Source of the DNA: an uncultured Spirochaetota bacterium
Lineage (GTDB): Bacteria > Spirochaetota > UBA4802 > UBA5550
DNA length: 64,000 nucleotides
Direction of reading: 5' to 3'
Assembly: GCA_963827275.1 (NCBI GenBank)
Contig: CAWHAA010000002.1
Span: forward strand, 128,001 to 192,000
In this document: one piece after another, positions 1 to 64,000 of the stretch
How the letters are laid out: the number at the start of each line of letters is the position of its first letter
Position numbering within the stretch: position 1 is the stretch's first letter
Position numbers and translations under genes: made by a program
Notes under the pieces: generated by a model
Told to the model about the DNA's origin: nothing
Seen by the model: only the letters and a program-made list of their open reading frames with translations
Database searches by the model: none

Positions 1-1
1 A

Positions 2-553
2 AGGATCGGCGCCGTTCTCCGCATCCTTGGCCTCTTCTTCATCGGGCTCATCCCGCATGTTGTGGTGTTTTTCATCTATAACATGCTGTCCCTGATACTC
101 GGCGTTATCAATTATATCGTTGTCATTGCAACAGAAAAGAATGTCGAAGACTTCTCCATGGTCCATGAGAATACGCTCCGGTACCTCCTGTCGATCAGCG
201 CATCGGCCGCCGGCATAATCGAGGAGATGCCGATAGTTGCGGGGCGGGACAACATCGATTATCCCCTCCAGATGCGGATCATCTTCCCGCTCAGATCATC
301 GAGGCTCCTGGCGTTTCTCCGGTTGTCGGGGATCGGCATCGTGCTCCTGCTGCTGCCGCACCTTGTGCTGCTGGGCCTGCTGAGCCTCGTGATACCGCTG
401 TTGTGCCTCGTGGGGCTGCTTTCGGTGCTCGTTACCGGCGGCTGGCCGCACGTGCTGTTTGATTTTATGACGCGCTATTACCGGTATTCCGCACGGGTGC
501 TTGCGTTCGGCATAGGCATTGTTGACGTGTATCCGCGATTTAAATTTGACTGA
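2..553 (+). CDS. DUF4389-like membrane protein, 5'-truncated by the window edge
   Basis: Frame is open from base 2. Two hydrophobic repeats (LIPHVVV / LLPHLVL) and a C-terminal DVYPRF resembling the DUF4389 DxYPPF motif. Confidence 0.6.
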   Translation, partial: RIGAVLRILGLFFIGLIPHVVVFFIYNMLSLILGVINYIVVIATEKNVEDFSMVHENTLRYLLSISASAAGIIEEMPIVAGRDNIDYPLQMRIIFPLRSSRLLAFLRLSGIGIVLLLLPHLVLLGLLSLVIPLLCLVGLLSVLVTGGWPHVLFDFMTRYYRYSARVLAFGIGIVDVYPRFKFD

Positions 554-570
554 GGCACGGGGCGCGGCGC

Positions 571-972
571 CTATGCGCCGCGTACGAGCGTAACCAGCAC
601 GTTCCGTGTCCGGGGCCCGTCAAATTCGCAAAAATATATCCCCTGCCAGGTCCCGAGGGCCAGGCGCCCGTTTTCAATCAAGACCGTCTCCGAGCACCCG
701 ATGAGGGACGATTTCAGGTGCGCCGAAGAATTTCCTTCCGCGTGGCTGAAATCCACCTGCTCAAACTTGAGGTGGCGCAATCCTTTCAGAATATCAGAGC
801 GGACTGACGGGTCCGCGTTTTCATTAATAGTGATCGCCGCCGTGGTGTGCGGCGTGTAAATAACGCAGATCCCGTCCTTCACGGTGCTTTTCCCGACTAG
901 CTTCTCGATCAACCCGGTTATGTCAATCAGCTCGTCGCGGCCGCCGGTCTGCAGCGTCAGGGGTTCAATCAT
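571..972 (-). CDS. yjbQ: YjbQ/UPF0047 family (secondary thiamine-phosphate synthase)
   Basis: Motifs HTTAAITINENADP, HAEGNSSAHLKS, LGTWQGIYFCEFDGPR. Confidence 0.9.
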   Translation of the reverse strand: MIEPLTLQTGGRDELIDITGLIEKLVGKSTVKDGICVIYTPHTTAAITINENADPSVRSDILKGLRHLKFEQVDFSHAEGNSSAHLKSSLIGCSETVLIENGRLALGTWQGIYFCEFDGPRTRNVLVTLVRGA

Positions 973-983
973 GGCCTCCTCCC

Positions 984-1925
984 TTATCCATTCACTAAAA
1001 CATCCATCATCCGCCGGGTGCTCTCCGCGAGCGACCGGAGATTGTAGCCGCCTTCAAGGAACGCGATCACCCTCCCCTTGGAAAAGGTGTCTGCCGCGCC
1101 CATGAGCATTCTGGTGAATTCCCCGAAGGCCCCCGTGCTGAGGCGTATCGCTGAAAGGGGATCGTCGCGGTGCGCGTCGAAGCCGGCCGATATAAGGATG
1201 AGTTCCGGCTCAAACCGTCCGATCGATGGCATGACGAGTGAGCGAAACGCCTCCAGGTACTCTTCGTCGCCGCTCCCCGCGCGCATCGGGATGTTAAGGG
1301 TGTATCCCTTCCCCGCGCCGGAGCCTGTCTCCGAGCCCGCTCCGGTGCCCGGGTAGTGGGGGTACTGGTGCAGGCTGATGTAAAAGACTGAATGGTCCAG
1401 CTCGAAGGCATGCTGGGTGCCGTTGCCGTGGTGCACGTCCCAGTCAACGATCGCGATCCTGCCGGTTTCATACCGGGCCTGAAGGTAATGCGCCGCTATG
1501 GCGATGGTGTTGAATATGCAGAAGCCCGCCGCGGTATCCCACTCCGCGTGGTGCCCCGGCGGCCTGACCGCGCAGAAGCCGTTTGACGCCCTGCCTTCCA
1601 TTATCGCATCACACATGGCAAGGGCGCCGCCGACCGCCTGCAGGGCCACGTCATATGAATCGCGGCTCACCGTCGTGTCCATTGCGTCAAGGCAGGTAAT
1701 GCCGCCGGCGATCTCTTCACGGACGCGCTGAATATATGATTTTGAATGGACAAGCTCCACGTAGTTCATGTCAGGAAGGCGCGGCCTGATCTTCACGAGA
1801 TCGCCGTAATAAGGGGCGGCGGCGATTGCGCCGTTGATAGCGGCCAATCGTTCCGGCGTCTCCGGATGACCCGGGCCGGTACCGTGCTTCATAAAGAGCG
1901 GATCATACAGATACGCTGTGGCCAT
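984..1925 (-). CDS. Histone deacetylase family Zn-dependent amidohydrolase
   Basis: Motifs HPETPERL, RPPGHHA, GFC, DWDVHHGNGTQ, SAGFDAH, LEGGY. Confidence 0.95.
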   Translation of the reverse strand: MATAYLYDPLFMKHGTGPGHPETPERLAAINGAIAAAPYYGDLVKIRPRLPDMNYVELVHSKSYIQRVREEIAGGITCLDAMDTTVSRDSYDVALQAVGGALAMCDAIMEGRASNGFCAVRPPGHHAEWDTAAGFCIFNTIAIAAHYLQARYETGRIAIVDWDVHHGNGTQHAFELDHSVFYISLHQYPHYPGTGAGSETGSGAGKGYTLNIPMRAGSGDEEYLEAFRSLVMPSIGRFEPELILISAGFDAHRDDPLSAIRLSTGAFGEFTRMLMGAADTFSKGRVIAFLEGGYNLRSLAESTRRMMDVLVNG

Positions 1926-1951
1926 AGGCCCTCCGGTATGGATTCACGCGG

Positions 1952-2767
1952 CTATCCCATCGCGACGTCAAGGAACATCATGACCGCGAAACCGAGCATG
2001 GCGCCGACAGTTGACAGGTCGGTGTTCTTATCCTGCTGCGATTCGGGGATCAGCTCTTCCACCACCACGTAGATCATCGCCCCTGCGGCGAACGAAAGCG
2101 CATAGGGAAGGATTGCGGTGGCGACCGTCACCAGGAGCGCGCCGCATATCCCCGCAACCGGTTCGACAAGGCCCGACAGCTGGCCGTACCAGAAGCTTTT
2201 TATCCGTGAAAGGCCGTCGCGCCGCAGCGGTATCGAAACGGCGGCGCCTTCCGGAAAGTTCTGCAGGCCGATGCCGAGGGCCAGGGCGACCGCGCCCGCA
2301 AGGGAGGCGGAAGGGAGGTTGGCGGCGAGCGCGCCAAAGGCGACCCCGACAGCGAGGCCCTCCGGTATGTTGTGAATCGTTATCGCGAGCACCAGCAGGA
2401 CGCTCCGCTGCCATGACGTTTTGATCCCTTCCGCTTCGTCAATGGGCAGGCCGATGTGGAGGTGGGGAAGGACACGGTCGATGCATAAAAGGACGGCGCC
2501 GCCCGTGAGAAACCCGATGACGGCGGGAAGCCACTTCGGCCCGCCGTTCGCGCCGGCCATCTCTATCGCGGGCTCGAGCAATGACCAGAAGCTGGCGGCG
2601 ATCATGACGCCGGCGGCGAACCCGAGCATCGCGTCGAGTATCTTCCGGTTGATGCTTTTGAAAAAGAAGACCATCCCGGCGCCGAGTGCCGTGATCCCCC
2701 AGGTAAAGAGGGTGGCGAACAGCGCGAGGAGGACCGGGTTATAGCTTCGTAATGTCTCCTGCAACAT
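1952..2767 (-). CDS. ZIP family (ZupT/GufA) divalent metal transporter
   Basis: HNIPEG and QNFPEG metal-binding helices, HLH loop, [17 protein letters not shown]. Confidence 0.93.
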
Positions 2768-5458
2768 CTATATCATCTCCCGTTCTTATTTTTTTTACCA
2801 GCCAGATGAGCAGCCTGAAGAGCGTGGTCACGAGTGAGAGCCCCGCTACGATGCACCAGATCCGGTAATCGTAGATGGGGGCGGTTCTGAAGAGGACATT
2901 CAGCGCGGGAACATAGACAATCGCGCAGACCATGAGTATGGTGAATGCCAGAAACGGCTTGATGATGAGGTTCGGCAGCCTGATCTTCTGGATTATGCTC
3001 CCGCTCCGGAGGGTAAAAATATAGACCTGGGGTGAAAGCAGCGTTATCGCGAACGAGGCGGTGCCGGCAACCGTCGCATCGCCGGTCAGCGTTCTGACGG
3101 ATATGTACCCGGCGGAAATGGCGATCCCGAACACAATCCCGTCAGCAATCATGTTAAGCCGGTCCCTGGCGAAAAAAATCGGCTCGGACAATTTTGACGG
3201 CGTGCGCTTCATTATCTCGGGGCCGGCGCCGTCGGTGCTTATGCCCACGGCGGGGAACGCCTCCATGATCACGTTCGACCAGAGCAGCTGGATGGCCAGG
3301 AGGGGCGCGGGGAAACCGAGGATGGGATTCAATAGAATGCCCACGACCTTTCCCAGGTTGTTGGTGATGAGATACTGCACCAGCTTCTTGAGATTGCGGT
3401 ATATGATCCGCCCTTCCCTGATGGCGTGCACGATCGTGGAGAAATTGTCCTCCGTCAGAATCACCTCGGCCGCTTCCTGGGCCACCTGGGAACCGGCCCT
3501 GCCCATGGCGATCCCCACGTCCGCCTTTTTAAGGGCCGGGGCGTCGTTCACGCCGTCCCCCGTCATGGCGACGATGTGGTCCTTTTCCTTCAGCTTGCCG
3601 ACGATCCTGAGCTTGTCGATTGGCGCGACGCGCGAATAGACATGGATATGCTCGACCCGCCGCGAGAACTCCTCTTCGGAGAGGGCCTCCAGTTCCTTTC
3701 CGTCTATTGCCTGGTCCATGCCCGACGCAATGCCGACGCTCTCGGCGATGGAGAACCCGGTCTTTTTGCTGTCTCCGGTTATCATCACCACGCTGATGTT
3801 CGCGTCCTTCGTTTCCCGGATCGTCTGTTTGACTTCATCTTTCGGCGGGTCAAAGATGACCGTTGCGCCGAGAAAGGTAAAGCCGCTGATGTCCGACTTC
3901 ATGACGTCGTGTTTGTCCGCGCTCACGGCTTTTTTCGCGAACCCGATGAGCCTGAAGCCCTTTTCGGAGCGCGTGGCGAGGTCGCCGATAATTTTTTCCT
4001 TTGCCTCGCCGTCCAGCGGCGCGGGACGCTTCCCTTCATAGAGCGAATCGCACGCCGCGATGATTTTTTCAGGCGCCCCCTTCATGACGATGGCTTTCTC
4101 CCCGGCAGCGTCCGCCAGCAGGGCGGCCGAATACATCAGGTCGGACGAAAACGGGACCGCGTGCGCCACCGTGAAGGTATCGAACTGGTGGTGCTTGAAC
4201 CCGGTTATGATCCCCGCCTTGAGAAGCGCGATCTCGGTGGGGTCCCCCATCTCGCGCTCGATGATCCCGTCCTTTTCAACCACCTGCGCGGTCGATGTCT
4301 TGACCGATGTCAGGAATATGTCGTGAAAGATGTCCGACTCGCCCTCCGCAATGCTTTTAAACATGTCCCCGGTGGTTAAAAACGATCCGCCGATATAGTA
4401 TTCCTTGACCGTCATGACATGCTGCGTGATGGTCCCTGTCTTATCAGTGCAGATAAAGTCCACGTTGCCCAGGGTCTCCACCGATGAAAGCTTTTTCACT
4501 ATTATTGAATTTTTCGCGAGCCGCTGCACCGCGAGGGAGAGGGCGATGGTAATTGACGCGGGAAGGCCTTCCGGGAAGACGGCGACCATGACGCTGACCG
4601 CGATCAGGAGGGTGCTGAAGAAAGCCTCCCGTGAAAGATTGTCGATGCCGGTCACCCTGAATACGCTGACCACCATGACGAGGACCGCCGACACGCAGGC
4701 GAGCACCACTAAAAATTTTATCTCGGTAGTGAGCTTCTTCTGGAGGGGGGTCTTCTCCTCCTTCACGGTCTGGAGGTTGTCGGCGATCAGACCCATCTGC
4801 GTGTTGGCCCCGGTTGTGACCGCCAGCGCCCTGCCGTGGCCGTCAAGGACCTTGCTTCCGGCGAAAAGCATGTTTTCCATCTCGTACAGCTTGAGTCCGG
4901 TCCGGTGGATCGTTTCATCCTTTTTCCTGATCGGTTTGCTTTCCCCGGTGAGGAAGGCCTCGTCGATCAGTACATTGTTCGCATGTATGATGCGCGCGTC
5001 CGCCGGGATGACATCGCCCGCCTCGAAGACGATGATGTCGCCCGGCACGATGAACCGCGACGCGATGAGCTCGGTGTTGCCGTTGCGGATCACGCGCGAT
5101 TGCGGTGATATCATTTTTTTCAGCTCTTCGACCGCTTTTTCCGCCTTCCGGTCCTGGACGAGGCCCACCACGGTATTGATGACGATGACCCCGATTATCG
5201 CGATCGCCTCGATGTGGTTGCCGATGATGAAGGAAAAGAGGACGCAAGCAGGAGGATGAGGGACATGGGATCGAGGATCGCCCCCAGTATCTTTTGTATC
5301 AGCGTTTCCTTCTTTTTCTGCGGGATCTCATTGAAGCCGTGCGCGGCGAGCAGGTCCTCGGCCTGGTGGTGCGACAGTCCTTTCGCTGAAGAGCCATGTT
5401 CCTTGTACAGCGCTGCGGGATCGGCGGTGTAGAAATGTTCTATGGTGGTGTTGCTCAT
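2739..5458 (-). CDS. Cation-translocating P-type ATPase (P2-like), with a single-base frameshift near 5240
   Basis: TGES, PEGL, DKTGT, KGAPE and TGDGVND motifs in ORF 2739-5171. The N-terminal domain ([14 protein letters not shown]) lies in ORF 5195-5458. Adding one C gives a continuous [19 protein letters not shown]. Confidence 0.9.
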
Positions 5459-5636
5459 CAGGGCCCCCGTCTTGACGGTAGTGTCTCGGCATGGTTTCTA
5501 CGGCCGTATCATACGGCGTATCAGTCTGATTGCCGCTGTCAAGTGCTTTAATGAAAAAGGCAACGACCGGGGTCGTTGCCTTCAATTGTTTTATGCATCC
5601 CCCGCGCAGCGTTGGATGCAGCTGAACGGTGGTAGA

Positions 5637-6110
5637 TTATTTCTTCACAACTATGAAGGTGACGCGTCTCTGGCATTCGTCATTCATATCGCACCGGCCC
5701 GATTCCATGGTGCCGGCAACGCCCTTGTAGGTGAGCTTCCTGTCGGTGATGCCGCGTTTGCGGAGTTCGGCCCAGACGCCGTACGCGCGCTGGGAACTCA
5801 GCGTGTAATTCAACCCTGACGTAACGCCGGCGATACCGCAGGTGTGGCCGGTGACCTGGAGATTGTAGCCCGCCGGTACCTGGGGCATCACTTCTTTCAC
5901 TACCGGGACGGCGGCAAGGATCATGCCGTTCCAGTCTCTCGACGTCGTGGTTTTCCCTAAATCGTATCCGTCAACGGGCACCCGGGCCATCATCTGATTC
6001 AGCGAATCTATCGCCATGTTTCCAGTCTCTTTTACTTCACCGCTTGAGCATGACAGAGAAATGGCGGCCATTGCCATCAATGCCGCTACCATTACTTTCG
6101 TGGATTTCAT
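5637..6110 (-). CDS. OmpA-family peptidoglycan-associated lipoprotein, Loa22-like
   Basis: Lipobox ISLS-C, OmpA-C core VTGHTC...NYTLSSQRA...QRRVTF, and an IDSLN segment recalling Leptospira Loa22. Confidence 0.75.
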   Translation of the reverse strand: MKSTKVMVAALMAMAAISLSCSSGEVKETGNMAIDSLNQMMARVPVDGYDLGKTTTSRDWNGMILAAVPVVKEVMPQVPAGYNLQVTGHTCGIAGVTSGLNYTLSSQRAYGVWAELRKRGITDRKLTYKGVAGTMESGRCDMNDECQRRVTFIVVKK

Positions 6111-6431
6111 GCGTCTACCTCCTCTATGTTGGTGTTATTTGGATAATTGTATCATCAACAAATTCATGTTTTATTATGTATTTGTCAAGTTTTTAATGTG
6201 CAATTTTAACGTAATCAAGCTTGTATAATTGTACGTGCGGAAAAGATATGTATAGTATACGCCCACGATTTTTTCTTGACAGCATGGCATCCGCATGAGT
6301 TGTCTCGATGCGGATACAAAATTTATTTCTGTTTGATGTTGATCCGCAGACGCTTCTGATCGCATGGCCGTGGTTGAATAATCGCATAGGGTGATGTTGT
6401 GTATCATGCAGAAATTAGGGAGGAGGAGCAT

Positions 6432-8327
6432 ATGGGAGCCTACCAGCAGGCATACGAAGAATCGATGAAACATCCTGACACGTTTTGGGGACGTGCGGCC
6501 GGGGACGTCGTGTGGTATAAGAAATACAGCGCGGTGCTGGATGATTCGCGGAAGCCGTTTTACCGGTGGTTTGTCGACGGGGAGATGAATACCTGTTACA
6601 ATGCCCTTGACTATCATATAGAGCAGGGGCGCGGGGACCAGACCGCCATCATCTATGACAGCCCCGTCACCGGCGTCGTCAGGAAGATATCGTACCGCGA
6701 GTTACGGGACGAGGTCGCGCGGTTTGCCGGCCTTCTGAAATCGCGGGGGATCAAGCAAGGGGACCGGGTCATCGTGTACATGCCGATGATCCCGCAGGCG
6801 GCGGTCGCCATGCTGGCCTGCGCGCGGATCGGCGCGATCCACTCGGTGGTCTTCGGGGGGTTCGCTCCCAACGAGCTCGCGGTCAGGATCGATGACGCCA
6901 AGCCGAAGATCATCGTCTCTGCCTCGTGCGGAATCGAAGGGAAGAAGACCATCGAGTACAAACCGCTCCTTGACAAGGCCATCGAGCTCGCGAAGAACAA
7001 GCCGGAGCATTGCATCATCTACCAGCGGGAGCAGGCGGCCTCGCCGCTTGTCCCCGGACGGGACCTCGACTGGGCGAAGGAAGCGGGTACGGCCGCGCCG
7101 GCCGAGTGCGTCCCGGTGAAATCGACGGACCCCCTCTATATCCTGTACACGTCCGGTACCACCGGACTGCCGAAGGGGGTGGTGCGCGACAACGGCGGCC
7201 ATGCCGTGGCGCTGAAGTGGAGCATGAAGAACATCTACGGCATGAAGCCGGGAGAGGTGTTCTGGGCGGCGTCCGATGTCGGCTGGGTGGTAGGCCATTC
7301 CTACATCGTCTATGCGCCGCTTCTCTACGGCTGCACGACGATCATGTACGAGGGGAAGCCGGTGGGTACGCCCGATCCCGGCGCGTTCTGGCGGGTGATA
7401 CAGGACCATGACGTCAAGGTGCTCTTTACCGCTCCCACGGCGTTCCGCGCCATTAAAAAGGAAGACCCCAATGGCGAGTTGTTCAAGAAGTATGCTCTTC
7501 CCGGATTCAGATATCTGTTCCTCGCCGGTGAGCGTCTTGATCCCGACACCTATCAGTGGGCGTCAAAACTTCTGAATAAGCCGGTGGTGGACCACTGGTG
7601 GCAGACTGAAACGGGCTGGGCCATCGCGGCCAACTGCATGGGGCTCGAGCAGTTCCCGATCAAGGCCGGCTCGCCCACGAAGGCCGTCCCCGGCTACCAG
7701 GTAGATATCATCGACAGCGACGGGAAGAAGCTGCCCCCCGAGACCGAGGGGCTGGTCGCGATACGGCTCCCGCTCCCGCCCGGGACCCTGCCCACCCTCT
7801 GGCAGAACGACGCGAAGTACAGGGAGTCGTACACGGACATGTTTCCCGGGTACTATTTCACCGGCGACGGCGGGTATGTCGATACGGACGGGTACCTGTA
7901 TATCATGGGGCGGGTCGATGATGTCATAAACGTGGCGGGCCACCGGCTCTCCACCGGTACCATGGAAGAGGTTATATCGCAGCACCCGGACGTGGCGGAA
8001 TGCGCGGTCATCGGCGCGGCCGACGATTTCAAGGGCCAGCTCCCGCTGGGATTTGTCGTTCTCAAACAGGGAGTCAAGAAGGACGATGCCGTTATCATCA
8101 AGGAGCTGGTGGAGATGGTGCGTGATCAGATCGGCGCCGTGGCGGTGTTCAAGCAGGCGGTGGTGGTCAAGCGACTCCCGAAGACCAGGTCCGGCAAGAT
8201 ACTCAGGTCGACCATGCGGAAAATAGCGGACGCCCAGGAATTCTCAATCCCCTCCACCATCGATGACCCGGCCATACTGGGTGAGATCGAGAGCGCCATC
8301 AAGACGCTGGGGTATGGGAAAAAATAG
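6432..8327 (+). CDS. prpE: Propionyl-/acetyl-CoA synthetase (PrpE/ACSS3-like)
   Basis: YILYTSGTTGLPKG, DHWWQTETGW, VAGHRLS, LPKTRSGK. GGAGGAG RBS before ATG 6432. Confidence 0.88.
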   Translation: MGAYQQAYEESMKHPDTFWGRAAGDVVWYKKYSAVLDDSRKPFYRWFVDGEMNTCYNALDYHIEQGRGDQTAIIYDSPVTGVVRKISYRELRDEVARFAGLLKSRGIKQGDRVIVYMPMIPQAAVAMLACARIGAIHSVVFGGFAPNELAVRIDDAKPKIIVSASCGIEGKKTIEYKPLLDKAIELAKNKPEHCIIYQREQAASPLVPGRDLDWAKEAGTAAPAECVPVKSTDPLYILYTSGTTGLPKGVVRDNGGHAVALKWSMKNIYGMKPGEVFWAASDVGWVVGHSYIVYAPLLYGCTTIMYEGKPVGTPDPGAFWRVIQDHDVKVLFTAPTAFRAIKKEDPNGELFKKYALPGFRYLFLAGERLDPDTYQWASKLLNKPVVDHWWQTETGWAIAANCMGLEQFPIKAGSPTKAVPGYQVDIIDSDGKKLPPETEGLVAIRLPLPPGTLPTLWQNDAKYRESYTDMFPGYYFTGDGGYVDTDGYLYIMGRVDDVINVAGHRLSTGTMEEVISQHPDVAECAVIGAADDFKGQLPLGFVVLKQGVKKDDAVIIKELVEMVRDQIGAVAVFKQAVVVKRLPKTRSGKILRSTMRKIADAQEFSIPSTIDDPAILGEIESAIKTLGYGKK

Positions 8328-8367
8328 GACGGCCCCGGCAGTTTCTCTGCAACATCTTGATACCAAC

Positions 8368-8404
8368 AAAACCCCCCACGGGATCTTCCCCGCGGGGGGT
8401 TTTT
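8368..8404 (+). terminator. Rho-independent terminator after prpE
   Basis: AAAACCCCCC...GGGGGGTTTTT hairpin with T-tract. Confidence 0.85.
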
Positions 8405-8633
8405 ATTAATGCTACTCATGCGGGCCGTATGCGTTATTCAGTCAAATAGAACTGCAGTCGTCCCGATACTGTTTATTAGGTAATAAATGACGGTAAAATT
8501 GCCATATATCTGAAAACGTCATTGACACGGGCTGTTCTATCGGCGAATTATTAGCTAAACGCGGTGATGATATCTTGGAAATCACCAATGGCGGCTTCGG
8601 GTAATTGCAGTATAATTGCATGAAAGAACCTCA

Positions 8634-10373
8634 ATGATAGCACGATTATTTATCTATGTATACAACAGGACCTCCTACGGGTTTGCCGTCGCGGTCTTTA
8701 CCACGGCCTGGTCGTGGGTGGCGTCGTTCTACGGCTTTTTTTTCGTTCATGCCCTGGTTGGCTTTACCCGGGATGAGATTATCATCATACTGCCCGGATT
8801 AATTATCTGCACGGCGCTGGCGATATTCTTGCACCTTGCCCATTTCGGCATGTTCCACAGGCTGGGAAATTCCGGCTTTTCAAGACCGATCCGGCTCATC
8901 AACAGGTATTTTGACAGGAAGCATATTTTTTTAAATTACCGGACAATTGCAAGCAATGAGATCGAGGAGGTGTACTCGGCCGTCTCTTCCCTCCCCACCC
9001 AAAATTTATTGACCGGCGTGATATACACCTCGGCCGTCATCCTGGTTGTCATCGTGTATATCGCCACCCAGACCAGGGACCAGGAAAAGGTCTTTGCCGT
9101 GATATTCGGCGGCCTGTTCGCGGTGCTGATTATCGGTTATTTCACGTTCCTGCTGACCGAATATTTTTCCGGTCCGTACAAGATGCGCCTCGAGCAGATC
9201 CTTTTCGAACGTTCCATCAAGGTCACGCCGAAGAATTTATTGAGCTTCAACCGGAAAGCGGTCAACATGATGCTGTTGATTCTCTTCAGCATGGTGAATC
9301 TGACCATACTGGTCCGCCGCAGTGAAAAATCAACCCTGGTGATAGGCTTTTTTATCCTTCTCACCCTCGCGACCGTGGGGATGCTGATAGGCCTCATGCT
9401 CAATATCATGCGGTGGTCTTTGCAAACCATCAACCGTTCAACAAAAAAGCTCGCGGCGGGGGGCAGCGGCATGTTTTTCCCGCCCTTCTCGGACAAGGAA
9501 TTCACGACCTTCTCGGTGAATTACAACCATGCCGCGGTGGAAATCAACGAGATCAGGGAAAACCTCGAAAAGAAGATCGCCGAGCGCACCGTGGAGCTGA
9601 GCAAGGCCTATGAGAGATTGAACGGCGCGTACGGCCAGATCCAGGCGGACCTGACCCTCGCGAAGAGGCTGCAGAAGCGGATCATGCCCGAAAACTTCGA
9701 CTCGATCGAGGGACTGGACCTTGTGGTCCATTACTACCCGATGGCCGACATCGGCGGCGACATCTACGATATCGTTGAGCTCTATCCGGGTTACATCAGG
9801 ATTTTTCTTGCCGACGCGATAGGCCACGGCATCCAGGCGGCGCTTATCACCATGATCATCAAGGGCGAGTATGAAAAGGTGAAGACGATAGAGAATGCAA
9901 AGGAGCTCCTGGAATGGCTCAATAAGTCGTTTACCGACTTATATTCAAGCCTCAACGCGTTTTTTTCATGCATCCTGCTCGATATCGATATAAAGAACAA
10001 AAAGATGCGCTATTCTTCCGCCGGGCACCCGGACCAGATCCATATAGCGAACAATTTCATAGAGGTGCTGAAGCACACCGGAAAATTGATAGGAATACAG
10101 CGGGATACCGGCTATGAATGCATTGAGAAGGATATTGATACCCACGATAAAATAATGCTTTACACCGACGGCCTGTTCGAACAGCTCAATGAGAGGGATG
10201 AAGTTTTTACCGAACATGACATCATGGAGCTCGCCAGAAAAATGAAATCGAGGCCGGTGCGCGAGCTTGATGAAATGGTCATCAGCAGCCTGCGCGACTT
10301 CATGGGCGGGAAAGAGGTCATATCGGTCAGGGACGACATCACGCTGATAAGCATTGAAATCAACGGAAAATAA
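8634..10373 (+). CDS. Membrane-anchored PP2C/SpoIIE (RsbU-like) phosphatase
   Basis: Several N-terminal TM helices, a coiled coil, then GGDIYD, ADAIGHG, SAGHP, YTDG, DDIT. Confidence 0.9.
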   Translation: MIARLFIYVYNRTSYGFAVAVFTTAWSWVASFYGFFFVHALVGFTRDEIIIILPGLIICTALAIFLHLAHFGMFHRLGNSGFSRPIRLINRYFDRKHIFLNYRTIASNEIEEVYSAVSSLPTQNLLTGVIYTSAVILVVIVYIATQTRDQEKVFAVIFGGLFAVLIIGYFTFLLTEYFSGPYKMRLEQILFERSIKVTPKNLLSFNRKAVNMMLLILFSMVNLTILVRRSEKSTLVIGFFILLTLATVGMLIGLMLNIMRWSLQTINRSTKKLAAGGSGMFFPPFSDKEFTTFSVNYNHAAVEINEIRENLEKKIAERTVELSKAYERLNGAYGQIQADLTLAKRLQKRIMPENFDSIEGLDLVVHYYPMADIGGDIYDIVELYPGYIRIFLADAIGHGIQAALITMIIKGEYEKVKTIENAKELLEWLNKSFTDLYSSLNAFFSCILLDIDIKNKKMRYSSAGHPDQIHIANNFIEVLKHTGKLIGIQRDTGYECIEKDIDTHDKIMLYTDGLFEQLNERDEVFTEHDIMELARKMKSRPVRELDEMVISSLRDFMGGKEVISVRDDITLISIEINGK

Positions 10374-10453
10374 TATAGCACCGTGCACTGGAACTTCCTG
10401 ATGGCAGCGGCCTCCGGCCAGGAGCGCGTGAACAGAAACGCCCGAGTATTTGC

Positions 10454-12418
<1,965 letters not shown>

Positions 12419-12438
12419 ACGGGGGACGCCCCGGGGGC

Positions 12439-13074
12439 TTAGACCGGCTCTGGCGCGTTGTAGCGGGTGCCGTCGAGCACGAAAAAACCGTACTGGGCGC
12501 GCAGGTTCGGGAACACGCGCGTAAGGTTTGAACTGCCATCGCGAGATACGGAAAAATGGCTCTCCTTCTTAACCGGGTAATTATTTGATGCGCAGAAAAT
12601 CTGGAAGTCCCGGATGGTGAGGAGGTGGATGTTCGGCGTCTCGTACCATTCAAAGGGGAGGAGCATGTTCTTGGGCATCTTCCCTCTGACCAGGAGCTGC
12701 GCCCGGGTCCTCACATGCCCGAAGTTCGGGAAGCTCACGATTGCGTTTTTGCTGATCCGCATCATCTCGTGCAGTACGTAGGCCGGCCGCTTGGTGATCT
12801 GGAGGGTCTGGTTCAGGATAACATAATCAAAGGAGTTATCGCGGTAATCGGCAAGTCCCTCGTCGATGTCGCCCTGGTAGCAGTAGAGGCCCTTCTCCAC
12901 GCACTGGCCCACGCCGTCTTCGGATATCTCCACGCCGTAGGGCACCACCTGCTTCACTACCTGCAGCTCGCGGAGCAGCATGCCGTCGCCGCAGCCGAGG
13001 TCGAGCACGCGTGACCCGGGGGTCACCTCGGCCATGATGATGTCGTACCCGATACGCGCCAGTATATCTGTCAT
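12439..13074 (-). CDS. metW: Methionine biosynthesis protein MetW
   Basis: VLDLGCGDG, VSFPNFGH, WYETPNIH. Overlaps the metX stop. Confidence 0.93.
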   Translation of the reverse strand: MTDILARIGYDIIMAEVTPGSRVLDLGCGDGMLLRELQVVKQVVPYGVEISEDGVGQCVEKGLYCYQGDIDEGLADYRDNSFDYVILNQTLQITKRPAYVLHEMMRISKNAIVSFPNFGHVRTRAQLLVRGKMPKNMLLPFEWYETPNIHLLTIRDFQIFCASNNYPVKKESHFSVSRDGSSNLTRVFPNLRAQYGFFVLDGTRYNAPEPV

Positions 13075-14219
13075 GACTCTACACGCTCAAGTTCCCGCTT
13101 CAAAAAATTTGTAATGTTTTTTTTCAGCGGATCGTAATCGAGAAGAAAGGTGTCATGTCCCATATCGGTCTCTATGTCGGTATACATGACATTTTTCCCG
13201 TTGGCGCGAAGGGCCTGCACGATCTCCTTTGACTGGGCGCTCGGGTAGAGCCAGTCCGAGGTAAAGCTGATGACAAGGAAGTTGGCCTTTACCTCGGCAA
13301 AGGCATTGTGGAGGCGGCCGTAGTCCTTTTTCAGGTCGAAGTAATCGATCGCCTTGGTGATGTAGAGATAGGAATTGGCGTCAAAGCGGTCGACAAACTT
13401 GGTCCCCTGGTAGTGGAGGTACGATTCAACCATGAAGACGTGCTTGAAGCTGGCGACCGAGAGGTCTTCTTCCTTGAACCGCCTGCCGAATTTCTCATGC
13501 ATGTGCTTTTCGCTGAGGTAGGTGATGTGGCCTATCATCCGGGCGAGGGAGAGTCCCGCGTCCGGGCCCTGCGAACCGTAGTAATTTCCGCTGTTCCAGT
13601 TGGGGTCGTTCATGATCGCCTGCCGCGCCACCTCGTTCAGGGCAATGCCCTGCGCGGAGAGGGACGCGGATGTCGCGATCGCGATGACCGAGCCGACCAT
13701 GTCAGGGTACAGGATGGACCATTTCAATGCCTGCATGCCGCCCATGGAGCCGCCGGCAATTGTCAGCACCCTCTCGATGCCCAGGTGCCTGAGCAGGTGC
13801 CACTGGGCGTTCACCATGTCCTGAATGGTCACCATGGGGAAGTCGAGGCCGAAGGGCTTTCCGGTCTCGGGATGTATCGATGACGGGCCGGTTGAGCCGC
13901 TGCACCCGCCGATAACATTTGAGCAGATGATGAAGTATTTATCGGTATCAAAGGGTTTGCCCGGCCCGATGTAGAGATCCCACCAGCCGGGGTGCTTGTC
14001 ATGGTCGGTATGGTACCCGGCGGCATGCGCGGAGCCGGAAAGGGCATGCTCTATCAGAATGGCGTTACTTTTTGTTTCGTTCAGCGTTCCGTATGTTTCG
14101 TAGGCAAGGGTGATCGGGCCCAGCGCTTTTCCCGACCTGAACGTCAATGTATCAAAGGTGTACTGACGGGGCGTTACGATCCCGACCGAATCATCCCGCC
14201 GTTGCTCACTCCGTTCCAT
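13071..14219 (-). CDS. metX: Homoserine O-acetyltransferase
   Basis: HALSG, GWW, GGSMGG nucleophile, RFDANSY, GHDTFL. Confidence 0.95.
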   Translation of the reverse strand: MERSEQRRDDSVGIVTPRQYTFDTLTFRSGKALGPITLAYETYGTLNETKSNAILIEHALSGSAHAAGYHTDHDKHPGWWDLYIGPGKPFDTDKYFIICSNVIGGCSGSTGPSSIHPETGKPFGLDFPMVTIQDMVNAQWHLLRHLGIERVLTIAGGSMGGMQALKWSILYPDMVGSVIAIATSASLSAQGIALNEVARQAIMNDPNWNSGNYYGSQGPDAGLSLARMIGHITYLSEKHMHEKFGRRFKEEDLSVASFKHVFMVESYLHYQGTKFVDRFDANSYLYITKAIDYFDLKKDYGRLHNAFAEVKANFLVISFTSDWLYPSAQSKEIVQALRANGKNVMYTDIETDMGHDTFLLDYDPLKKNITNFLKRELERVES

Positions 14220-14309
14220 AATCCTGCCAGATCATATAAATAGTGTCATGCGTAATCTCATGAAGAGCGGCGGGAATCCCGGCGGAAGCGGAGGAGGCGA
14301 ACTATGCAT

Positions 14310-14339
14310 AAAAAAACCGCGATACGAGATAGCGGTTTG
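14310..14339 (-). terminator. Expression-platform terminator of the SAM-I riboswitch
   Basis: Minus strand AAACCGCTATCTCGTATCGCGGTTTTTTT. Its 5' arm GCTATCTC is complementary to GAGATAGC at the 3' end of P1, giving an antiterminator. Confidence 0.85.
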
Positions 14340-14349
14340 GTCCCCTGCT

Positions 14350-14453
14350 ATCTCATCTTCCGGATACCTATCCGCTGGAATTGGCACCTCTTTCATCACT
14401 GAACGGTTGCCGTGGCTTCACAGGGCCAGTCCCTCCACCACTCTCGATAAGAT
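14350..14453 (-). ncRNA. SAM-I riboswitch (S-box) upstream of metX-metW
   Basis: Minus strand TCTTATCGAGAGTGGTGGAGGGACTGGCCCTGTGAAGCCACGGCAACC...GGTGCCAATTCCAG...GAAGATGAGA matches the SAM-I consensus. Confidence 0.95.
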
Positions 14454-14703
14454 AAACAATTTCTGATATCCGCATTCCCTGCCGGTGTCAATTAAAAAAA
14501 ATTAAAAAGAATAAAACTGGCCGGGTGAAGTCGCAAATCCCGCGACAGGGCAATACGGGCAAAGTATTTGGATTTATCCGTGACAATTTTTGTTGACATT
14601 AATGGACATAAAAATGATAAAGGTAGCCAATTGAATTTTTTTTGTACAAACCTGATACTTGGCATACCAAATTCGGCATTATATTAACGCAGGAGGGATT
14701 TGT

Positions 14704-16821
14704 ATGAAGTTTGCTGGATCGTATGGCGTCCCGCTTGAAGATATTTCAAGAGAATCTTTCTTCAATATCGGCGGCCCCCATGGTTTCATGCGGTGGGGAA
14801 TATACATATTCATGTTCATCGCCTTCTTCTATCTTGCATACACGGTCGTACAACGGGTGCTGATATGGAGAAAGGGAAAGGGAGAATTACGGACGGATTT
14901 CCCGGAAAAGAGGATCCTGGCCGTCTTCAAATATGTGATTCTGCAGGCGAAAATATTACGGGAATCGTTTGCCGGCATCATGCACGCAGCGCTCTTCTTC
15001 GGATTCGCCGCGCTGTTCATCGTTACCCTGATCATCATGGCCCAGGACGACTTTTTCGAGTTGTTTTTCCACTGGCGCTTTATCACCGGTAACTTCTACC
15101 TTGTCTGGTCGCTGGTCGCAGATCTGGCCGGGGCGGTGGTCCTCATCGGGGTCTCCATGGCTACCTATCGGCGGTACATTACCAAGCCGACCCGGCTTGA
15201 CACCAAACCGATAGACACCTTCGCGCTGGTGCTTATATTCATTATCGTTGTAACGGGCTTCACCAGTGAAGCGATGCGCATCGCGATATCCGATTTCCCC
15301 GCGTGGGAAGTATGGTCGCCGTTCGGCTATGTTCTCGCCTATCCTTTCTCGCTCTTCGGCGAGCCGGCCCTCAGGGTGATGCACCAGTTCAGCTGGTGGA
15401 TCCACATGATCGGCGCGTTCGTGTTCATCGGCCTGATCGGCTCCGACAAGCTCGGGCACGTCGTGATATCGTCCCTCAACGTGTATTACATGAATCTTGA
15501 CAACGAGAAGCCTGCAACGAAATATGCGCTCAATGTCATTGATCCCGCGGTCTTCGAAGTGGCTGAAAGCTTCGGCGTTTCCAAGGTTGAGGAATATACC
15601 TGGAAACAGCTCATGGACAGCGACGCCTGCACACGGTGCGGCCGCTGCCAGGACAACTGCCCGGCGTGGCTGACCGAAAAGCCGCTGTCGCCGAAAAAGC
15701 TGGTCAATGACATCAAGGCGAACATGGACGAGCGGATCCCGAAGCTTCGGCTCGCGGAAGATCCTGCCACCGTGGAGACCACCCCCCTTATTGAAGGCTC
15801 TGTCAAGGCTGACGAGTTCTGGTCCTGCACCAACTGCTCCGCCTGCATGGAGGCCTGCCCGGTGAACATCGAGCACGTCCAGAAGATGATCGATATGCGG
15901 CGCTACAAGGTGCTCATGGAGGGCGACATGGCCCCCGAGCTCCAGACCTCATTCGTTAACCTGGAAAGTAATTTCAACCCGTACGGATTCGCCTTCGGCG
16001 AGCGCGGGGCATGGCTGCCGGCAGATATCGGCGTGAAGACCATGGCCGAGGATCCCGATGTCGAGTACCTCTATTTCGTCGGATCACCTGCTTCCTACGA
16101 CAAGCGGAACCAGAAAGTCGCGACCGCGTTTCTGAAGATCATGCAGAAGGCGGGCGTTAAAGTCGGCATACTCGGCGCCGAAGAAGCTGATTCCGGCGAC
16201 GCGGCGCTGCGGGGCGGTAACGAATACCTCTTCCACGCCCTGGTCACCCAGAACCTGGAAAGCTTCAAAAACTATAACGTGAAGAAGATCATCTGCACCT
16301 GCCCACACGACTATAACGTGATAAAGAAGGAATACAAGAAGTTCGCCAAGGTGGGTAAAAACGCCGAGGGCGGGCCGCTTGAAGCCAATTACGAAGTCTT
16401 CCACCACACCCAGATCATTAACGAGCTCGTCAAGAGCGGGAAGATCAAGCTGGTGAACCCGCTTAACGAGACCGTGACCTATCACGACTCCTGCTTCCTG
16501 GGGCGGTACAACGAAATATATGACGAGCCGCGGGAGATACTCAAGGCGATACCGGGCGTGAATTTCGTGGAGATGAGCAGGAACCACCAGACGAGCTTCT
16601 GCTGCGGCGCCGGCGGCGCGCGCATGTTCATCGAGGAGCACCTCGGGACCCGCATCAACCAGTTCCGGACAAAGGATGCACAGTCAACCGGCGCGACGAA
16701 GGTCTGCACCGCGTGCCCGTTCTGCATGACCATGCTGTCCGACGGTATTACCGAGCTGGATATCCAGAATATGCAGAATTTCGATATCGCTGAATATGTG
16801 TATAACGCGATGGAGAAATAA
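14704..16821 (+). CDS. Membrane Fe-S oxidoreductase, HdrF/FadF-like (NarI-like membrane domain + 2x[4Fe-4S] + CCG domains)
   Basis: TM region with His residues, CTRCGRCQDNCP, CTNCSACMEACP, YHDSC...CCGAGG...CPFC. GGAGG RBS. Confidence 0.9.
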   Translation: MKFAGSYGVPLEDISRESFFNIGGPHGFMRWGIYIFMFIAFFYLAYTVVQRVLIWRKGKGELRTDFPEKRILAVFKYVILQAKILRESFAGIMHAALFFGFAALFIVTLIIMAQDDFFELFFHWRFITGNFYLVWSLVADLAGAVVLIGVSMATYRRYITKPTRLDTKPIDTFALVLIFIIVVTGFTSEAMRIAISDFPAWEVWSPFGYVLAYPFSLFGEPALRVMHQFSWWIHMIGAFVFIGLIGSDKLGHVVISSLNVYYMNLDNEKPATKYALNVIDPAVFEVAESFGVSKVEEYTWKQLMDSDACTRCGRCQDNCPAWLTEKPLSPKKLVNDIKANMDERIPKLRLAEDPATVETTPLIEGSVKADEFWSCTNCSACMEACPVNIEHVQKMIDMRRYKVLMEGDMAPELQTSFVNLESNFNPYGFAFGERGAWLPADIGVKTMAEDPDVEYLYFVGSPASYDKRNQKVATAFLKIMQKAGVKVGILGAEEADSGDAALRGGNEYLFHALVTQNLESFKNYNVKKIICTCPHDYNVIKKEYKKFAKVGKNAEGGPLEANYEVFHHTQIINELVKSGKIKLVNPLNETVTYHDSCFLGRYNEIYDEPREILKAIPGVNFVEMSRNHQTSFCCGAGGARMFIEEHLGTRINQFRTKDAQSTGATKVCTACPFCMTMLSDGITELDIQNMQNFDIAEYVYNAMEK

Positions 16822-16858
16822 CCGGCAGTATCAGAACTTTACTATAGAAGAAAACAGG

Positions 16859-16890
16859 AGAGCCGTGCATCACGCACGGCTCTTTTTTTT
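16859..16890 (+). terminator. Rho-independent terminator
   Basis: AGAGCCGTGC-ATCAC-GCACGGCTCT followed by a T run. Confidence 0.88.
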
Positions 16891-16949
16891 GCCGGGGACA
16901 GCGGGAAATTCCCTTCATACCCGCCGCCGGGCTTGGCGCCCGGGCCGGC

Positions 16950-18476
16950 CTACTGCTTTCTGAACCTGTTATAGAGATATATCAGCAGGAAGACCGCGCC
17001 GAACAGGAGATACCCGGGTGTGACATGGCCCCCCATGCCGATGCCGATCTCATGCGAATGGATCAGGCCGAAATACGAGAAGATGACCAGGGGCAGCGTC
17101 CAGAGAAAAGCTTTCAGGAAGTCCTTCTCGATGCAGCAGACAGCCACGGCAGAGAGGAACATGGCTGAAAAGAGCGCGCCTTCGGGGAACACGATGATTC
17201 CTTTTAGCTGGGGCAGCGCCTGCGCGATAATTCCGTTGATCTCGCCGGTCGTATAGCTCCCGGTGCTGCCGATATACTGGCGCAGGAGGCCCAGGCCCCA
17301 GGACGCTATGGCGGGCATGAGGCCGATTGCGACAGCGGGAGCGTGCGACTTCGGGGTCGACTGGAAGGCCTGGGCGGTAATGATGACGCCGATCCAGAGC
17401 AATATCGGGAACCCGGCTTCGAGCGGGACCGCCGCGACGATGACGCTCATGAGCCCGGTGAAGCAGATGATGGTGATAACGGCGCCGTTGATGATCGAAT
17501 ACCCTGATCGGGCCCCCAGCCCTTTCCAGCCGGGGTGTCCGATATAGACGGTTGTGGGGAAGGGTGATCCGAATAAGGCCCCCACAATGGTTCCGATCCC
17601 GTTCATCGCAAGCGTCGGCATCGCGGGATAGGTGTCGCCCGCCGCGGAGGCGGACTCGATGTTCTGGAGCGTGCCGAAAAAAGCCAGGACCCCCATCGGG
17701 ACGGATATTGAGAGGTATGGCAGAATCTCACTGATGTTCACGCTCGTGATGACGTCCAGGAACACAAAGCCAGGGAGGTTGAACGTCACCTGCCGTGTCG
17801 ACTCGACGAGCCTGCCGGCATCCATGGCCCCCGAGGACCATGCCAGTATCGATCCGATCACGAGCGCGTACAGCCCGGCGGGGATCCTGAACGGGAGCTT
17901 TACCCGGGAGAAATATTCGGCCATGATCAGCGCGAGGGGGATGAAGGCGATGATAGGCCTGTCCCATATCTTGATCGTCTGGTCGAGCGCGATGAAGGTG
18001 ATGGCGATGCCGGCAAGTGTTGACAGGAGCGCGGCACGCGGGGTCATTTTCCTGATCCGGTCGCCGACGAACGCGCCGATGCCTTCAAAGAACCCGCTGA
18101 TGAAGCAGCTGATGACACCGACCTTCCAGGCGAAATCAGCGTTGTTCGTCCTCAGGTAGATCGGGGCGATGATGAGGGAAAAAAAGGCGAAGAGGCTCAC
18201 CGTGTTGATGCCGTAGGGCAGAGCGGTGACATCCGAGCGCCCCTCTTTTTTCGCAAGCCGGTGCGCCTGCCATGAGTAAAAGATATTCCCGGCCAGTACC
18301 GCCGCGGCGGTGCCGGGGAGCATTTTTGAGAACACAAGGCCCGCCGGCATACCGATGGCCAGGGAGAGGCCTGTTATGATGAGAAGATTTGTCAGGTTGT
18401 CGATGAAGAGCCCTATAAACCCGTCGAAGTCCCCCTTGACAAAGAGGGGATACAAAGCGCGGCCGTTTGTTTTCAT
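16950..18476 (-). CDS. NCS2/AzgA-like nucleobase permease
   Basis: Polytopic membrane protein with GDFDGFIGLFIDN, TALPYGINT, ESASAAGD, YIGHPGWK. Confidence 0.82.
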   Translation of the reverse strand: MKTNGRALYPLFVKGDFDGFIGLFIDNLTNLLIITGLSLAIGMPAGLVFSKMLPGTAAAVLAGNIFYSWQAHRLAKKEGRSDVTALPYGINTVSLFAFFSLIIAPIYLRTNNADFAWKVGVISCFISGFFEGIGAFVGDRIRKMTPRAALLSTLAGIAITFIALDQTIKIWDRPIIAFIPLALIMAEYFSRVKLPFRIPAGLYALVIGSILAWSSGAMDAGRLVESTRQVTFNLPGFVFLDVITSVNISEILPYLSISVPMGVLAFFGTLQNIESASAAGDTYPAMPTLAMNGIGTIVGALFGSPFPTTVYIGHPGWKGLGARSGYSIINGAVITIICFTGLMSVIVAAVPLEAGFPILLWIGVIITAQAFQSTPKSHAPAVAIGLMPAIASWGLGLLRQYIGSTGSYTTGEINGIIAQALPQLKGIIVFPEGALFSAMFLSAVAVCCIEKDFLKAFLWTLPLVIFSYFGLIHSHEIGIGMGGHVTPGYLLFGAVFLLIYLYNRFRKQ

Positions 18477-18544
18477 ATCATGCACCTGGTAGCGTCGTAT
18501 TTGTGGCGCGGCGCCGGGTGTGGAACACGCCGGCCGCCGTGCGG

Positions 18545-19381
18545 TTATTTCATCAACCTGCGCAGTGTCGCAAGGTTCATCCTGTCCCATTCATCGTCAT
18601 TGAACTTGGGTGTTTCAAGGATCATCGGGACGTCCGCAAGCCGCCTGTCATGGAGCAGGAGCCTGAAACCGCCCCTCCCGATCTGCCCTTTGCCGATATG
18701 CTCGTGCCGGTCAACCCTGCTGCCGCATTCCCGTTTCGAGTCGTTCAGGTGAATGAGCTTGAGCCGCTCCAGGCCGATTATCGCGTCGAAATCGGCAATG
18801 ACCGCATCGTAGCGTTCTTGTGACGAAATGTCATACCCCGCCGCGAAAATGTGGCAGGTATCGAGACACACGCCGATGCGTCCCGGGAATGAAGATGCCG
18901 TAATGATCGCGGCAAGCTGTTCAAAGCGGTGCCCTATCGATGAGCCCTGCCCCGCCGTCGTCTCCAGCAGTATGCTCGTCTTCCCCGTTCGTTCCAGCAC
19001 GCGGTCAAGGGAATCAGCAACACGCCGAATCCCTTCCTCGAGGCCGCGCGCGCCGTGGCTGCCGGGGTGCACCACAACATAGTCTATTCCCATCAGTTCG
19101 GCCCTGATTAATTCATCGGCCATCGCCGTAAGCGATTTTGCATGCACGTCCCCGGTCCCTGCAAGGTTGATCAGGTAGCCGGCATGCGCGTAGGGAATGA
19201 TCTCCGGATGGGAGCCCGCCGTTCGCCTGAATGCCGCTATTTCTTCCCCCGTATAGGGCCGCGCCTCCCACCTGTTTGAATTTTTCAGGAAGACCTGCAC
19301 AGCCTGGACCCTGAGGGCGTGCGCTTTTTCTATTGCGCGGTGCATTCCCCCGGCAATGGAGAGATGTATGCCTATTCTCAT
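18545..19381 (-). CDS. nfo: Endonuclease IV
   Basis: GIHLSIAGG, HAGYLINL, HPGS, LLETTAGQG, CLDTCH, HLNDS, DRHEHIG, ETP. Confidence 0.95.
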   Translation of the reverse strand: MRIGIHLSIAGGMHRAIEKAHALRVQAVQVFLKNSNRWEARPYTGEEIAAFRRTAGSHPEIIPYAHAGYLINLAGTGDVHAKSLTAMADELIRAELMGIDYVVVHPGSHGARGLEEGIRRVADSLDRVLERTGKTSILLETTAGQGSSIGHRFEQLAAIITASSFPGRIGVCLDTCHIFAAGYDISSQERYDAVIADFDAIIGLERLKLIHLNDSKRECGSRVDRHEHIGKGQIGRGGFRLLLHDRRLADVPMILETPKFNDDEWDRMNLATLRRLMK

Positions 19382-19415
19382 AGGGACCGGTGTTGCCCTG
19401 TGGCCGACGTGTGCA

Positions 19416-19694
19416 TTACGGTCGGGAATTTTTCAGACGTTCGATTACATTTTCCGCGGAAAGTCCGCGTATGGCGATCCTCTTTTTTTTTCCTTTTTCT
19501 CCCGATATAATCGCCATGCTGGATTTCGGTATCCGGAGTCGCTTTGAAAAGAGGGCGATTATTTCACCGTTCGCCTTCCCATCGACCGGCGGTGCGTTGC
19601 AATAGACTTTAACCCTGTTCTGGTCGTCGATCGTAATGGTGCTTCTGGAGGATTTCGGTGAAACGGTTATATCTATAATGGATTCTGGCGTCAT
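19416..19694 (-). CDS. DUF167/YggU family protein
   Basis: V.PKS...APPVDGKAN motif. Confidence 0.88.
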   Translation of the reverse strand: MTPESIIDITVSPKSSRSTITIDDQNRVKVYCNAPPVDGKANGEIIALFSKRLRIPKSSMAIISGEKGKKKRIAIRGLSAENVIERLKNSRP

Positions 19695-19757
19695 GGGACT
19701 ACGGGGTGCCGCTTCTTATGATCCAGGGAGCAAGAGCGAGGCGGCCTGAAAAGAAAA

Positions 19758-20090
19758 TTATTTAAGGCTCGCGATCGCTTCATCGACGGTTTTGAAGAGC
19801 TTTATGACCGAGGTGACCTTGGTCAGATCGAGCACCTTCTTGACTTCATCGTTGGCGGCCGCAAGGCGCAATTGCGATTTAAGGCTCTGGTTGATATTCA
19901 GGAAAATTCCTATGCCGGAGCTTGTTATCATCTTGACATCGGTAAGATCTACGACCATCTTTTTAACACCTTTGTCGATTATTGTTTCCTGAAGCTTTTC
20001 CTTGAGATCGGGGACGTCCAGCGTGTGGACTTCTTTCATGACGATCTTGATAACGACTACGCCTTCGTTTTTATCCACAACTTCTATCAT
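19758..20090 (-). CDS. STAS-domain anti-sigma-factor antagonist
   Basis: 110 aa with VDLTDVKMITSSGIG phospho-Ser motif. GGAG RBS. Confidence 0.88.
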   Translation of the reverse strand: MIEVVDKNEGVVVIKIVMKEVHTLDVPDLKEKLQETIIDKGVKKMVVDLTDVKMITSSGIGIFLNINQSLKSQLRLAAANDEVKKVLDLTKVTSVIKLFKTVDEAIASLK

Positions 20091-20386
20091 AATAGACTCC
20101 AGTTGAATATGATCATTTAAAGGATTGATAAGTAATTTTTAAAAGTCAACAAATTTTTGCATTATCAGTGCGCTATATCCAATAATCGTCCCGTTCTCCT
20201 GACAACATGGATACATTTGTGACATAATTACAATAATCAGGGCAGGGAAGTGGAGGTGATTATTATAAGCTTGACTAAAATTACAATATTTGTATAAAGA
20301 TTCCGATGTTGGCGTCACAATGATTGTCGCTGCGCGAGCCGCCCGGCTGTAGGATCAGAGCGGCAATAAAATGGTACATGATATTC

Positions 20387-20857
20387 ATGGAATTAACTGA
20401 TAATCTGAAAAAGAATAATATACTCCTTAAGGCCCGATCATCAAACCGGTGGGAGCTGATTAGCGAGATGGTTGACCTGGCAGTAAAAAACAGGGACATT
20501 GATCAATCGGAAAGCGTTGAGATAAAAAAAGCCCTCATAGATCGGGAAAAATCCATGAGCACGGGCATCGGGAACGGCGTGGCCATCCCGCACTGCACCA
20601 CCCAGAAGGTGCAGGATATTGTCTTTGTCATGGCGCTCGTCCCGAAGGGAATGGACTTTGATTCAATCGATAATCAACCGGTCACCATCGTCATCCTGCT
20701 CCTGGTTCCCTCGAACAAACTCACACAGCATATCAAGACGCTCGCCAATATCGCAAAGCTGATGAGCAATGGCGATCTTCGCGGCAGGCTGACGGCCGCA
20801 AAGACACCGGAAGCCATTATCAAGATAATGAAGGAATTCGAGGAGTTGAAGAAATAG
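20387..20857 (+). CDS. PTS IIA component (Ntr/fructose family)
   Basis: RE..MSTGIGNGVAIPH with the phospho-His, DFDSIDNQPV. Confidence 0.92.
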   Translation: MELTDNLKKNNILLKARSSNRWELISEMVDLAVKNRDIDQSESVEIKKALIDREKSMSTGIGNGVAIPHCTTQKVQDIVFVMALVPKGMDFDSIDNQPVTIVILLLVPSNKLTQHIKTLANIAKLMSNGDLRGRLTAAKTPEAIIKIMKEFEELKK

Positions 20858-20902
20858 CCGGCGCCCGCAGCGCCGGGATAATCGGCGGGAACAGACGATC
20901 CG

Positions 20903-21949
20903 ATGGAAGATGAAAAAATAACCTGCACCGACAAGATACTGAACGAACAGGAAGAGGAACGCTCCCTGCGGCCGTCGCGCTTTGATGAGTTCATTGGCCA
21001 GAAAAAGAACACCGAAAACCTGAAAATATTCATCAAGTCGGCCAAGATGAGGGACGTCCCCCTCGATCACGTGCTGCTTGCGGGTCCCCCGGGTCTTGGC
21101 AAAACCACGTTGGCGCTGATCATCGCCAGGGAACTGGGTGTAAATATCAAGGCAACCTCGGCGCCGGTGATAGACAAGGCCGGAGACCTGGCTTCCATTC
21201 TTACCGCGCTTGAGGACAACGATGTCTTGTTCATCGATGAAATACACCGGCTCTCGCCGGCGATTGAAGAGATACTCTATCCGGCGCTTGAAGATCGCTC
21301 CCTTGACATCGTCATCGGCCAGGGGATCGGTGCCCGGAGCATCAAGCTCAACCTCAAGCCCTTCACGCTCATCGGCGCCACCACGCGGACGGGGCTCCTC
21401 ACCTCGGCGCTGCGCGATCGTTTCGGGATCAACATGCGGCTTGAATACTACACCATCGAGGAGCTGCGCGAAATCGCCCTCAGGACCGCCTCGATTCTGC
21501 ACTGTGCCATTGATGGTGACGCAGCGCTTGAAATAGCGAAACGGTCCCGGCGGACCCCGCGAATAGTGAACAGAATTCTAAAGCGGGTATCGGATTTCGC
21601 GACCGTGGGCGGCCTGAAAAAAATCGATCTGAAGATAACCAGGTACGCGCTCGAAAAACTCGAAATTGACGATCTCGGTCTTGATGAGATGGACCGGAGG
21701 TTCCTGTCGACGATCATCGCCAAGTATGCCGGCGGCCCGGTAGGGATCAAGACGATTGCCATTTCAATCGGCGAGGAGATTGACACGCTGGAAGACTACT
21801 ATGAGCCGTTCCTCGTCCAGAGCGGCCTCATCAAGCGGACACCGAGGGGCCGGGTCGCCACGCCGCTTGCGTACCAGCACCTGGGCCTCAACTGCGCCGC
21901 TCCCGAGCAGGACGCCGTGCAGGAACGCCTGTTTGACGGCGATGAGTAA
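20903..21949 (+). CDS. ruvB: Holliday junction branch migration helicase RuvB
   Basis: LRP, GPPGLGKTTLA, FIDEIHRL, GATTR, RTPRGR. Confidence 0.97.
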   Translation: MEDEKITCTDKILNEQEEERSLRPSRFDEFIGQKKNTENLKIFIKSAKMRDVPLDHVLLAGPPGLGKTTLALIIARELGVNIKATSAPVIDKAGDLASILTALEDNDVLFIDEIHRLSPAIEEILYPALEDRSLDIVIGQGIGARSIKLNLKPFTLIGATTRTGLLTSALRDRFGINMRLEYYTIEELREIALRTASILHCAIDGDAALEIAKRSRRTPRIVNRILKRVSDFATVGGLKKIDLKITRYALEKLEIDDLGLDEMDRRFLSTIIAKYAGGPVGIKTIAISIGEEIDTLEDYYEPFLVQSGLIKRTPRGRVATPLAYQHLGLNCAAPEQDAVQERLFDGDE

Positions 21950-22056
21950 CCCGCCGGGGTTACGCGGCAAAACCTCCCGTCTCGGGCTTCACGTTCAAAT
22001 AATTCCTTGATTTTTTGCTTCTCCCTTCCGAAAATAAATCCGAGTAGATACCGGCA

Positions 22057-22716
22057 ATGAGGAATGTCATGAAAAAATATATGTTTTCTATACTGCTGCT
22101 GTGGCTGGCGCCGTGTGTTACCATGGCTCAGTCAACTCCCGGCGCAGAGAAACCGAAGGTCAGTACGAACATACCCTCCGTATCACAGTACAGCGACAAC
22201 TTCGTAATCAAAAACGTATTTTTTAACCGGCGCATTGATACGGGACTCAAAGGGGAATTCCTTGAAGTAGAATTTTTAATTGAAAACAAAACCGATGATC
22301 CAATGGACCTCTACATTTTTGTCATTGCAACCTATGAGAATGTTGAAAGGACAAAATCAAGCTTTGAACGGCCGGTCCCGCAGCGGGAACGGATCAGGAC
22401 ATTCGTTCCCTATCCCGACGATATATCGAATTTCTCCTACCCGGACACCGATGAAAAGGGAAATGTCAGGAAGGACAACAACGGACGGGAAATCGTAAAG
22501 CTTGTAAAATTCCCTAAAAACCCGAAAGCGGGCGTTGATCCGAAGACAGGCAAGCCGTACCACCTCGTTGACAAATTGCAGATCTATACAATGCACCTGA
22601 GCAAGTACCGGCAAAATTATTTCTTTTATAATAACATCGCGATCCTTGTCTTTGACGAGGAGGGGAAACCGGTGTTCAGGCAGTTATACGAGATCAAGGG
22701 AAAGAGAAACAGATGA
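22057..22716 (+). CDS. Exported hypothetical protein
   Basis: Long ORF with a signal peptide (..APCVTMA-Q). No family recognised. Confidence 0.7.
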   Translation: MRNVMKKYMFSILLLWLAPCVTMAQSTPGAEKPKVSTNIPSVSQYSDNFVIKNVFFNRRIDTGLKGEFLEVEFLIENKTDDPMDLYIFVIATYENVERTKSSFERPVPQRERIRTFVPYPDDISNFSYPDTDEKGNVRKDNNGREIVKLVKFPKNPKAGVDPKTGKPYHLVDKLQIYTMHLSKYRQNYFFYNNIAILVFDEEGKPVFRQLYEIKGKRNR

Positions 22717-22740
22717 TAAACTGAATAACTGATAATGAAT

Positions 22741-22769
22741 AAAACCCTCTTGATTTAGAGGGTTTTTTT
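22741..22769. terminator. Bidirectional terminator between convergent genes
   Basis: AAAACCCTCT-TGATTT-AGAGGGTTTTTT. Confidence 0.85.
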
Positions 22770-23931
22770 ATATCACCCTGACCATTACAACTTCCTTGAT
22801 GTTCCTGATCTGCGTGACCGTGGGGTCATCGATTTCCGAATCGATATCGATGATATTATACGCGTAATCGCCCTTGCTCTTGTTCAGCATGTTCGCGATG
22901 TTTATCTTTCTACCGGCAAGCACCTGGGTGATCTGTCCGATGATTGCGGGAATGTTTTTGTTCGCGATGACGATCCGCCGTTTCGCCGACAGTGCCATGG
23001 AACAGTCGGGGAAATTGACCGAATTCCTGATGTTCCCCTTCTCGAGATATTCGCGGAGCTGGTCAATAGCCATCTCCGCGCAGTTTTCTTCCGATTCGGG
23101 TGTTGAAGCGCCCAGATGCGGGATGGGGATCACCCCGTCAATCTGGAGCAGTTCATCATCGGGAAAGTCAGTCACGTAGGATGCCACGGTGCCTGCTTTC
23201 AGCGCCGCCGTGAGGTCGGCGTTATTGACAAGGCCGCCGCGCGCGAAATTTATAATGCGTACGCCTTTTTTCATGAGGGCGAACCGGTCCTTGTTCAGCA
23301 TCCCCTTGGTCCTGTCATCCAGTGGCGCGTGCAGCGTGATATAGTCGGATTCAGCTACCAGGGTATCAAGGCTGATTGCCCTCTTCACCGAGCGGGAAAG
23401 CACCCAGGCCGTCTCAACAGAGATGAACGGATCATAACCGGTCACCTCCATGCCCAGGGAGAGGGCATCGTTTGCGACAATGACCCCGACCGCGCCGAGG
23501 CCGATGACGCCGAGTTTTTTCCCCTTGATCTCGGGTCCGGTATAGTCGGATTTTCCCTTTTCAATGAGCTTGGGGACTTCATCTCCCTTTCCCGCCAGGC
23601 TTTTGACCCAGGCGATGGCCTCGTAAACCTTCCGTGACCCCATGAGGAGGCCAAGGATCACGAGCTCCTTAACGGCATTGGCGTTTGCCCCGGGCGTGTT
23701 GAATACGACGACTCCTCTTTTTGAACAGGCATCAACCGGGATATTGTTGATGCCCGCACCGGCGCGGGCTATCGCGAGAAGCGACCGGGGGAGTTCCATG
23801 GTGAGCATGTCGGCGCTCCGCACCAGTATTGCGTCGGGATTCATGATATCGCTGGCATGTTCATACAGGTCCGCCGGAAAGCGGCTGAGGCCCTCTGGGG
23901 ATATCCTGTTCAATTTTTGTATTTTGAACAT
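22768..23931 (-). CDS. serA: D-3-phosphoglycerate dehydrogenase with ACT domain
   Basis: ARAGAG, NTPGANANAV, GLGAVG, NFARG, PHLGAST, C-terminal ACT. Adjacent to serC. Confidence 0.9.
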   Translation of the reverse strand: MFKIQKLNRISPEGLSRFPADLYEHASDIMNPDAILVRSADMLTMELPRSLLAIARAGAGINNIPVDACSKRGVVVFNTPGANANAVKELVILGLLMGSRKVYEAIAWVKSLAGKGDEVPKLIEKGKSDYTGPEIKGKKLGVIGLGAVGVIVANDALSLGMEVTGYDPFISVETAWVLSRSVKRAISLDTLVAESDYITLHAPLDDRTKGMLNKDRFALMKKGVRIINFARGGLVNNADLTAALKAGTVASYVTDFPDDELLQIDGVIPIPHLGASTPESEENCAEMAIDQLREYLEKGNIRNSVNFPDCSMALSAKRRIVIANKNIPAIIGQITQVLAGRKINIANMLNKSKGDYAYNIIDIDSEIDDPTVTQIRNIKEVVMVRVI

Positions 23932-23940
23932 CTACACACC

Positions 23941-25023
23941 TTATCTGTTTGCCATCTCGAATTTTTTCATAAAGTCGATCAGTTTCCTGATCCCTTCGAT
24001 CGGCATGGCGTTGTAAATACTCGCCCGCATACCACCGACCGAGCGGTGGCCCTCAAGCTGCACGAATCCCGCTTTATTTGCTTCTTTTAAAAATTTGGCT
24101 TCAAGCTCCTTGGTTGTCGCGATGAACGGAACGTTCATAAGTGAACGGTCTTCCCTCGCTATCGGGCTCTTGAACATGGCGGAATTATCGATATGGTCAT
24201 AGAAGAGTTTCGCTTTTTCTTCGTTGATCTTCTGCATGCCCGGCACGCCGCCCAGCTCCCTGAGCCATTCGAATACCAGCTTCGCAATGTAGATGCCGTA
24301 GGTCGGGGGCGTATTGTAGAGGGACCTGTTTTCAACATGGGTCGTGTACTTGAGCATGAGCGGCGTGATCTCCATGGCATGCCCGACCAGGTCTTCCCTG
24401 ATAATGACGATGGTGAGGCCGGCGGGCCCGATGTTTTTCTGCGCGCCTGCGAATATAATCCCGAACCTCTTCACGTCGACAACTTCGGAGAGTATATTTG
24501 ACGACATGTCGGCAACCAGGGGCACGCTCCCGGTATCGGGATAGGTCGTAAACCTGGTGCCTTCGATAGTGTTGTTGGAGCAAATATGGAAATACTCGGC
24601 GTCCTTTGAAAACGTGCTGCTGTCAAGCTTCGGGATATAGGTGAAATTCCTGTCTTCGGAAGAGGCGACAATGTTCAAAGAGCCGTAGTGCCTGATCTCT
24701 TCTATCGCCCGTTTTGTCCAGGTCCCCGTGTGGACAATGTCGACCTTTTTGCTGCCCCTGAGGAGGTTCAGGGGGATCATGGAGAACTGGCTTGACGCGC
24801 CCCCCTGAAGAAACAGGACCTTGTAGTTGTCCGGTATGCCCATCAGCTCACGGAGCAATGCCTCGGCGGTCATGATAATATCGTCGAAGGCCTTGGAGCG
24901 GTGGCTCATCTCCATCACGGACATTCCGGAATCCCTGTATTCCACCAGTTCGCTCGCTGCTTTTTTTAGAACTGGTTCGGGAAGTACTGCCGGGCCGGCT
25001 GAGAAATTGTATACTCGTGTCAT
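23941..25023 (-). CDS. serC: Phosphoserine aminotransferase
   Basis: NFSAGPA, SHRS, DMSS, GAQKNIG, GHRSVGGMRASIYN. AAGGAG RBS. Confidence 0.96.
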   Translation of the reverse strand: MTRVYNFSAGPAVLPEPVLKKAASELVEYRDSGMSVMEMSHRSKAFDDIIMTAEALLRELMGIPDNYKVLFLQGGASSQFSMIPLNLLRGSKKVDIVHTGTWTKRAIEEIRHYGSLNIVASSEDRNFTYIPKLDSSTFSKDAEYFHICSNNTIEGTRFTTYPDTGSVPLVADMSSNILSEVVDVKRFGIIFAGAQKNIGPAGLTIVIIREDLVGHAMEITPLMLKYTTHVENRSLYNTPPTYGIYIAKLVFEWLRELGGVPGMQKINEEKAKLFYDHIDNSAMFKSPIAREDRSLMNVPFIATTKELEAKFLKEANKAGFVQLEGHRSVGGMRASIYNAMPIEGIRKLIDFMKKFEMANR

Positions 25024-25119
25024 GGGTATCTCCTTATAGCTTGTAATGACAGGCGGCTGTTGCGCGTGCCGCATCGATGCAATAGGTAACGGTGCCAGCA
25101 GTTCTGCTCTGACACACCG

Positions 25120-25776
25120 CTATCGTTCGCCGCGTGCGAGCAGTGACGACAGGTACCTGAATTCGGTTATGATGTCGATATTCCGTATGTACACCGAGGC
25201 GACCGGGGAGCTAAGGATTACCGGCGTAAAGTTGATGATCCCTTTTATGCCGCCCTGAACCAGGCGCTCGGTGATTTTTTTTATGTTCCGGTCCCGCTCT
25301 GTTACTACCGCCAGTTCGATCGCTTCTTTTTTTACAATCGATTCTATTTCGTATGTCGGGTATACCGGGATGGTTGATTGCATCGTCTCCAGCTTGTTTA
25401 TGTTTGAATCAAAGCCCGCGATAATCTTGAAGGATGGAAACGGCAGTGACTGGTAGTCAAGTATCACTGACCCGAGGGGGCCGAGCCCGATCAGGCATGC
25501 GTTCCGTTCCCTGGTAAAGCCCAGTGTCTCCTCGATGCTTTTTTTCAGTCCCTGTATATCGTACCCCGCGCCGCTGGTGCCGTTTTCTCCCAGGTACCCT
25601 ATGTCTTTTCGTATGCTGTGTGAACCGGCGCCAAGCCTGGTGCCGATGTCCCGGGATGATATGGATCGTTCGTCCTTTTCGCCTATCTCTTCAAGCAGGG
25701 TATATAAGGTACACAACCGCGATAATGCCGGTTGTGGAATATAGTTTTTTCCTTTATTGAGTTTATCAGTAATCAT
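25120..25776 (-). CDS. rex: Redox-sensing transcriptional repressor Rex
   Basis: IP...L.RL..Y, IRKD, G..G.GY winged helix, Rossmann GLGPLG, I.NFTP. Confidence 0.88.
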   Translation of the reverse strand: MITDKLNKGKNYIPQPALSRLCTLYTLLEEIGEKDERSISSRDIGTRLGAGSHSIRKDIGYLGENGTSGAGYDIQGLKKSIEETLGFTRERNACLIGLGPLGSVILDYQSLPFPSFKIIAGFDSNINKLETMQSTIPVYPTYEIESIVKKEAIELAVVTERDRNIKKITERLVQGGIKGIINFTPVILSSPVASVYIRNIDIITEFRYLSSLLARGER

Positions 25777-25784
25777 AAAAATCA

Positions 25785-25802
25785 CCGTGAAATAATTCAC
25801 AA
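25785..25802. promoter_or_regulatory. Rex operator 1
   Basis: CCGTGAAATAATTCACAA versus consensus TTGTGAA-N4-TTCACAA (2 mismatches), just upstream of the rex start. Confidence 0.75.
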
Positions 25803-25827
25803 TAATTGTCAAATAAATTTTGGTAGA

Positions 25828-25845
25828 TTGTGAAAAATTTCTCAA
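25828..25845. promoter_or_regulatory. Rex operator 2
   Basis: TTGTGAAAAATTTCTCAA (1 mismatch to consensus). Confidence 0.8.
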
Positions 25846-25943
25846 TTTTTTTGGTTGAAAATTATACCGGCTATAGATAAATGGTCTGTTAATACAATTT
25901 ATGATTACATTCTTATCATTATAAATTCTACCAGGATATAAAG

Positions 25944-27170
25944 ATGGCTCTACTACATGATTTTAGAGGCCTGCGTCCGAAAAAGGACCTGGTATCCCGG
26001 GTCTCAGTCCTGCCCTATGATGTGGTCAGTACCGATGAAGCCAGGAAAGCGGGCGGCAATAATCCATACAGCTTTTTTCATATATCGAAACCGGAGATAG
26101 ATTTTCCGGATACGATCGATAGCCATGATCCCCGGGTATTTGAACATGGAAAGGAATATCTGAGCAGAATGGTCAGGGACGGCGTCCTTGTCCAGGATGA
26201 AGCGCCCTGCCTGTATCTCTATACGCAGGTAATGGACGGCCGTGAGCAGACCGGACTGATCGCCTGCGTCAGCATCGATGATTACATAAACAAAGTAATA
26301 AAAAAACATGAGCTGACCAGGGAAGACAAGGAGCTCGAGCGGACAAGGCACACTGACGTTCTCAATGTGAACTCCGGGCAGGTTTTTCTTTTCTTCAGGG
26401 ATTCAGGGTCGAAGCGCCAGCTGTTCGAACAGGCGATGCGGATAGAACCTGAATATGATTTCAGGACCGGGGACGGGGTGCGGCAGGTCGTCCGGGTGAT
26501 CAGGGACAGGGCGATGATCGCGTCCTTCAAGGACGCCTTCAGGGACGATGTGCTGTATATTGCAGACGGGCATCACCGGGCAGCGTCGGCGGTCCGGGTG
26601 GGTATGGAGCGGCGAAAGGCGAACAGGGGGCATAACGGATCGGAAGAATACAATCGCTTCATGGCGGTGATTTTCCCCCACAGCCAGCTGAAAATTCTTG
26701 CCTACAATCGAATCATCCGCGACCTGAACGGGCTCACTGCCGATACGTTTATCAAAAAATTATCTGAAAATTTTAAAGTAGAAAAAACCGGGCTGACCGT
26801 ACCGGAGACAATCCACACGATATGCATGTATCTCGGGTCTGCCTGGTACCTGCTTGCGCCCCGCTTCGATCCGGGGGATGATCCCATCATCAGCCTCGAC
26901 GTGAAGATCTTTCAGGAATACGTGCTCGGGCCGGTCCTGGGTATCATGGACCCGCGGACTGATAAGCGGATAGACTTCATAGGCGGCACAAACAGCGTCG
27001 CAGAATTGAAGGAACGGGTTGATTCAGGGGAATTCACGGTCGCCTTTTCCCTCTACCCGACGACCCTTGAGCAACTGATGCGGGTATCTGACACCGACGG
27101 GATCATGCCGCCGAAATCGACGTGGTTTGAGCCTAAGCTTCAGAGCGGGCTTGTGGTGCATCTTTTGTGA
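25944..27170 (+). CDS. DUF1015 family protein
   Basis: PYDV, HELT, YIADGHHR, MPPKSTWFEPKL. Confidence 0.92.
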   Translation: MALLHDFRGLRPKKDLVSRVSVLPYDVVSTDEARKAGGNNPYSFFHISKPEIDFPDTIDSHDPRVFEHGKEYLSRMVRDGVLVQDEAPCLYLYTQVMDGREQTGLIACVSIDDYINKVIKKHELTREDKELERTRHTDVLNVNSGQVFLFFRDSGSKRQLFEQAMRIEPEYDFRTGDGVRQVVRVIRDRAMIASFKDAFRDDVLYIADGHHRAASAVRVGMERRKANRGHNGSEEYNRFMAVIFPHSQLKILAYNRIIRDLNGLTADTFIKKLSENFKVEKTGLTVPETIHTICMYLGSAWYLLAPRFDPGDDPIISLDVKIFQEYVLGPVLGIMDPRTDKRIDFIGGTNSVAELKERVDSGEFTVAFSLYPTTLEQLMRVSDTDGIMPPKSTWFEPKLQSGLVVHLL

Positions 27171-27230
27171 TGCCTGGTGCGGGAACATGCAGACAGCCGG
27201 TTCCCGGTTAAAAAAAGAAGGGGGGACGTT

Positions 27231-27380
27231 CTACTTTTTCTTGGGGCAGCCCACCACGGTATCCTTGTCCAGGACCCTGGGCTGGAGTTCATCGCCGTAT
27301 TTGCATAGAACGCAGTCCGCTCTTGTTTCGATGAAGAATGCACAGGTTGTGCATTCTTCCAGTTTCATTGGTTTTCTCAT
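27231..27380 (-). CDS. Small Cys-rich protein (49 aa; below the ORF-track cutoff)
   Basis: Manual translation: MRKPMKLEECTTCAFFIETRADCVLCKYGDELQPRVLDKDTVVGCPKKK. Confidence 0.6.
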   Translation of the reverse strand: MRKPMKLEECTTCAFFIETRADCVLCKYGDELQPRVLDKDTVVGCPKKK

Positions 27381-27509
27381 TTAAATACCACTATCTGTCC
27401 CGCAGAATTAATTTCTCGCTTTACGCTCCATGACGGGCGCTGTCGCTTTCATCATGGCGTTTGCAGATATGAAGATACTACAGAACGGCATGTACGAGTA
27501 AAGAAGAAA

Positions 27510-27776
27510 TTAAAGGCCGGCTGATTTTATGATGAAATTAATCAACTGCCTGGCCATGTACTTCCTGGTGGCATTGTCAGGGAGGCGGGTGATATAATCA
27601 GAGAGGAGATCGGTCATATGAACATCAATCACGGGAGCTGTTCGCGTGCTATCGGGTTCAATGCTTTCGAGAAGGGGCCCAGTCTCGGCAGGATGCCCGT
27701 ACCGGCTCGTTCTCCCGATCGGGGTTCCCGCCTGAAACAATGTATTTTGCGGCTGTTCCATAATATTCAGGATCAA
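27510..27776 (-). CDS. Hypothetical protein
   Basis: 88-aa ORF filling otherwise empty space, with a helical-looking C-terminus. Start uncertain. Confidence 0.4.
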   Translation of the reverse strand: MILNIMEQPQNTLFQAGTPIGRTSRYGHPAETGPLLESIEPDSTRTAPVIDVHMTDLLSDYITRLPDNATRKYMARQLINFIIKSAGL

Positions 27777-28191
27777 TTCCTGTTTATTAGCTCATTAATA
27801 TTTTCGATAGATTGTCATGTATCGATAATAGATTTTATTGGTTTGGCATGAGAAAAATTGATCCCGCCTGTCATCCGGTTATTGAATTGAAAAAAAAGGC
27901 AAAAAAATGATGATTTTTATGCATTTTTATAAATGCATTGACAATTTATATAATTGTAATCATTTTAAATTAGCAGTTTGCCGGGAAACAACAAACAGCT
28001 AAACGATATATGGAAGCATCGCCTTTTTTTGAGGCTTTAGCCGATAAAAATGTGAGGGTTTACGAATTCACTTCGTAAAACTGGCCCTGAAAAACTCCAT
28101 GGAGCGGGTTTTTCAGGAAACTGGTAGATTTTTTTTGTATATATAGTAACAGCTCGTATAAATTTGCGCCACAGTGTTGGGACAGTACACT

Positions 28192-29307
28192 ATGAGTAAA
28201 CCCGCATTCAATAAATGGATAATGATCCTCTCAATTTCGTCAGCACTCCTCGCCTGCCCGGGTCTGTTCTTGGGGACGGGGCATACTGAGATTTATGAAG
28301 GAACCGCGAATAATTACAATTATTACGCTGAAACGATAAATATAAAGAGCATTAATGGGAAACTCTACGCATATATTGTGCTGCTCTTCAACGAAAATCC
28401 GCATTTTGTGAACATGATCCAGAAGGACAGTATCCCGCTGAAGATAATGGGCAGCGATGGATTCCATATCAGGGAATACAAGAATTACCTCGCATCGATA
28501 CGGGACAAAAAGCTGAAGGGCCTCGCCAATCTCCTTCTTTCAATTTACCTTGAGGCGCGGAAATATGACCACAAGGCATTGCACGGTGTGGAGGAGCTCC
28601 TGACCGGCAGGGACATTATATTGAAATTTTCAAGGGATAAAAATGACTGGTCTGAAAAGATTTCCCTTGATTACTGCATATTCGGGAAGAAAAAAATCGT
28701 TGATATCAAGCACCCGTTTTTTGAGATCAGGGAGAACATTTTCAATATCCAGCCGTTTATATATTATGACGAGTTTTCCACGAGTAATTCGACGTTTTAC
28801 TTTGACATGATATACATAAACCCGGTCGAAGTCGATAATGACTACATCATTGCAAGAAAAATACTCAACGGTGAAAATGTCAGCTCCATGTTCTTCGTCG
28901 GGTCACAGATCACGGATGATATACGGTATTGCCTCTCGCGGGCGTTCAGGGATAAAAAGAACATCAAGATCGAGATATGGAAGATGTTCATTATTCATGA
29001 GCTGACGCACAAGGTGCTCAACAACAGGTACAATAACTTCGACCAGGTGCAGGGAGAGGAATTATCGCTGGGGAGCACCATGTATTATAACCCGCTGCTC
29101 GGGCTTTCAGTGCTCTACAGCTACCTGAACTACAATGCGATCAATCCGCACCGCGTGGCAGCCATGAACTACGTCAGGTTCATTTCAAAAAATACCGGCA
29201 AGGCCGCAATAATTGAAAATCCGGGGCTTATAAAATTTTTGCCGTCGGGCGAACTGCAGAGCCTGTCAAAAAAACATTTCATATCCAGCATTAAAAGCGT
29301 TAGATGA
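28192..29307 (+). CDS. Exported hypothetical protein with HExxH (putative zincin metallopeptidase)
   Basis: N-terminal hydrophobic segment, IIHELTHKV and a downstream GEELS. Confidence 0.6.
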   Translation: MSKPAFNKWIMILSISSALLACPGLFLGTGHTEIYEGTANNYNYYAETINIKSINGKLYAYIVLLFNENPHFVNMIQKDSIPLKIMGSDGFHIREYKNYLASIRDKKLKGLANLLLSIYLEARKYDHKALHGVEELLTGRDIILKFSRDKNDWSEKISLDYCIFGKKKIVDIKHPFFEIRENIFNIQPFIYYDEFSTSNSTFYFDMIYINPVEVDNDYIIARKILNGENVSSMFFVGSQITDDIRYCLSRAFRDKKNIKIEIWKMFIIHELTHKVLNNRYNNFDQVQGEELSLGSTMYYNPLLGLSVLYSYLNYNAINPHRVAAMNYVRFISKNTGKAAIIENPGLIKFLPSGELQSLSKKHFISSIKSVR

Positions 29308-30399
29308 TCAGAAGCTCAGCCGAATGGGCCGTTTTGCCTTCATGTCATGGTAGGATAACTGCGCGTCACCGGTGTATGCGTTGCAGGTAATGGTGTCAGG
29401 TATATTCAATTTTTTTTTCACGTAGAGTGTTGATTCGATAGCTTCCCATGCTTCTACCGTCTTTTCGCATGAAATGGCAAGGAGATTGTAGATCGATTCA
29501 TAGTGGTGCCCTGATTTCCCCGCCGGGTTTTCCCATTGTTCTCGGTTGAGATTAAGTATGTTCTTGTTGTATTTCCTGCCGATCGGGTAGCGGATTATGA
29601 AATCTGAATAGAAGAGGTTGCTTCTTCTGACGCCGAGCACCAGGTCCGCAATTCGCCTGTTCGTGCCCCGCTTGAGCCGGTATGTCATGAGAATGCAGTA
29701 CGGCAGGATGTCCAGTGCGCCGGGGAGGTGTGAATATTTTTTCAATGCATTCCTGGCAATCGGGAACAACAGCGTTTCGTAAATTTCGGGATACACCTCC
29801 TGCAACGGTTCCAGCACGATCGCTTTTACCGGCGCGTCCAGGTGATAGAGCCCCCGTCGTTTTTTCACCGGCAGCATCTCGTCGACGGAAAAGGGAAACA
29901 ATTCGGATCGTTCCGCGTGGTACTGCAGGTACGAATCAATATGATACTGGAAAAGAAGGTTTTGTTCACGGTAGAACCGTATCTCCTTCTTTGTGTATGC
30001 GCTCGGAAAGCCGGAGTAGTAAAAGACAAAGGGATGGAACAGCGAGTCCGCTATGATGTGCGAGATATACCCGTACAGGTATGCGCGCTGTATCGATGCC
30101 CACTCGTTGTTCTTGTCTTCATATCCGTGGAGTTTCCGAATCATGGCCTGGAGCAATTTGTTCGATCCGCCGTTATGAAGGAAAAAGGATATGTCGCTGC
30201 CATAATAGGCATTTTTGCTGCGCCGGGGCAGGTAGTCGAATATATTCGGGCCGATTGCCCCGAACAAGCCGGCGGTCAGGTGGTCCGGCGTGTTGAACAG
30301 GGCAGCTATGGAATTCAAGAGGTAGCTTTTTTTATCTTTTTGCGAAAGATAGCGCACCGCCTCTTTAAGAATCCTGCTGTGGGTTATTATGCCGGGCAT
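29308..30399 (-). CDS. Zinc-dependent phospholipase C/P1-nuclease family protein
   Basis: MPG..TH N-terminus, GAIGPN, H, GYISHIIADSLFHP. Confidence 0.78.
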   Translation of the reverse strand: MPGIITHSRILKEAVRYLSQKDKKSYLLNSIAALFNTPDHLTAGLFGAIGPNIFDYLPRRSKNAYYGSDISFFLHNGGSNKLLQAMIRKLHGYEDKNNEWASIQRAYLYGYISHIIADSLFHPFVFYYSGFPSAYTKKEIRFYREQNLLFQYHIDSYLQYHAERSELFPFSVDEMLPVKKRRGLYHLDAPVKAIVLEPLQEVYPEIYETLLFPIARNALKKYSHLPGALDILPYCILMTYRLKRGTNRRIADLVLGVRRSNLFYSDFIIRYPIGRKYNKNILNLNREQWENPAGKSGHHYESIYNLLAISCEKTVEAWEAIESTLYVKKKLNIPDTITCNAYTGDAQLSYHDMKAKRPIRLSF

Positions 30400-30441
30400 A
30401 ATGACGCAGCCCGCGTGACCGGAAACCAGGTCACGCGGGGC

Positions 30442-31275
30442 CTAGTTTTCAAGTTTTTTCTTGAAGGCGTCAATTTCCGCACGCCATTTTTTTGAATAGA
30501 ACACGCCCCAGATTTCCGGGGCCGCGAGCTTATATGCCGTGTCCAGATGTCGAAGCGCTTTTTCTTTGTTGTCATCCTCGGAAAGCGCTTCCGCTAAAAA
30601 CATGAAGTTCTGCGGGTGCTCGGGATACCCGGCAGCAGCTTTCTCGAGGAGCTCCAGCGCCTTGTCGAGGTCGCCAATACCGCTGGGCCATGCGGGGGCC
30701 TTGAGGTACATCATTCCCAGAACACGCAGCGGCCCACCGGATTCAAGCTGTTCGGCCTTCTGCGCGATTTTAAGCGCCTCGTGGACTTCCGGCAGCTTGT
30801 TGAGGGCAAAAAGGCCCTTTGACCTTAAAATCAGGCCCTGGTTCAAGGCAAAATAGAAGCATGCTTCCGGGTTCTTCTCGGTAATCCCGGCCGCGCGTGC
30901 CGCACTCACGCCGATCTCGGCGCTTTTTTTCATTTTATCCTCATCGGTGTCAAGGGCGTCGGCGACATAGAAGGCGGTCCGGGCAAGGAGAACGCCGGTA
31001 TTCTGTGTCTTCCGATCGAGCCCGAACGCCTGGGTCGCCAGGCGCATCGCGTAGACCTTCTGGCCGAAAGACGCCGACGGGATGCAGAGCTCGTTGACGA
31101 TGTGCGTCAATGCCTTCGCGTTGTTGATGATCGGCAGGGTGCGAATATCGGCACCGTACCAGTCCGCCTGGGGCTCTTCCTGCTCGCTTTTCGCCTGCTC
31201 GGTCTGGCGAAGCTCCTGGTGTATCGCGCAGCCGGACATAAGCAGAATGACGAAAAAACTACTGAGCGCTTTCAT
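30442..31275 (-). CDS. TPR lipoprotein, TatT/BstC-like
   Basis: Lipobox LMSG-C, all-helical, GGPLRVLGMMYLKAPAWPSGIGDLDKALELLEKA. Confidence 0.7.
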   Translation of the reverse strand: MKALSSFFVILLMSGCAIHQELRQTEQAKSEQEEPQADWYGADIRTLPIINNAKALTHIVNELCIPSASFGQKVYAMRLATQAFGLDRKTQNTGVLLARTAFYVADALDTDEDKMKKSAEIGVSAARAAGITEKNPEACFYFALNQGLILRSKGLFALNKLPEVHEALKIAQKAEQLESGGPLRVLGMMYLKAPAWPSGIGDLDKALELLEKAAAGYPEHPQNFMFLAEALSEDDNKEKALRHLDTAYKLAAPEIWGVFYSKKWRAEIDAFKKKLEN

Positions 31276-32122
31276 ATTTGCTGATTTCATTTGCCAGTGT
31301 CTCCGCCTCTAATTTATCAAAACCGTCGATGCCGAAATTCTTGCACGCGGCTTTCGTGTCCTGCTGGTTGCACATCCGTGTAACCGCGCCCACGATCCTG
31401 GGCTTTGCCGCGCTGTTGGTTTTTGTGGTGATCATCATCAATCCAAGCGCCGGCATCTGCGGTGATTTGTGAATGACCTCGATCTTTTTGAATATGTCGA
31501 GGTTCTTGAGGCTGCTGTACTGCATATGGTTCAGGAGCACGGCGTCATACTGGCCCGAATCAAGCTTGCGCACCGCCGAAAGGGGACGGTTGGAAGGCTG
31601 GAGTTTGAAATGCTTGGCTATGTCTATTTTTTTTTCAAAGATCAGGTTGTTGATGAACTTTTTATCTTCGTAGAGGACATTGCCTGCCAGTATCTTTCCC
31701 TTCAGCTGGGCCAGCGACTTGTAGCTGCCCTTTTTTACGATGAGATAATATTCTTCCCTGTCGTTGCCGTCGATATTGACCGCGGCGAGCGGCTCAAGGT
31801 TCATTGCCTTGCGATTGGCCAGGTAAAAACCGATTGATCCCATGATGTACGAGTTTTTGTTCTGCTGGATGCTGGTTTTTGCATCATCGATTTTGTTGAA
31901 ATATTTTCCCTGTATCGAATCTTTCTTCATCCCTGTCAGCTTGGTAAGCGATGACATGAACTGGGTGATGATCTTCTCGCCTTCGGCGCCGGTATCCGGC
32001 CCGCCGAGGAAGATAACGGCAAAGTTTATTTTTTCCGCGCAATGGACTGGTGTCAGCAGGGGCGCGAACAGGGCTCCCATCGCGAGCAGTAAGGCAACAG
32101 CGGCAATTCTCTTCGTGTTCAT
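31259..32122 (-). CDS. Periplasmic binding protein, PhnD/SsuA/transferrin fold (BstB-like)
   Basis: Signal peptide, YYLIVKK...SLAQLKGK, A...L.SGQYDAVLL, S..P. GGAG RBS. Overlaps the next gene. Confidence 0.72.
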   Translation of the reverse strand: MNTKRIAAVALLLAMGALFAPLLTPVHCAEKINFAVIFLGGPDTGAEGEKIITQFMSSLTKLTGMKKDSIQGKYFNKIDDAKTSIQQNKNSYIMGSIGFYLANRKAMNLEPLAAVNIDGNDREEYYLIVKKGSYKSLAQLKGKILAGNVLYEDKKFINNLIFEKKIDIAKHFKLQPSNRPLSAVRKLDSGQYDAVLLNHMQYSSLKNLDIFKKIEVIHKSPQMPALGLMMITTKTNSAAKPRIVGAVTRMCNQQDTKAACKNFGIDGFDKLEAETLANEISKYESAQ

Positions 32123-32617
32123 GTAATACTTCTCCTTGTATAATAATCAATTAGTTGGTGCAAGGTCTGCCAGCGTTATCAGGCAAGGCAGTAAAACCAT
32201 GGGATATAAATCTTTTATTATTTTTATATCGCATATATCTTGAAAAAGAGTAAGAATACTGCAATCTGACGGGTATTTAAGAATGAAAACGTTAATAATA
32301 TAAACATTTTCTTGATTAAATACATCTATGTCAATGAATTTTTTCATGACAATTAGACCCCGGTTAAGGCGTGAAAGTTCATCATAAATATTATATTTTT
32401 GCATTATCCCGCAAGCTTTTAAGGTGAGCGTATCCGTTTATGTTATGATAAATCATCGATTTATTCCCTTCCGTTTCATGGCACATCCGCATAAAAAAAT
32501 GCTTGCAGAGGAGGCATAATCTTTTTAGTAACTATAACAATCAGTTATATACGCGGCTTGTGGCCTGGTGCGCGGGTATTGTGCTGAAAATCTACTACGA
32601 TAAACACCGAGAGTATT

Positions 32618-35462
32618 ATGCAAAGAAAAATCCTTGATTTTATATTCAACCTGTCGCTGCAGCGCGGGAAATTGCTGCTGGTCATCATGTCGATCATTAC
32701 CGTCATCTTCGGCACATTTATCCCCCGGCTTATCATCTCGTCCTCGCAGCAAAACCTGATCCCCGCGGACGATCCGGAGCAGGCGAGATACATCCAGTAT
32801 AACAAGGAATTCGGCTCCTCGGACAACCTGATTATCGTCCTCGACGGCGACAGCGACGCGTGCAAGGAGTACGCCGATGATTTTGCGCGGGAGCTCGAAA
32901 AGGAGCAGAAATGGGTCAAGTCGGTATTTTACAAGATCGACGCCAGCGTGCTGCTGAAACGGGCGCCGCTGTATGTGCCGGCCGAAGATCTGAACAAGGG
33001 ATTCGAGTTATTGCAGAAGAAGCAGGGGATGATCGAGCGGGTTAAAAATATTTCCAGCCTGTATGCATTGCTCAATGAAATAACGGAAAGCTTTAAAGAG
33101 CCGAACAGTGAAATTTCCATCGAGGCGGCGACGAAAATAATCGCCTTTATCAATACCTTTTTTGCCGAATGGAACGACTGGATCATCAACACGAACCAGA
33201 TCAAGCTGAAAATCGGAGAAAAGATTTCACAGGCGGGGTTCCCGCAAATGGCGATGCTGCAGAGCGAGGGGTACCTGTTTTCCCGCGATTTTAAAATGAT
33301 GTTCCTGCTCGTTCAGCCTAAAGATTACGATGATGAAATAACCTATCTCCGGCCGTTCATGAAGGATATCCGCGCGGCCTGCGACCGGGCGAAACGCACG
33401 CACCCGGAATTACAGGACAAGGTCAAGGTGGCCTTTACCGGGATGCCGGCCCACGTGCTCAACCAGACCGAAATCATTTATTCTGATGTGGGACATGCGG
33501 CGATCGGCTCGGTCGTCATCGTCGCGCTCATTCTCCTCATCGGGTTCCGTTCTATCAAGAAAACCATTGTCGGGGTCATTCCCACCGTTGCGGGGATGGT
33601 CATCTCCCTCGGTATTTTAACGCTCTTCCTCGGGAAGCTGAACCTGATCAGCTCTTCCTTCCTGGCGGTCCTGTTCGGTATCGGGATCGATTTCAGCATC
33701 TATCTCCTCCAGCGAACGGAAGAGGAGCTGGGGAACGGGCTGTCGCAGAATGACGCGATATACAAGTCGGTCGTACTGACCAGCCGGTCCATCATCTCCG
33801 GGGGCCTCACCACGAGCCTCGCGTTCCTTGCGCTGGCGCTTTCAAAGTTCCAGGGGTACTCGGAGCTCGGCTGGGCCGCGGGCATCGGCCTCATCGTCGT
33901 CATGTTCACCACCTTTTTCATGATGCCGGCGCTGCTCATGAATATCCCGGTTGAACCGCGGATGTATCGTGTAAAGGAGACCATCAAGGAAGCGGGTATT
34001 TTAGAAAGGAAAGAAGATACACCTGGTGCTTATCGGCGTGGGCGTCATCATCACCATCGCCAGCATCATAGCCACGACCAGGCTCAAAATGGACTATAAC
34101 ATAATCAAAATGCTGCCGACGAAAACTGAATCCTCTATCTACCAGAACAGGATGGAAGAGGAGAGCGATTACAAGATGTCCTTCGTCATGATAACAGACA
34201 CCGATCTGGTGCGTTTGAAAGAGATCACCGAGAAGGTCAAGGCCCTGCCGACGGTCAGCAAGGTCGAGTCCCTGGCAGACCTCATTCCTTCCGACCAGGA
34301 AAAAAAGATCAGGATCATGAAGAAATTTAAACCGCTCCTCGGTGATTTCCGCATCGGGCTCAGGGACAATGACCAGATCGGCGCGGACTATATCGCCGCG
34401 CTGGACCGGATAAGCGTCTATTTCGAGGAAGCGCAGGAAAAGGCGTTTGCGGGGAGCCAGACCAGGCTGGTGGAGCAGATTGACCTTGTCATGAAAAACA
34501 TCGATGCCATCAAGAAAAAACTCGCGTCGGACAGGACCGGCATGGCCCTGGTACGGACGAGGAAATTCGAGAAGGAGCTTTTCGCGAATCTGGAAAAAGG
34601 GACCCAGCTCATCCGCGAAAGCCTGAACCCGGCCGTTATCACGGAGGCCACGTTCCCGAAAGAGATAATCAGCAGGTTTAAAAGCGAGAAGGGGACCTAT
34701 GTGGCAATGGTGTCACCGAAAGGCTCAATCTGGGATGTTGATTTTCTCGACACGTTCGTGAATGGCCTCAAAAAAATCACTCCGAATGTCACCGGGTTTC
34801 CTGTCACACACCGGGTCTATGTGCGGCAGGCGGCGACTGCGATATTTCAGGCAATGATGTATTCTTTCATTGTTATACTGATACTCCTGATAATTGATTT
34901 CAGGGGCCTCAGGGGGGTGCTCCTCTCCCTGCTCCCGCTCTTCATGGGGATGATGCTCCTCCAGCTGATGATGTTCGTGTTGAGAATTGATTACAATGTC
35001 GCCAATATCGCCGGGCTGCCGCTGCTGCTCGGGCTTGGCGTGGTCTATGGTCTCCGGATCGTGCATCGCTGGAGGGAGGACCCGTCCATTACCGCCTTTG
35101 CCGCGACACAGACAACGGGCAGGGGGCTCGCTTTCGCCGCGTTTGCAATCATAGCAGGCCTCATCAGCATAGTTCCCGCTCGTCATAACGGCGTGTCCTC
35201 TTTCGGCGTGATCCTGCTCATCGGGATCATAACCTGCATGTTCACGGCGCTTATCATTTTACCGGCGATCATCGACTATCTCTATGTCATGAAAAAAGGT
35301 GAAGAGCCGGCGGAGGAAAGCGCCGCGATACCCGCGGCGGACCCGGAGGGAAGAAAGCCGGGGGCCAGGCGCTCGTCAGCGAAGCAGAAAACGAAACCAG
35401 GCGCAAAGAAAAAAACAGCCGTGAAAAAGAAGGCGGCAAAGCCAGCTAAAAAGAAAAAATAG
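32618..35462 (+). CDS. MMPL/RND lipid transporter, HpnN/BstA-like, with a +1 frameshift near 34010
   Basis: Two-repeat RND topology, TG.P, GIGIDFSIYL, GGLTT, NVANIAGLPLLLGLGV. Removing one A from AGGAAAGAAG joins ORFs 32618-34099 and 34026-35462 (ERKKIHLVLIGV). Confidence 0.85.
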
Positions 35463-35512
35463 CGGCCGCCGGCATGTTCCTGCGAAGCAGTATGGAATAA
35501 AAGACAGTCGTG

Positions 35513-35540
35513 AAAGGGCACCGGATACGGTGCCCTTTTT
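35513..35540 (+). terminator. Rho-independent terminator
   Basis: AAAGGGCACCG-GATA-CGGTGCCCTTT followed by T residues. Confidence 0.88.
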
Positions 35541-35618
35541 ATATGTTTTTCAATCATTCCCTTGACTTATTGCAATGAGTGCGCTACAGGTATCCGCATC
35601 CATATGGTGAGGTGGTAC

Positions 35619-37388
35619 ATGAAGGGTAATGCCCTGTACAAGAGAAAGACAAAAATTATCTGCACTCTCGGCCCGGCGACGGATGACCGGGAGGTGCTGC
35701 GGCGCCTTTTATGCAACGGCATGAACGTTGCCCGCATGAACTTTTCCCACGGGTCCCATGACGAACACCAGAAACGGGTCGATACGGTCAAGGAGCTCAG
35801 GGAGGAACTGGGACTTCCGGTCGGCATCATGCTGGACACGCGGGGACCTGAGATCAGGATCAGGCAGTTCGCTGACCGCGAGGTCACCCTCGCGGCCGGG
35901 GCCATGTTCACCTTCACGGTAGAAGACGTCCCCGGCACGGACCGCATGGTGTCAGTCGCCTACGACAGGTTCCCTTCAATTGTGCAGAAGGGGGACACGC
36001 TGCTGCTGGATGACGGCCTTATCGCCATGCGGGTAACGGGCGTGGACGGTCAGGAAGTGACCTGCCAGGTGCTGAACGGCGGGACCCTGGGCAACAACAA
36101 GAAGATCAATGTACCTGGCGCGGCAAACAAACTGCCCTTTATCAACGAAAAGGACCGCGCTGACCTGCTCTTCGGCGTCAGGAACGATTTCGATTTCATA
36201 GCCGCCTCCTTCGTGAGGAACGCGAACGACATACGGGACCTGCGCGACGAACTGCGCAAGCTCCGTGGCGAATTCATCAAGATAATAGCAAAGATCGAGA
36301 TCAGGGAGGGCGTGGACGATATCGACGCCATCATCCGCGTGAGCGACGGAGTCATGGTGGCGCGGGGCGACATGGGTGTCGAGATCCCGTTCGAGGAGCT
36401 TCCCTCGATACAGAAGCGGATCATACGCAAGTGCTATGGCGCCGGGAAGCCGGTCATCACCGCGACCCAGATGCTCGACTCGATGATCCGCAATCCCCGT
36501 CCCACGCGCGCTGAGATCACCGACGTGGCGAACGCGATCTATGACGGGACGAGCGCCATCATGCTCTCCGGGGAGACCTCCGTGGGGAAGTACCCCGTTG
36601 ATTCGCTCCTCACCATGTCAAAGATCGCGGTCGAAACTGAGCGCGACATCGATTATGTCAGGCAGTTCAATGAAATGCGCGTGCCGGTTTCCCGGAACAT
36701 CACAAACGCCATAAGCCGCGCGACCTGCGAGACCGCGCATACCCTGGGCGCCGCCGCCATCGTGAGCGTGACAAAATCGGGCCACACGGCGAACATGGTT
36801 TCGAAATACCGGCCCGGCTGCCCGATACTTGCGGTCACCATATCGAAGAAGGTGTTCCACCAACTTTCCCTCTCGTGGGGGGTCTATCCCGTGATGACGG
36901 AGCGGAAAGAGACGACCGATGAAGTCTTTGAACAGGCGGTCTCGCGGGCGTCCGCTTCCGAGCTGGTAAAAAACGGCGATCTGATCGTCATCACGGGCGG
37001 TATGATTGCCGACGTGAGCGGCACCACGAACATGCTCAAGGTCCATATCGTGGGGGACCTCCTCCTGGAAGGGAAGGGGATGACGCCCTTTACCGCAAGT
37101 GGCCCGGTATGCGTGATCAGCGACCCGGACGATGCGCACCATTTCAATTCAGGTGAGGTGATAGTTATCGGTAAAACGACCGACGAGATACTGGCGCTCC
37201 TGAAAAGCGCGGCAGCGGTCATCACCGAGGAAGAGAGCGATTCGCAGGCGGTCATCGCGGGTAAGGCGCTGGGGATACCGGTCGTATGCGCCGTCAGGGC
37301 CGCTACCGAGATTCTGAAGAGCGGGTCTGTCGTCACCGTGGACGGGGTGGGCGGCAACATATACAGCGGCATCAGGCATATCCGGTAA
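35619..37388 (+). CDS. pyk: Pyruvate kinase with C-terminal PEP-utiliser swivelling domain
   Basis: KTKIICTLGPA, RMNFSHG, IIAKIE, MVARGD, ATQMLDSM, MLSGET. Confidence 0.96.
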   Translation: MKGNALYKRKTKIICTLGPATDDREVLRRLLCNGMNVARMNFSHGSHDEHQKRVDTVKELREELGLPVGIMLDTRGPEIRIRQFADREVTLAAGAMFTFTVEDVPGTDRMVSVAYDRFPSIVQKGDTLLLDDGLIAMRVTGVDGQEVTCQVLNGGTLGNNKKINVPGAANKLPFINEKDRADLLFGVRNDFDFIAASFVRNANDIRDLRDELRKLRGEFIKIIAKIEIREGVDDIDAIIRVSDGVMVARGDMGVEIPFEELPSIQKRIIRKCYGAGKPVITATQMLDSMIRNPRPTRAEITDVANAIYDGTSAIMLSGETSVGKYPVDSLLTMSKIAVETERDIDYVRQFNEMRVPVSRNITNAISRATCETAHTLGAAAIVSVTKSGHTANMVSKYRPGCPILAVTISKKVFHQLSLSWGVYPVMTERKETTDEVFEQAVSRASASELVKNGDLIVITGGMIADVSGTTNMLKVHIVGDLLLEGKGMTPFTASGPVCVISDPDDAHHFNSGEVIVIGKTTDEILALLKSAAAVITEEESDSQAVIAGKALGIPVVCAVRAATEILKSGSVVTVDGVGGNIYSGIRHIR

Positions 37389-37460
37389 CGGCGGCCCTGA
37401 ATTGCTTGACGGGACCGGATGGGTGCGATAGCCTGAATCCCTGACGCGCCCCGGTCATAC

Positions 37461-38192
37461 ATGATGGATTTTTTTAAAAAAACATCTGCCCTCATTTCCC
37501 TCTTCCTGCTCCTGGCAGGCTTCGCCCCGGCGCACCGCAGCCCTGCGGCATTCGGGGAGATGAGTGCCGCGGGCACGTTTTCATCCTCCATAGCGGGACA
37601 GGATGACAATGTCAGGCGCAATATCATGATCGCGGTCGGGAAGCTGAACGGGGCCCTGATTGCCCCCGGCGCCGTATTTTCATTTAACGATGCCGTGGGG
37701 GAAGGGTCCGCAAAAAACGGCTTCCTGCCGGGAAGGGTACTCTATCGCGACCGCGTGGCCATGGAACCGGGGGGCGGCCTCTGCCAGGTTTCATCAACCC
37801 TTTATAACGCGCTCCTCATGGCGGGCTGCGTAATTATAGAGCGACACCGCCACTTCCAGCCGGTGACGTACGTGCCGCTGGGCCTCGACGCCACCATCAA
37901 ATACGGCAAGAAGGACCTCAGGATTAAAAACCCGTACCGGCACCGCCTGAAAATCGAGATGAGCGCTTCCGATGCGAGTCTCAATGCCCGGGTGCTGTCC
38001 GAAGAAAGGCCGTCGTTCAGGTACGAAATATTCACAGAGGAAGAGGAACTGGCGCTGCCCGCGGCCGATGATGTCGAGAACATACGCCAGGGGATATCGG
38101 TCCATGTGTACCGGAAGCGGTACCGCGGTGATACCCTGCTGGAGAGCGCGCTGCTGTATAAAGATTATTATCCTCCCGTGTACACGCGATGA
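37461..38192 (+). CDS. VanW family exported protein
   Basis: Signal peptide, R..NI..A...LNG, FSFN..VG, GGGLCQVSSTLYNA, ER..H, YVPLGLDAT. Confidence 0.92.
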   Translation: MMDFFKKTSALISLFLLLAGFAPAHRSPAAFGEMSAAGTFSSSIAGQDDNVRRNIMIAVGKLNGALIAPGAVFSFNDAVGEGSAKNGFLPGRVLYRDRVAMEPGGGLCQVSSTLYNALLMAGCVIIERHRHFQPVTYVPLGLDATIKYGKKDLRIKNPYRHRLKIEMSASDASLNARVLSEERPSFRYEIFTEEEELALPAADDVENIRQGISVHVYRKRYRGDTLLESALLYKDYYPPVYTR

Positions 38193-38205
38193 CCGGGAGG
38201 CGGGA

Positions 38206-38823
38206 ATGAAGGCGGCAAGGACAGGCGGGCTCGTGATGGCCCTGTTTTTTTTCTTCGCGGCAGGCGGTGACGTTTCCGGCGGCGCCAGCCCGGCCGAAGA
38301 CCCGCTGCTTGCGGAATGGAATGAATTTTCGAAACAACCTGAATGCAAAGCGCTCATGGCATGGCTCCGCCGGCAGGCGCTATCGCGCCTTACCGGCGCG
38401 CGGTGCGACGATCGACTTACGGTATCGACCCCTGACTATTTCGGAAAACTCGGGATGTTCATTACCCTGCAGAAAAAGAAAAAGGTGCGCGGCTGTTACG
38501 GATCGTTTTCGCACGGCATTGATACCATCGAGCCGTTGCTCCGGGATTATCTCGCCGGGGCCCTCACCAGGGACCTCCGGCATGAACCCCTTGACATAGC
38601 TGAATTTCCCGATACCGACATTATCCTGACGGTCACCTCGGCCCCGTTCGCCATTGATGATCCCGGGTCGGTCGACCTGCGCAGGTACGGGATTGTGGTC
38701 GCGTGCGGCGATGACCATGCCGTGTTTGTCCCTGCCGAGATCAGGAGCCTTTCGTCCCTGGAAAAAATAACGGCCGGAAAATCGTGCCAGGTTTCGTCAT
38801 TTGCCGCCGTTACGATTCGGTGA
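38206..38823 (+). CDS. AMMECR1-domain protein with N-terminal signal peptide
   Basis: GMFITL...VRGCYG, D.RHEPL, YGI, VFVP, hydrophobic N-terminus. Confidence 0.78.
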   Translation: MKAARTGGLVMALFFFFAAGGDVSGGASPAEDPLLAEWNEFSKQPECKALMAWLRRQALSRLTGARCDDRLTVSTPDYFGKLGMFITLQKKKKVRGCYGSFSHGIDTIEPLLRDYLAGALTRDLRHEPLDIAEFPDTDIILTVTSAPFAIDDPGSVDLRRYGIVVACGDDHAVFVPAEIRSLSSLEKITAGKSCQVSSFAAVTIR

Positions 38824-38870
38824 TGGTTCCGTCAGCCCTCTGGCGCAACATATAATTTCTGGAGGACACG

Positions 38871-41800
38871 ATGTGTAAGAAAATATTCTCCTGCCTCATC
38901 CTTGTTTCACTCGGCCTCATCCTCACGCATTGCGATACCGCCGGGGTCAAGCGCCTCGATGACGGGCGGAGCATATATCTGTCTGACGGCAAAAAGCTGT
39001 CGGCTAAAACGGGTATTGAGGGACACGTCATAGATGCAAAGACGAAGAAGGGGATACGGGACGCGCAGGTTGAAATGAAAAACGCCAACATGGGAGTCGG
39101 GTATTATACGCGTGAGACCGACCGGAACGGCTATTTCAAAATAGAGGATTTCATCCCGTATGTCAGGTACTCCGTCGAAGCCACAGCGAAAGGGTACGTA
39201 ACGTACCGGTCGACCGGACCGGTGACGGGAGGAAGCCATACATTTGCGCTGGCGCCGGAATCGCGGCTGAGCGGCACCGTCAGGAACAGGAAGGGAGAGC
39301 CGCTCCTGGGTGTGGAGGTTAAGCTCACCGCGTACGATGAACCGACGGAGGAGGGAGAGAACATCGTTTCACGTGCGCCGCGTATCGCCGCGACGGACGG
39401 CAATGGATCCTACGGGTTCGACAAGCTTCCCGCCGGCTCATACACGGTCCTGTTCACCTTCCCCGGGTGCATCAGTGAAACGGCGCAGGTGCGGAACATC
39501 AAGGAAGGCGAGAGCTTTGATCTTCCCATGGTAATGACGCGGCCCGCATCGGTGATGGGGAACGTTGTAATAGAGGGGCTCAACTCTCCGGCGATCAACG
39601 TGGACGTCTCAATCGAGGGACAGGTGACCCAGTCCGCGGCGACATTCCAGGACGGTACCTACCGGCTGGATGACGTAAAGCCGGGCACGTACAAGATGAC
39701 CGTCGCACACCAGGGGTTTTATGAGCTGACCGCGCATACGATAAAAATAAGCGAAGGTGAAAAGCGGGAGAACGTGAATTTTACCGTGAAGGCGAAGGAG
39801 CCCCAGGTCCAGGTATACGCGTACCGGTACACCTTTGCGCCGGGAGATGCCATTGAGTTCAATGTGCGCTCGTTGAGGCTGGAGACCCTGAAGGCGACAG
39901 TATACCGGGTGCCGATCGATATTCTGGTGCGGGGCGGGGTCGATGCGGACAGGCTTGATCCTGCGGCCGAGGGCTTCAAGGCGCTCTTCTCGTGGGACGA
40001 GCCGGTCAGGGAATTCGAACCCTATGAATGGCGGTACCAGTCGGTACAGGTGAAGAACCCCCTTTCCACCGGGGGCTACTGCATCGAGGTCAGGGGCGCG
40101 GGCAGGGTGATCAGCAGGAAGTTTTTCTCTCTTACCACCGTCGGGGTAGTGATGAAGCGCTCCCGGGAATCGGTCTTTGCCTATGTCACCAGCCTCGTGG
40201 ACAATACGCCCATCCCGGACGCACGCGTGGTGCTGTTCGATACCACGCCGCAAAAAAAGAAAGGGAAGAAGGCGACCTATGATCCGCCTGACCAGGTGGA
40301 GGACCTTCCCGTAAAAGCGCTGCTCCAGGGGAAAACGGACCGGGACGGCATCTGCCACAAGGGCTTCAGATCTGACCGGCATATTTCCGCGATCGTCATA
40401 GCCGGTGATGGCAGTTACGCCATCTGCAATACCGGGTCGCCGTCGTCGTTTGAGAAGGAGCAAAAGAAATATTTCATATACACTGACCGGCCCGTGTACC
40501 GGGCGGGAGACGCGGTGCATTACAAGATCATTGCGAAAAACCGCGAGCGGCGGTTCGTGCCGGTCGCCGGCGAGCGGTTGTATTACAGGATCGTGAACCG
40601 CGACATGGCAAAGACGGTCGCCGAAGGGGAAATGACGCTCGATGACTGGGGCACTGCGGACGGGGCACTGGCGCTGTCACGCGAAGCCCACCTCGGCGTG
40701 CATGAAATCATGGCGGGGCCGACGGTGAAAAACCTCTATAGCAGGGGGCGGTTCTATGTCGAGCAATACCGGAAGCCGGAATTCATCATAAAAATTATAC
40801 CGTCAAAAGATTATTTCATCAACGGCGACACGACCGAATTCAAGGTCGAATCGAAGTACTTTTTCGGCGCGCCGCTCAAAGGGGCCCTGGTGCAGTATCG
40901 GTTTTATGAAACGCGGCTCAGGGACGCCAACACCACCTACTGGTGGGAGCGCGATTATGGCGACAGCGCGCCGTACAACCGCATCGTCCTTGAAGGGGAA
41001 AAGTACGCCGATGACGAAGGGGTCGCCGTGCTGCGGCTCCATGCCGGGAACCTTCCCTATGACCGGGAGATCACCTGCGAGGCCACGGTGGTGGACCGCT
41101 CCAATGTCAGCATCACGGCCTCCGGCACGGTACGGATCGGGCGCGGGGAATATTACATCAAGATAGAACCGACCCGGAATTTTTTCGCCGCCGGCGAGAA
41201 AAAGGTCGTGGCGGTAAAGACCATGACCCATACCGGGAAACCGCTCAGTGCCCGGGTGAAGGTGGAGCTCTTCCGGTATATATGGAAGCCGTGGGAGCGG
41301 GTGTATGTCCATGACAGCAGGCCGCTCTATTCGGAAACGGCGACAACCGACAGCAGGGGGGCCGTGCTCATCGAGCTGCCGAAACAGTTCAGCCTGTACG
41401 GCGAATTTGACATGGTGGTCACCGGCACTGACCGGAGGGAAAACCGGATCACCGCGTCGCGGGTCATCTGGGTCTACGGTGCGGAGGGGTCAGCGGTGGC
41501 GTCGCGCTTTAAAAACCTGGAGCTGACCCTGGACACGGACGAGATGGCGAAGCCGGGCGAGGTCACCTGCCTCGTCAAGAGCTGCTTCACCGATGCGTAT
41601 GTGTGCCTCACCCTTGAAGGGAGGGACGTGTATGAATCGAAGGTCGTTAAAATGACGGGCAACATCGTCCCGGTGAAGTTCACCGTCAAAGAGGCGTACG
41701 CGCCGAACCTGTACGTGACCGCGTCCATGCAGCGGAAGCGGGCCCTCTATACCGAATCGGCCGGGATAACCATCCCCGTCAATGACACGGAGCTCTCCCT

Positions 41801-44246
41801 GTCCATTGAAACTGACAGGCAGAAATACCGGCCGGGCGATACGACGGTAGCGACGCTCAGGGCGCGTGACGGAAGCGGCGCGCCGGTCAGGGCCGACCTT
41901 TCCGTTGCGGCGGTGGACGAGGCGGTATTCCAGGTGCGGCATGACCACACCCCGCCCATGAAGGACTTCTTTTACTCGAAAATATCAAACTGGGTGCTGA
42001 CCAGCTATTCCTACCCGGTGACCCTGCTTGCCGGCGCCGCCAAGGTCGGCGGCGCAATAAAGGTGCGGGAGAAGTTTGAGGACACCGCGTTCTGGGCGGC
42101 GAAGGTCAGGACCGATGCCGACGGCGCCGCGCGGGTGAGCTTCACCCTCCCTGATAACCTGACGACGTGGCGCCTCACTGCGCGGGGACACGACAGGACG
42201 GGCCGGGTCGGGGAGATGCGCGCATCATTCCCGGTCACGCAGGACCTGATCGCGCGCATCGGGAAGCCGCGGTTCATGGTGGAGGGCGACACCATGGCGC
42301 TTATCGGCATTGTCAACAGCAATACCGGGAGGGGGCTCAGGCAGGTGGCGACCGAGCTGAAGGCCGACGGAACAGAGCTCCAGCCTGATGAAAAAACCGC
42401 CATCAGCCTTCCCGCGTTCGGGTCGGCGCGGCAGTACTATTTATACAAAGTGCCAAAAGAGAAGCGGGAGGTGACTCTCCAGTATACGGCGCGGGCAGAC
42501 CGGGAAGCCTCCGACGCGCTCACGCTGCCGGTCCCGGTTGAGCGGCGCGGCACTTCGTTCAAGCTCTTCGGCATCGGGGACATGGCGGGGAATAAAAGCG
42601 TGGTCATCGCGCCGCTTGCGGATACGGACGATTTCTCCTTCGTGCCGGAATCGGCGACCGTGTCGCTGAACCCCTCCCCGATAATCCAGATGCTCCGCGC
42701 GGCTGATTTCCTGAGCGAGTATCCTTACGGGTGCGTGGAACAGACACTGAACAGCTTTATCCCTAACCTCGCGCTGCAGAGGATGCTCCGGCAGAAGGGA
42801 TACGCCGGGTTCATCAGCGACAGGGCGAAGAAAAAGCTTGAAGACAAGGCCGGCGCGGGCCTCGCGCGCGTGCAGCAGCAGCAGAACGACGACGGGACCT
42901 GGGGCTGGTGGTCCGGGGACCGGGGCAACGGTTCCGTGACCGGGTACGTCCTGTATTCGCTCTACCTTGCTCGCGCGTCAGGCTACGCGGTGGACAAGGA
43001 GCGCGTTGCACGGGGCCTGGAGGCCGTTACCAGGTATTTAAAGAATCCCACGGTCGAGGAATGGGACGAGATATCCTACCTTATCTATATCAATGCGCTC
43101 TGGGGCCGCTGGGACCATGATGTTTTTCTCAGGGCGATGAAGGCGGGCGAACCGGGCGCGTACCGCCTGGCCTGTCTCCTGAAAGCGTTGTCACTCGCCC
43201 GTTCGCATGAGAAATTGGGTGAAGAGATGAAAAACGACATCAACGCCGCCATGCCCCGGCTCAGGGATTCGCTCCTGGCCCTGGCGAAAAAGGACGGACG
43301 CGGGATCTACTGGGGGAGCAGGGAACAAGACCGTTGGAGCTGGCCGGGCGGGGACCCGGAAGTGACGGCGCATGTGCTCTCCGCGCTGGTGGCATCGGGC
43401 GACCGGACGACCCTGCCGGCCCAGATCGTCAGCTCGCTCTGCGGCCGTGGACGCGGCGAGGCCTGGAATTCAACAAAAGAGACGGGGACCGTCATGCTGG
43501 CCCTGTGCGGATATATTGAAGCGACCGCCGGCGCCGCCGTACCGAAGGGTACGGTGCGCTTTGCCATGGACGGCAGGACAATCGCCGACATTCCCTATGA
43601 TCTTGAAAAGCCCGGGGACCCTGAACGGTACACCAGAAAAATTTCCCTTGCCGGGAGCGCGCCGCGCTCCTCGTTCGCCATCGCGGCGGACGGGAACGCC
43701 GGCGCGGACGTAAGCTTCCAGGTCGTGATTGACGGGACGCTCTATTTCAGGGAGAAGGGATTGTCCCTTCTGAAATCGGAAGAGCGGGGCATCGGCGCTC
43801 TTTCAAACGGCATCACAATCACCAGGACCTTTGCCGCCATCACCAGGGTCCGCGATGCGCATAATAACGAGTACATGGTGCCGCAGAGCCTTGACGGGAC
43901 CAGGGCGGTCCAGGTGGGGGACGAGATGCTGGTAAAGGTGAAATTCTCTGTGCAGGACGACTTCCAGTACCTGGTGCTGGAGGACTATCTCCCCTCGGGA
44001 TTCGAGGTGACCAGGAACAGCGCCTACGACGACTACCGGCCGTATGTTCACATGGAGCGGAGGGACAACCGGATGGTGTATTTCTTCACCGGCCTCAAGA
44101 AGAACGAGGCATACGAGATCGCCTATGTGATTCGGGCCGAGCTGCCGGGGAATTTCATGGTTCGGCCGTCGCGGATGGAATGCATGTACGAGCCGACCAT
44201 CCAGGGGTGGGCGGCGCCGGCCGTTGTTGAAGTGAAGAAAAAATAG
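38871..44246 (+). CDS. Bacterial alpha-2-macroglobulin lipoprotein with N-terminal carboxypeptidase-regulatory-like domains
   Basis: Lipobox ILTH-C, YTDRPVYRAG, LPDNLTTWR, thioester YPYGCVEQ, DGTWGWW, EDYLPSGFE. Confidence 0.93.
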   Translation: MCKKIFSCLILVSLGLILTHCDTAGVKRLDDGRSIYLSDGKKLSAKTGIEGHVIDAKTKKGIRDAQVEMKNANMGVGYYTRETDRNGYFKIEDFIPYVRYSVEATAKGYVTYRSTGPVTGGSHTFALAPESRLSGTVRNRKGEPLLGVEVKLTAYDEPTEEGENIVSRAPRIAATDGNGSYGFDKLPAGSYTVLFTFPGCISETAQVRNIKEGESFDLPMVMTRPASVMGNVVIEGLNSPAINVDVSIEGQVTQSAATFQDGTYRLDDVKPGTYKMTVAHQGFYELTAHTIKISEGEKRENVNFTVKAKEPQVQVYAYRYTFAPGDAIEFNVRSLRLETLKATVYRVPIDILVRGGVDADRLDPAAEGFKALFSWDEPVREFEPYEWRYQSVQVKNPLSTGGYCIEVRGAGRVISRKFFSLTTVGVVMKRSRESVFAYVTSLVDNTPIPDARVVLFDTTPQKKKGKKATYDPPDQVEDLPVKALLQGKTDRDGICHKGFRSDRHISAIVIAGDGSYAICNTGSPSSFEKEQKKYFIYTDRPVYRAGDAVHYKIIAKNRERRFVPVAGERLYYRIVNRDMAKTVAEGEMTLDDWGTADGALALSREAHLGVHEIMAGPTVKNLYSRGRFYVEQYRKPEFIIKIIPSKDYFINGDTTEFKVESKYFFGAPLKGALVQYRFYETRLRDANTTYWWERDYGDSAPYNRIVLEGEKYADDEGVAVLRLHAGNLPYDREITCEATVVDRSNVSITASGTVRIGRGEYYIKIEPTRNFFAAGEKKVVAVKTMTHTGKPLSARVKVELFRYIWKPWERVYVHDSRPLYSETATTDSRGAVLIELPKQFSLYGEFDMVVTGTDRRENRITASRVIWVYGAEGSAVASRFKNLELTLDTDEMAKPGEVTCLVKSCFTDAYVCLTLEGRDVYESKVVKMTGNIVPVKFTVKEAYAPNLYVTASMQRKRALYTESAGITIPVNDTELSLSIETDRQKYRPGDTTVATLRARDGSGAPVRADLSVAAVDEAVFQVRHDHTPPMKDFFYSKISNWVLTSYSYPVTLLAGAAKVGGAIKVREKFEDTAFWAAKVRTDADGAARVSFTLPDNLTTWRLTARGHDRTGRVGEMRASFPVTQDLIARIGKPRFMVEGDTMALIGIVNSNTGRGLRQVATELKADGTELQPDEKTAISLPAFGSARQYYLYKVPKEKREVTLQYTARADREASDALTLPVPVERRGTSFKLFGIGDMAGNKSVVIAPLADTDDFSFVPESATVSLNPSPIIQMLRAADFLSEYPYGCVEQTLNSFIPNLALQRMLRQKGYAGFISDRAKKKLEDKAGAGLARVQQQQNDDGTWGWWSGDRGNGSVTGYVLYSLYLARASGYAVDKERVARGLEAVTRYLKNPTVEEWDEISYLIYINALWGRWDHDVFLRAMKAGEPGAYRLACLLKALSLARSHEKLGEEMKNDINAAMPRLRDSLLALAKKDGRGIYWGSREQDRWSWPGGDPEVTAHVLSALVASGDRTTLPAQIVSSLCGRGRGEAWNSTKETGTVMLALCGYIEATAGAAVPKGTVRFAMDGRTIADIPYDLEKPGDPERYTRKISLAGSAPRSSFAIAADGNAGADVSFQVVIDGTLYFREKGLSLLKSEERGIGALSNGITITRTFAAITRVRDAHNNEYMVPQSLDGTRAVQVGDEMLVKVKFSVQDDFQYLVLEDYLPSGFEVTRNSAYDDYRPYVHMERRDNRMVYFFTGLKKNEAYEIAYVIRAELPGNFMVRPSRMECMYEPTIQGWAAPAVVEVKKK

Positions 44247-44257
44247 AGGGTGCGCAT

Positions 44258-44470
44258 ATGAAACCAAAGACAATACTCATTATCGTGATCGTCGTGCTCC
44301 TGACGATATTCGCGATGCAGAATACCCACGCGGTCGTTGTCAATATGCTGTTCTGGCATCCGGATTTTCCCCTGATTATCCTGGTGCTGGTGTTATTGGG
44401 CGCAGGGCTTGTCGCGGGATACCTTGCGGGGGGTGCCGCCCAGGTCAAGAAGAAGGAAAAAGAGTATTAG
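44258..44470 (+). CDS. LapA/DUF1049 small membrane protein
   Basis: Two TM helices flanking FAMQNTHAV.V. Confidence 0.8.
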   Translation: MKPKTILIIVIVVLLTIFAMQNTHAVVVNMLFWHPDFPLIILVLVLLGAGLVAGYLAGGAAQVKKKEKEY

Positions 44471-44473
44471 CGC

Positions 44474-46549
44474 GTGAGAAGGCTGCTCCCTGCGCTCATC
44501 ATTGCCGTCATCGCGCTTTCCGCTCCCATGCGGGCGGCGGATGATGCCGATCCGGTCGTCGTCGTGCGGGTCCTTTCAAAGCAGGTCCGCCTTTTAAGCG
44601 AGGGCGTATTGGAAGAGATCGTCATATCGGCGGATGATGATGCGGCAATCATTGATGAGATCATGCACCGGCAGGAGCGCGGGAAGAGCATCACGATCAG
44701 AATGGATAACGGCGTGCCCCGCGTTGCGATAGACGCACAGCCCGTGACGGGTCCGATCGCGCTCTCGATCAGGCCCGGGCCGGACGGCGGCACCTGCAGG
44801 GTCAGGCTTTCGTCCGAGGAGCGTACCTTCCCGCTCCCCTTTTCCATCACGGGCAGTCAAGGGGAGCTCCGGTGTCACGTGCGGGAGCGGCTCTCCCGGT
44901 ACGCGGTCGATTCAGCCCTCGCGGAATACGGCGGGGAATTCCGGGATGACCGGGAAGCGGTGCTGGCGCTTGCCCATGTCATCAGGGCGCGGTATTTTTT
45001 CATGAAACGGGCGCCGGCTCACGGCGACGCGGATTTTTGCGACCTGGCGCACTGCCAGGCGTACCGGGGCAGGATACGGGGCGGGGCCCCGCTTGGCGAT
45101 GGATGGACCATTGACCACGAAAAACTTTCAAAGAACCTTTTCTTCAATTCTCGCTGCGGCGGGAGCATCTTCAGCGACAGCGTGTTCGGCAGAGGACCGC
45201 GCCCAGCCGCGGCGGCACCGGCCGCCAGGGACTGGCTCTACCGCGAGGGGTCCTGGCTCTGCCGTGACGCCGCGTCCCGGTGGGAGTGCACGATACGCGG
45301 TGAGGAACTCGGGCGGATCGTCTTCCCGGAGCGCGGCGCGAGCGGGACAGGCGCGCCGCGCTTTGAATATGACCGGGGGATGCTGGTTGTCCGTGTTCGC
45401 GGCGGCGGGAGCGGGACAGTCATCCCCGTGGAGACCTTCAGGCTTACGGTAAACCGTGTCCGGGGATGGAATTTCATAAAGAGCAATAACTTCGAGATGA
45501 CTGAAGAGTCGGAGGGTGAAGGAACGCGGTACCGGTTCCGGGGGGAGGGGCTGGGTCACGGTGCCGGTCTCTGCCAGCACGGCGCCGCCGCCCTGTCGCG
45601 GCGCGGGTACAATCGCTACGAGATAATAGAACACTATTTCCCTGACCTGCAGTTTCGGGCGCCCCGGAACAAACCGGCCCTGCCGCCGGGACTCTCATAC
45701 TGTATTGTTGACCTGGCCTCGGGAAACCCCCTGGAAATGAGCCACGGCCGCGACTTTTTAAAGAGAAGGGTGCCTCCCGGTTCCATCTTCAAGCTCATCG
45801 TTGCGCTGTATCTCGCGGCTGAACGCCCGGACCTCTTCTACGATTATACCTATGACTGTGCCGGAAAAAACAGAGGCGACCATCGCATGCCGGACCGGTG
45901 CTGGGACCCGGCCGGACACGGCACGGTCAGGATAGGGGATGCGGTGGCGCATTCGTGCAATCTATATTTTGCGTCGCTCTATGACAAAATACCGGAAAAG
46001 AGATTCAGGATCTTTTATGAACGCCTGTCCCGCTCCCTCGGGATATCGTCCGTGCTGCCGGAGGTCGCGGATGAGCGCGGCTGGTCGAAGCTCCTTGCAG
46101 GACTCGATTCCCGGCTGTCATTCCCGGTGGGTGATTATATCCGCCTTGCGATGTACCTGGATTGCGACCGGCGCCCAGAAGGGTATGAGAAACAGGACCC
46201 GGCCGGCCCGGCGCTCCCCGAGCGGAGAGCGCTATTCAAGTCAATGAAGCGCCTGTTTGTCGACGGGACTGCCTCACGTCGGTCAAAGGACCCGGCCGGG
46301 CGCGGTACTGACGGCATCCTCGAGCAATGGGAGGGGCGCGTTCTCGCATCGGGGCGGCATGAGTTCTGGGGAAAGACCGCGACTATCGCAGACGGGACCA
46401 ACAGCGCCCTCGGCTACGGGGTCTTCATCGGCGGGAGCGGCACGACCGGCATTGTCGCTGTCGCCAGGAGGTCGAGCGGGCGGATGGCGGCGCGGTGGGC
46501 GCGGATCGCGCTGATACGCTATATCGATAACGCGCGGCCGTCACGCTGA
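44474..46549 (+). CDS. SpoIID/LytB domain fused to a penicillin-binding transpeptidase-like domain
   Basis: Signal peptide, Y......AE, DFCD..HCQAY.G, GHGAGLCQHGA, then PGSIFK, HSCN, GKTAT. Confidence 0.8.
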   Translation: MRRLLPALIIAVIALSAPMRAADDADPVVVVRVLSKQVRLLSEGVLEEIVISADDDAAIIDEIMHRQERGKSITIRMDNGVPRVAIDAQPVTGPIALSIRPGPDGGTCRVRLSSEERTFPLPFSITGSQGELRCHVRERLSRYAVDSALAEYGGEFRDDREAVLALAHVIRARYFFMKRAPAHGDADFCDLAHCQAYRGRIRGGAPLGDGWTIDHEKLSKNLFFNSRCGGSIFSDSVFGRGPRPAAAAPAARDWLYREGSWLCRDAASRWECTIRGEELGRIVFPERGASGTGAPRFEYDRGMLVVRVRGGGSGTVIPVETFRLTVNRVRGWNFIKSNNFEMTEESEGEGTRYRFRGEGLGHGAGLCQHGAAALSRRGYNRYEIIEHYFPDLQFRAPRNKPALPPGLSYCIVDLASGNPLEMSHGRDFLKRRVPPGSIFKLIVALYLAAERPDLFYDYTYDCAGKNRGDHRMPDRCWDPAGHGTVRIGDAVAHSCNLYFASLYDKIPEKRFRIFYERLSRSLGISSVLPEVADERGWSKLLAGLDSRLSFPVGDYIRLAMYLDCDRRPEGYEKQDPAGPALPERRALFKSMKRLFVDGTASRRSKDPAGRGTDGILEQWEGRVLASGRHEFWGKTATIADGTNSALGYGVFIGGSGTTGIVAVARRSSGRMAARWARIALIRYIDNARPSR

Positions 46550-47125
46550 GAGCTGCTTCAGCGCGTCCTTGATAATAGTCTCGATCGAGGCAGCAGGATC
46601 GTTTTTTAATACCTCATCAATGACCCGGGATGATTTTGCGTCATCGAAGCCGAGGGTTACCAGCGCTTCGACCGCGTCATTTTTCAGCGTCGGGGGCTCA
46701 CCGGATTGACCGGCATAGTGCGCGAGTTTCTTTATCTTGCGCTTCAGGTCGAAGATCAGCTTCTCTGCCTTGGCCTTGCCGATGCCAGGTATTTTCATCA
46801 GAAGGGCGGCGTTCTCGGTCTGAACCGCTTCGATAAGGCGGCCGATGCTGATGCCGGAGAGGATGGACAGGGCCATGGACGGGCCGATACCGCTGATATT
46901 CAGAAGTATGACGAAGAGGTCCCTCTCATCCTCGGTGGAGAACCCGAAGAGCCTGAACTGATCCTCCCTGTGGAGCGTGTGCACGTACAGGGCCGTTTCT
47001 TCCGATGGCTGGATCTTTTCATAGGTGGTGAGGGGGATACTCAGGCCGTAGCCCACTCCATGCACATCGATGACCACCTCTGTTGGTTTTAACTGATCAA
47101 TTTTTCCTTTTATTTTTGAGATCAT
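46541..47125 (-). CDS. ruvA: Holliday junction DNA-binding protein RuvA
   Basis: GVGY, LFGF, ISGIGP, IPGIGK, ALVTLGF. Confidence 0.96.
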   Translation of the reverse strand: MISKIKGKIDQLKPTEVVIDVHGVGYGLSIPLTTYEKIQPSEETALYVHTLHREDQFRLFGFSTEDERDLFVILLNISGIGPSMALSILSGISIGRLIEAVQTENAALLMKIPGIGKAKAEKLIFDLKRKIKKLAHYAGQSGEPPTLKNDAVEALVTLGFDDAKSSRVIDEVLKNDPAASIETIIKDALKQLSA

Positions 47126-47241
47126 GGAGTATATCCTTGCGCGAATGATAGGACATAATCCGATTATAGAATAATTTCAAGTAATAAATGTTGAATTTTT
47201 TTATAAATTTTTACCGGGAGCAATAAATTTTTAGTTTTCTT

Positions 47242-47652
47242 TCAGATCCATGATGAGGATTTGCTCTTTTCAGCGATCCTTTCAATTATCACAAAAGCCA
47301 CAGCGTAATCAAAATCGTGGCTTATGCTCAGGTGGAAAATATACGACTCCAGGGGGCCTTTATTTTTGATCAGCACGTCGGCGTTTTCAAAGAACGGCCT
47401 GCCGTTACTGTCGTTGAGAATGGTGACCGCGGCGTTGCTGAAGTCCCGGTAGCCCAGCGCCTTGGCGAGGGCCTCTTTTGAGGCATACCGGCCGGCCAGG
47501 AAGGTCTCCGGGTTTGTGTCCGGCAAAAGGGTGATCTCCTCGGATGAAAGGTTTTTCTGGGTGAAGCGGTCCCGGTGCTCGAGGTTCATGCGCCGTATAC
47601 GCCGAACGTCCACGATATCGGTCCCGATGCCTGCTATACTGCCCTGTTCCAT
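47242..47652 (-). CDS. acpS: Holo-ACP synthase
   Basis: GIGTDIV, AGRYASKEALAKALG, G.P, LSISHD. Confidence 0.93.
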   Translation of the reverse strand: MEQGSIAGIGTDIVDVRRIRRMNLEHRDRFTQKNLSSEEITLLPDTNPETFLAGRYASKEALAKALGYRDFSNAAVTILNDSNGRPFFENADVLIKNKGPLESYIFHLSISHDFDYAVAFVIIERIAEKSKSSSWI

Positions 47653-47848
47653 CCGTCACGTCTCCTGCTGAAATGATGAAGCGCGGGGCCATAGGTGTCA
47701 ACCGTGTTTTATCTAATGCCCTTCGTGCCGCTTCGAACGGTGCCACGTGCGGTCCTTTTTTGATGCTGCTTCCCATGCGGCAGGCGCAGACAGTGATGCC
47801 GGCTGTCGAATCACCGATGCCTGTCAGTCCATGGATTGGATAAAAAAC

Positions 47849-47913
47849 TTGACATTTTATTGCTACGTCAGTAATATTAACTAAATAGTTAGTTAAAATA
47901 AATAGTTGGTTAA
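47849..47913 (+). promoter_or_regulatory. Sigma70 promoter with tandem palindromic TetR operators
   Basis: TTGACA-17 nt-TAATAT, then TTAACTAAATAGTTAGTTAA (47877-47896) and an overlapping degenerate copy TAAAATAAATAGTTGGTTAA (47894-47913). Confidence 0.75.
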
Positions 47914-47925
47914 TAGGAGCTTATA

Positions 47926-48534
47926 ATGGAAGCCCTTTCAACTGAGGAAAAGATAAAAAAATCAGCGCAGAGGGAATTCGCGCAGTACGGCTATGAGGGG
48001 GCCCGGGTCGATCGGATCGCCCGGATGGCAAAAGTCAACAAGGCGATGATCTATTATCATTTTAAAAGCAAGGAAAACCTGTATGAGCATCTCTTATCAA
48101 AAGTGTATGCCGCCATTTTCCCCCGTATTATTGAAGATATTCCGAAAGAGCTAGGCCCGAGGGAGACGCTCGAACGGATCATCGGGAGCTTTATCGATTT
48201 CATCAAGGAGCTCGACGAGGATTTTATCCGGATGATGCTTCGCGAGCTCTCCAGCGGCGGAAAGTATTTTAAGAAACTGATGCTGCCGAAAGTCATTGTC
48301 CCGATGATAAAGGTCGTGGAGCAGCTTTTCGAAGATGGCGTGCGGCAGGGTGTGTTTAAAACTGTCGTCCCCCACTATTCGTTCATACAGACGCTCGGGG
48401 CGATCATATTTACCAACGCTATCCGCATAATCCTTTCTGATACGGACGTCGGCAAGGCCCTGTTCAAGAAAGATTTTTTTGATGATTTCAAGAGGAACCT
48501 GCTTACGATTCTTGAAAAAGGGATCCTGGCGTGA
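47926..48534 (+). CDS. TetR/AcrR family regulator
   Basis: F...GY......IA..A.VNKAMIYYHFKSKE.L helix-turn-helix. Confidence 0.93.
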   Translation: MEALSTEEKIKKSAQREFAQYGYEGARVDRIARMAKVNKAMIYYHFKSKENLYEHLLSKVYAAIFPRIIEDIPKELGPRETLERIIGSFIDFIKELDEDFIRMMLRELSSGGKYFKKLMLPKVIVPMIKVVEQLFEDGVRQGVFKTVVPHYSFIQTLGAIIFTNAIRIILSDTDVGKALFKKDFFDDFKRNLLTILEKGILA

Positions 48535-48546
48535 CGAGGAGGAAAC

Positions 48547-49977
48547 ATGAATAGCAGGACACGTTTGCTACTGTTGATTTTACTGGCCGGTGCGCTGCCG
48601 TGCCTGGTTCACCAGGTCCCCGTGAGCGCCCGGGAGACAGTAAAGAGAATACGCCTGGACGATGCCATCGCTCTTGCCAAGCAGAACAACCATGACTATA
48701 AGATCGCCCGGCACCGGCAGAAGGCCGATTCGGAAAAAGTGAACCAGGCCTGGGGCACCCTCCTCCCGGTCATCGAATCACAGGCCGCCCTCGTCCGCCA
48801 GGGCGCCGATTCAGGCTTCCTGAGCATGTCTGACGGGCAGTACGATATCAGGCTGGTGCAGGTGAAATTCGGCATCAACCCGGGGATGTTCTACAACGCC
48901 CTGCAGATGTCGCGCAAGGCGTATGCCGCTTCGGCGGAGGAAGTGAAGAAGATCAAGAGCGATATCGAGTTCAACGTCATAGAGAGCTATTTCAACTGCA
49001 TCCTCGCCGAAGAGATGATATCGATCAGGAAAGACACGGTGAAGCTTTTACAGGAAAACCTGAAAGATGTCACGAACATGTATAAAACCGGGAGCGTCCC
49101 GAAATACGAGCTCCTCCAGGCGCAGGTGCACCTGAAGGGGCAGGAACCGCTCCTCTTTGAGGCGGAAAACCGCTACCGGCTTGCGCAGGAGATGTTCAAC
49201 TACCAGCTCGGGCTCGACGAACGGATTTATACCGCCGACCGGGAGATCCTGGGGAAGGATGAGTTCCGGAGCGCGGAGGACGACATCGATCTATTTGTGC
49301 GGCGCGTCGGCGGCGTGGCGATGACGAACAGGCCGGAGATCATCCAGCTTAAAATGAAAAAAGAGATCGCCGGTCACATGAAGAACATCAATGATTCCTA
49401 CTACCTCTGGCCCACCTTCATGGTGGGGGGCTATTACGGGTACAACAAGGGCCTCCCCACCGCCACCGAGGCCTACCTCCCGGTGTCGAACGGGGGGGTG
49501 GGATACATGGACCTGTCGCGCATCGCGGGTGACGGCAGGTGGCAGCCCAACTGGCAGGTGCAGATCGCCGCGACCTACCGCTGGAGCGCCCTGCTCCCGT
49601 TCGATTCCACCAGGGCGCAGGCGCGGGAGTCAAAGGAGCGCATGAAGGAGACCGAAGAGGAGATCCTCAAGGTGAAGCGCCTGATAACGATATCGCTCAA
49701 ATCATCGTATGCGAACCTCCTGACCTCGTGCCGGACGATCGCTTCCCACAGGGAAAACGTCGAGAAGGCGCAGGAAGGGCTGCGCATCGCGCGGGAGAGC
49801 TACCGGGCGGGCGTGATCAGGAACGCGGAGCTGATCGGCGCGCAGGTGCCCCTCACCCAGGCGCAGGCGGGATACATAAACGCCGTGAATACCTACTACC
49901 AGTCGCTGGCGAAACTGAAGAAGGAGATCGGCGTGGAAGATGAAGGCATTATTTTCGGAGGGAACAGGCATGAATAA
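48547..49977 (+). CDS. TolC family outer-membrane efflux protein
   Basis: Signal peptide, L.DAI..A..NN, two repeats ending Y..G.....ELL.AQ. Confidence 0.9.
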   Translation: MNSRTRLLLLILLAGALPCLVHQVPVSARETVKRIRLDDAIALAKQNNHDYKIARHRQKADSEKVNQAWGTLLPVIESQAALVRQGADSGFLSMSDGQYDIRLVQVKFGINPGMFYNALQMSRKAYAASAEEVKKIKSDIEFNVIESYFNCILAEEMISIRKDTVKLLQENLKDVTNMYKTGSVPKYELLQAQVHLKGQEPLLFEAENRYRLAQEMFNYQLGLDERIYTADREILGKDEFRSAEDDIDLFVRRVGGVAMTNRPEIIQLKMKKEIAGHMKNINDSYYLWPTFMVGGYYGYNKGLPTATEAYLPVSNGGVGYMDLSRIAGDGRWQPNWQVQIAATYRWSALLPFDSTRAQARESKERMKETEEEILKVKRLITISLKSSYANLLTSCRTIASHRENVEKAQEGLRIARESYRAGVIRNAELIGAQVPLTQAQAGYINAVNTYYQSLAKLKKEIGVEDEGIIFGGNRHE

Positions 49978-50791
49978 GGAAGCTGGCATGGATAAGAGAA
50001 AGTTAATCCCCATAGCGGTCATCGTGGTGGCGCTCACGATCTCCGTTCTCTATTTCGAGGTGTTCCGCCATATCAAGACAGACGGATCGCGCATCGAGGG
50101 TTCGGGCACCATCGAGGTGACCGAAATAGACATCGGTTCGAAGCTGATGGGGAGGATTGTCTCGATCGCAAAGGACGAAGGCGAAGCGGTGACACAGGGC
50201 GAGGTGCTGGTGCGGATCGCCTACGCAGAGCTTGATGCGCAGCGGCTTTCCGTAATCGCAAACCTGAACAATGCAAAAAAGAACATGGAGCGGGTCAGGG
50301 CGCTCTATAAGAGCGGCTCGGTTTCAAAGAAGGACTTCGACAACATGGAGGCATTGTACCGGACCGCGAAGGCGGGGCACGAGCAGATCAACGCGGCGAT
50401 CGACAACGCGGCGATCGCCTCCCCGATCGACGGCGTGGTGCTTGAAAAAAATCTCGAGATCGGCGAGATCGCCTTTCCCGGCACGCCGGTGCTGACCGTG
50501 GCGGACATAGAGGACACCTGGATAAAAATATATGTGAATGAAACGGAGATGGGCAGGGTGAAGCTCGGCCAGAAGGCGGTGGTCACCGTGGATTCGTTCC
50601 CTGATAAAGAGTTCAGGGGGAACGTCGTCTCGATTTCGAACAAGGCGGAATTCACCCCAAAGACGATACAGACAAAGGATGAACGGGTCAAGCTCATGTT
50701 CGCGGTGAAGATCGCGGTGCCGAACCCGAACCAGGAACTCAAGCCGGGGATGCCGGCAGACGCCTCTATCATAACCGGAGAAAAAAAATGA
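49970..50791 (+). CDS. HlyD/YbhG-like periplasmic adaptor
   Basis: SGTIE, SPIDGVV, AEFTPK.IQT..ER, LKPGMPAD. Confidence 0.92.
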   Translation: MNKEAGMDKRKLIPIAVIVVALTISVLYFEVFRHIKTDGSRIEGSGTIEVTEIDIGSKLMGRIVSIAKDEGEAVTQGEVLVRIAYAELDAQRLSVIANLNNAKKNMERVRALYKSGSVSKKDFDNMEALYRTAKAGHEQINAAIDNAAIASPIDGVVLEKNLEIGEIAFPGTPVLTVADIEDTWIKIYVNETEMGRVKLGQKAVVTVDSFPDKEFRGNVVSISNKAEFTPKTIQTKDERVKLMFAVKIAVPNPNQELKPGMPADASIITGEKK

Positions 50792-51706
50792 TCACCGCGT
50801 CCGGGCTCTCCAAGAGCTTCAGGGGCACGGTCGCCGTCGATTCCCTTGATTTCACGGTCAAAAAAGGCGAGATTTTCGGCATCGTGGGGCCTGACGGGTC
50901 CGGAAAGAGCACCCTCCTCAGAATGATATCATCGATTCTCGTTCCCGATACAGGGCAGTATAACCGTCAACGGCATTAACGTGCAGGATGAGCCCTTCAG
51001 GATAAAAGAGCTGCTGGCGTACATGCCACAGCGGTTCGGCCTGTACGAAGACCTGACGGTGGAGGAGAACATCTTTTTCTTCGGCAGGCTGTTTCTCCTT
51101 TCAAGGAAGGAGATTCAGAAGAGGCTCGATACCCTGTACGGCTTCAGCAGGCTCGGCCCTTTCAAAGACCGGCTTGCCGGGCAGCTGTCGGGCGGCATGA
51201 AGCAGAAGCTGGGCCTTACCTGCTGCCTGATCCACACGCCGGAGGTGCTGCTCCTGGACGAGCCGACCAACGGGGTGGACCCCGTATCCCGCAGGGAATT
51301 CTGGGACTTCCTGTATGAGCTGCTCGCGCAGGGGGTCACCATCGTGGTCACCACCGCGTACCTTGACGAAGCGGAGCGGAGCAACAGGGTGGCGATGATG
51401 TACCGGGGCCGCTTTATCAGGCTCGGCACGCCGAAATCGATACGGAGCGAAATGCGGCGGACCATGCTCCATGTCATCGTCGATAATTCGAAAAAAGCGG
51501 AGTCGGTGCTGACGCGCGACGGGGAGGCGGGAATTATCCGCACCGGGAATTCCATCCGGATGTTCACCGGATCCCCGAAAGCCGCAAAGAGGCGGGTTGA
51601 TCTTCTGCTCCGGAAAAACGGCATCGGTGTGGTGTCGATCGAAGAGTCGCCGCCGCGCCTGGAGGACAGCTTTATAGATATCATCTCCCGGGAGGAAACG
51701 AGGTGA
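50788..51706 (+). CDS. ABC transporter ATP-binding protein, with a +1 frameshift at 50953-50955
   Basis: Walker A GPDGSGKST in 50788-50979, LSGGM and LLLDEP in 50981-51706. Removing one G gives DTGSITVNGINV. Confidence 0.9.
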
Positions 51707-52854
51707 AACGATTCGGGTCGCTGATTCGCATGGCCGCGATAGCGGACAAGGAGTGGACACAGATCCGCCGTGATTCACGGAGCATGTACCTGACGCTCTT
51801 CATCCCGATCATGCTGGTCCTCCTGTTCGGGTATGCCCTGGTGTTTGATGTTAAAAATGTCAGGGTGGCGGTATTCGACCAGGACCGGAGCTATTTTTCA
51901 CGCCAGTACCTCGAGCGCTTCCGGCACACCGAATATCTGCTTTTTGAAAAATATGTGAACAGCTATGGCGAGATAGACCGCATGATCAACAGCGGCCGGA
52001 TCATCCTCGGCATCGTGATCCCGCCGGGTTTCGAGAGAAAGTTCAATTCCGGCAAATACGCCGATGTCCAGGTGCTGGTGGACGGCTCGGATTCGCTGTC
52101 GGCGATGATTGCGACCGGCTACATGAAGGCAATCACCTACCAGTTCAACAACGATTATCTGCAGCAGGGGCTCGGGAAAAAGGGGATCACCAATCTCCGC
52201 ATGCCGGTGGAGATAAAGAACAGGATATGGTACAACCCCGAGCTGAAGAGCAAGAATTTCATCATACCGGGTAATATCGGGTTGATACTGGCCATCGTGT
52301 CGGCGCTCATCTCGTCCCTCACCCTGTCCCGGGAGTGGGAGCGGGGCACGATGGAAACGCTCATCACCACGCCGGTGCGGAGCTACGAAGTTATACTCGG
52401 GAAGCTCTTTCCCTATATCCTGATCGGGCTGTTCGACGTCATATGCGCACTGGCGATAGGGTATTTTGTCTTCAACGTGCCGTTCAGGGGGAGCTTCATC
52501 GAGCTTATTCTCGTCTCCATGCTGTTTCTTATCGGCACGTCCAGCATCGGGATCCTCTTCTCCTCGATAACGAAGGTACAGGTCCTGTCCGTGCAGCTGG
52601 CGATCGTGGCGATGTATCTGCCCTCGCTGATGCTGTCGGATTTCATCTTCCCGATCAAGAACATGCCGCTCCTCATCCGCCTCCTGACCTATATCGTGCC
52701 GGCAAAATACATGATCGTGGTGCTCAAGGGCATCATTTTAAAGGGGGTCGGCTTTTACGTCCTCTGGGTGCAGATACTCTTCCTGTTCATTTTCAGCGTT
52801 GTGCTTCTCGGCCTGAGCATCAGGAATTTCAGGGTGAGTCTCCCGGACAAATAG
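51703..52854 (+). CDS. ABC-2 permease (YbhS-like)
   Basis: KE..QIRRD, WYNP, REWERGTME, FPI.NMP. Confidence 0.92.
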   Translation: MKRFGSLIRMAAIADKEWTQIRRDSRSMYLTLFIPIMLVLLFGYALVFDVKNVRVAVFDQDRSYFSRQYLERFRHTEYLLFEKYVNSYGEIDRMINSGRIILGIVIPPGFERKFNSGKYADVQVLVDGSDSLSAMIATGYMKAITYQFNNDYLQQGLGKKGITNLRMPVEIKNRIWYNPELKSKNFIIPGNIGLILAIVSALISSLTLSREWERGTMETLITTPVRSYEVILGKLFPYILIGLFDVICALAIGYFVFNVPFRGSFIELILVSMLFLIGTSSIGILFSSITKVQVLSVQLAIVAMYLPSLMLSDFIFPIKNMPLLIRLLTYIVPAKYMIVVLKGIILKGVGFYVLWVQILFLFIFSVVLLGLSIRNFRVSLPDK

Positions 52855-52867
52855 GAATGGCGGCGTC

Positions 52868-54058
52868 ATGATCAAACTTATCAGAATCCCGATCCTCATC
52901 AGCATGATTAAGAAGGAATTCGCCCAGGTGCTGCGCGACCCGCGGACCAGGGGGATACTATTCGGCCCCCCGATCATCATGATCTTCGTGTTCGGGTATG
53001 CCATCAGCATGGATGTCAACAGCGTGAACCTGGCCCTCCTCGACGAGGACCGCACGGGGATGAGCAGGGGGCTTGTGGAGAAGTTCACCGGCTCGGGGTA
53101 TTTTTTCCTTCATTCAACCGTGCGGTCGGGTGACGAGGTCCTTCCGCTCATGGATAGCGGAAAAATCGACGCGTTCATGCATGTCAGGCCGGGGCTGTCG
53201 AAAAACCTGAAGACCGGGAAGATGTCCGAGATACAGGTGATCATAGACGGGACGGACTCGAACAGGGGCGCGGTCATATCATCGTATGTGAATGAAATCA
53301 TGCAGGAGTATTTCATCGGCCGTTACCTGGGCCGGATAAAGACGCAGGTGCTCATCCGGGCCGCCGGCATGACGGCGCAGCAGGGCGCGGACGTTTCCGC
53401 GCCGGTGATCAGCGGCGGGGTCCGCGTCATCGACCGCGCCTATTTCAATCCCACCCTCCTCAGCAGGAATTTTTTCCTGCCCGGCGTCGCCGCGTTCATC
53501 GTCACCCTGGTGGCGGTCATGTTGACGTCGATGTCGATCGTCAAGGAGCGCGAGTCGGGCACCATGGAGCAGATCAACGTGTCGCCGATACGGCCGATTG
53601 AATTCATCATGGGGAAAACGGTCCCCTTCGGGATCATCGCCTTTATCGATCTGTTTATCGTGGCGATGATTACGATCTTCTGGTTCGGGGTCCCCTTCAA
53701 GGGGAGCCTCATCTTTCTGTTCTTCGCCGGCGCGTTCTACATATCCTGCTCCCTCGCCGTGGGCATATTCATCTCGACGATATCGAGGACCCAGCAGCAG
53801 GCGATGATGTCGTTCTTTCTCTATATGCTTCCCGCGATGCTCTTCTCGGGGTTCGCCTTCCCGATCTACACCATGCCGGAGACGATACAGCTCGTCACCT
53901 ACCTGAACCCGCTGAGGTATTTCATCATCATCATACGGGGCGTGTTTCTCAAGGGTGTCGGCATAACGGTGCTCTGGCCCGAGACGCTGGCGCTCTTCGT
54001 CATCGGAACGGTTCTGATGTGGCTCAGCGTCCGGAGGCTGAGCAGGAGGATGGAATGA
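52868..54058 (+). CDS. ABC-2 permease (YbhR-like)
   Basis: KEFAQVLRD, FNP, KERESGTMEQ, NPLRYF. Confidence 0.92.
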   Translation: MIKLIRIPILISMIKKEFAQVLRDPRTRGILFGPPIIMIFVFGYAISMDVNSVNLALLDEDRTGMSRGLVEKFTGSGYFFLHSTVRSGDEVLPLMDSGKIDAFMHVRPGLSKNLKTGKMSEIQVIIDGTDSNRGAVISSYVNEIMQEYFIGRYLGRIKTQVLIRAAGMTAQQGADVSAPVISGGVRVIDRAYFNPTLLSRNFFLPGVAAFIVTLVAVMLTSMSIVKERESGTMEQINVSPIRPIEFIMGKTVPFGIIAFIDLFIVAMITIFWFGVPFKGSLIFLFFAGAFYISCSLAVGIFISTISRTQQQAMMSFFLYMLPAMLFSGFAFPIYTMPETIQLVTYLNPLRYFIIIIRGVFLKGVGITVLWPETLALFVIGTVLMWLSVRRLSRRME

Positions 54059-54984
54059 CGGAACGGATCGTTGAAATACGGAACCTGACAAAAAAATTCG
54101 GTGACTTCACCGCGGTCAATGATATCAGCCTTTCGGTCGGGAAGGGTGAAATTTTCGGGTTCCTGGGCCCCAACGGCGCGGGGAAGACCACGACCATCAA
54201 GATGCTCTGCGGCATCCTGCTGCCCACCGCCGGCGAGGGGCGGGTCTCGGGCTATGACATCATCAGCGAGCAGGAAAAGATAAAGGGCGTGATCGGCTAC
54301 ATGTCGCAGCGCTTTTCTCTCTACGAGGACCTCACCGTCGCGGAGAACCTCGAGTTATTCGGTACGATATACGGCCTGAGAAACACCCATTTGAAGCGGG
54401 AAATGGAAAAGGTCATGGCAATGGCGGGCATCGGGACGAGGAAAAACGAACTGGTGAAAAACCTTCCCGGCGGCATGAAACAGCGGCTCGCCCTGGGCGG
54501 CGCGATCCTGCACGATCCGCCCGTCCTCTTCCTGGATGAGCCCACGTCGGGCGTTGACCCGCTCATGCGGCGCAATTTCTGGGACATCATCTACCGGTTT
54601 TCGGAGGAGGGGCGCACCATCTTTGTGACCACACACTACATGGACGAGGCGGAGCACTGCAACCGGATCGCCCTCATCATCGCGGGTAAGATCATCGCGC
54701 TTGATTCCCCTGACGCGCTAAAAAATAATTTCAGCCATGCCGTGTATTCGGTCGTGACGGATAATTTCATAGAGGTATTTGAAAAGATCAGGGACCAGGA
54801 TTTCGTCATCGAGGCCGCCATCTTCGGGACGGATATTCATATCCTCTGTGACGGCCGGGTGCCGGTCAAGAAAATGATAGGCGCCTTTTTTAAGAGCCAG
54901 GGCATAGCACGCTATTCCCTCCACAGGATTATGCCGAGTCTCGAGGATGTTTTTGTAAGCAACGCGAAAAAATATAATTTATAA
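54055..54984 (+). CDS. ABC transporter ATP-binding protein
   Basis: GPNGAGKTT, LPGGMKQR, FLDEPTSG, TTHYMDEAE. Confidence 0.93.
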   Translation: MTERIVEIRNLTKKFGDFTAVNDISLSVGKGEIFGFLGPNGAGKTTTIKMLCGILLPTAGEGRVSGYDIISEQEKIKGVIGYMSQRFSLYEDLTVAENLELFGTIYGLRNTHLKREMEKVMAMAGIGTRKNELVKNLPGGMKQRLALGGAILHDPPVLFLDEPTSGVDPLMRRNFWDIIYRFSEEGRTIFVTTHYMDEAEHCNRIALIIAGKIIALDSPDALKNNFSHAVYSVVTDNFIEVFEKIRDQDFVIEAAIFGTDIHILCDGRVPVKKMIGAFFKSQGIARYSLHRIMPSLEDVFVSNAKKYNL

Positions 54985-55188
54985 AATGCATTAATACTAT
55001 AAAAAAATCCACCCAGCCGTATTTTTTTTATTGTATTAATTTTTTATTGCTATATATTTGATTTTAGTGACATTATATAATTTTCTTATTCATCATCAAA
55101 AACTGCTTTTTTCATTATTATTTTACTGTAATTCGTTTCCAACTGCTTTCATAATCATACAATTGTCGAATACGGTTATATTAATGTC

Positions 55189-57699
55189 ATGAATTTCATA
55201 CAACAAGTAAGCATTTTCCATCTTCTGGCAACGGCTCTTTGCGTGGGGATCCTCATCGCGGTAAACCTGCAATTCATGCATCTGTCATTCAGAAGAAAGG
55301 ACGGTCTCTATTTTTCACAGCTCGCCATGGGGTTTCTCGGCCTGTTGTTTGTTGCTGCGCATCTGCTCAACCTGATTGTGGGCGGGGTGATGATGAATGC
55401 TCCCGCCGGAATGCAGATCCACCGGATAGAGCAAGTCTCAGTGAATTTTTTTGTTTTTATACTTCCATTTTTCCTCTTGCACCTGCTGAAACTGAACGAG
55501 CGCTGGCAGCGCATTAACAGGACAATAGCATATGCCGGGTTCACCATCGCGTGCGTGGTTACCGTTATCGCGTTTGCGGATCCCGATTCGTTCATATCCG
55601 TTACCCGCCAGACCCCTTCGATGAATAAATATGCCGCACTGTATGGCAGGGGAGAGGCGGGCATTGCCTACCTGGTCCGCGATGTCATTCTCGGGATTCT
55701 TATCGTTTACGGCATTGCCTGCTGCATCGCCGATATGCTGATAAACGGACGGGCCCGGGAAATCATATTTCTCATGATCGGTCTTATCATCGCTTCATTC
55801 TCCGGCGTCATTGATATAATTTTTGTCCACAGCCAGACCTTCATCGGTATTTTCAGCCAGAACATGTTCTCCCGTTTCAGCCTTGGCATTACCGCCTTTG
55901 TCCTGCTCTCCATGTACCAGTTCACCAGGACGTTCATCGAGCAGACCGGTAAAATTGAGGAGACCTACCGCGAGCTGGACGGCGCGTACAAGGTGCTGCA
56001 GCGCAGGGAGGAGCGCTTCCAGCAGTTCGCTGATTCCATACACCAGGTCTTCATGCTGTATGATTACCGCAACAATGTCATGCTCTACGTCAGCCCGGCG
56101 TATGAAAAGATTACGGGAATGAAGCCGGACGACATCTATGGCCCGCCGAAAACCTGGTTTGTGCACGTCCACCCCGATGACCGCGAGAGTGTCATCAAGA
56201 AGTTTGAAAAAGAATCGATCCGTGATCCGTTTGAGAACCTGTACCGTTTCGTCAGGCCCGACGGGGAAACGCGATGGTTCCGCCAGCAGGTGACGCCGAT
56301 ATACGACCGGAACGGCGAACTCTACCGGCTTGCCAGCGTCATCGAAGACGTCACTGACCGGAAGAAGAGCGAAGAGGAGCTGACGTTCGTCGCCTACAAT
56401 GACGTCATGACCGGCCTCCCGAACAGGGAGTCCTTTTTCAACAGGCTCTACGAGATGATGAGGCTTTCCGAGCGCGAGGAGCGCGATACGAGCAAGGGGG
56501 TGCTCATCGTCGATATCGACCACTTCAAGGACATCAACGATATCTACGGCCACGAGTTCGGGGACGCCCTGATCAGGGAGGCGGCGAAGCGGCTCAGGGG
56601 GTGCCTGCGGGAGGTCGATTATGTTGCGCGGATCGGGGGCGACAAGTTCTCCGTGCTGCTGAAGCTGGTCACCCGGGACATCGATGCCGCGGTTGTGGCC
56701 CGGAAGATCAACCACGAGATGTCGCTCCCGTTTGTCATCGAAGGGCGCGAAATTCACATCAACCTGAAGATCGGGATCAGCATCTACCCAAAGGACGGCA
56801 TGACCGCCGACGCCATGGTGAAGAGCGCGGAGATGGCCCTGTACGCGGCCAAGAGACACAGCCTGCCGTACGAGTTTTACTGTGACGAGATGAACCGCAG
56901 GGCCGAAGAGCGGCAATTAATTGAGAAGAACCTGAAGCAGGCGATGTACAGGAACCAGTTCGCCCTTCATTACCAGCCGCTGGTCGATTACAGCGGGAGG
57001 ATCATCGGCGTGGAGGCGCTCCTCAGGTGGCACCACCCGGAGCTCGGCAACATACCGCCGGACAGGTTCATTCCGGTCGCAGAATCAACCGGGATGATAA
57101 TCGATATCGGCACCTGGACCCTGGAGACGGCGTGCCGGCAGAAAAAATTGTGGGAGAATATGGGCTTTGGCGGCCTGAAGGTGTCGGTGAACCTGTCCAC
57201 GAAACAGCTCATGGACGACAAGCTCGTTGACACGATCAGGGGCATCCTGGAGCAGAACAATCTTGAGTCGCGGGGACTGGAGCTGGAGATCACGGAGAGC
57301 TGCATTATGGAAAACCCCCATGATGCCGTCACGAAGATCAACGACCTCAACAGCCTCGGGATCAACTTTTCCATCGATGATTTCGGCACGGGGTATTCGT
57401 CCCTGAGCTACCTGAAGCGCTTCAAGGTGGAAAATTTAAAGGTGGACAAGAGCTTCGTCATGGATATAAAGGTGGATGCGAACAGCGCCGAAATCATTAA
57501 GGCGATCATCGCGATGGCCCACAGCCTGAGCCTGAAGGTCACCGCGGAAGGGGTTGAGACGGTTGACCAGATGGAATTTCTGAAAGAGAACAATTGCGAT
57601 CTCCTGCAGGGGTTCCTTTTCTGCAGGCCTGTGCCGGCGGACGATATCACCCGCCTCCTGGAAAAAAGCATGTATATAGTGCAGGGGCTACCGTCATGA
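55189..57699 (+). CDS. Membrane sensor-PAS-GGDEF-EAL protein (probable c-di-GMP phosphodiesterase)
   Basis: Multi-TM N-terminus, VHPDD PAS, GGDKF, EALLRW, DDFGTGYSSL, AEGVE, QG. Confidence 0.93.
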   Translation: MNFIQQVSIFHLLATALCVGILIAVNLQFMHLSFRRKDGLYFSQLAMGFLGLLFVAAHLLNLIVGGVMMNAPAGMQIHRIEQVSVNFFVFILPFFLLHLLKLNERWQRINRTIAYAGFTIACVVTVIAFADPDSFISVTRQTPSMNKYAALYGRGEAGIAYLVRDVILGILIVYGIACCIADMLINGRAREIIFLMIGLIIASFSGVIDIIFVHSQTFIGIFSQNMFSRFSLGITAFVLLSMYQFTRTFIEQTGKIEETYRELDGAYKVLQRREERFQQFADSIHQVFMLYDYRNNVMLYVSPAYEKITGMKPDDIYGPPKTWFVHVHPDDRESVIKKFEKESIRDPFENLYRFVRPDGETRWFRQQVTPIYDRNGELYRLASVIEDVTDRKKSEEELTFVAYNDVMTGLPNRESFFNRLYEMMRLSEREERDTSKGVLIVDIDHFKDINDIYGHEFGDALIREAAKRLRGCLREVDYVARIGGDKFSVLLKLVTRDIDAAVVARKINHEMSLPFVIEGREIHINLKIGISIYPKDGMTADAMVKSAEMALYAAKRHSLPYEFYCDEMNRRAEERQLIEKNLKQAMYRNQFALHYQPLVDYSGRIIGVEALLRWHHPELGNIPPDRFIPVAESTGMIIDIGTWTLETACRQKKLWENMGFGGLKVSVNLSTKQLMDDKLVDTIRGILEQNNLESRGLELEITESCIMENPHDAVTKINDLNSLGINFSIDDFGTGYSSLSYLKRFKVENLKVDKSFVMDIKVDANSAEIIKAIIAMAHSLSLKVTAEGVETVDQMEFLKENNCDLLQGFLFCRPVPADDITRLLEKSMYIVQGLPS

Positions 57700-57754
57700 C
57701 GCCGCGTCACGACGTGCTCCGGTATGCCGCGCGGCGGGAGGTCCGCAGGCTGAT

Positions 57755-58555
57755 ATGAAGCTTGATTTCACAACTGATGATTTCAATTTTTTCACGTCGC
57801 TCATACGCGAGGCGGGGGACGCCGCGCGGCGAATCCAGAACAGCTTCATCGAGGTTTCTCGGAAGAGCGACGCCACGATCGTCACCCAGGCAGATCTCAT
57901 GGTGCAGGAGGCGCTGGTGCGGGGCATTTCGTCGCGGTATGACGGGCTGCACTACATACACGAGGAGAACAATCCGGGGAACGCGCCGGAGGTCGATGAC
58001 GATACGGTATCGGTGATTATCGATCCGATCGACGGCACCGCCATGTACAGCATGTACCTCCCGGAATGGTGCGTCTCCGTCGGCATCTTCAGGGGGTTCC
58101 GTCCCGTCTTCGGCTTCGTCTACTCCCCCGGCTTCAACATGTTCTTTCATAATGATGGCGTGCACGCCTATCTCAACGGGCGGATGGTGCGCGCGGAAAA
58201 AAACATCGCGGTCGATTCGGAGACGAACATTTTCTGCGCCTCCGAAGCGCAGAATGAATACTGCTTCGAGTTCCGGGGGAAGATCAGGAACCTCGGGTCA
58301 ACCGCGCTGCATGCCTGCCTGGCGGCGGACAGCGCGCGCAACAGGACGCTCGCCTTCATCGGCAGGTCGAACCTCTGGGACTGGGCCGGGGCAATTCCGA
58401 TCATCCTGAACGCGGGCGTCTCCCTGCGCTACATCAACGGGGACGAGATAGATTTCCGCACCGTGATGCGGAATAATTTTCGCTTCCCGGATTATGTCCT
58501 CGCGTACAACGCGGAACATTTTGAATCCGTCAGAAAATTGTTTAGAAAACGATGA
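57755..58555 (+). CDS. Inositol monophosphatase family protein
   Basis: VT.AD, EE, IDPIDGT, R.LGS, WD.A. Confidence 0.88.
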   Translation: MKLDFTTDDFNFFTSLIREAGDAARRIQNSFIEVSRKSDATIVTQADLMVQEALVRGISSRYDGLHYIHEENNPGNAPEVDDDTVSVIIDPIDGTAMYSMYLPEWCVSVGIFRGFRPVFGFVYSPGFNMFFHNDGVHAYLNGRMVRAEKNIAVDSETNIFCASEAQNEYCFEFRGKIRNLGSTALHACLAADSARNRTLAFIGRSNLWDWAGAIPIILNAGVSLRYINGDEIDFRTVMRNNFRFPDYVLAYNAEHFESVRKLFRKR

Positions 58556-58708
58556 GTAGCGTCCTGAAAAAAATATTTTATCTCCGCTGAAATCGCCGCA
58601 CCTCCCGGAAAAAGTGAAAAGTCCGCCTTCCCGATTAAATATGTTGACATTAATAAACACCGGTTTAATTCTGACCTGACGTTGAATTTGATGTTCCAGG
58701 AAAATTGT

Positions 58709-59188
58709 ATGCCACGACCCAGAATTTTTGGTTTTTGCGCAATTGTTGCGGCGCTGATTCTTACGGGATTGTTCGTGTATGCCATCATGATCGTGAAAGG
58801 AGAGCAGGTCGGCGCCGGTCAAGTAGATTTAAACGCCCTGAGCAGTGTCACCTATTACGCGGTAGCGGCCCCGATCGTACTGGTAACGATGGCGGTCCTC
58901 GGGACGGGACTCTGGATCGGCTGGACAATTCTTACAATAAAGGTGGTGCCCCCCATGCCAGAAATAGTCGAGAAAAAAGATTTTTCAAAGATCAAAGCAT
59001 TCATCCTGTGCCTCGTGACCCTCGGGCTGGGCGCCCTTTTTATCTACGGCCTGTATATCAGAAATTTCTGGGCGCTGGCGGTGCCTGCCGCGGTGATCTC
59101 GCTGGTTATTCTCGGCGCCGTGTTCTGGGTCGGGATCGCGATCATCACAACACGCTCGACACTGCCGGAAGAGAAACAACAGTCTTAA
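58709..59188 (+). CDS. Four-TM membrane protein with internal duplication
   Basis: YYAVAAPIVLVTMAVLGTGLWIGWTILT resembles FWALAVPAAVISLVILGAVFWVGIAIIT. Confidence 0.7.
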   Translation: MPRPRIFGFCAIVAALILTGLFVYAIMIVKGEQVGAGQVDLNALSSVTYYAVAAPIVLVTMAVLGTGLWIGWTILTIKVVPPMPEIVEKKDFSKIKAFILCLVTLGLGALFIYGLYIRNFWALAVPAAVISLVILGAVFWVGIAIITTRSTLPEEKQQS

Positions 59189-59193
59189 TTCCC

Positions 59194-60435
59194 ATGAAGG
59201 TATTGCTGGTATGCTATCGGGGCAGTCCCTTCTGCGGAGGCCTCGGTATTTATCTTTACTATCTCGGCCGGGAACTTGCCAGGCTGGGTGTCGAGGTGGA
59301 TGTCCTTGTCGGGCCTCCCTACCCGGATCCCATGGACGAGTGGGCGACGGTCCACCGGGTCGAGAACCTGAATATCTGGATGGTGAAAACAAAGAAGTTC
59401 GGCTATTCCCGTCTCACCCGCGTTTACTCCATCTGGAATTTTGTCGATTATATCCTGACCCGGTTCCATATTTTTCCTGAAATGGAAACCTTCAGCATGA
59501 GAGCCTTTTTTGCCGCACATACGCTTTTGAAGAAGAAGAGGTACGATATCATCCATGATGTCAACGGCCTCGGCTGGGGGCTCCTGTTGATGAAGGAATT
59601 CGGCATCCCGGTCATATCCACGATACACCATCCCCTCACCAGGGACCGCGACGCCGATCTGACGATGGACGGTACGTTCTGGGACAGGCTTACCACCGTG
59701 CTCTTTTATCCGCTGAATATGCAGCGGTTTGTCATCAAGCGTCTTGACCGAATAATCACGTCATCGGTGGAAGGGATTGATGAGCTGAAGCGGGCCTTCG
59801 GCCTGAAGAAAGAAAAAATCTCCGTCGTGTACAACGGGATGGATGTCGATACCTTCAGGAACACGGGAGAGCAGCGCGACGAGCGCACCATCCTTTTCGT
59901 GGGAAACACCGAGGACCACAAGAAGGGGATCATCTTCCTGCTGGAGGCGCTGGCCGGGCTTCCCGACGATATCCGGCTCACCATCGTCGATGAAGGGCCG
60001 CCGCTGAAAAAGAACGCGATCGGAATTGTCAGAAAGACAGGCGTCGAGAAGCGGGTGAAATTCACCGGCAAGGTGGACCAGGAAACCCTGGTGAGCCTTT
60101 ACAGCAGGGCCACGATCCTGGTCATGTCGTCGCTGTACGAGGGGTTCGGGCTTCCGGCCGCCGAGGCCATGTCGTGCGAAACGCCGGTCGTCGTGACCAG
60201 GGCGGGGGCCCTGCCTGAAGTGGTTGATCCCTCCTGCGGCGTTCTCGTGGAGCCGGGTGATGCAGGGGCCCTCCGTGACGCAATCCTTTCGCTCATCGAC
60301 GATCCTGAATCCAGGGCGCGGATGGGGAAGAACGGAAGAAAAAGGGCCGTGGATAATTTTTCCTGGCCGGTCGCGGCAAAAAATACGCTCGATGTATATT
60401 CGGATGTAATTAAACGATACAGGAGAATAAAATGA
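59194..60435 (+). CDS. Glycosyltransferase family 4
   Basis: YRGSPFCGG, TIHHP, KG, SLYEGFGLPAAEAM. Real start is MKVLLV at 59194. Confidence 0.93.
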   Translation: MKVLLVCYRGSPFCGGLGIYLYYLGRELARLGVEVDVLVGPPYPDPMDEWATVHRVENLNIWMVKTKKFGYSRLTRVYSIWNFVDYILTRFHIFPEMETFSMRAFFAAHTLLKKKRYDIIHDVNGLGWGLLLMKEFGIPVISTIHHPLTRDRDADLTMDGTFWDRLTTVLFYPLNMQRFVIKRLDRIITSSVEGIDELKRAFGLKKEKISVVYNGMDVDTFRNTGEQRDERTILFVGNTEDHKKGIIFLLEALAGLPDDIRLTIVDEGPPLKKNAIGIVRKTGVEKRVKFTGKVDQETLVSLYSRATILVMSSLYEGFGLPAAEAMSCETPVVVTRAGALPEVVDPSCGVLVEPGDAGALRDAILSLIDDPESRARMGKNGRKRAVDNFSWPVAAKNTLDVYSDVIKRYRRIK

Positions 60436-61670
60436 AAGTATGTCTTTTGAGCTACCGGGGGAATCCCTACTGCGGCGGTCAGGGCATCTATGTCATGTAC
60501 ATCGCGCGGGAGCTGGTCAAGCTCGGCCATGAAGTGCATGTCCTCGCCGGTCCTCCCTATCCCTTCGACGAGGAAGGGGTCGTCATACACCGTGTGAGCA
60601 ACCATAACTATTTCAACAAGAAGACTGACTTCATAAAGCCGCACAAGCCGTTCGCGACGTTCCAGCCGCTGAATTTCTACGAGTTCGTCGCGGCCAAGCT
60701 CGGCATCTTCCCTGAAATAGAGACCTTCTCGGTGCGGGCCTTCGTGAAGCTCAAGGAGCTGATGAAGACGCACAAGTTCGACATCATCCACGACAACCAG
60801 TGCCTCGGGTACGGTTTTCTCCTGATACAGCGCCTCGGGGTGCCGTTCATATCGACGATTCACCATCCCCTCTCCATCGACCGGACGACATGGTTTGAAT
60901 ATCCCTCGGATTTCAATATCAAGATGCGCCGGATCCTCTATTACCCGCTCCTGATGCAGAAGTTCGTGGCCAACAGGATGTACCGGATCATAACCGTATC
61001 ACACGACTCCGCGCTCGAGATCAACAAGGCGTTCGGCGTTAACAGGAAGAAGATCAACGTCATATACAACGGCATGGACTCGAGCCTCTTCTACCCGGTC
61101 AAGGGCATCCAGAAGAAAAAGAACAGCATCATCTTCGTGGGGAACGTTGAGGACCGCAAGAAGGGGATCATCTATCTCCTGAAAGCGATGACCCTGACGA
61201 AGCACCGGGTGACCCTCACCATCGTCGATGGCGGGGCGCCCAACCGGAGCACGGTCCCGCACCTGATCGACAAGCTGGGACTGAACGACCGCGTCACCTT
61301 CACCGGCAAGATCCCGATCGACACGCTGATCCGCCTCTATTCGCGGCACGAGCTGGCGGTGCTCCCCTCGCTCTACGAGGGATTCGGGTTCCCCGCGGCG
61401 GAGGCGATGGCGTGCGAATTGCCGGTCCTGACGACGACCGCGGGCGCCCTTCCGGAGGTGGTGGGCGAGCACATGAAGACCGGGTACATGGTGCCGCCGC
61501 GCGAGGCGGGCATGATCGCCGAAGGGATCGATTTCCTGCTGGACAACCCGGAGCTCAGGAAGCAGATGGGAAAGGCGGCGCGGAAGCGCGTGCTCGAGAT
61601 ATTCACCTGGGAGAACGCCGCCAGGGAGCTGGTCACCATGTACGAAGAGGTGATCAATGCTCACCGTTGA
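60432..61670 (+). CDS. Glycosyltransferase family 4 (paralogue of the upstream gene)
   Basis: SYRGNPYCGGQG, HDNQ, TIHHP, RKKG, SLYEGFGFPAAEAM. Confidence 0.94.
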   Translation: MKVCLLSYRGNPYCGGQGIYVMYIARELVKLGHEVHVLAGPPYPFDEEGVVIHRVSNHNYFNKKTDFIKPHKPFATFQPLNFYEFVAAKLGIFPEIETFSVRAFVKLKELMKTHKFDIIHDNQCLGYGFLLIQRLGVPFISTIHHPLSIDRTTWFEYPSDFNIKMRRILYYPLLMQKFVANRMYRIITVSHDSALEINKAFGVNRKKINVIYNGMDSSLFYPVKGIQKKKNSIIFVGNVEDRKKGIIYLLKAMTLTKHRVTLTIVDGGAPNRSTVPHLIDKLGLNDRVTFTGKIPIDTLIRLYSRHELAVLPSLYEGFGFPAAEAMACELPVLTTTAGALPEVVGEHMKTGYMVPPREAGMIAEGIDFLLDNPELRKQMGKAARKRVLEIFTWENAARELVTMYEEVINAHR

Positions 61671-62358
61671 TTTTGACCGGCTTGCGGTCAGAGAGGGCGA
61701 CATTGCGCTGGACGCCGGGTGCGGGTTCGGGCGCCATTCGCTCGAGTTCGTCTCCCGCGGCGCGGTCGTGTACAGCATGGACATGGACATGGAGAGCCTC
61801 CGGAAGACCAGGTTCGCGCTCACGGAGATGAAAAAGCACCTCAAGGGCCGTCCGGTGCGCTATTTCGTCAATTCCGGCGACGCCCTGAACCTTCCCTTCA
61901 AGGACGGGTCCTTTGACCGCATCATCTGCTCTGAAGTGATGGAGCATGTGGCGGACGATGACCGCGCGTGCCGGGAGCTGTCCCGCGTCCTGAAAAAAAA
62001 CGGAAGGATCGCGATCACCGTCCCCACGTTTTTCAGCGAACAGGTCTGCGACGCGCTGACATATGAATACTACGCCTCGCCCGGCGGCCATATCAGGCGG
62101 TATTTCCCCGGCCAGCTCGCGGACATGATGCGGCGAAACGGGCTCGAAGTATACGGCATCGGCTTCAAGCATTCCTTCCATACGATCTGGTGGATGATCC
62201 GGAGCGTCGTCGGCCTCCATCTGGGCGATCATCCCATAACAAAGGCATACCACAGGTTTCTCCACCTCGGGCTCTATTCGAAGTTCATGCGGAGAGCCGA
62301 ATCTTTTTTCGATTATTTTTTCCCGAAGAGCGTGGTCGTGTACGCCTGGAAAAAATAG
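61657..62358 (+). CDS. Class I SAM-dependent methyltransferase
   Basis: MLTVDFDRL, DAGCGFGRH, FDRIICSEVMEH, GGHIR. Confidence 0.93.
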   Translation: MLTVDFDRLAVREGDIALDAGCGFGRHSLEFVSRGAVVYSMDMDMESLRKTRFALTEMKKHLKGRPVRYFVNSGDALNLPFKDGSFDRIICSEVMEHVADDDRACRELSRVLKKNGRIAITVPTFFSEQVCDALTYEYYASPGGHIRRYFPGQLADMMRRNGLEVYGIGFKHSFHTIWWMIRSVVGLHLGDHPITKAYHRFLHLGLYSKFMRRAESFFDYFFPKSVVVYAWKK

Positions 62359-62483
62359 CCGCTTCACGCGCACCGCTCGCACCCCCCGGGCGGCCTGGAT
62401 TATTAAAAATTACTTGCTATGTGCATCCGCGTAACGTAAGTCTGTCTTAAATTGTACCGTTTATACGCCCGTGAAGTGATCCG

Positions 62484-64000
62484 ATGAAACAATTAATAGT
62501 GATACTGTGCGCCTTCCTGCTCGCGGGGATCGGCGCCGGCGCAGCGACCTACCGTGGAAACAAGATAAACATGTTCGGCAACTCGCCCGAATCGCTGGGA
62601 AGGGGCGGAACGGGCGTGGCGTCATCCGGCGCCGAGCTGCTGTACCTGAACCCCGCCGCGATAGCCGATGCAGAGCGCATCGGCGCCGGGCTCCAGTTCG
62701 GCTCCCTGCCGCTGCCGACGCGGTTCTATGACGGCGGGCTCTCCCTTGCGGTGCCAAGCTCCTACGGGGTGTTCGGCGCTTCGTTCAGGTATATGAATTT
62801 TCCGGACCGCTTCGACTGGAAGGAAGGCTACAGCGTGAGCGTGGGCAACGCCCGCGACCTGACGAGGCGCCTTCTGCTCGGGTTTTCGCTGAGCTTCCTG
62901 TACGCGCACGACGCGGGCGACGTCGTATTACGCGGGCGGCAACATCGGGTTCATTTACAAGTTCCCGAGCACGGGAAACAGGTACGGCTTCTGCCTCCTT
63001 GACCCGAAGATAGGGCTCGCGCTGCATTTCGGGTACCCGTTCGGCACAAGCCCCCGCTATTCGGACATGAACGACGTGACCCTCGGGTATACGTTTAAAT
63101 TTTTCAGCATCCCTCATTTCAGCATCGCGTGGTACAATGACTTCACGGTCCTGAATTACCGTGAGTTCCCGGTGAAGTTCGGGCTCGAATCGGTGATATA
63201 CGATATCGTGGTGGTCAGGGGCGGGTTTGTGGTGCCGCACGCCTACAATGAGGGGACCTTCACCACGGGCATCGGCGTGCGGCTCAACACCGACAGCTTT
63301 ACGGGTTCGTTGAATTATTCGATAAATTTCTATCCGGGAATAACAATGACGCATTATCTCGGGGTGAATGTTGAAATCGGCAGGCTGGACCGCGAGCCGC
63401 CTGAGACCGCGATACGGCCCGACAAGGAGCAGATTTCCCCGAACCATGACGGCCTCAAGGACTACGTGCTGTTCCATCTCACCGTAAACGACTGGAGCAG
63501 GATCAAGGGATGGAAGCTCCAGGTCCTTGATGCCGGCGGCCAGATGGTCAAGGATTACTCGATATCCGAACGCGACCTTTCTGACCGGCTGACGGCGCAG
63601 GAATTTTTCAAACGTCTCTTTCAAAAACGCGAGTCGATGGTGGTGCCCGAAAAGGTAATCTGGGACGGGACGGACATGAAGGGGAAGAACGTGCCGGACG
63701 GCGTCTATTCATTTACGTTCAACGCATGGGACGCGCGCGACAACATAGCGGCATCTAAATCGGGGACCGTGGTAATCGATACCACGCCCCCCGAGATACT
63801 GCTGGACGGCAGCGAAGACCTTTTCTCGCCCAACGGCGACGGAAGGAAGGATGCATATGTGATCGGGCAGAGGATAAAATGCTCGCAGGACGATGAATGG
63901 ACCGCCGGATTCAGGGACCCGGCCGGGAACACCGTGAAAAAATTTAACTGGGCCGGCCCGGCGGTGCCACCCCGCGTGGTCTGGAACGGGAAGGATGATT
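62484..64000 (+). CDS. Outer-membrane beta-barrel (PorV/FadL-like) + FlgD-Ig/CHU_C-like repeat protein, with a +1 frameshift near 62916; 3'-truncated by the window edge
   Basis: Signal peptide, LGRGGTG..LYLNPA. After removing one G the frame continues through beta strands to ISPNHDGLKD, WDGTD, FSPNGDGRKD and WNGKD at the edge. Confidence 0.72.

Follow-up and report, generated by a model that had tools for sequence, protein, structure and literature searches.

Open reading frame and profile searches of the window, the whole 64,000-nucleotide stretch of DNA from an uncultured Spirochaetota bacterium that was analysed, placed four genes at the locus: a bstA-like RND transporter gene, divergent from an overlapping pair encoding a bstB-like binding protein and a bstC-like TPR lipoprotein, with a Zn-dependent phospholipase C (PLC)-like gene next. 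This arrangement, given in a preliminary description of the locus, is confirmed, and its features are as follows (window coordinates).

29308..30399, minus strand: Zn-dependent phospholipase C-family gene (PF00882, E 2e-8), a neighbour in the genus, outside the conserved module
30410..30439, no strand assigned: 11-pair hairpin separating bstC from the PLC-like gene, from a hairpin search
30442..31290, minus strand: bstC-like TPR lipoprotein, 282 aa, with TPR matches and lipobox Cys21
31259..32122, minus strand: bstB-like periplasmic binding protein, 287 aa, with an N-terminal signal-like sequence (PF12974, E 4e-16)
32123..32617, no strand assigned: AT-rich divergent intergenic region; best sigma-70-like match at 32334-32306, minus strand
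32618..35462, plus strand: bstA-like RND/MMPL inner-membrane transporter (MMPL match), one gene split by an extra base, with a Lys-rich C-terminal tail
34008..34008, plus strand: extra base causing the frameshift, absent in the contigs of 4 of 4 runs
35512..35539, plus strand: terminator-like hairpin after bstA, from a hairpin search

The bstB-like and bstC-like reading frames overlap by 32 bp, and the locus is flanked by pyruvate kinase, a VanW-like gene, DUF1015 and an unannotated 377-aa open reading frame. These flanking genes bear out the earlier statement that no ABC permease or TRAP DctQM lies adjacent to the binding protein, and no dctP or dctQM was found in the bst operon among the window genes checked. 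Promoter-like sites in the divergent intergenic region numbered 10 against 7.5 expected, which is not significant, and an Rfam search of this region returned no match. The PLC-like gene, previously counted as part of the locus, is not a module member, following bstC in 10 of 11 same-genus loci and in 0 of 7 loci from other genera. We rejected it as a fourth component since it is a genus-limited neighbour, has no evident signal peptide and is separated from bstC by a hairpin.

The preliminary description had overlooked that the transporter gene is split in the assembly into two overlapping reading frames (32618-34099, 493 aa; 34026-35462, 478 aa). Each of the 17 relatives with a locus spanning bstA has it as a single open frame of 902-970 codons, the four runs compared at position 34008 each come from a separate study, and nrdD is likewise split in the same assembly. 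The extra base is likely an assembly error, a strain-specific lesion being the alternative. The split halves score 212 and 240 bits with the BstA model (NF045600); the intact proteins of relatives score 468-479 bits with this model versus 433-443 bits with the HpnN model (TIGR03480), all below the respective cut-offs of 1400 and 752 bits. The best PDB match is HpnN (5KHN, 6WU0), and the pattern stated earlier for HpnN, with an Asp in TM4 (GIGID) and none in TM10, holds when the solved HpnN is aligned and is the same in 17 of 17 relatives. The transporter nevertheless differs from HpnN in scoring higher with the BstA model on intact relatives, in being partnered with BstB and BstC, and in lacking both a hopanoid cluster and, in this genome, a hopene cyclase.

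The sole PDB sequence match of the binding protein is BstB (7T1M, E 1.8e-30), which is also the best fold for its model (pLDDT 88.7, TM 0.87) and far better than the next fold matches, ArrX, PtxB, AioX and PhnD. The lipoprotein matches BstC (7T1S) at E 3.9e-25 versus E 1.9e-5 for Es_TatT (8G53), and 7T1S is the best fold for its model (pLDDT 88.8, TM 0.83). Scores with the BstB model (NF045601, 174 bits) and the BstC model (NF045602, 133 bits) both fall below a cut-off of 350 bits, and the spirochaete BstB proteins form a clade apart from that of the one sequence passing NF045601. The pocket sites that we mapped are docking-derived in the original paper (PMC10942540). Head-group residues E118, Y120 and N192 of BstB correspond to E123, Y125 and N198 here, and 18 of the 19 tail-pocket positions listed for BstB are hydrophobic, the remaining one being a conserved Ser. 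Of the 15 BstC cavity residues, the lipoprotein shares 9 unchanged, replaces 5 by other hydrophobic residues and has Gly in place of M135; E86 of BstC becomes D111. Pocket residues are kept across cyclase-positive and cyclase-less members. A broad BstB alignment contained no segment of sufficient conservation to scan a genome collection with. Predicted co-folding of the binding protein with the lipoprotein gave weak support for a complex, with a score of 0.53 against 0.00 for the best of three controls, in a range (up to 0.60) where 18 of 157 solved complexes pass and both of the two passing mismatches among 215 also lie; at least 80% of contacts agreed between runs, with partner pLDDT of at least 88.

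The closest known system is BstABC of Methylococcus capsulatus (PMC10942540; 7T1M, 7T1S; NF045600-NF045602), which has the same three families, the best matches and the kept pockets, and whose collinear A-B-C order is shared by other genera of the spirochaete family; in this genus, bstA is instead divergent from bstBC. The spirochaete proteins differ from it in their identity of only ∼23-30%, with all three below the equivalog cut-offs, in their Spirochaetota host, in the absence of a cyclase from this genome and in that sterol genes (osc, smo, sdmA/B) are not adjacent. TatT lipoproteins (Es_TatT 8G52/8G53, Tp0956; TPAT/TRAP) share the helical fold of a TPR lipoprotein and its lipid cavity, but the match is much weaker and no TRAP P/Q/M is adjacent. 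Long-chain fatty acids are the preferred ligands of Es_TatT and Tp0956, which have the same fold as BstC (PMC11713862), so the fold alone does not fix the cargo. By profile, sequence and fold, the proposed BstA/B/C composition thus reflects real homology, nearer than that to PhnD or Es_TatT. The observations named beforehand as speaking against it were not encountered: judged by mapped residues, the pockets are hydrophobic and not polar, the binding protein does not group with PhnD, and the genes co-occur.

We sampled 122 genomes of the order, 64 of them in the family (23 bstB-positive, 41 bstB-negative) and 58 outside it. All 23 bstB-positive genomes of the order belong to this one family. 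Among 18 loci of relatives, bstC adjoins bstB in all and bstA does so in 17, the exception being a 3.9-kb contig, and this linkage indicates that the clustering is not due to chance. The suggested synteny check therefore shows the three genes travelling together, kept as a unit in differing chromosomal surroundings. A cyclase was found in 11 of 23 bstB-positive genomes, against 0 of the 99 genomes of the order that lack bstB and 0 of the 41 such genomes in the family; within the genus the figures are 7 of 12 versus 0 of 5. Kin are not independent in these counts. All 11 cyclase-positive genomes of the order thus carry bstB, and 12 of the 23 bstB-positive genomes are without a cyclase. The relatives' cyclase lies in the same genome as bstABC without being adjacent, and no sterol gene adjoins bstABC in 18 family loci, as judged by comparison with the window's genes and by inspection of reading frames in 6 of the loci. 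Outside the order, where 50 chosen genomes and representatives were covered, BstB was found at E<1e-50 in 26 of 50 genomes of other phyla with the U32 subfamily, and A, B and C lie together within 1.5 kb at 9 of those 26 loci.

The lineage had been described as not known for a cyclic triterpenoid, but sterol genes do occur in it: the cyclase of 11 family genomes is an oxidosqualene cyclase, and its gene shares an island with that of a U32 Fe-S protein, the island's position varying between relatives. The cyclase carries the DCTAE motif, and its match to human lanosterol synthase (E 4e-190) is stronger than that to squalene-hopene cyclase (E 4e-47); the latter enzyme was not found in the order sample except for one tetrahymanol-synthase-like enzyme in a single relative (G028). 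Sterol synthesis is taken to require O2, and steranes serve as markers of aerobic life. A squalene epoxidase was not found, and the island is predicted to make sterols without oxygen. P450 was absent from all 5 genomes checked for it, so a demethylated sterol made by the cell itself is an unlikely cargo. Known U32 Fe-S proteins, namely UbiU/UbiV, RlhA and TrhP, perform prephenate-dependent, O2-independent hydroxylation (PMC10990095), and the island protein, which lies outside the window, resembles them as a PF01136 protein with conserved cysteines. Unlike these known proteins, it precedes an oxidosqualene cyclase and would need to carry out alkene epoxidation, which the main text of that paper does not mention. 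Of 80 loci with the U32 gene, 54 have a chorismate mutase-DAHP synthase gene next to it, whereas the spirochaete family's islands are without this neighbour. Two spirochaete cyclases of the family are present in the supplementary trees of PMC8237579. Our literature search for U32 with oxidosqualene cyclase found nothing, and the literature covered, which included few subscription papers, held no description of Bst genes in spirochaetes or of a U32 squalene epoxidase.

In this genome (92% complete, 11 contigs), the search for shc and osc genes returned no triterpene cyclase, hopene cyclase included, and no island-specific genes. The two same-genus island sites, beside nrdG and beside msr genes, are contiguous and empty here. 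When a relative's island was compared with four runs in which the species occurs, only short scattered pieces covered the cyclase and U32 genes, a result that at such a DNA distance does not speak for their absence. ERG4/24 and sterol methyltransferase were also not found in this genome, which encodes a PF02544 protein (E 2e-48) and an NSDHL-like SDR (E 1e-42) adjoining a 4AT0-like flavoprotein (E 3.5e-68). PF02544 is present in 21 of 23 bstB-positive genomes, in 11 of 41 family genomes without bstB and in 3 of the 58 genomes outside the family; the corresponding counts for ERG4/ERG24 are 10, 6 and 0, and 5 of the 10 belong to the 12 bstB-positive genomes that have no cyclase. Neither family is specific to sterols, since PF02544 also matches in Bacteroides thetaiotaomicron and one of the two PF01073 (3-beta-HSD family) matches in this genome is OleD, which we dropped from the steroid-type enzymes. 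As for the lifestyle, described as probably anaerobic, the genome encodes anaerobic ribonucleotide reductase and also a heme-copper-oxidase-family subunit I; an anaerobic lifestyle is likely.

The bst genes are under purifying selection in cyclase-less kin, where one pair gave dN/dS values of 0.05-0.14, on a par with those of cyclase-positive pairs; between this genome and the relative G010, dS is saturated for most genes. Among the bstA variants listed from conspecific-like contigs, 29 of 34 are synonymous. Two trees, not rooted by an outgroup, place this genome within a group of cyclase-positive relatives, and a quick tree of the cyclase largely agrees. Homology, pocket conservation, synteny, co-occurrence and purifying selection are thus established by the data, whereas the cargo, the direction, the uptake route and the order of gene loss are inferred. 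On balance, bstABC is probably a sterol relay that here would handle scavenged sterols.

The relay could instead now serve a lipid of the cell's own making that is not a sterol, for example long-chain fatty acids, ketones or olefins of the OleABCD type, or a polyprenoid. The fatty acid preference of Es_TatT and Tp0956 fits this, as do an oleD/oleBC operon in this genome and the relative G026 (one contig, 98% complete), which keeps bstABC with no cyclase, PF02544, ERG4/24 or strong 3-beta-HSD match. We nevertheless regard such a switch as rather unlikely, given that the lipoprotein is much nearer to BstC than to Es_TatT, that every cyclase-positive genome of the order has bstB and that the pockets are conserved whether or not a cyclase is present. 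A cell making its own sterol, with the island in an unassembled part of the genome and the relay exporting the product as in Methylococcus, would be in keeping with the incomplete assembly and the differing island sites among relatives. The empty island sites and missing island-specific genes make this improbable, as does the absence of a cyclase from the better-assembled G010 (99% complete), G008 (96%) and G026.

The frameshift and the missing cyclase could also indicate a relic decaying after the loss of sterol synthesis, with the lesion in bstA being real. We rejected this for the species as very improbable, since none of the four runs has the extra base, most variants are synonymous and dN/dS is low. 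Finally, PF12974 membership and the oxyanion-type proteins among the next fold matches would suit a PhnD/PtxB-type receptor serving a distant ABC transporter or sensor, with incidental clustering. The far better match to 7T1M, the hydrophobic pocket, the lack of an adjacent ABC permease or ATPase and the persistence of bstA-bstB-bstC as a unit leave this reading barely credible, and it was rejected.

In the favoured reading of a relay for scavenged sterols, the RND protein would use the proton gradient, as its TM4 Asp and HpnN-type pattern suggest, to extract the lipid from the inner membrane; its hydrophobic pocket would let the binding protein carry the lipid onward, and the lipoprotein would receive it at the outer membrane. 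The family ancestor may have had both the Bst relay and the U32-oxidosqualene cyclase island, which several lineages, this one included, would have lost while keeping the relay. Scavenged sterols would then have their A ring edited by 3-beta-dehydrogenase-like, delta-4/5-alpha-dehydrogenase-like and 5-alpha-reductase-like enzymes, encoded elsewhere in the genome, before reaching the envelope. A broader and more speculative proposal, which we hold as possible though doubtful, is an anoxic sterol economy across this spirochaete family of sediments and digesters. In some members, a U32 Fe-S protein would replace squalene epoxidase and a polyprenyl synthase with a DUF116 protein would replace squalene synthase, leading to a cycloartenol-type sterol, while island-less members would apply the Bst relay to scavenged sterols and convert these to 5-alpha-stanols. 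BstABC has been described only for aerobic methanotrophs exporting their own sterols, and its authors list, among the open questions, the identification of carriers in bacteria that import foreign sterols (PMC11713862). If the broader proposal is true, no earlier bacterial sterol carrier would be known to act on foreign sterols, here from neighbours or detritus. The family offers a natural paired test through close orthologues from cyclase-positive and cyclase-less genomes, and a dedicated transporter inherited with the U32-cyclase island would lend indirect support to the island yielding a membrane lipid.

All four genes that the preliminary description had placed at 29308-35462, as a BstABC-like lipid trafficking locus, are found there:

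29308-30399 (-): Zn-phospholipase C (PLC)-like gene
30442-31290 (-): bstC-like gene, TPR lipoprotein
31259-32122 (-): bstB-like gene, binding protein
32618-35462 (+): bstA-like RND gene

In this assembly the RND gene consists of two overlapping ORFs. We attribute this frame break to a likely assembly error, since one base at 34008 is missing from the contigs of all four runs compared with the locus, each from a different study, the gene is a single open frame in all 17 relatives whose locus covers it, and nrdD is likewise split. Those four were taken from 18 run rows in which half or more of the sampled words were present, spanning freshwater, bioreactor, sediment, manure, wastewater, soil and wetland samples. 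The expectation of a probable anaerobe agrees with the anaerobic ribonucleotide reductase genes of this genome, but they stand beside a heme-copper-oxidase-family subunit I that scores under all cut-offs, and strict anaerobiosis is therefore not established. This divergent subunit, with a small membrane-anchored neighbour (L205:2386-4602; contig C6, ~74385-76600), could be an oxidase or a NO reductase. Around the locus, a 377-aa ORF (28174-29307, +; 75–80% identity across the genus) converges on the PLC-like gene and matched no Pfam or NCBIfam family; a family scan marks a VanW-like gene at the start of 37461-46549 (+), followed by ORFs that we take, by appearance, to be AMMECR1-type, alpha-2-macroglobulin (1791 aa) and SpoIID-type; and 22768-27170 presumably holds serA-, serC- and Rex-like genes, divergent from DUF1015.

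Profile, sequence and structure-prediction comparisons upheld the proposed kinship with BstABC of Methylococcus capsulatus. The binding protein has BstB (7T1M) as its sole PDB sequence match (E 1.8e-30), and its model (pLDDT 88.7) has the same best fold match (TM 0.87), with ArrX, PtxB and PhnD ranking behind. The lipoprotein is nearest BstC (7T1S; E 3.9e-25, TM 0.83 for the model), with the TPAT proteins 8G53/8G52 well behind (E 1.9e-5, TM 0.62–0.64), and intact relatives of the RND protein score 468–479 bits with the BstA model versus 433–443 with that of the hopanoid transporter HpnN. Although the protein families are the same three, all three spirochaete proteins score under the equivalog cut-offs. 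A BstB–BstC co-fold scored 0.53 (best control 0.00; contact agreement at least 80%, partner pLDDT at least 88), which is weak support, as such low passing scores were given by 18 of the 157 solved complexes and also by the two mismatches, out of 215, that passed.

The docked pockets of PMC10942540 were transferred by hand via the sequence alignments. In this mapping, E118, Y120 and N192 of BstB become E123, Y125 and N198, and 18 of 19 tail-pocket positions are hydrophobic in the binding protein; in the lipoprotein, BstC E86 becomes D111, and 9 of 15 cavity residues are identical. Alignment with solved HpnN also bore out the predicted pattern of an Asp in TM4 and none in TM10 of the RND protein, unlike five Myxococcota/delta BstA-like proteins that have the TM10 Asp (a sixth lacks it).

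Synteny delimits the module. Among 18 loci of relatives, bstC adjoins bstB in all, and 17 have bstA; bstA is divergent, as in the window, in the 11 same-genus loci, while six of the seven from other genera show the collinear order bstA-bstB-bstC (the seventh contig is truncated), in mostly different surroundings. Thus bstABC travel together as proposed, but the PLC-like gene is confined to same-genus loci (10/11 versus 0/7), and the module is three genes. Elsewhere, a bstABC operon in G064 (L209:10488-16037) is convergent with another RND gene, whose neighbours look LolA-like and barrel-like by inspection, and in G099 (L208:7792-11517) a BstB homologue is directly divergent from an oxidosqualene cyclase gene.

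The preliminary description had seen no cyclase in the window, and extending the search to the whole genome likewise found no triterpene cyclase. Across the 122 genomes of the order, bstB occurs in 23, all within this family (64 genomes), and a cyclase in 11, all among those 23; the association has Fisher p = 2e-6 in the family and 0.04 in the genus, values that are too strong given the shared ancestry of these genomes. The relatives' cyclase has a DCTAE motif, scores 738–758 bits on TIGR03463 (cut-off 851), and has human lanosterol synthase as its nearest solved structure. At the positions of Thr, Cys and Val in the human enzyme it has Tyr, His and Ile, which we take to be a cycloartenol synthase signature. 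Its gene is part of an island that usually includes dxr:

L048:3409-13634 and L049-L057: TetR, U32 protein, oxidosqualene cyclase, dxs, polyprenyl synthase, IDI-2, DUF116, dxr; in some genomes also ispF, an ispE-ispH fusion and ispG

Strong U32 matches occur in nine of the 10 cyclase-positive genomes among 61 sampled; the remaining one is truncated by a contig end. Squalene epoxidase (PF08491) was found in none of the 61 genomes, squalene synthase (PF00494) in none of the 17 of the genus, and P450 in none of five tested. Since the genus yielded no squalene synthase, the C30 precursor may come from DUF116 together with the polyprenyl synthase. The island of G028 also carries a tetrahymanol-synthase-like cyclase (L055:11688-13574; TIGR04277 465 bits, cut-off 500).

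Beyond the family, among the best 80 of 121 U32-subfamily loci (L063-L142), a cyclase is present in 45 (at most 1.7 kb away in 43), a chorismate mutase-DAHP synthase fusion gene adjoins U32 in 54, and a geranylgeranyl-reductase-family flavoprotein flanks it in 17. Fifty of these genomes were chosen for search, 32 with and 18 without a cyclase in the locus; an oxidosqualene cyclase is encoded by 49 of them and a strong BstB by 26. PF08491 was matched in 1/32 versus 12/18, respectively, though this profile also matches in E. coli and Caulobacter and seven of these 13 matches have modest scores. Where the U32 protein at a locus has a longer form, the genome tends to encode squalene epoxidase as well. 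UbiU/V are described as U32 proteins with prephenate as oxygen donor (PMC10990095).

In the bst tree and that of neighbouring genes, this genome is nested in a group and flanked on either side by cyclase-positive members. In a quick, midpoint-rooted tree of 42 near-full-length rows, the cyclases of the family fall together in a single clade (SH-aLRT 100) whose internal order is similar, placed among U32-linked cyclases labelled Myxococcota/delta, and both island sites of same-genus relatives are empty and contiguous in this genome. The simplest reading is that the island was lost in several lineages, while repeated gain may instead have occurred, because the island site varies. The family's BstB groups with one Myxococcales genome and further sequences (FastTree support 1.0) and lies outside the clade holding the sole NF045601-passing sequence (1/66).

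Whatever the island's history, bst dN/dS is 0.05–0.14 in the cyclase-less pair G002/G013 and 0.02–0.15 in cyclase-positive pairs. Among listed bstA variants, 29/34 are silent, a single, more divergent contig contributing 12 of these (the 34 are the 40 listed of 147, minus six outside the gene). By homology labels, the family is rich in putative steroid-type enzymes: PF02544 occurs in 21/23 bstB-positive, 11/41 bstB-negative and 3/58 other-family genomes, and ERG4/ERG24, nearest the solved delta-14 sterol reductase 4QUV, in 10/23, 6/41 and 0/58. An ERG4/ERG24 gene is followed by an EXPERA/EBP-family gene at L197:8737-10854 (also L198, L199), and by an EXPERA gene in G010, a genome without cyclase or P450. 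This genome has a PF02544 gene and, at C5 ~490000-492850 (L212:6001-8849), an NSDHL-like SDR beside a flavoprotein nearest 3-ketosteroid delta-4/5-alpha-dehydrogenase (4AT0); neither ERG4/24 nor sterol methyltransferase was found in it. G026 runs counter to this pattern: it carries bstABC, but none of the steroid-type enzymes looked for was found in it. On contig C8, ~447000-454500 (L211:4060-11507), oleD and oleBC-like genes, together with a pair of thiolase-like ORFs, form a probable long-chain olefin/ketone operon.

The terms ‘spirochaet’ and ‘leptospir’ are absent from the main text of the BstABC paper (PMC10942540). Cyclases of RBG_13_51_14 and RBG_16_49_21 already appear in trees of PMC8237579, in whose supplement a term search found no ‘U32’, ‘peptidase’ or ‘transporter’. 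Named homologues assign the organism to Spirochaetota, and the BstB-like protein here shares 68% identity with that of Spirochaetes bacterium RBG_13_51_14. Unlike BstABC, the spirochaete bst genes are not adjacent to sterol genes in the 18 family loci compared, and the module is not a BstABC member by that adjacency or by curated cut-offs. It is nonetheless a real and conserved three-gene module predicted to work like BstABC, for which a sterol-type cargo is a well-supported prediction at the level of the family, and sterol scavenging is the best inference for this genome.
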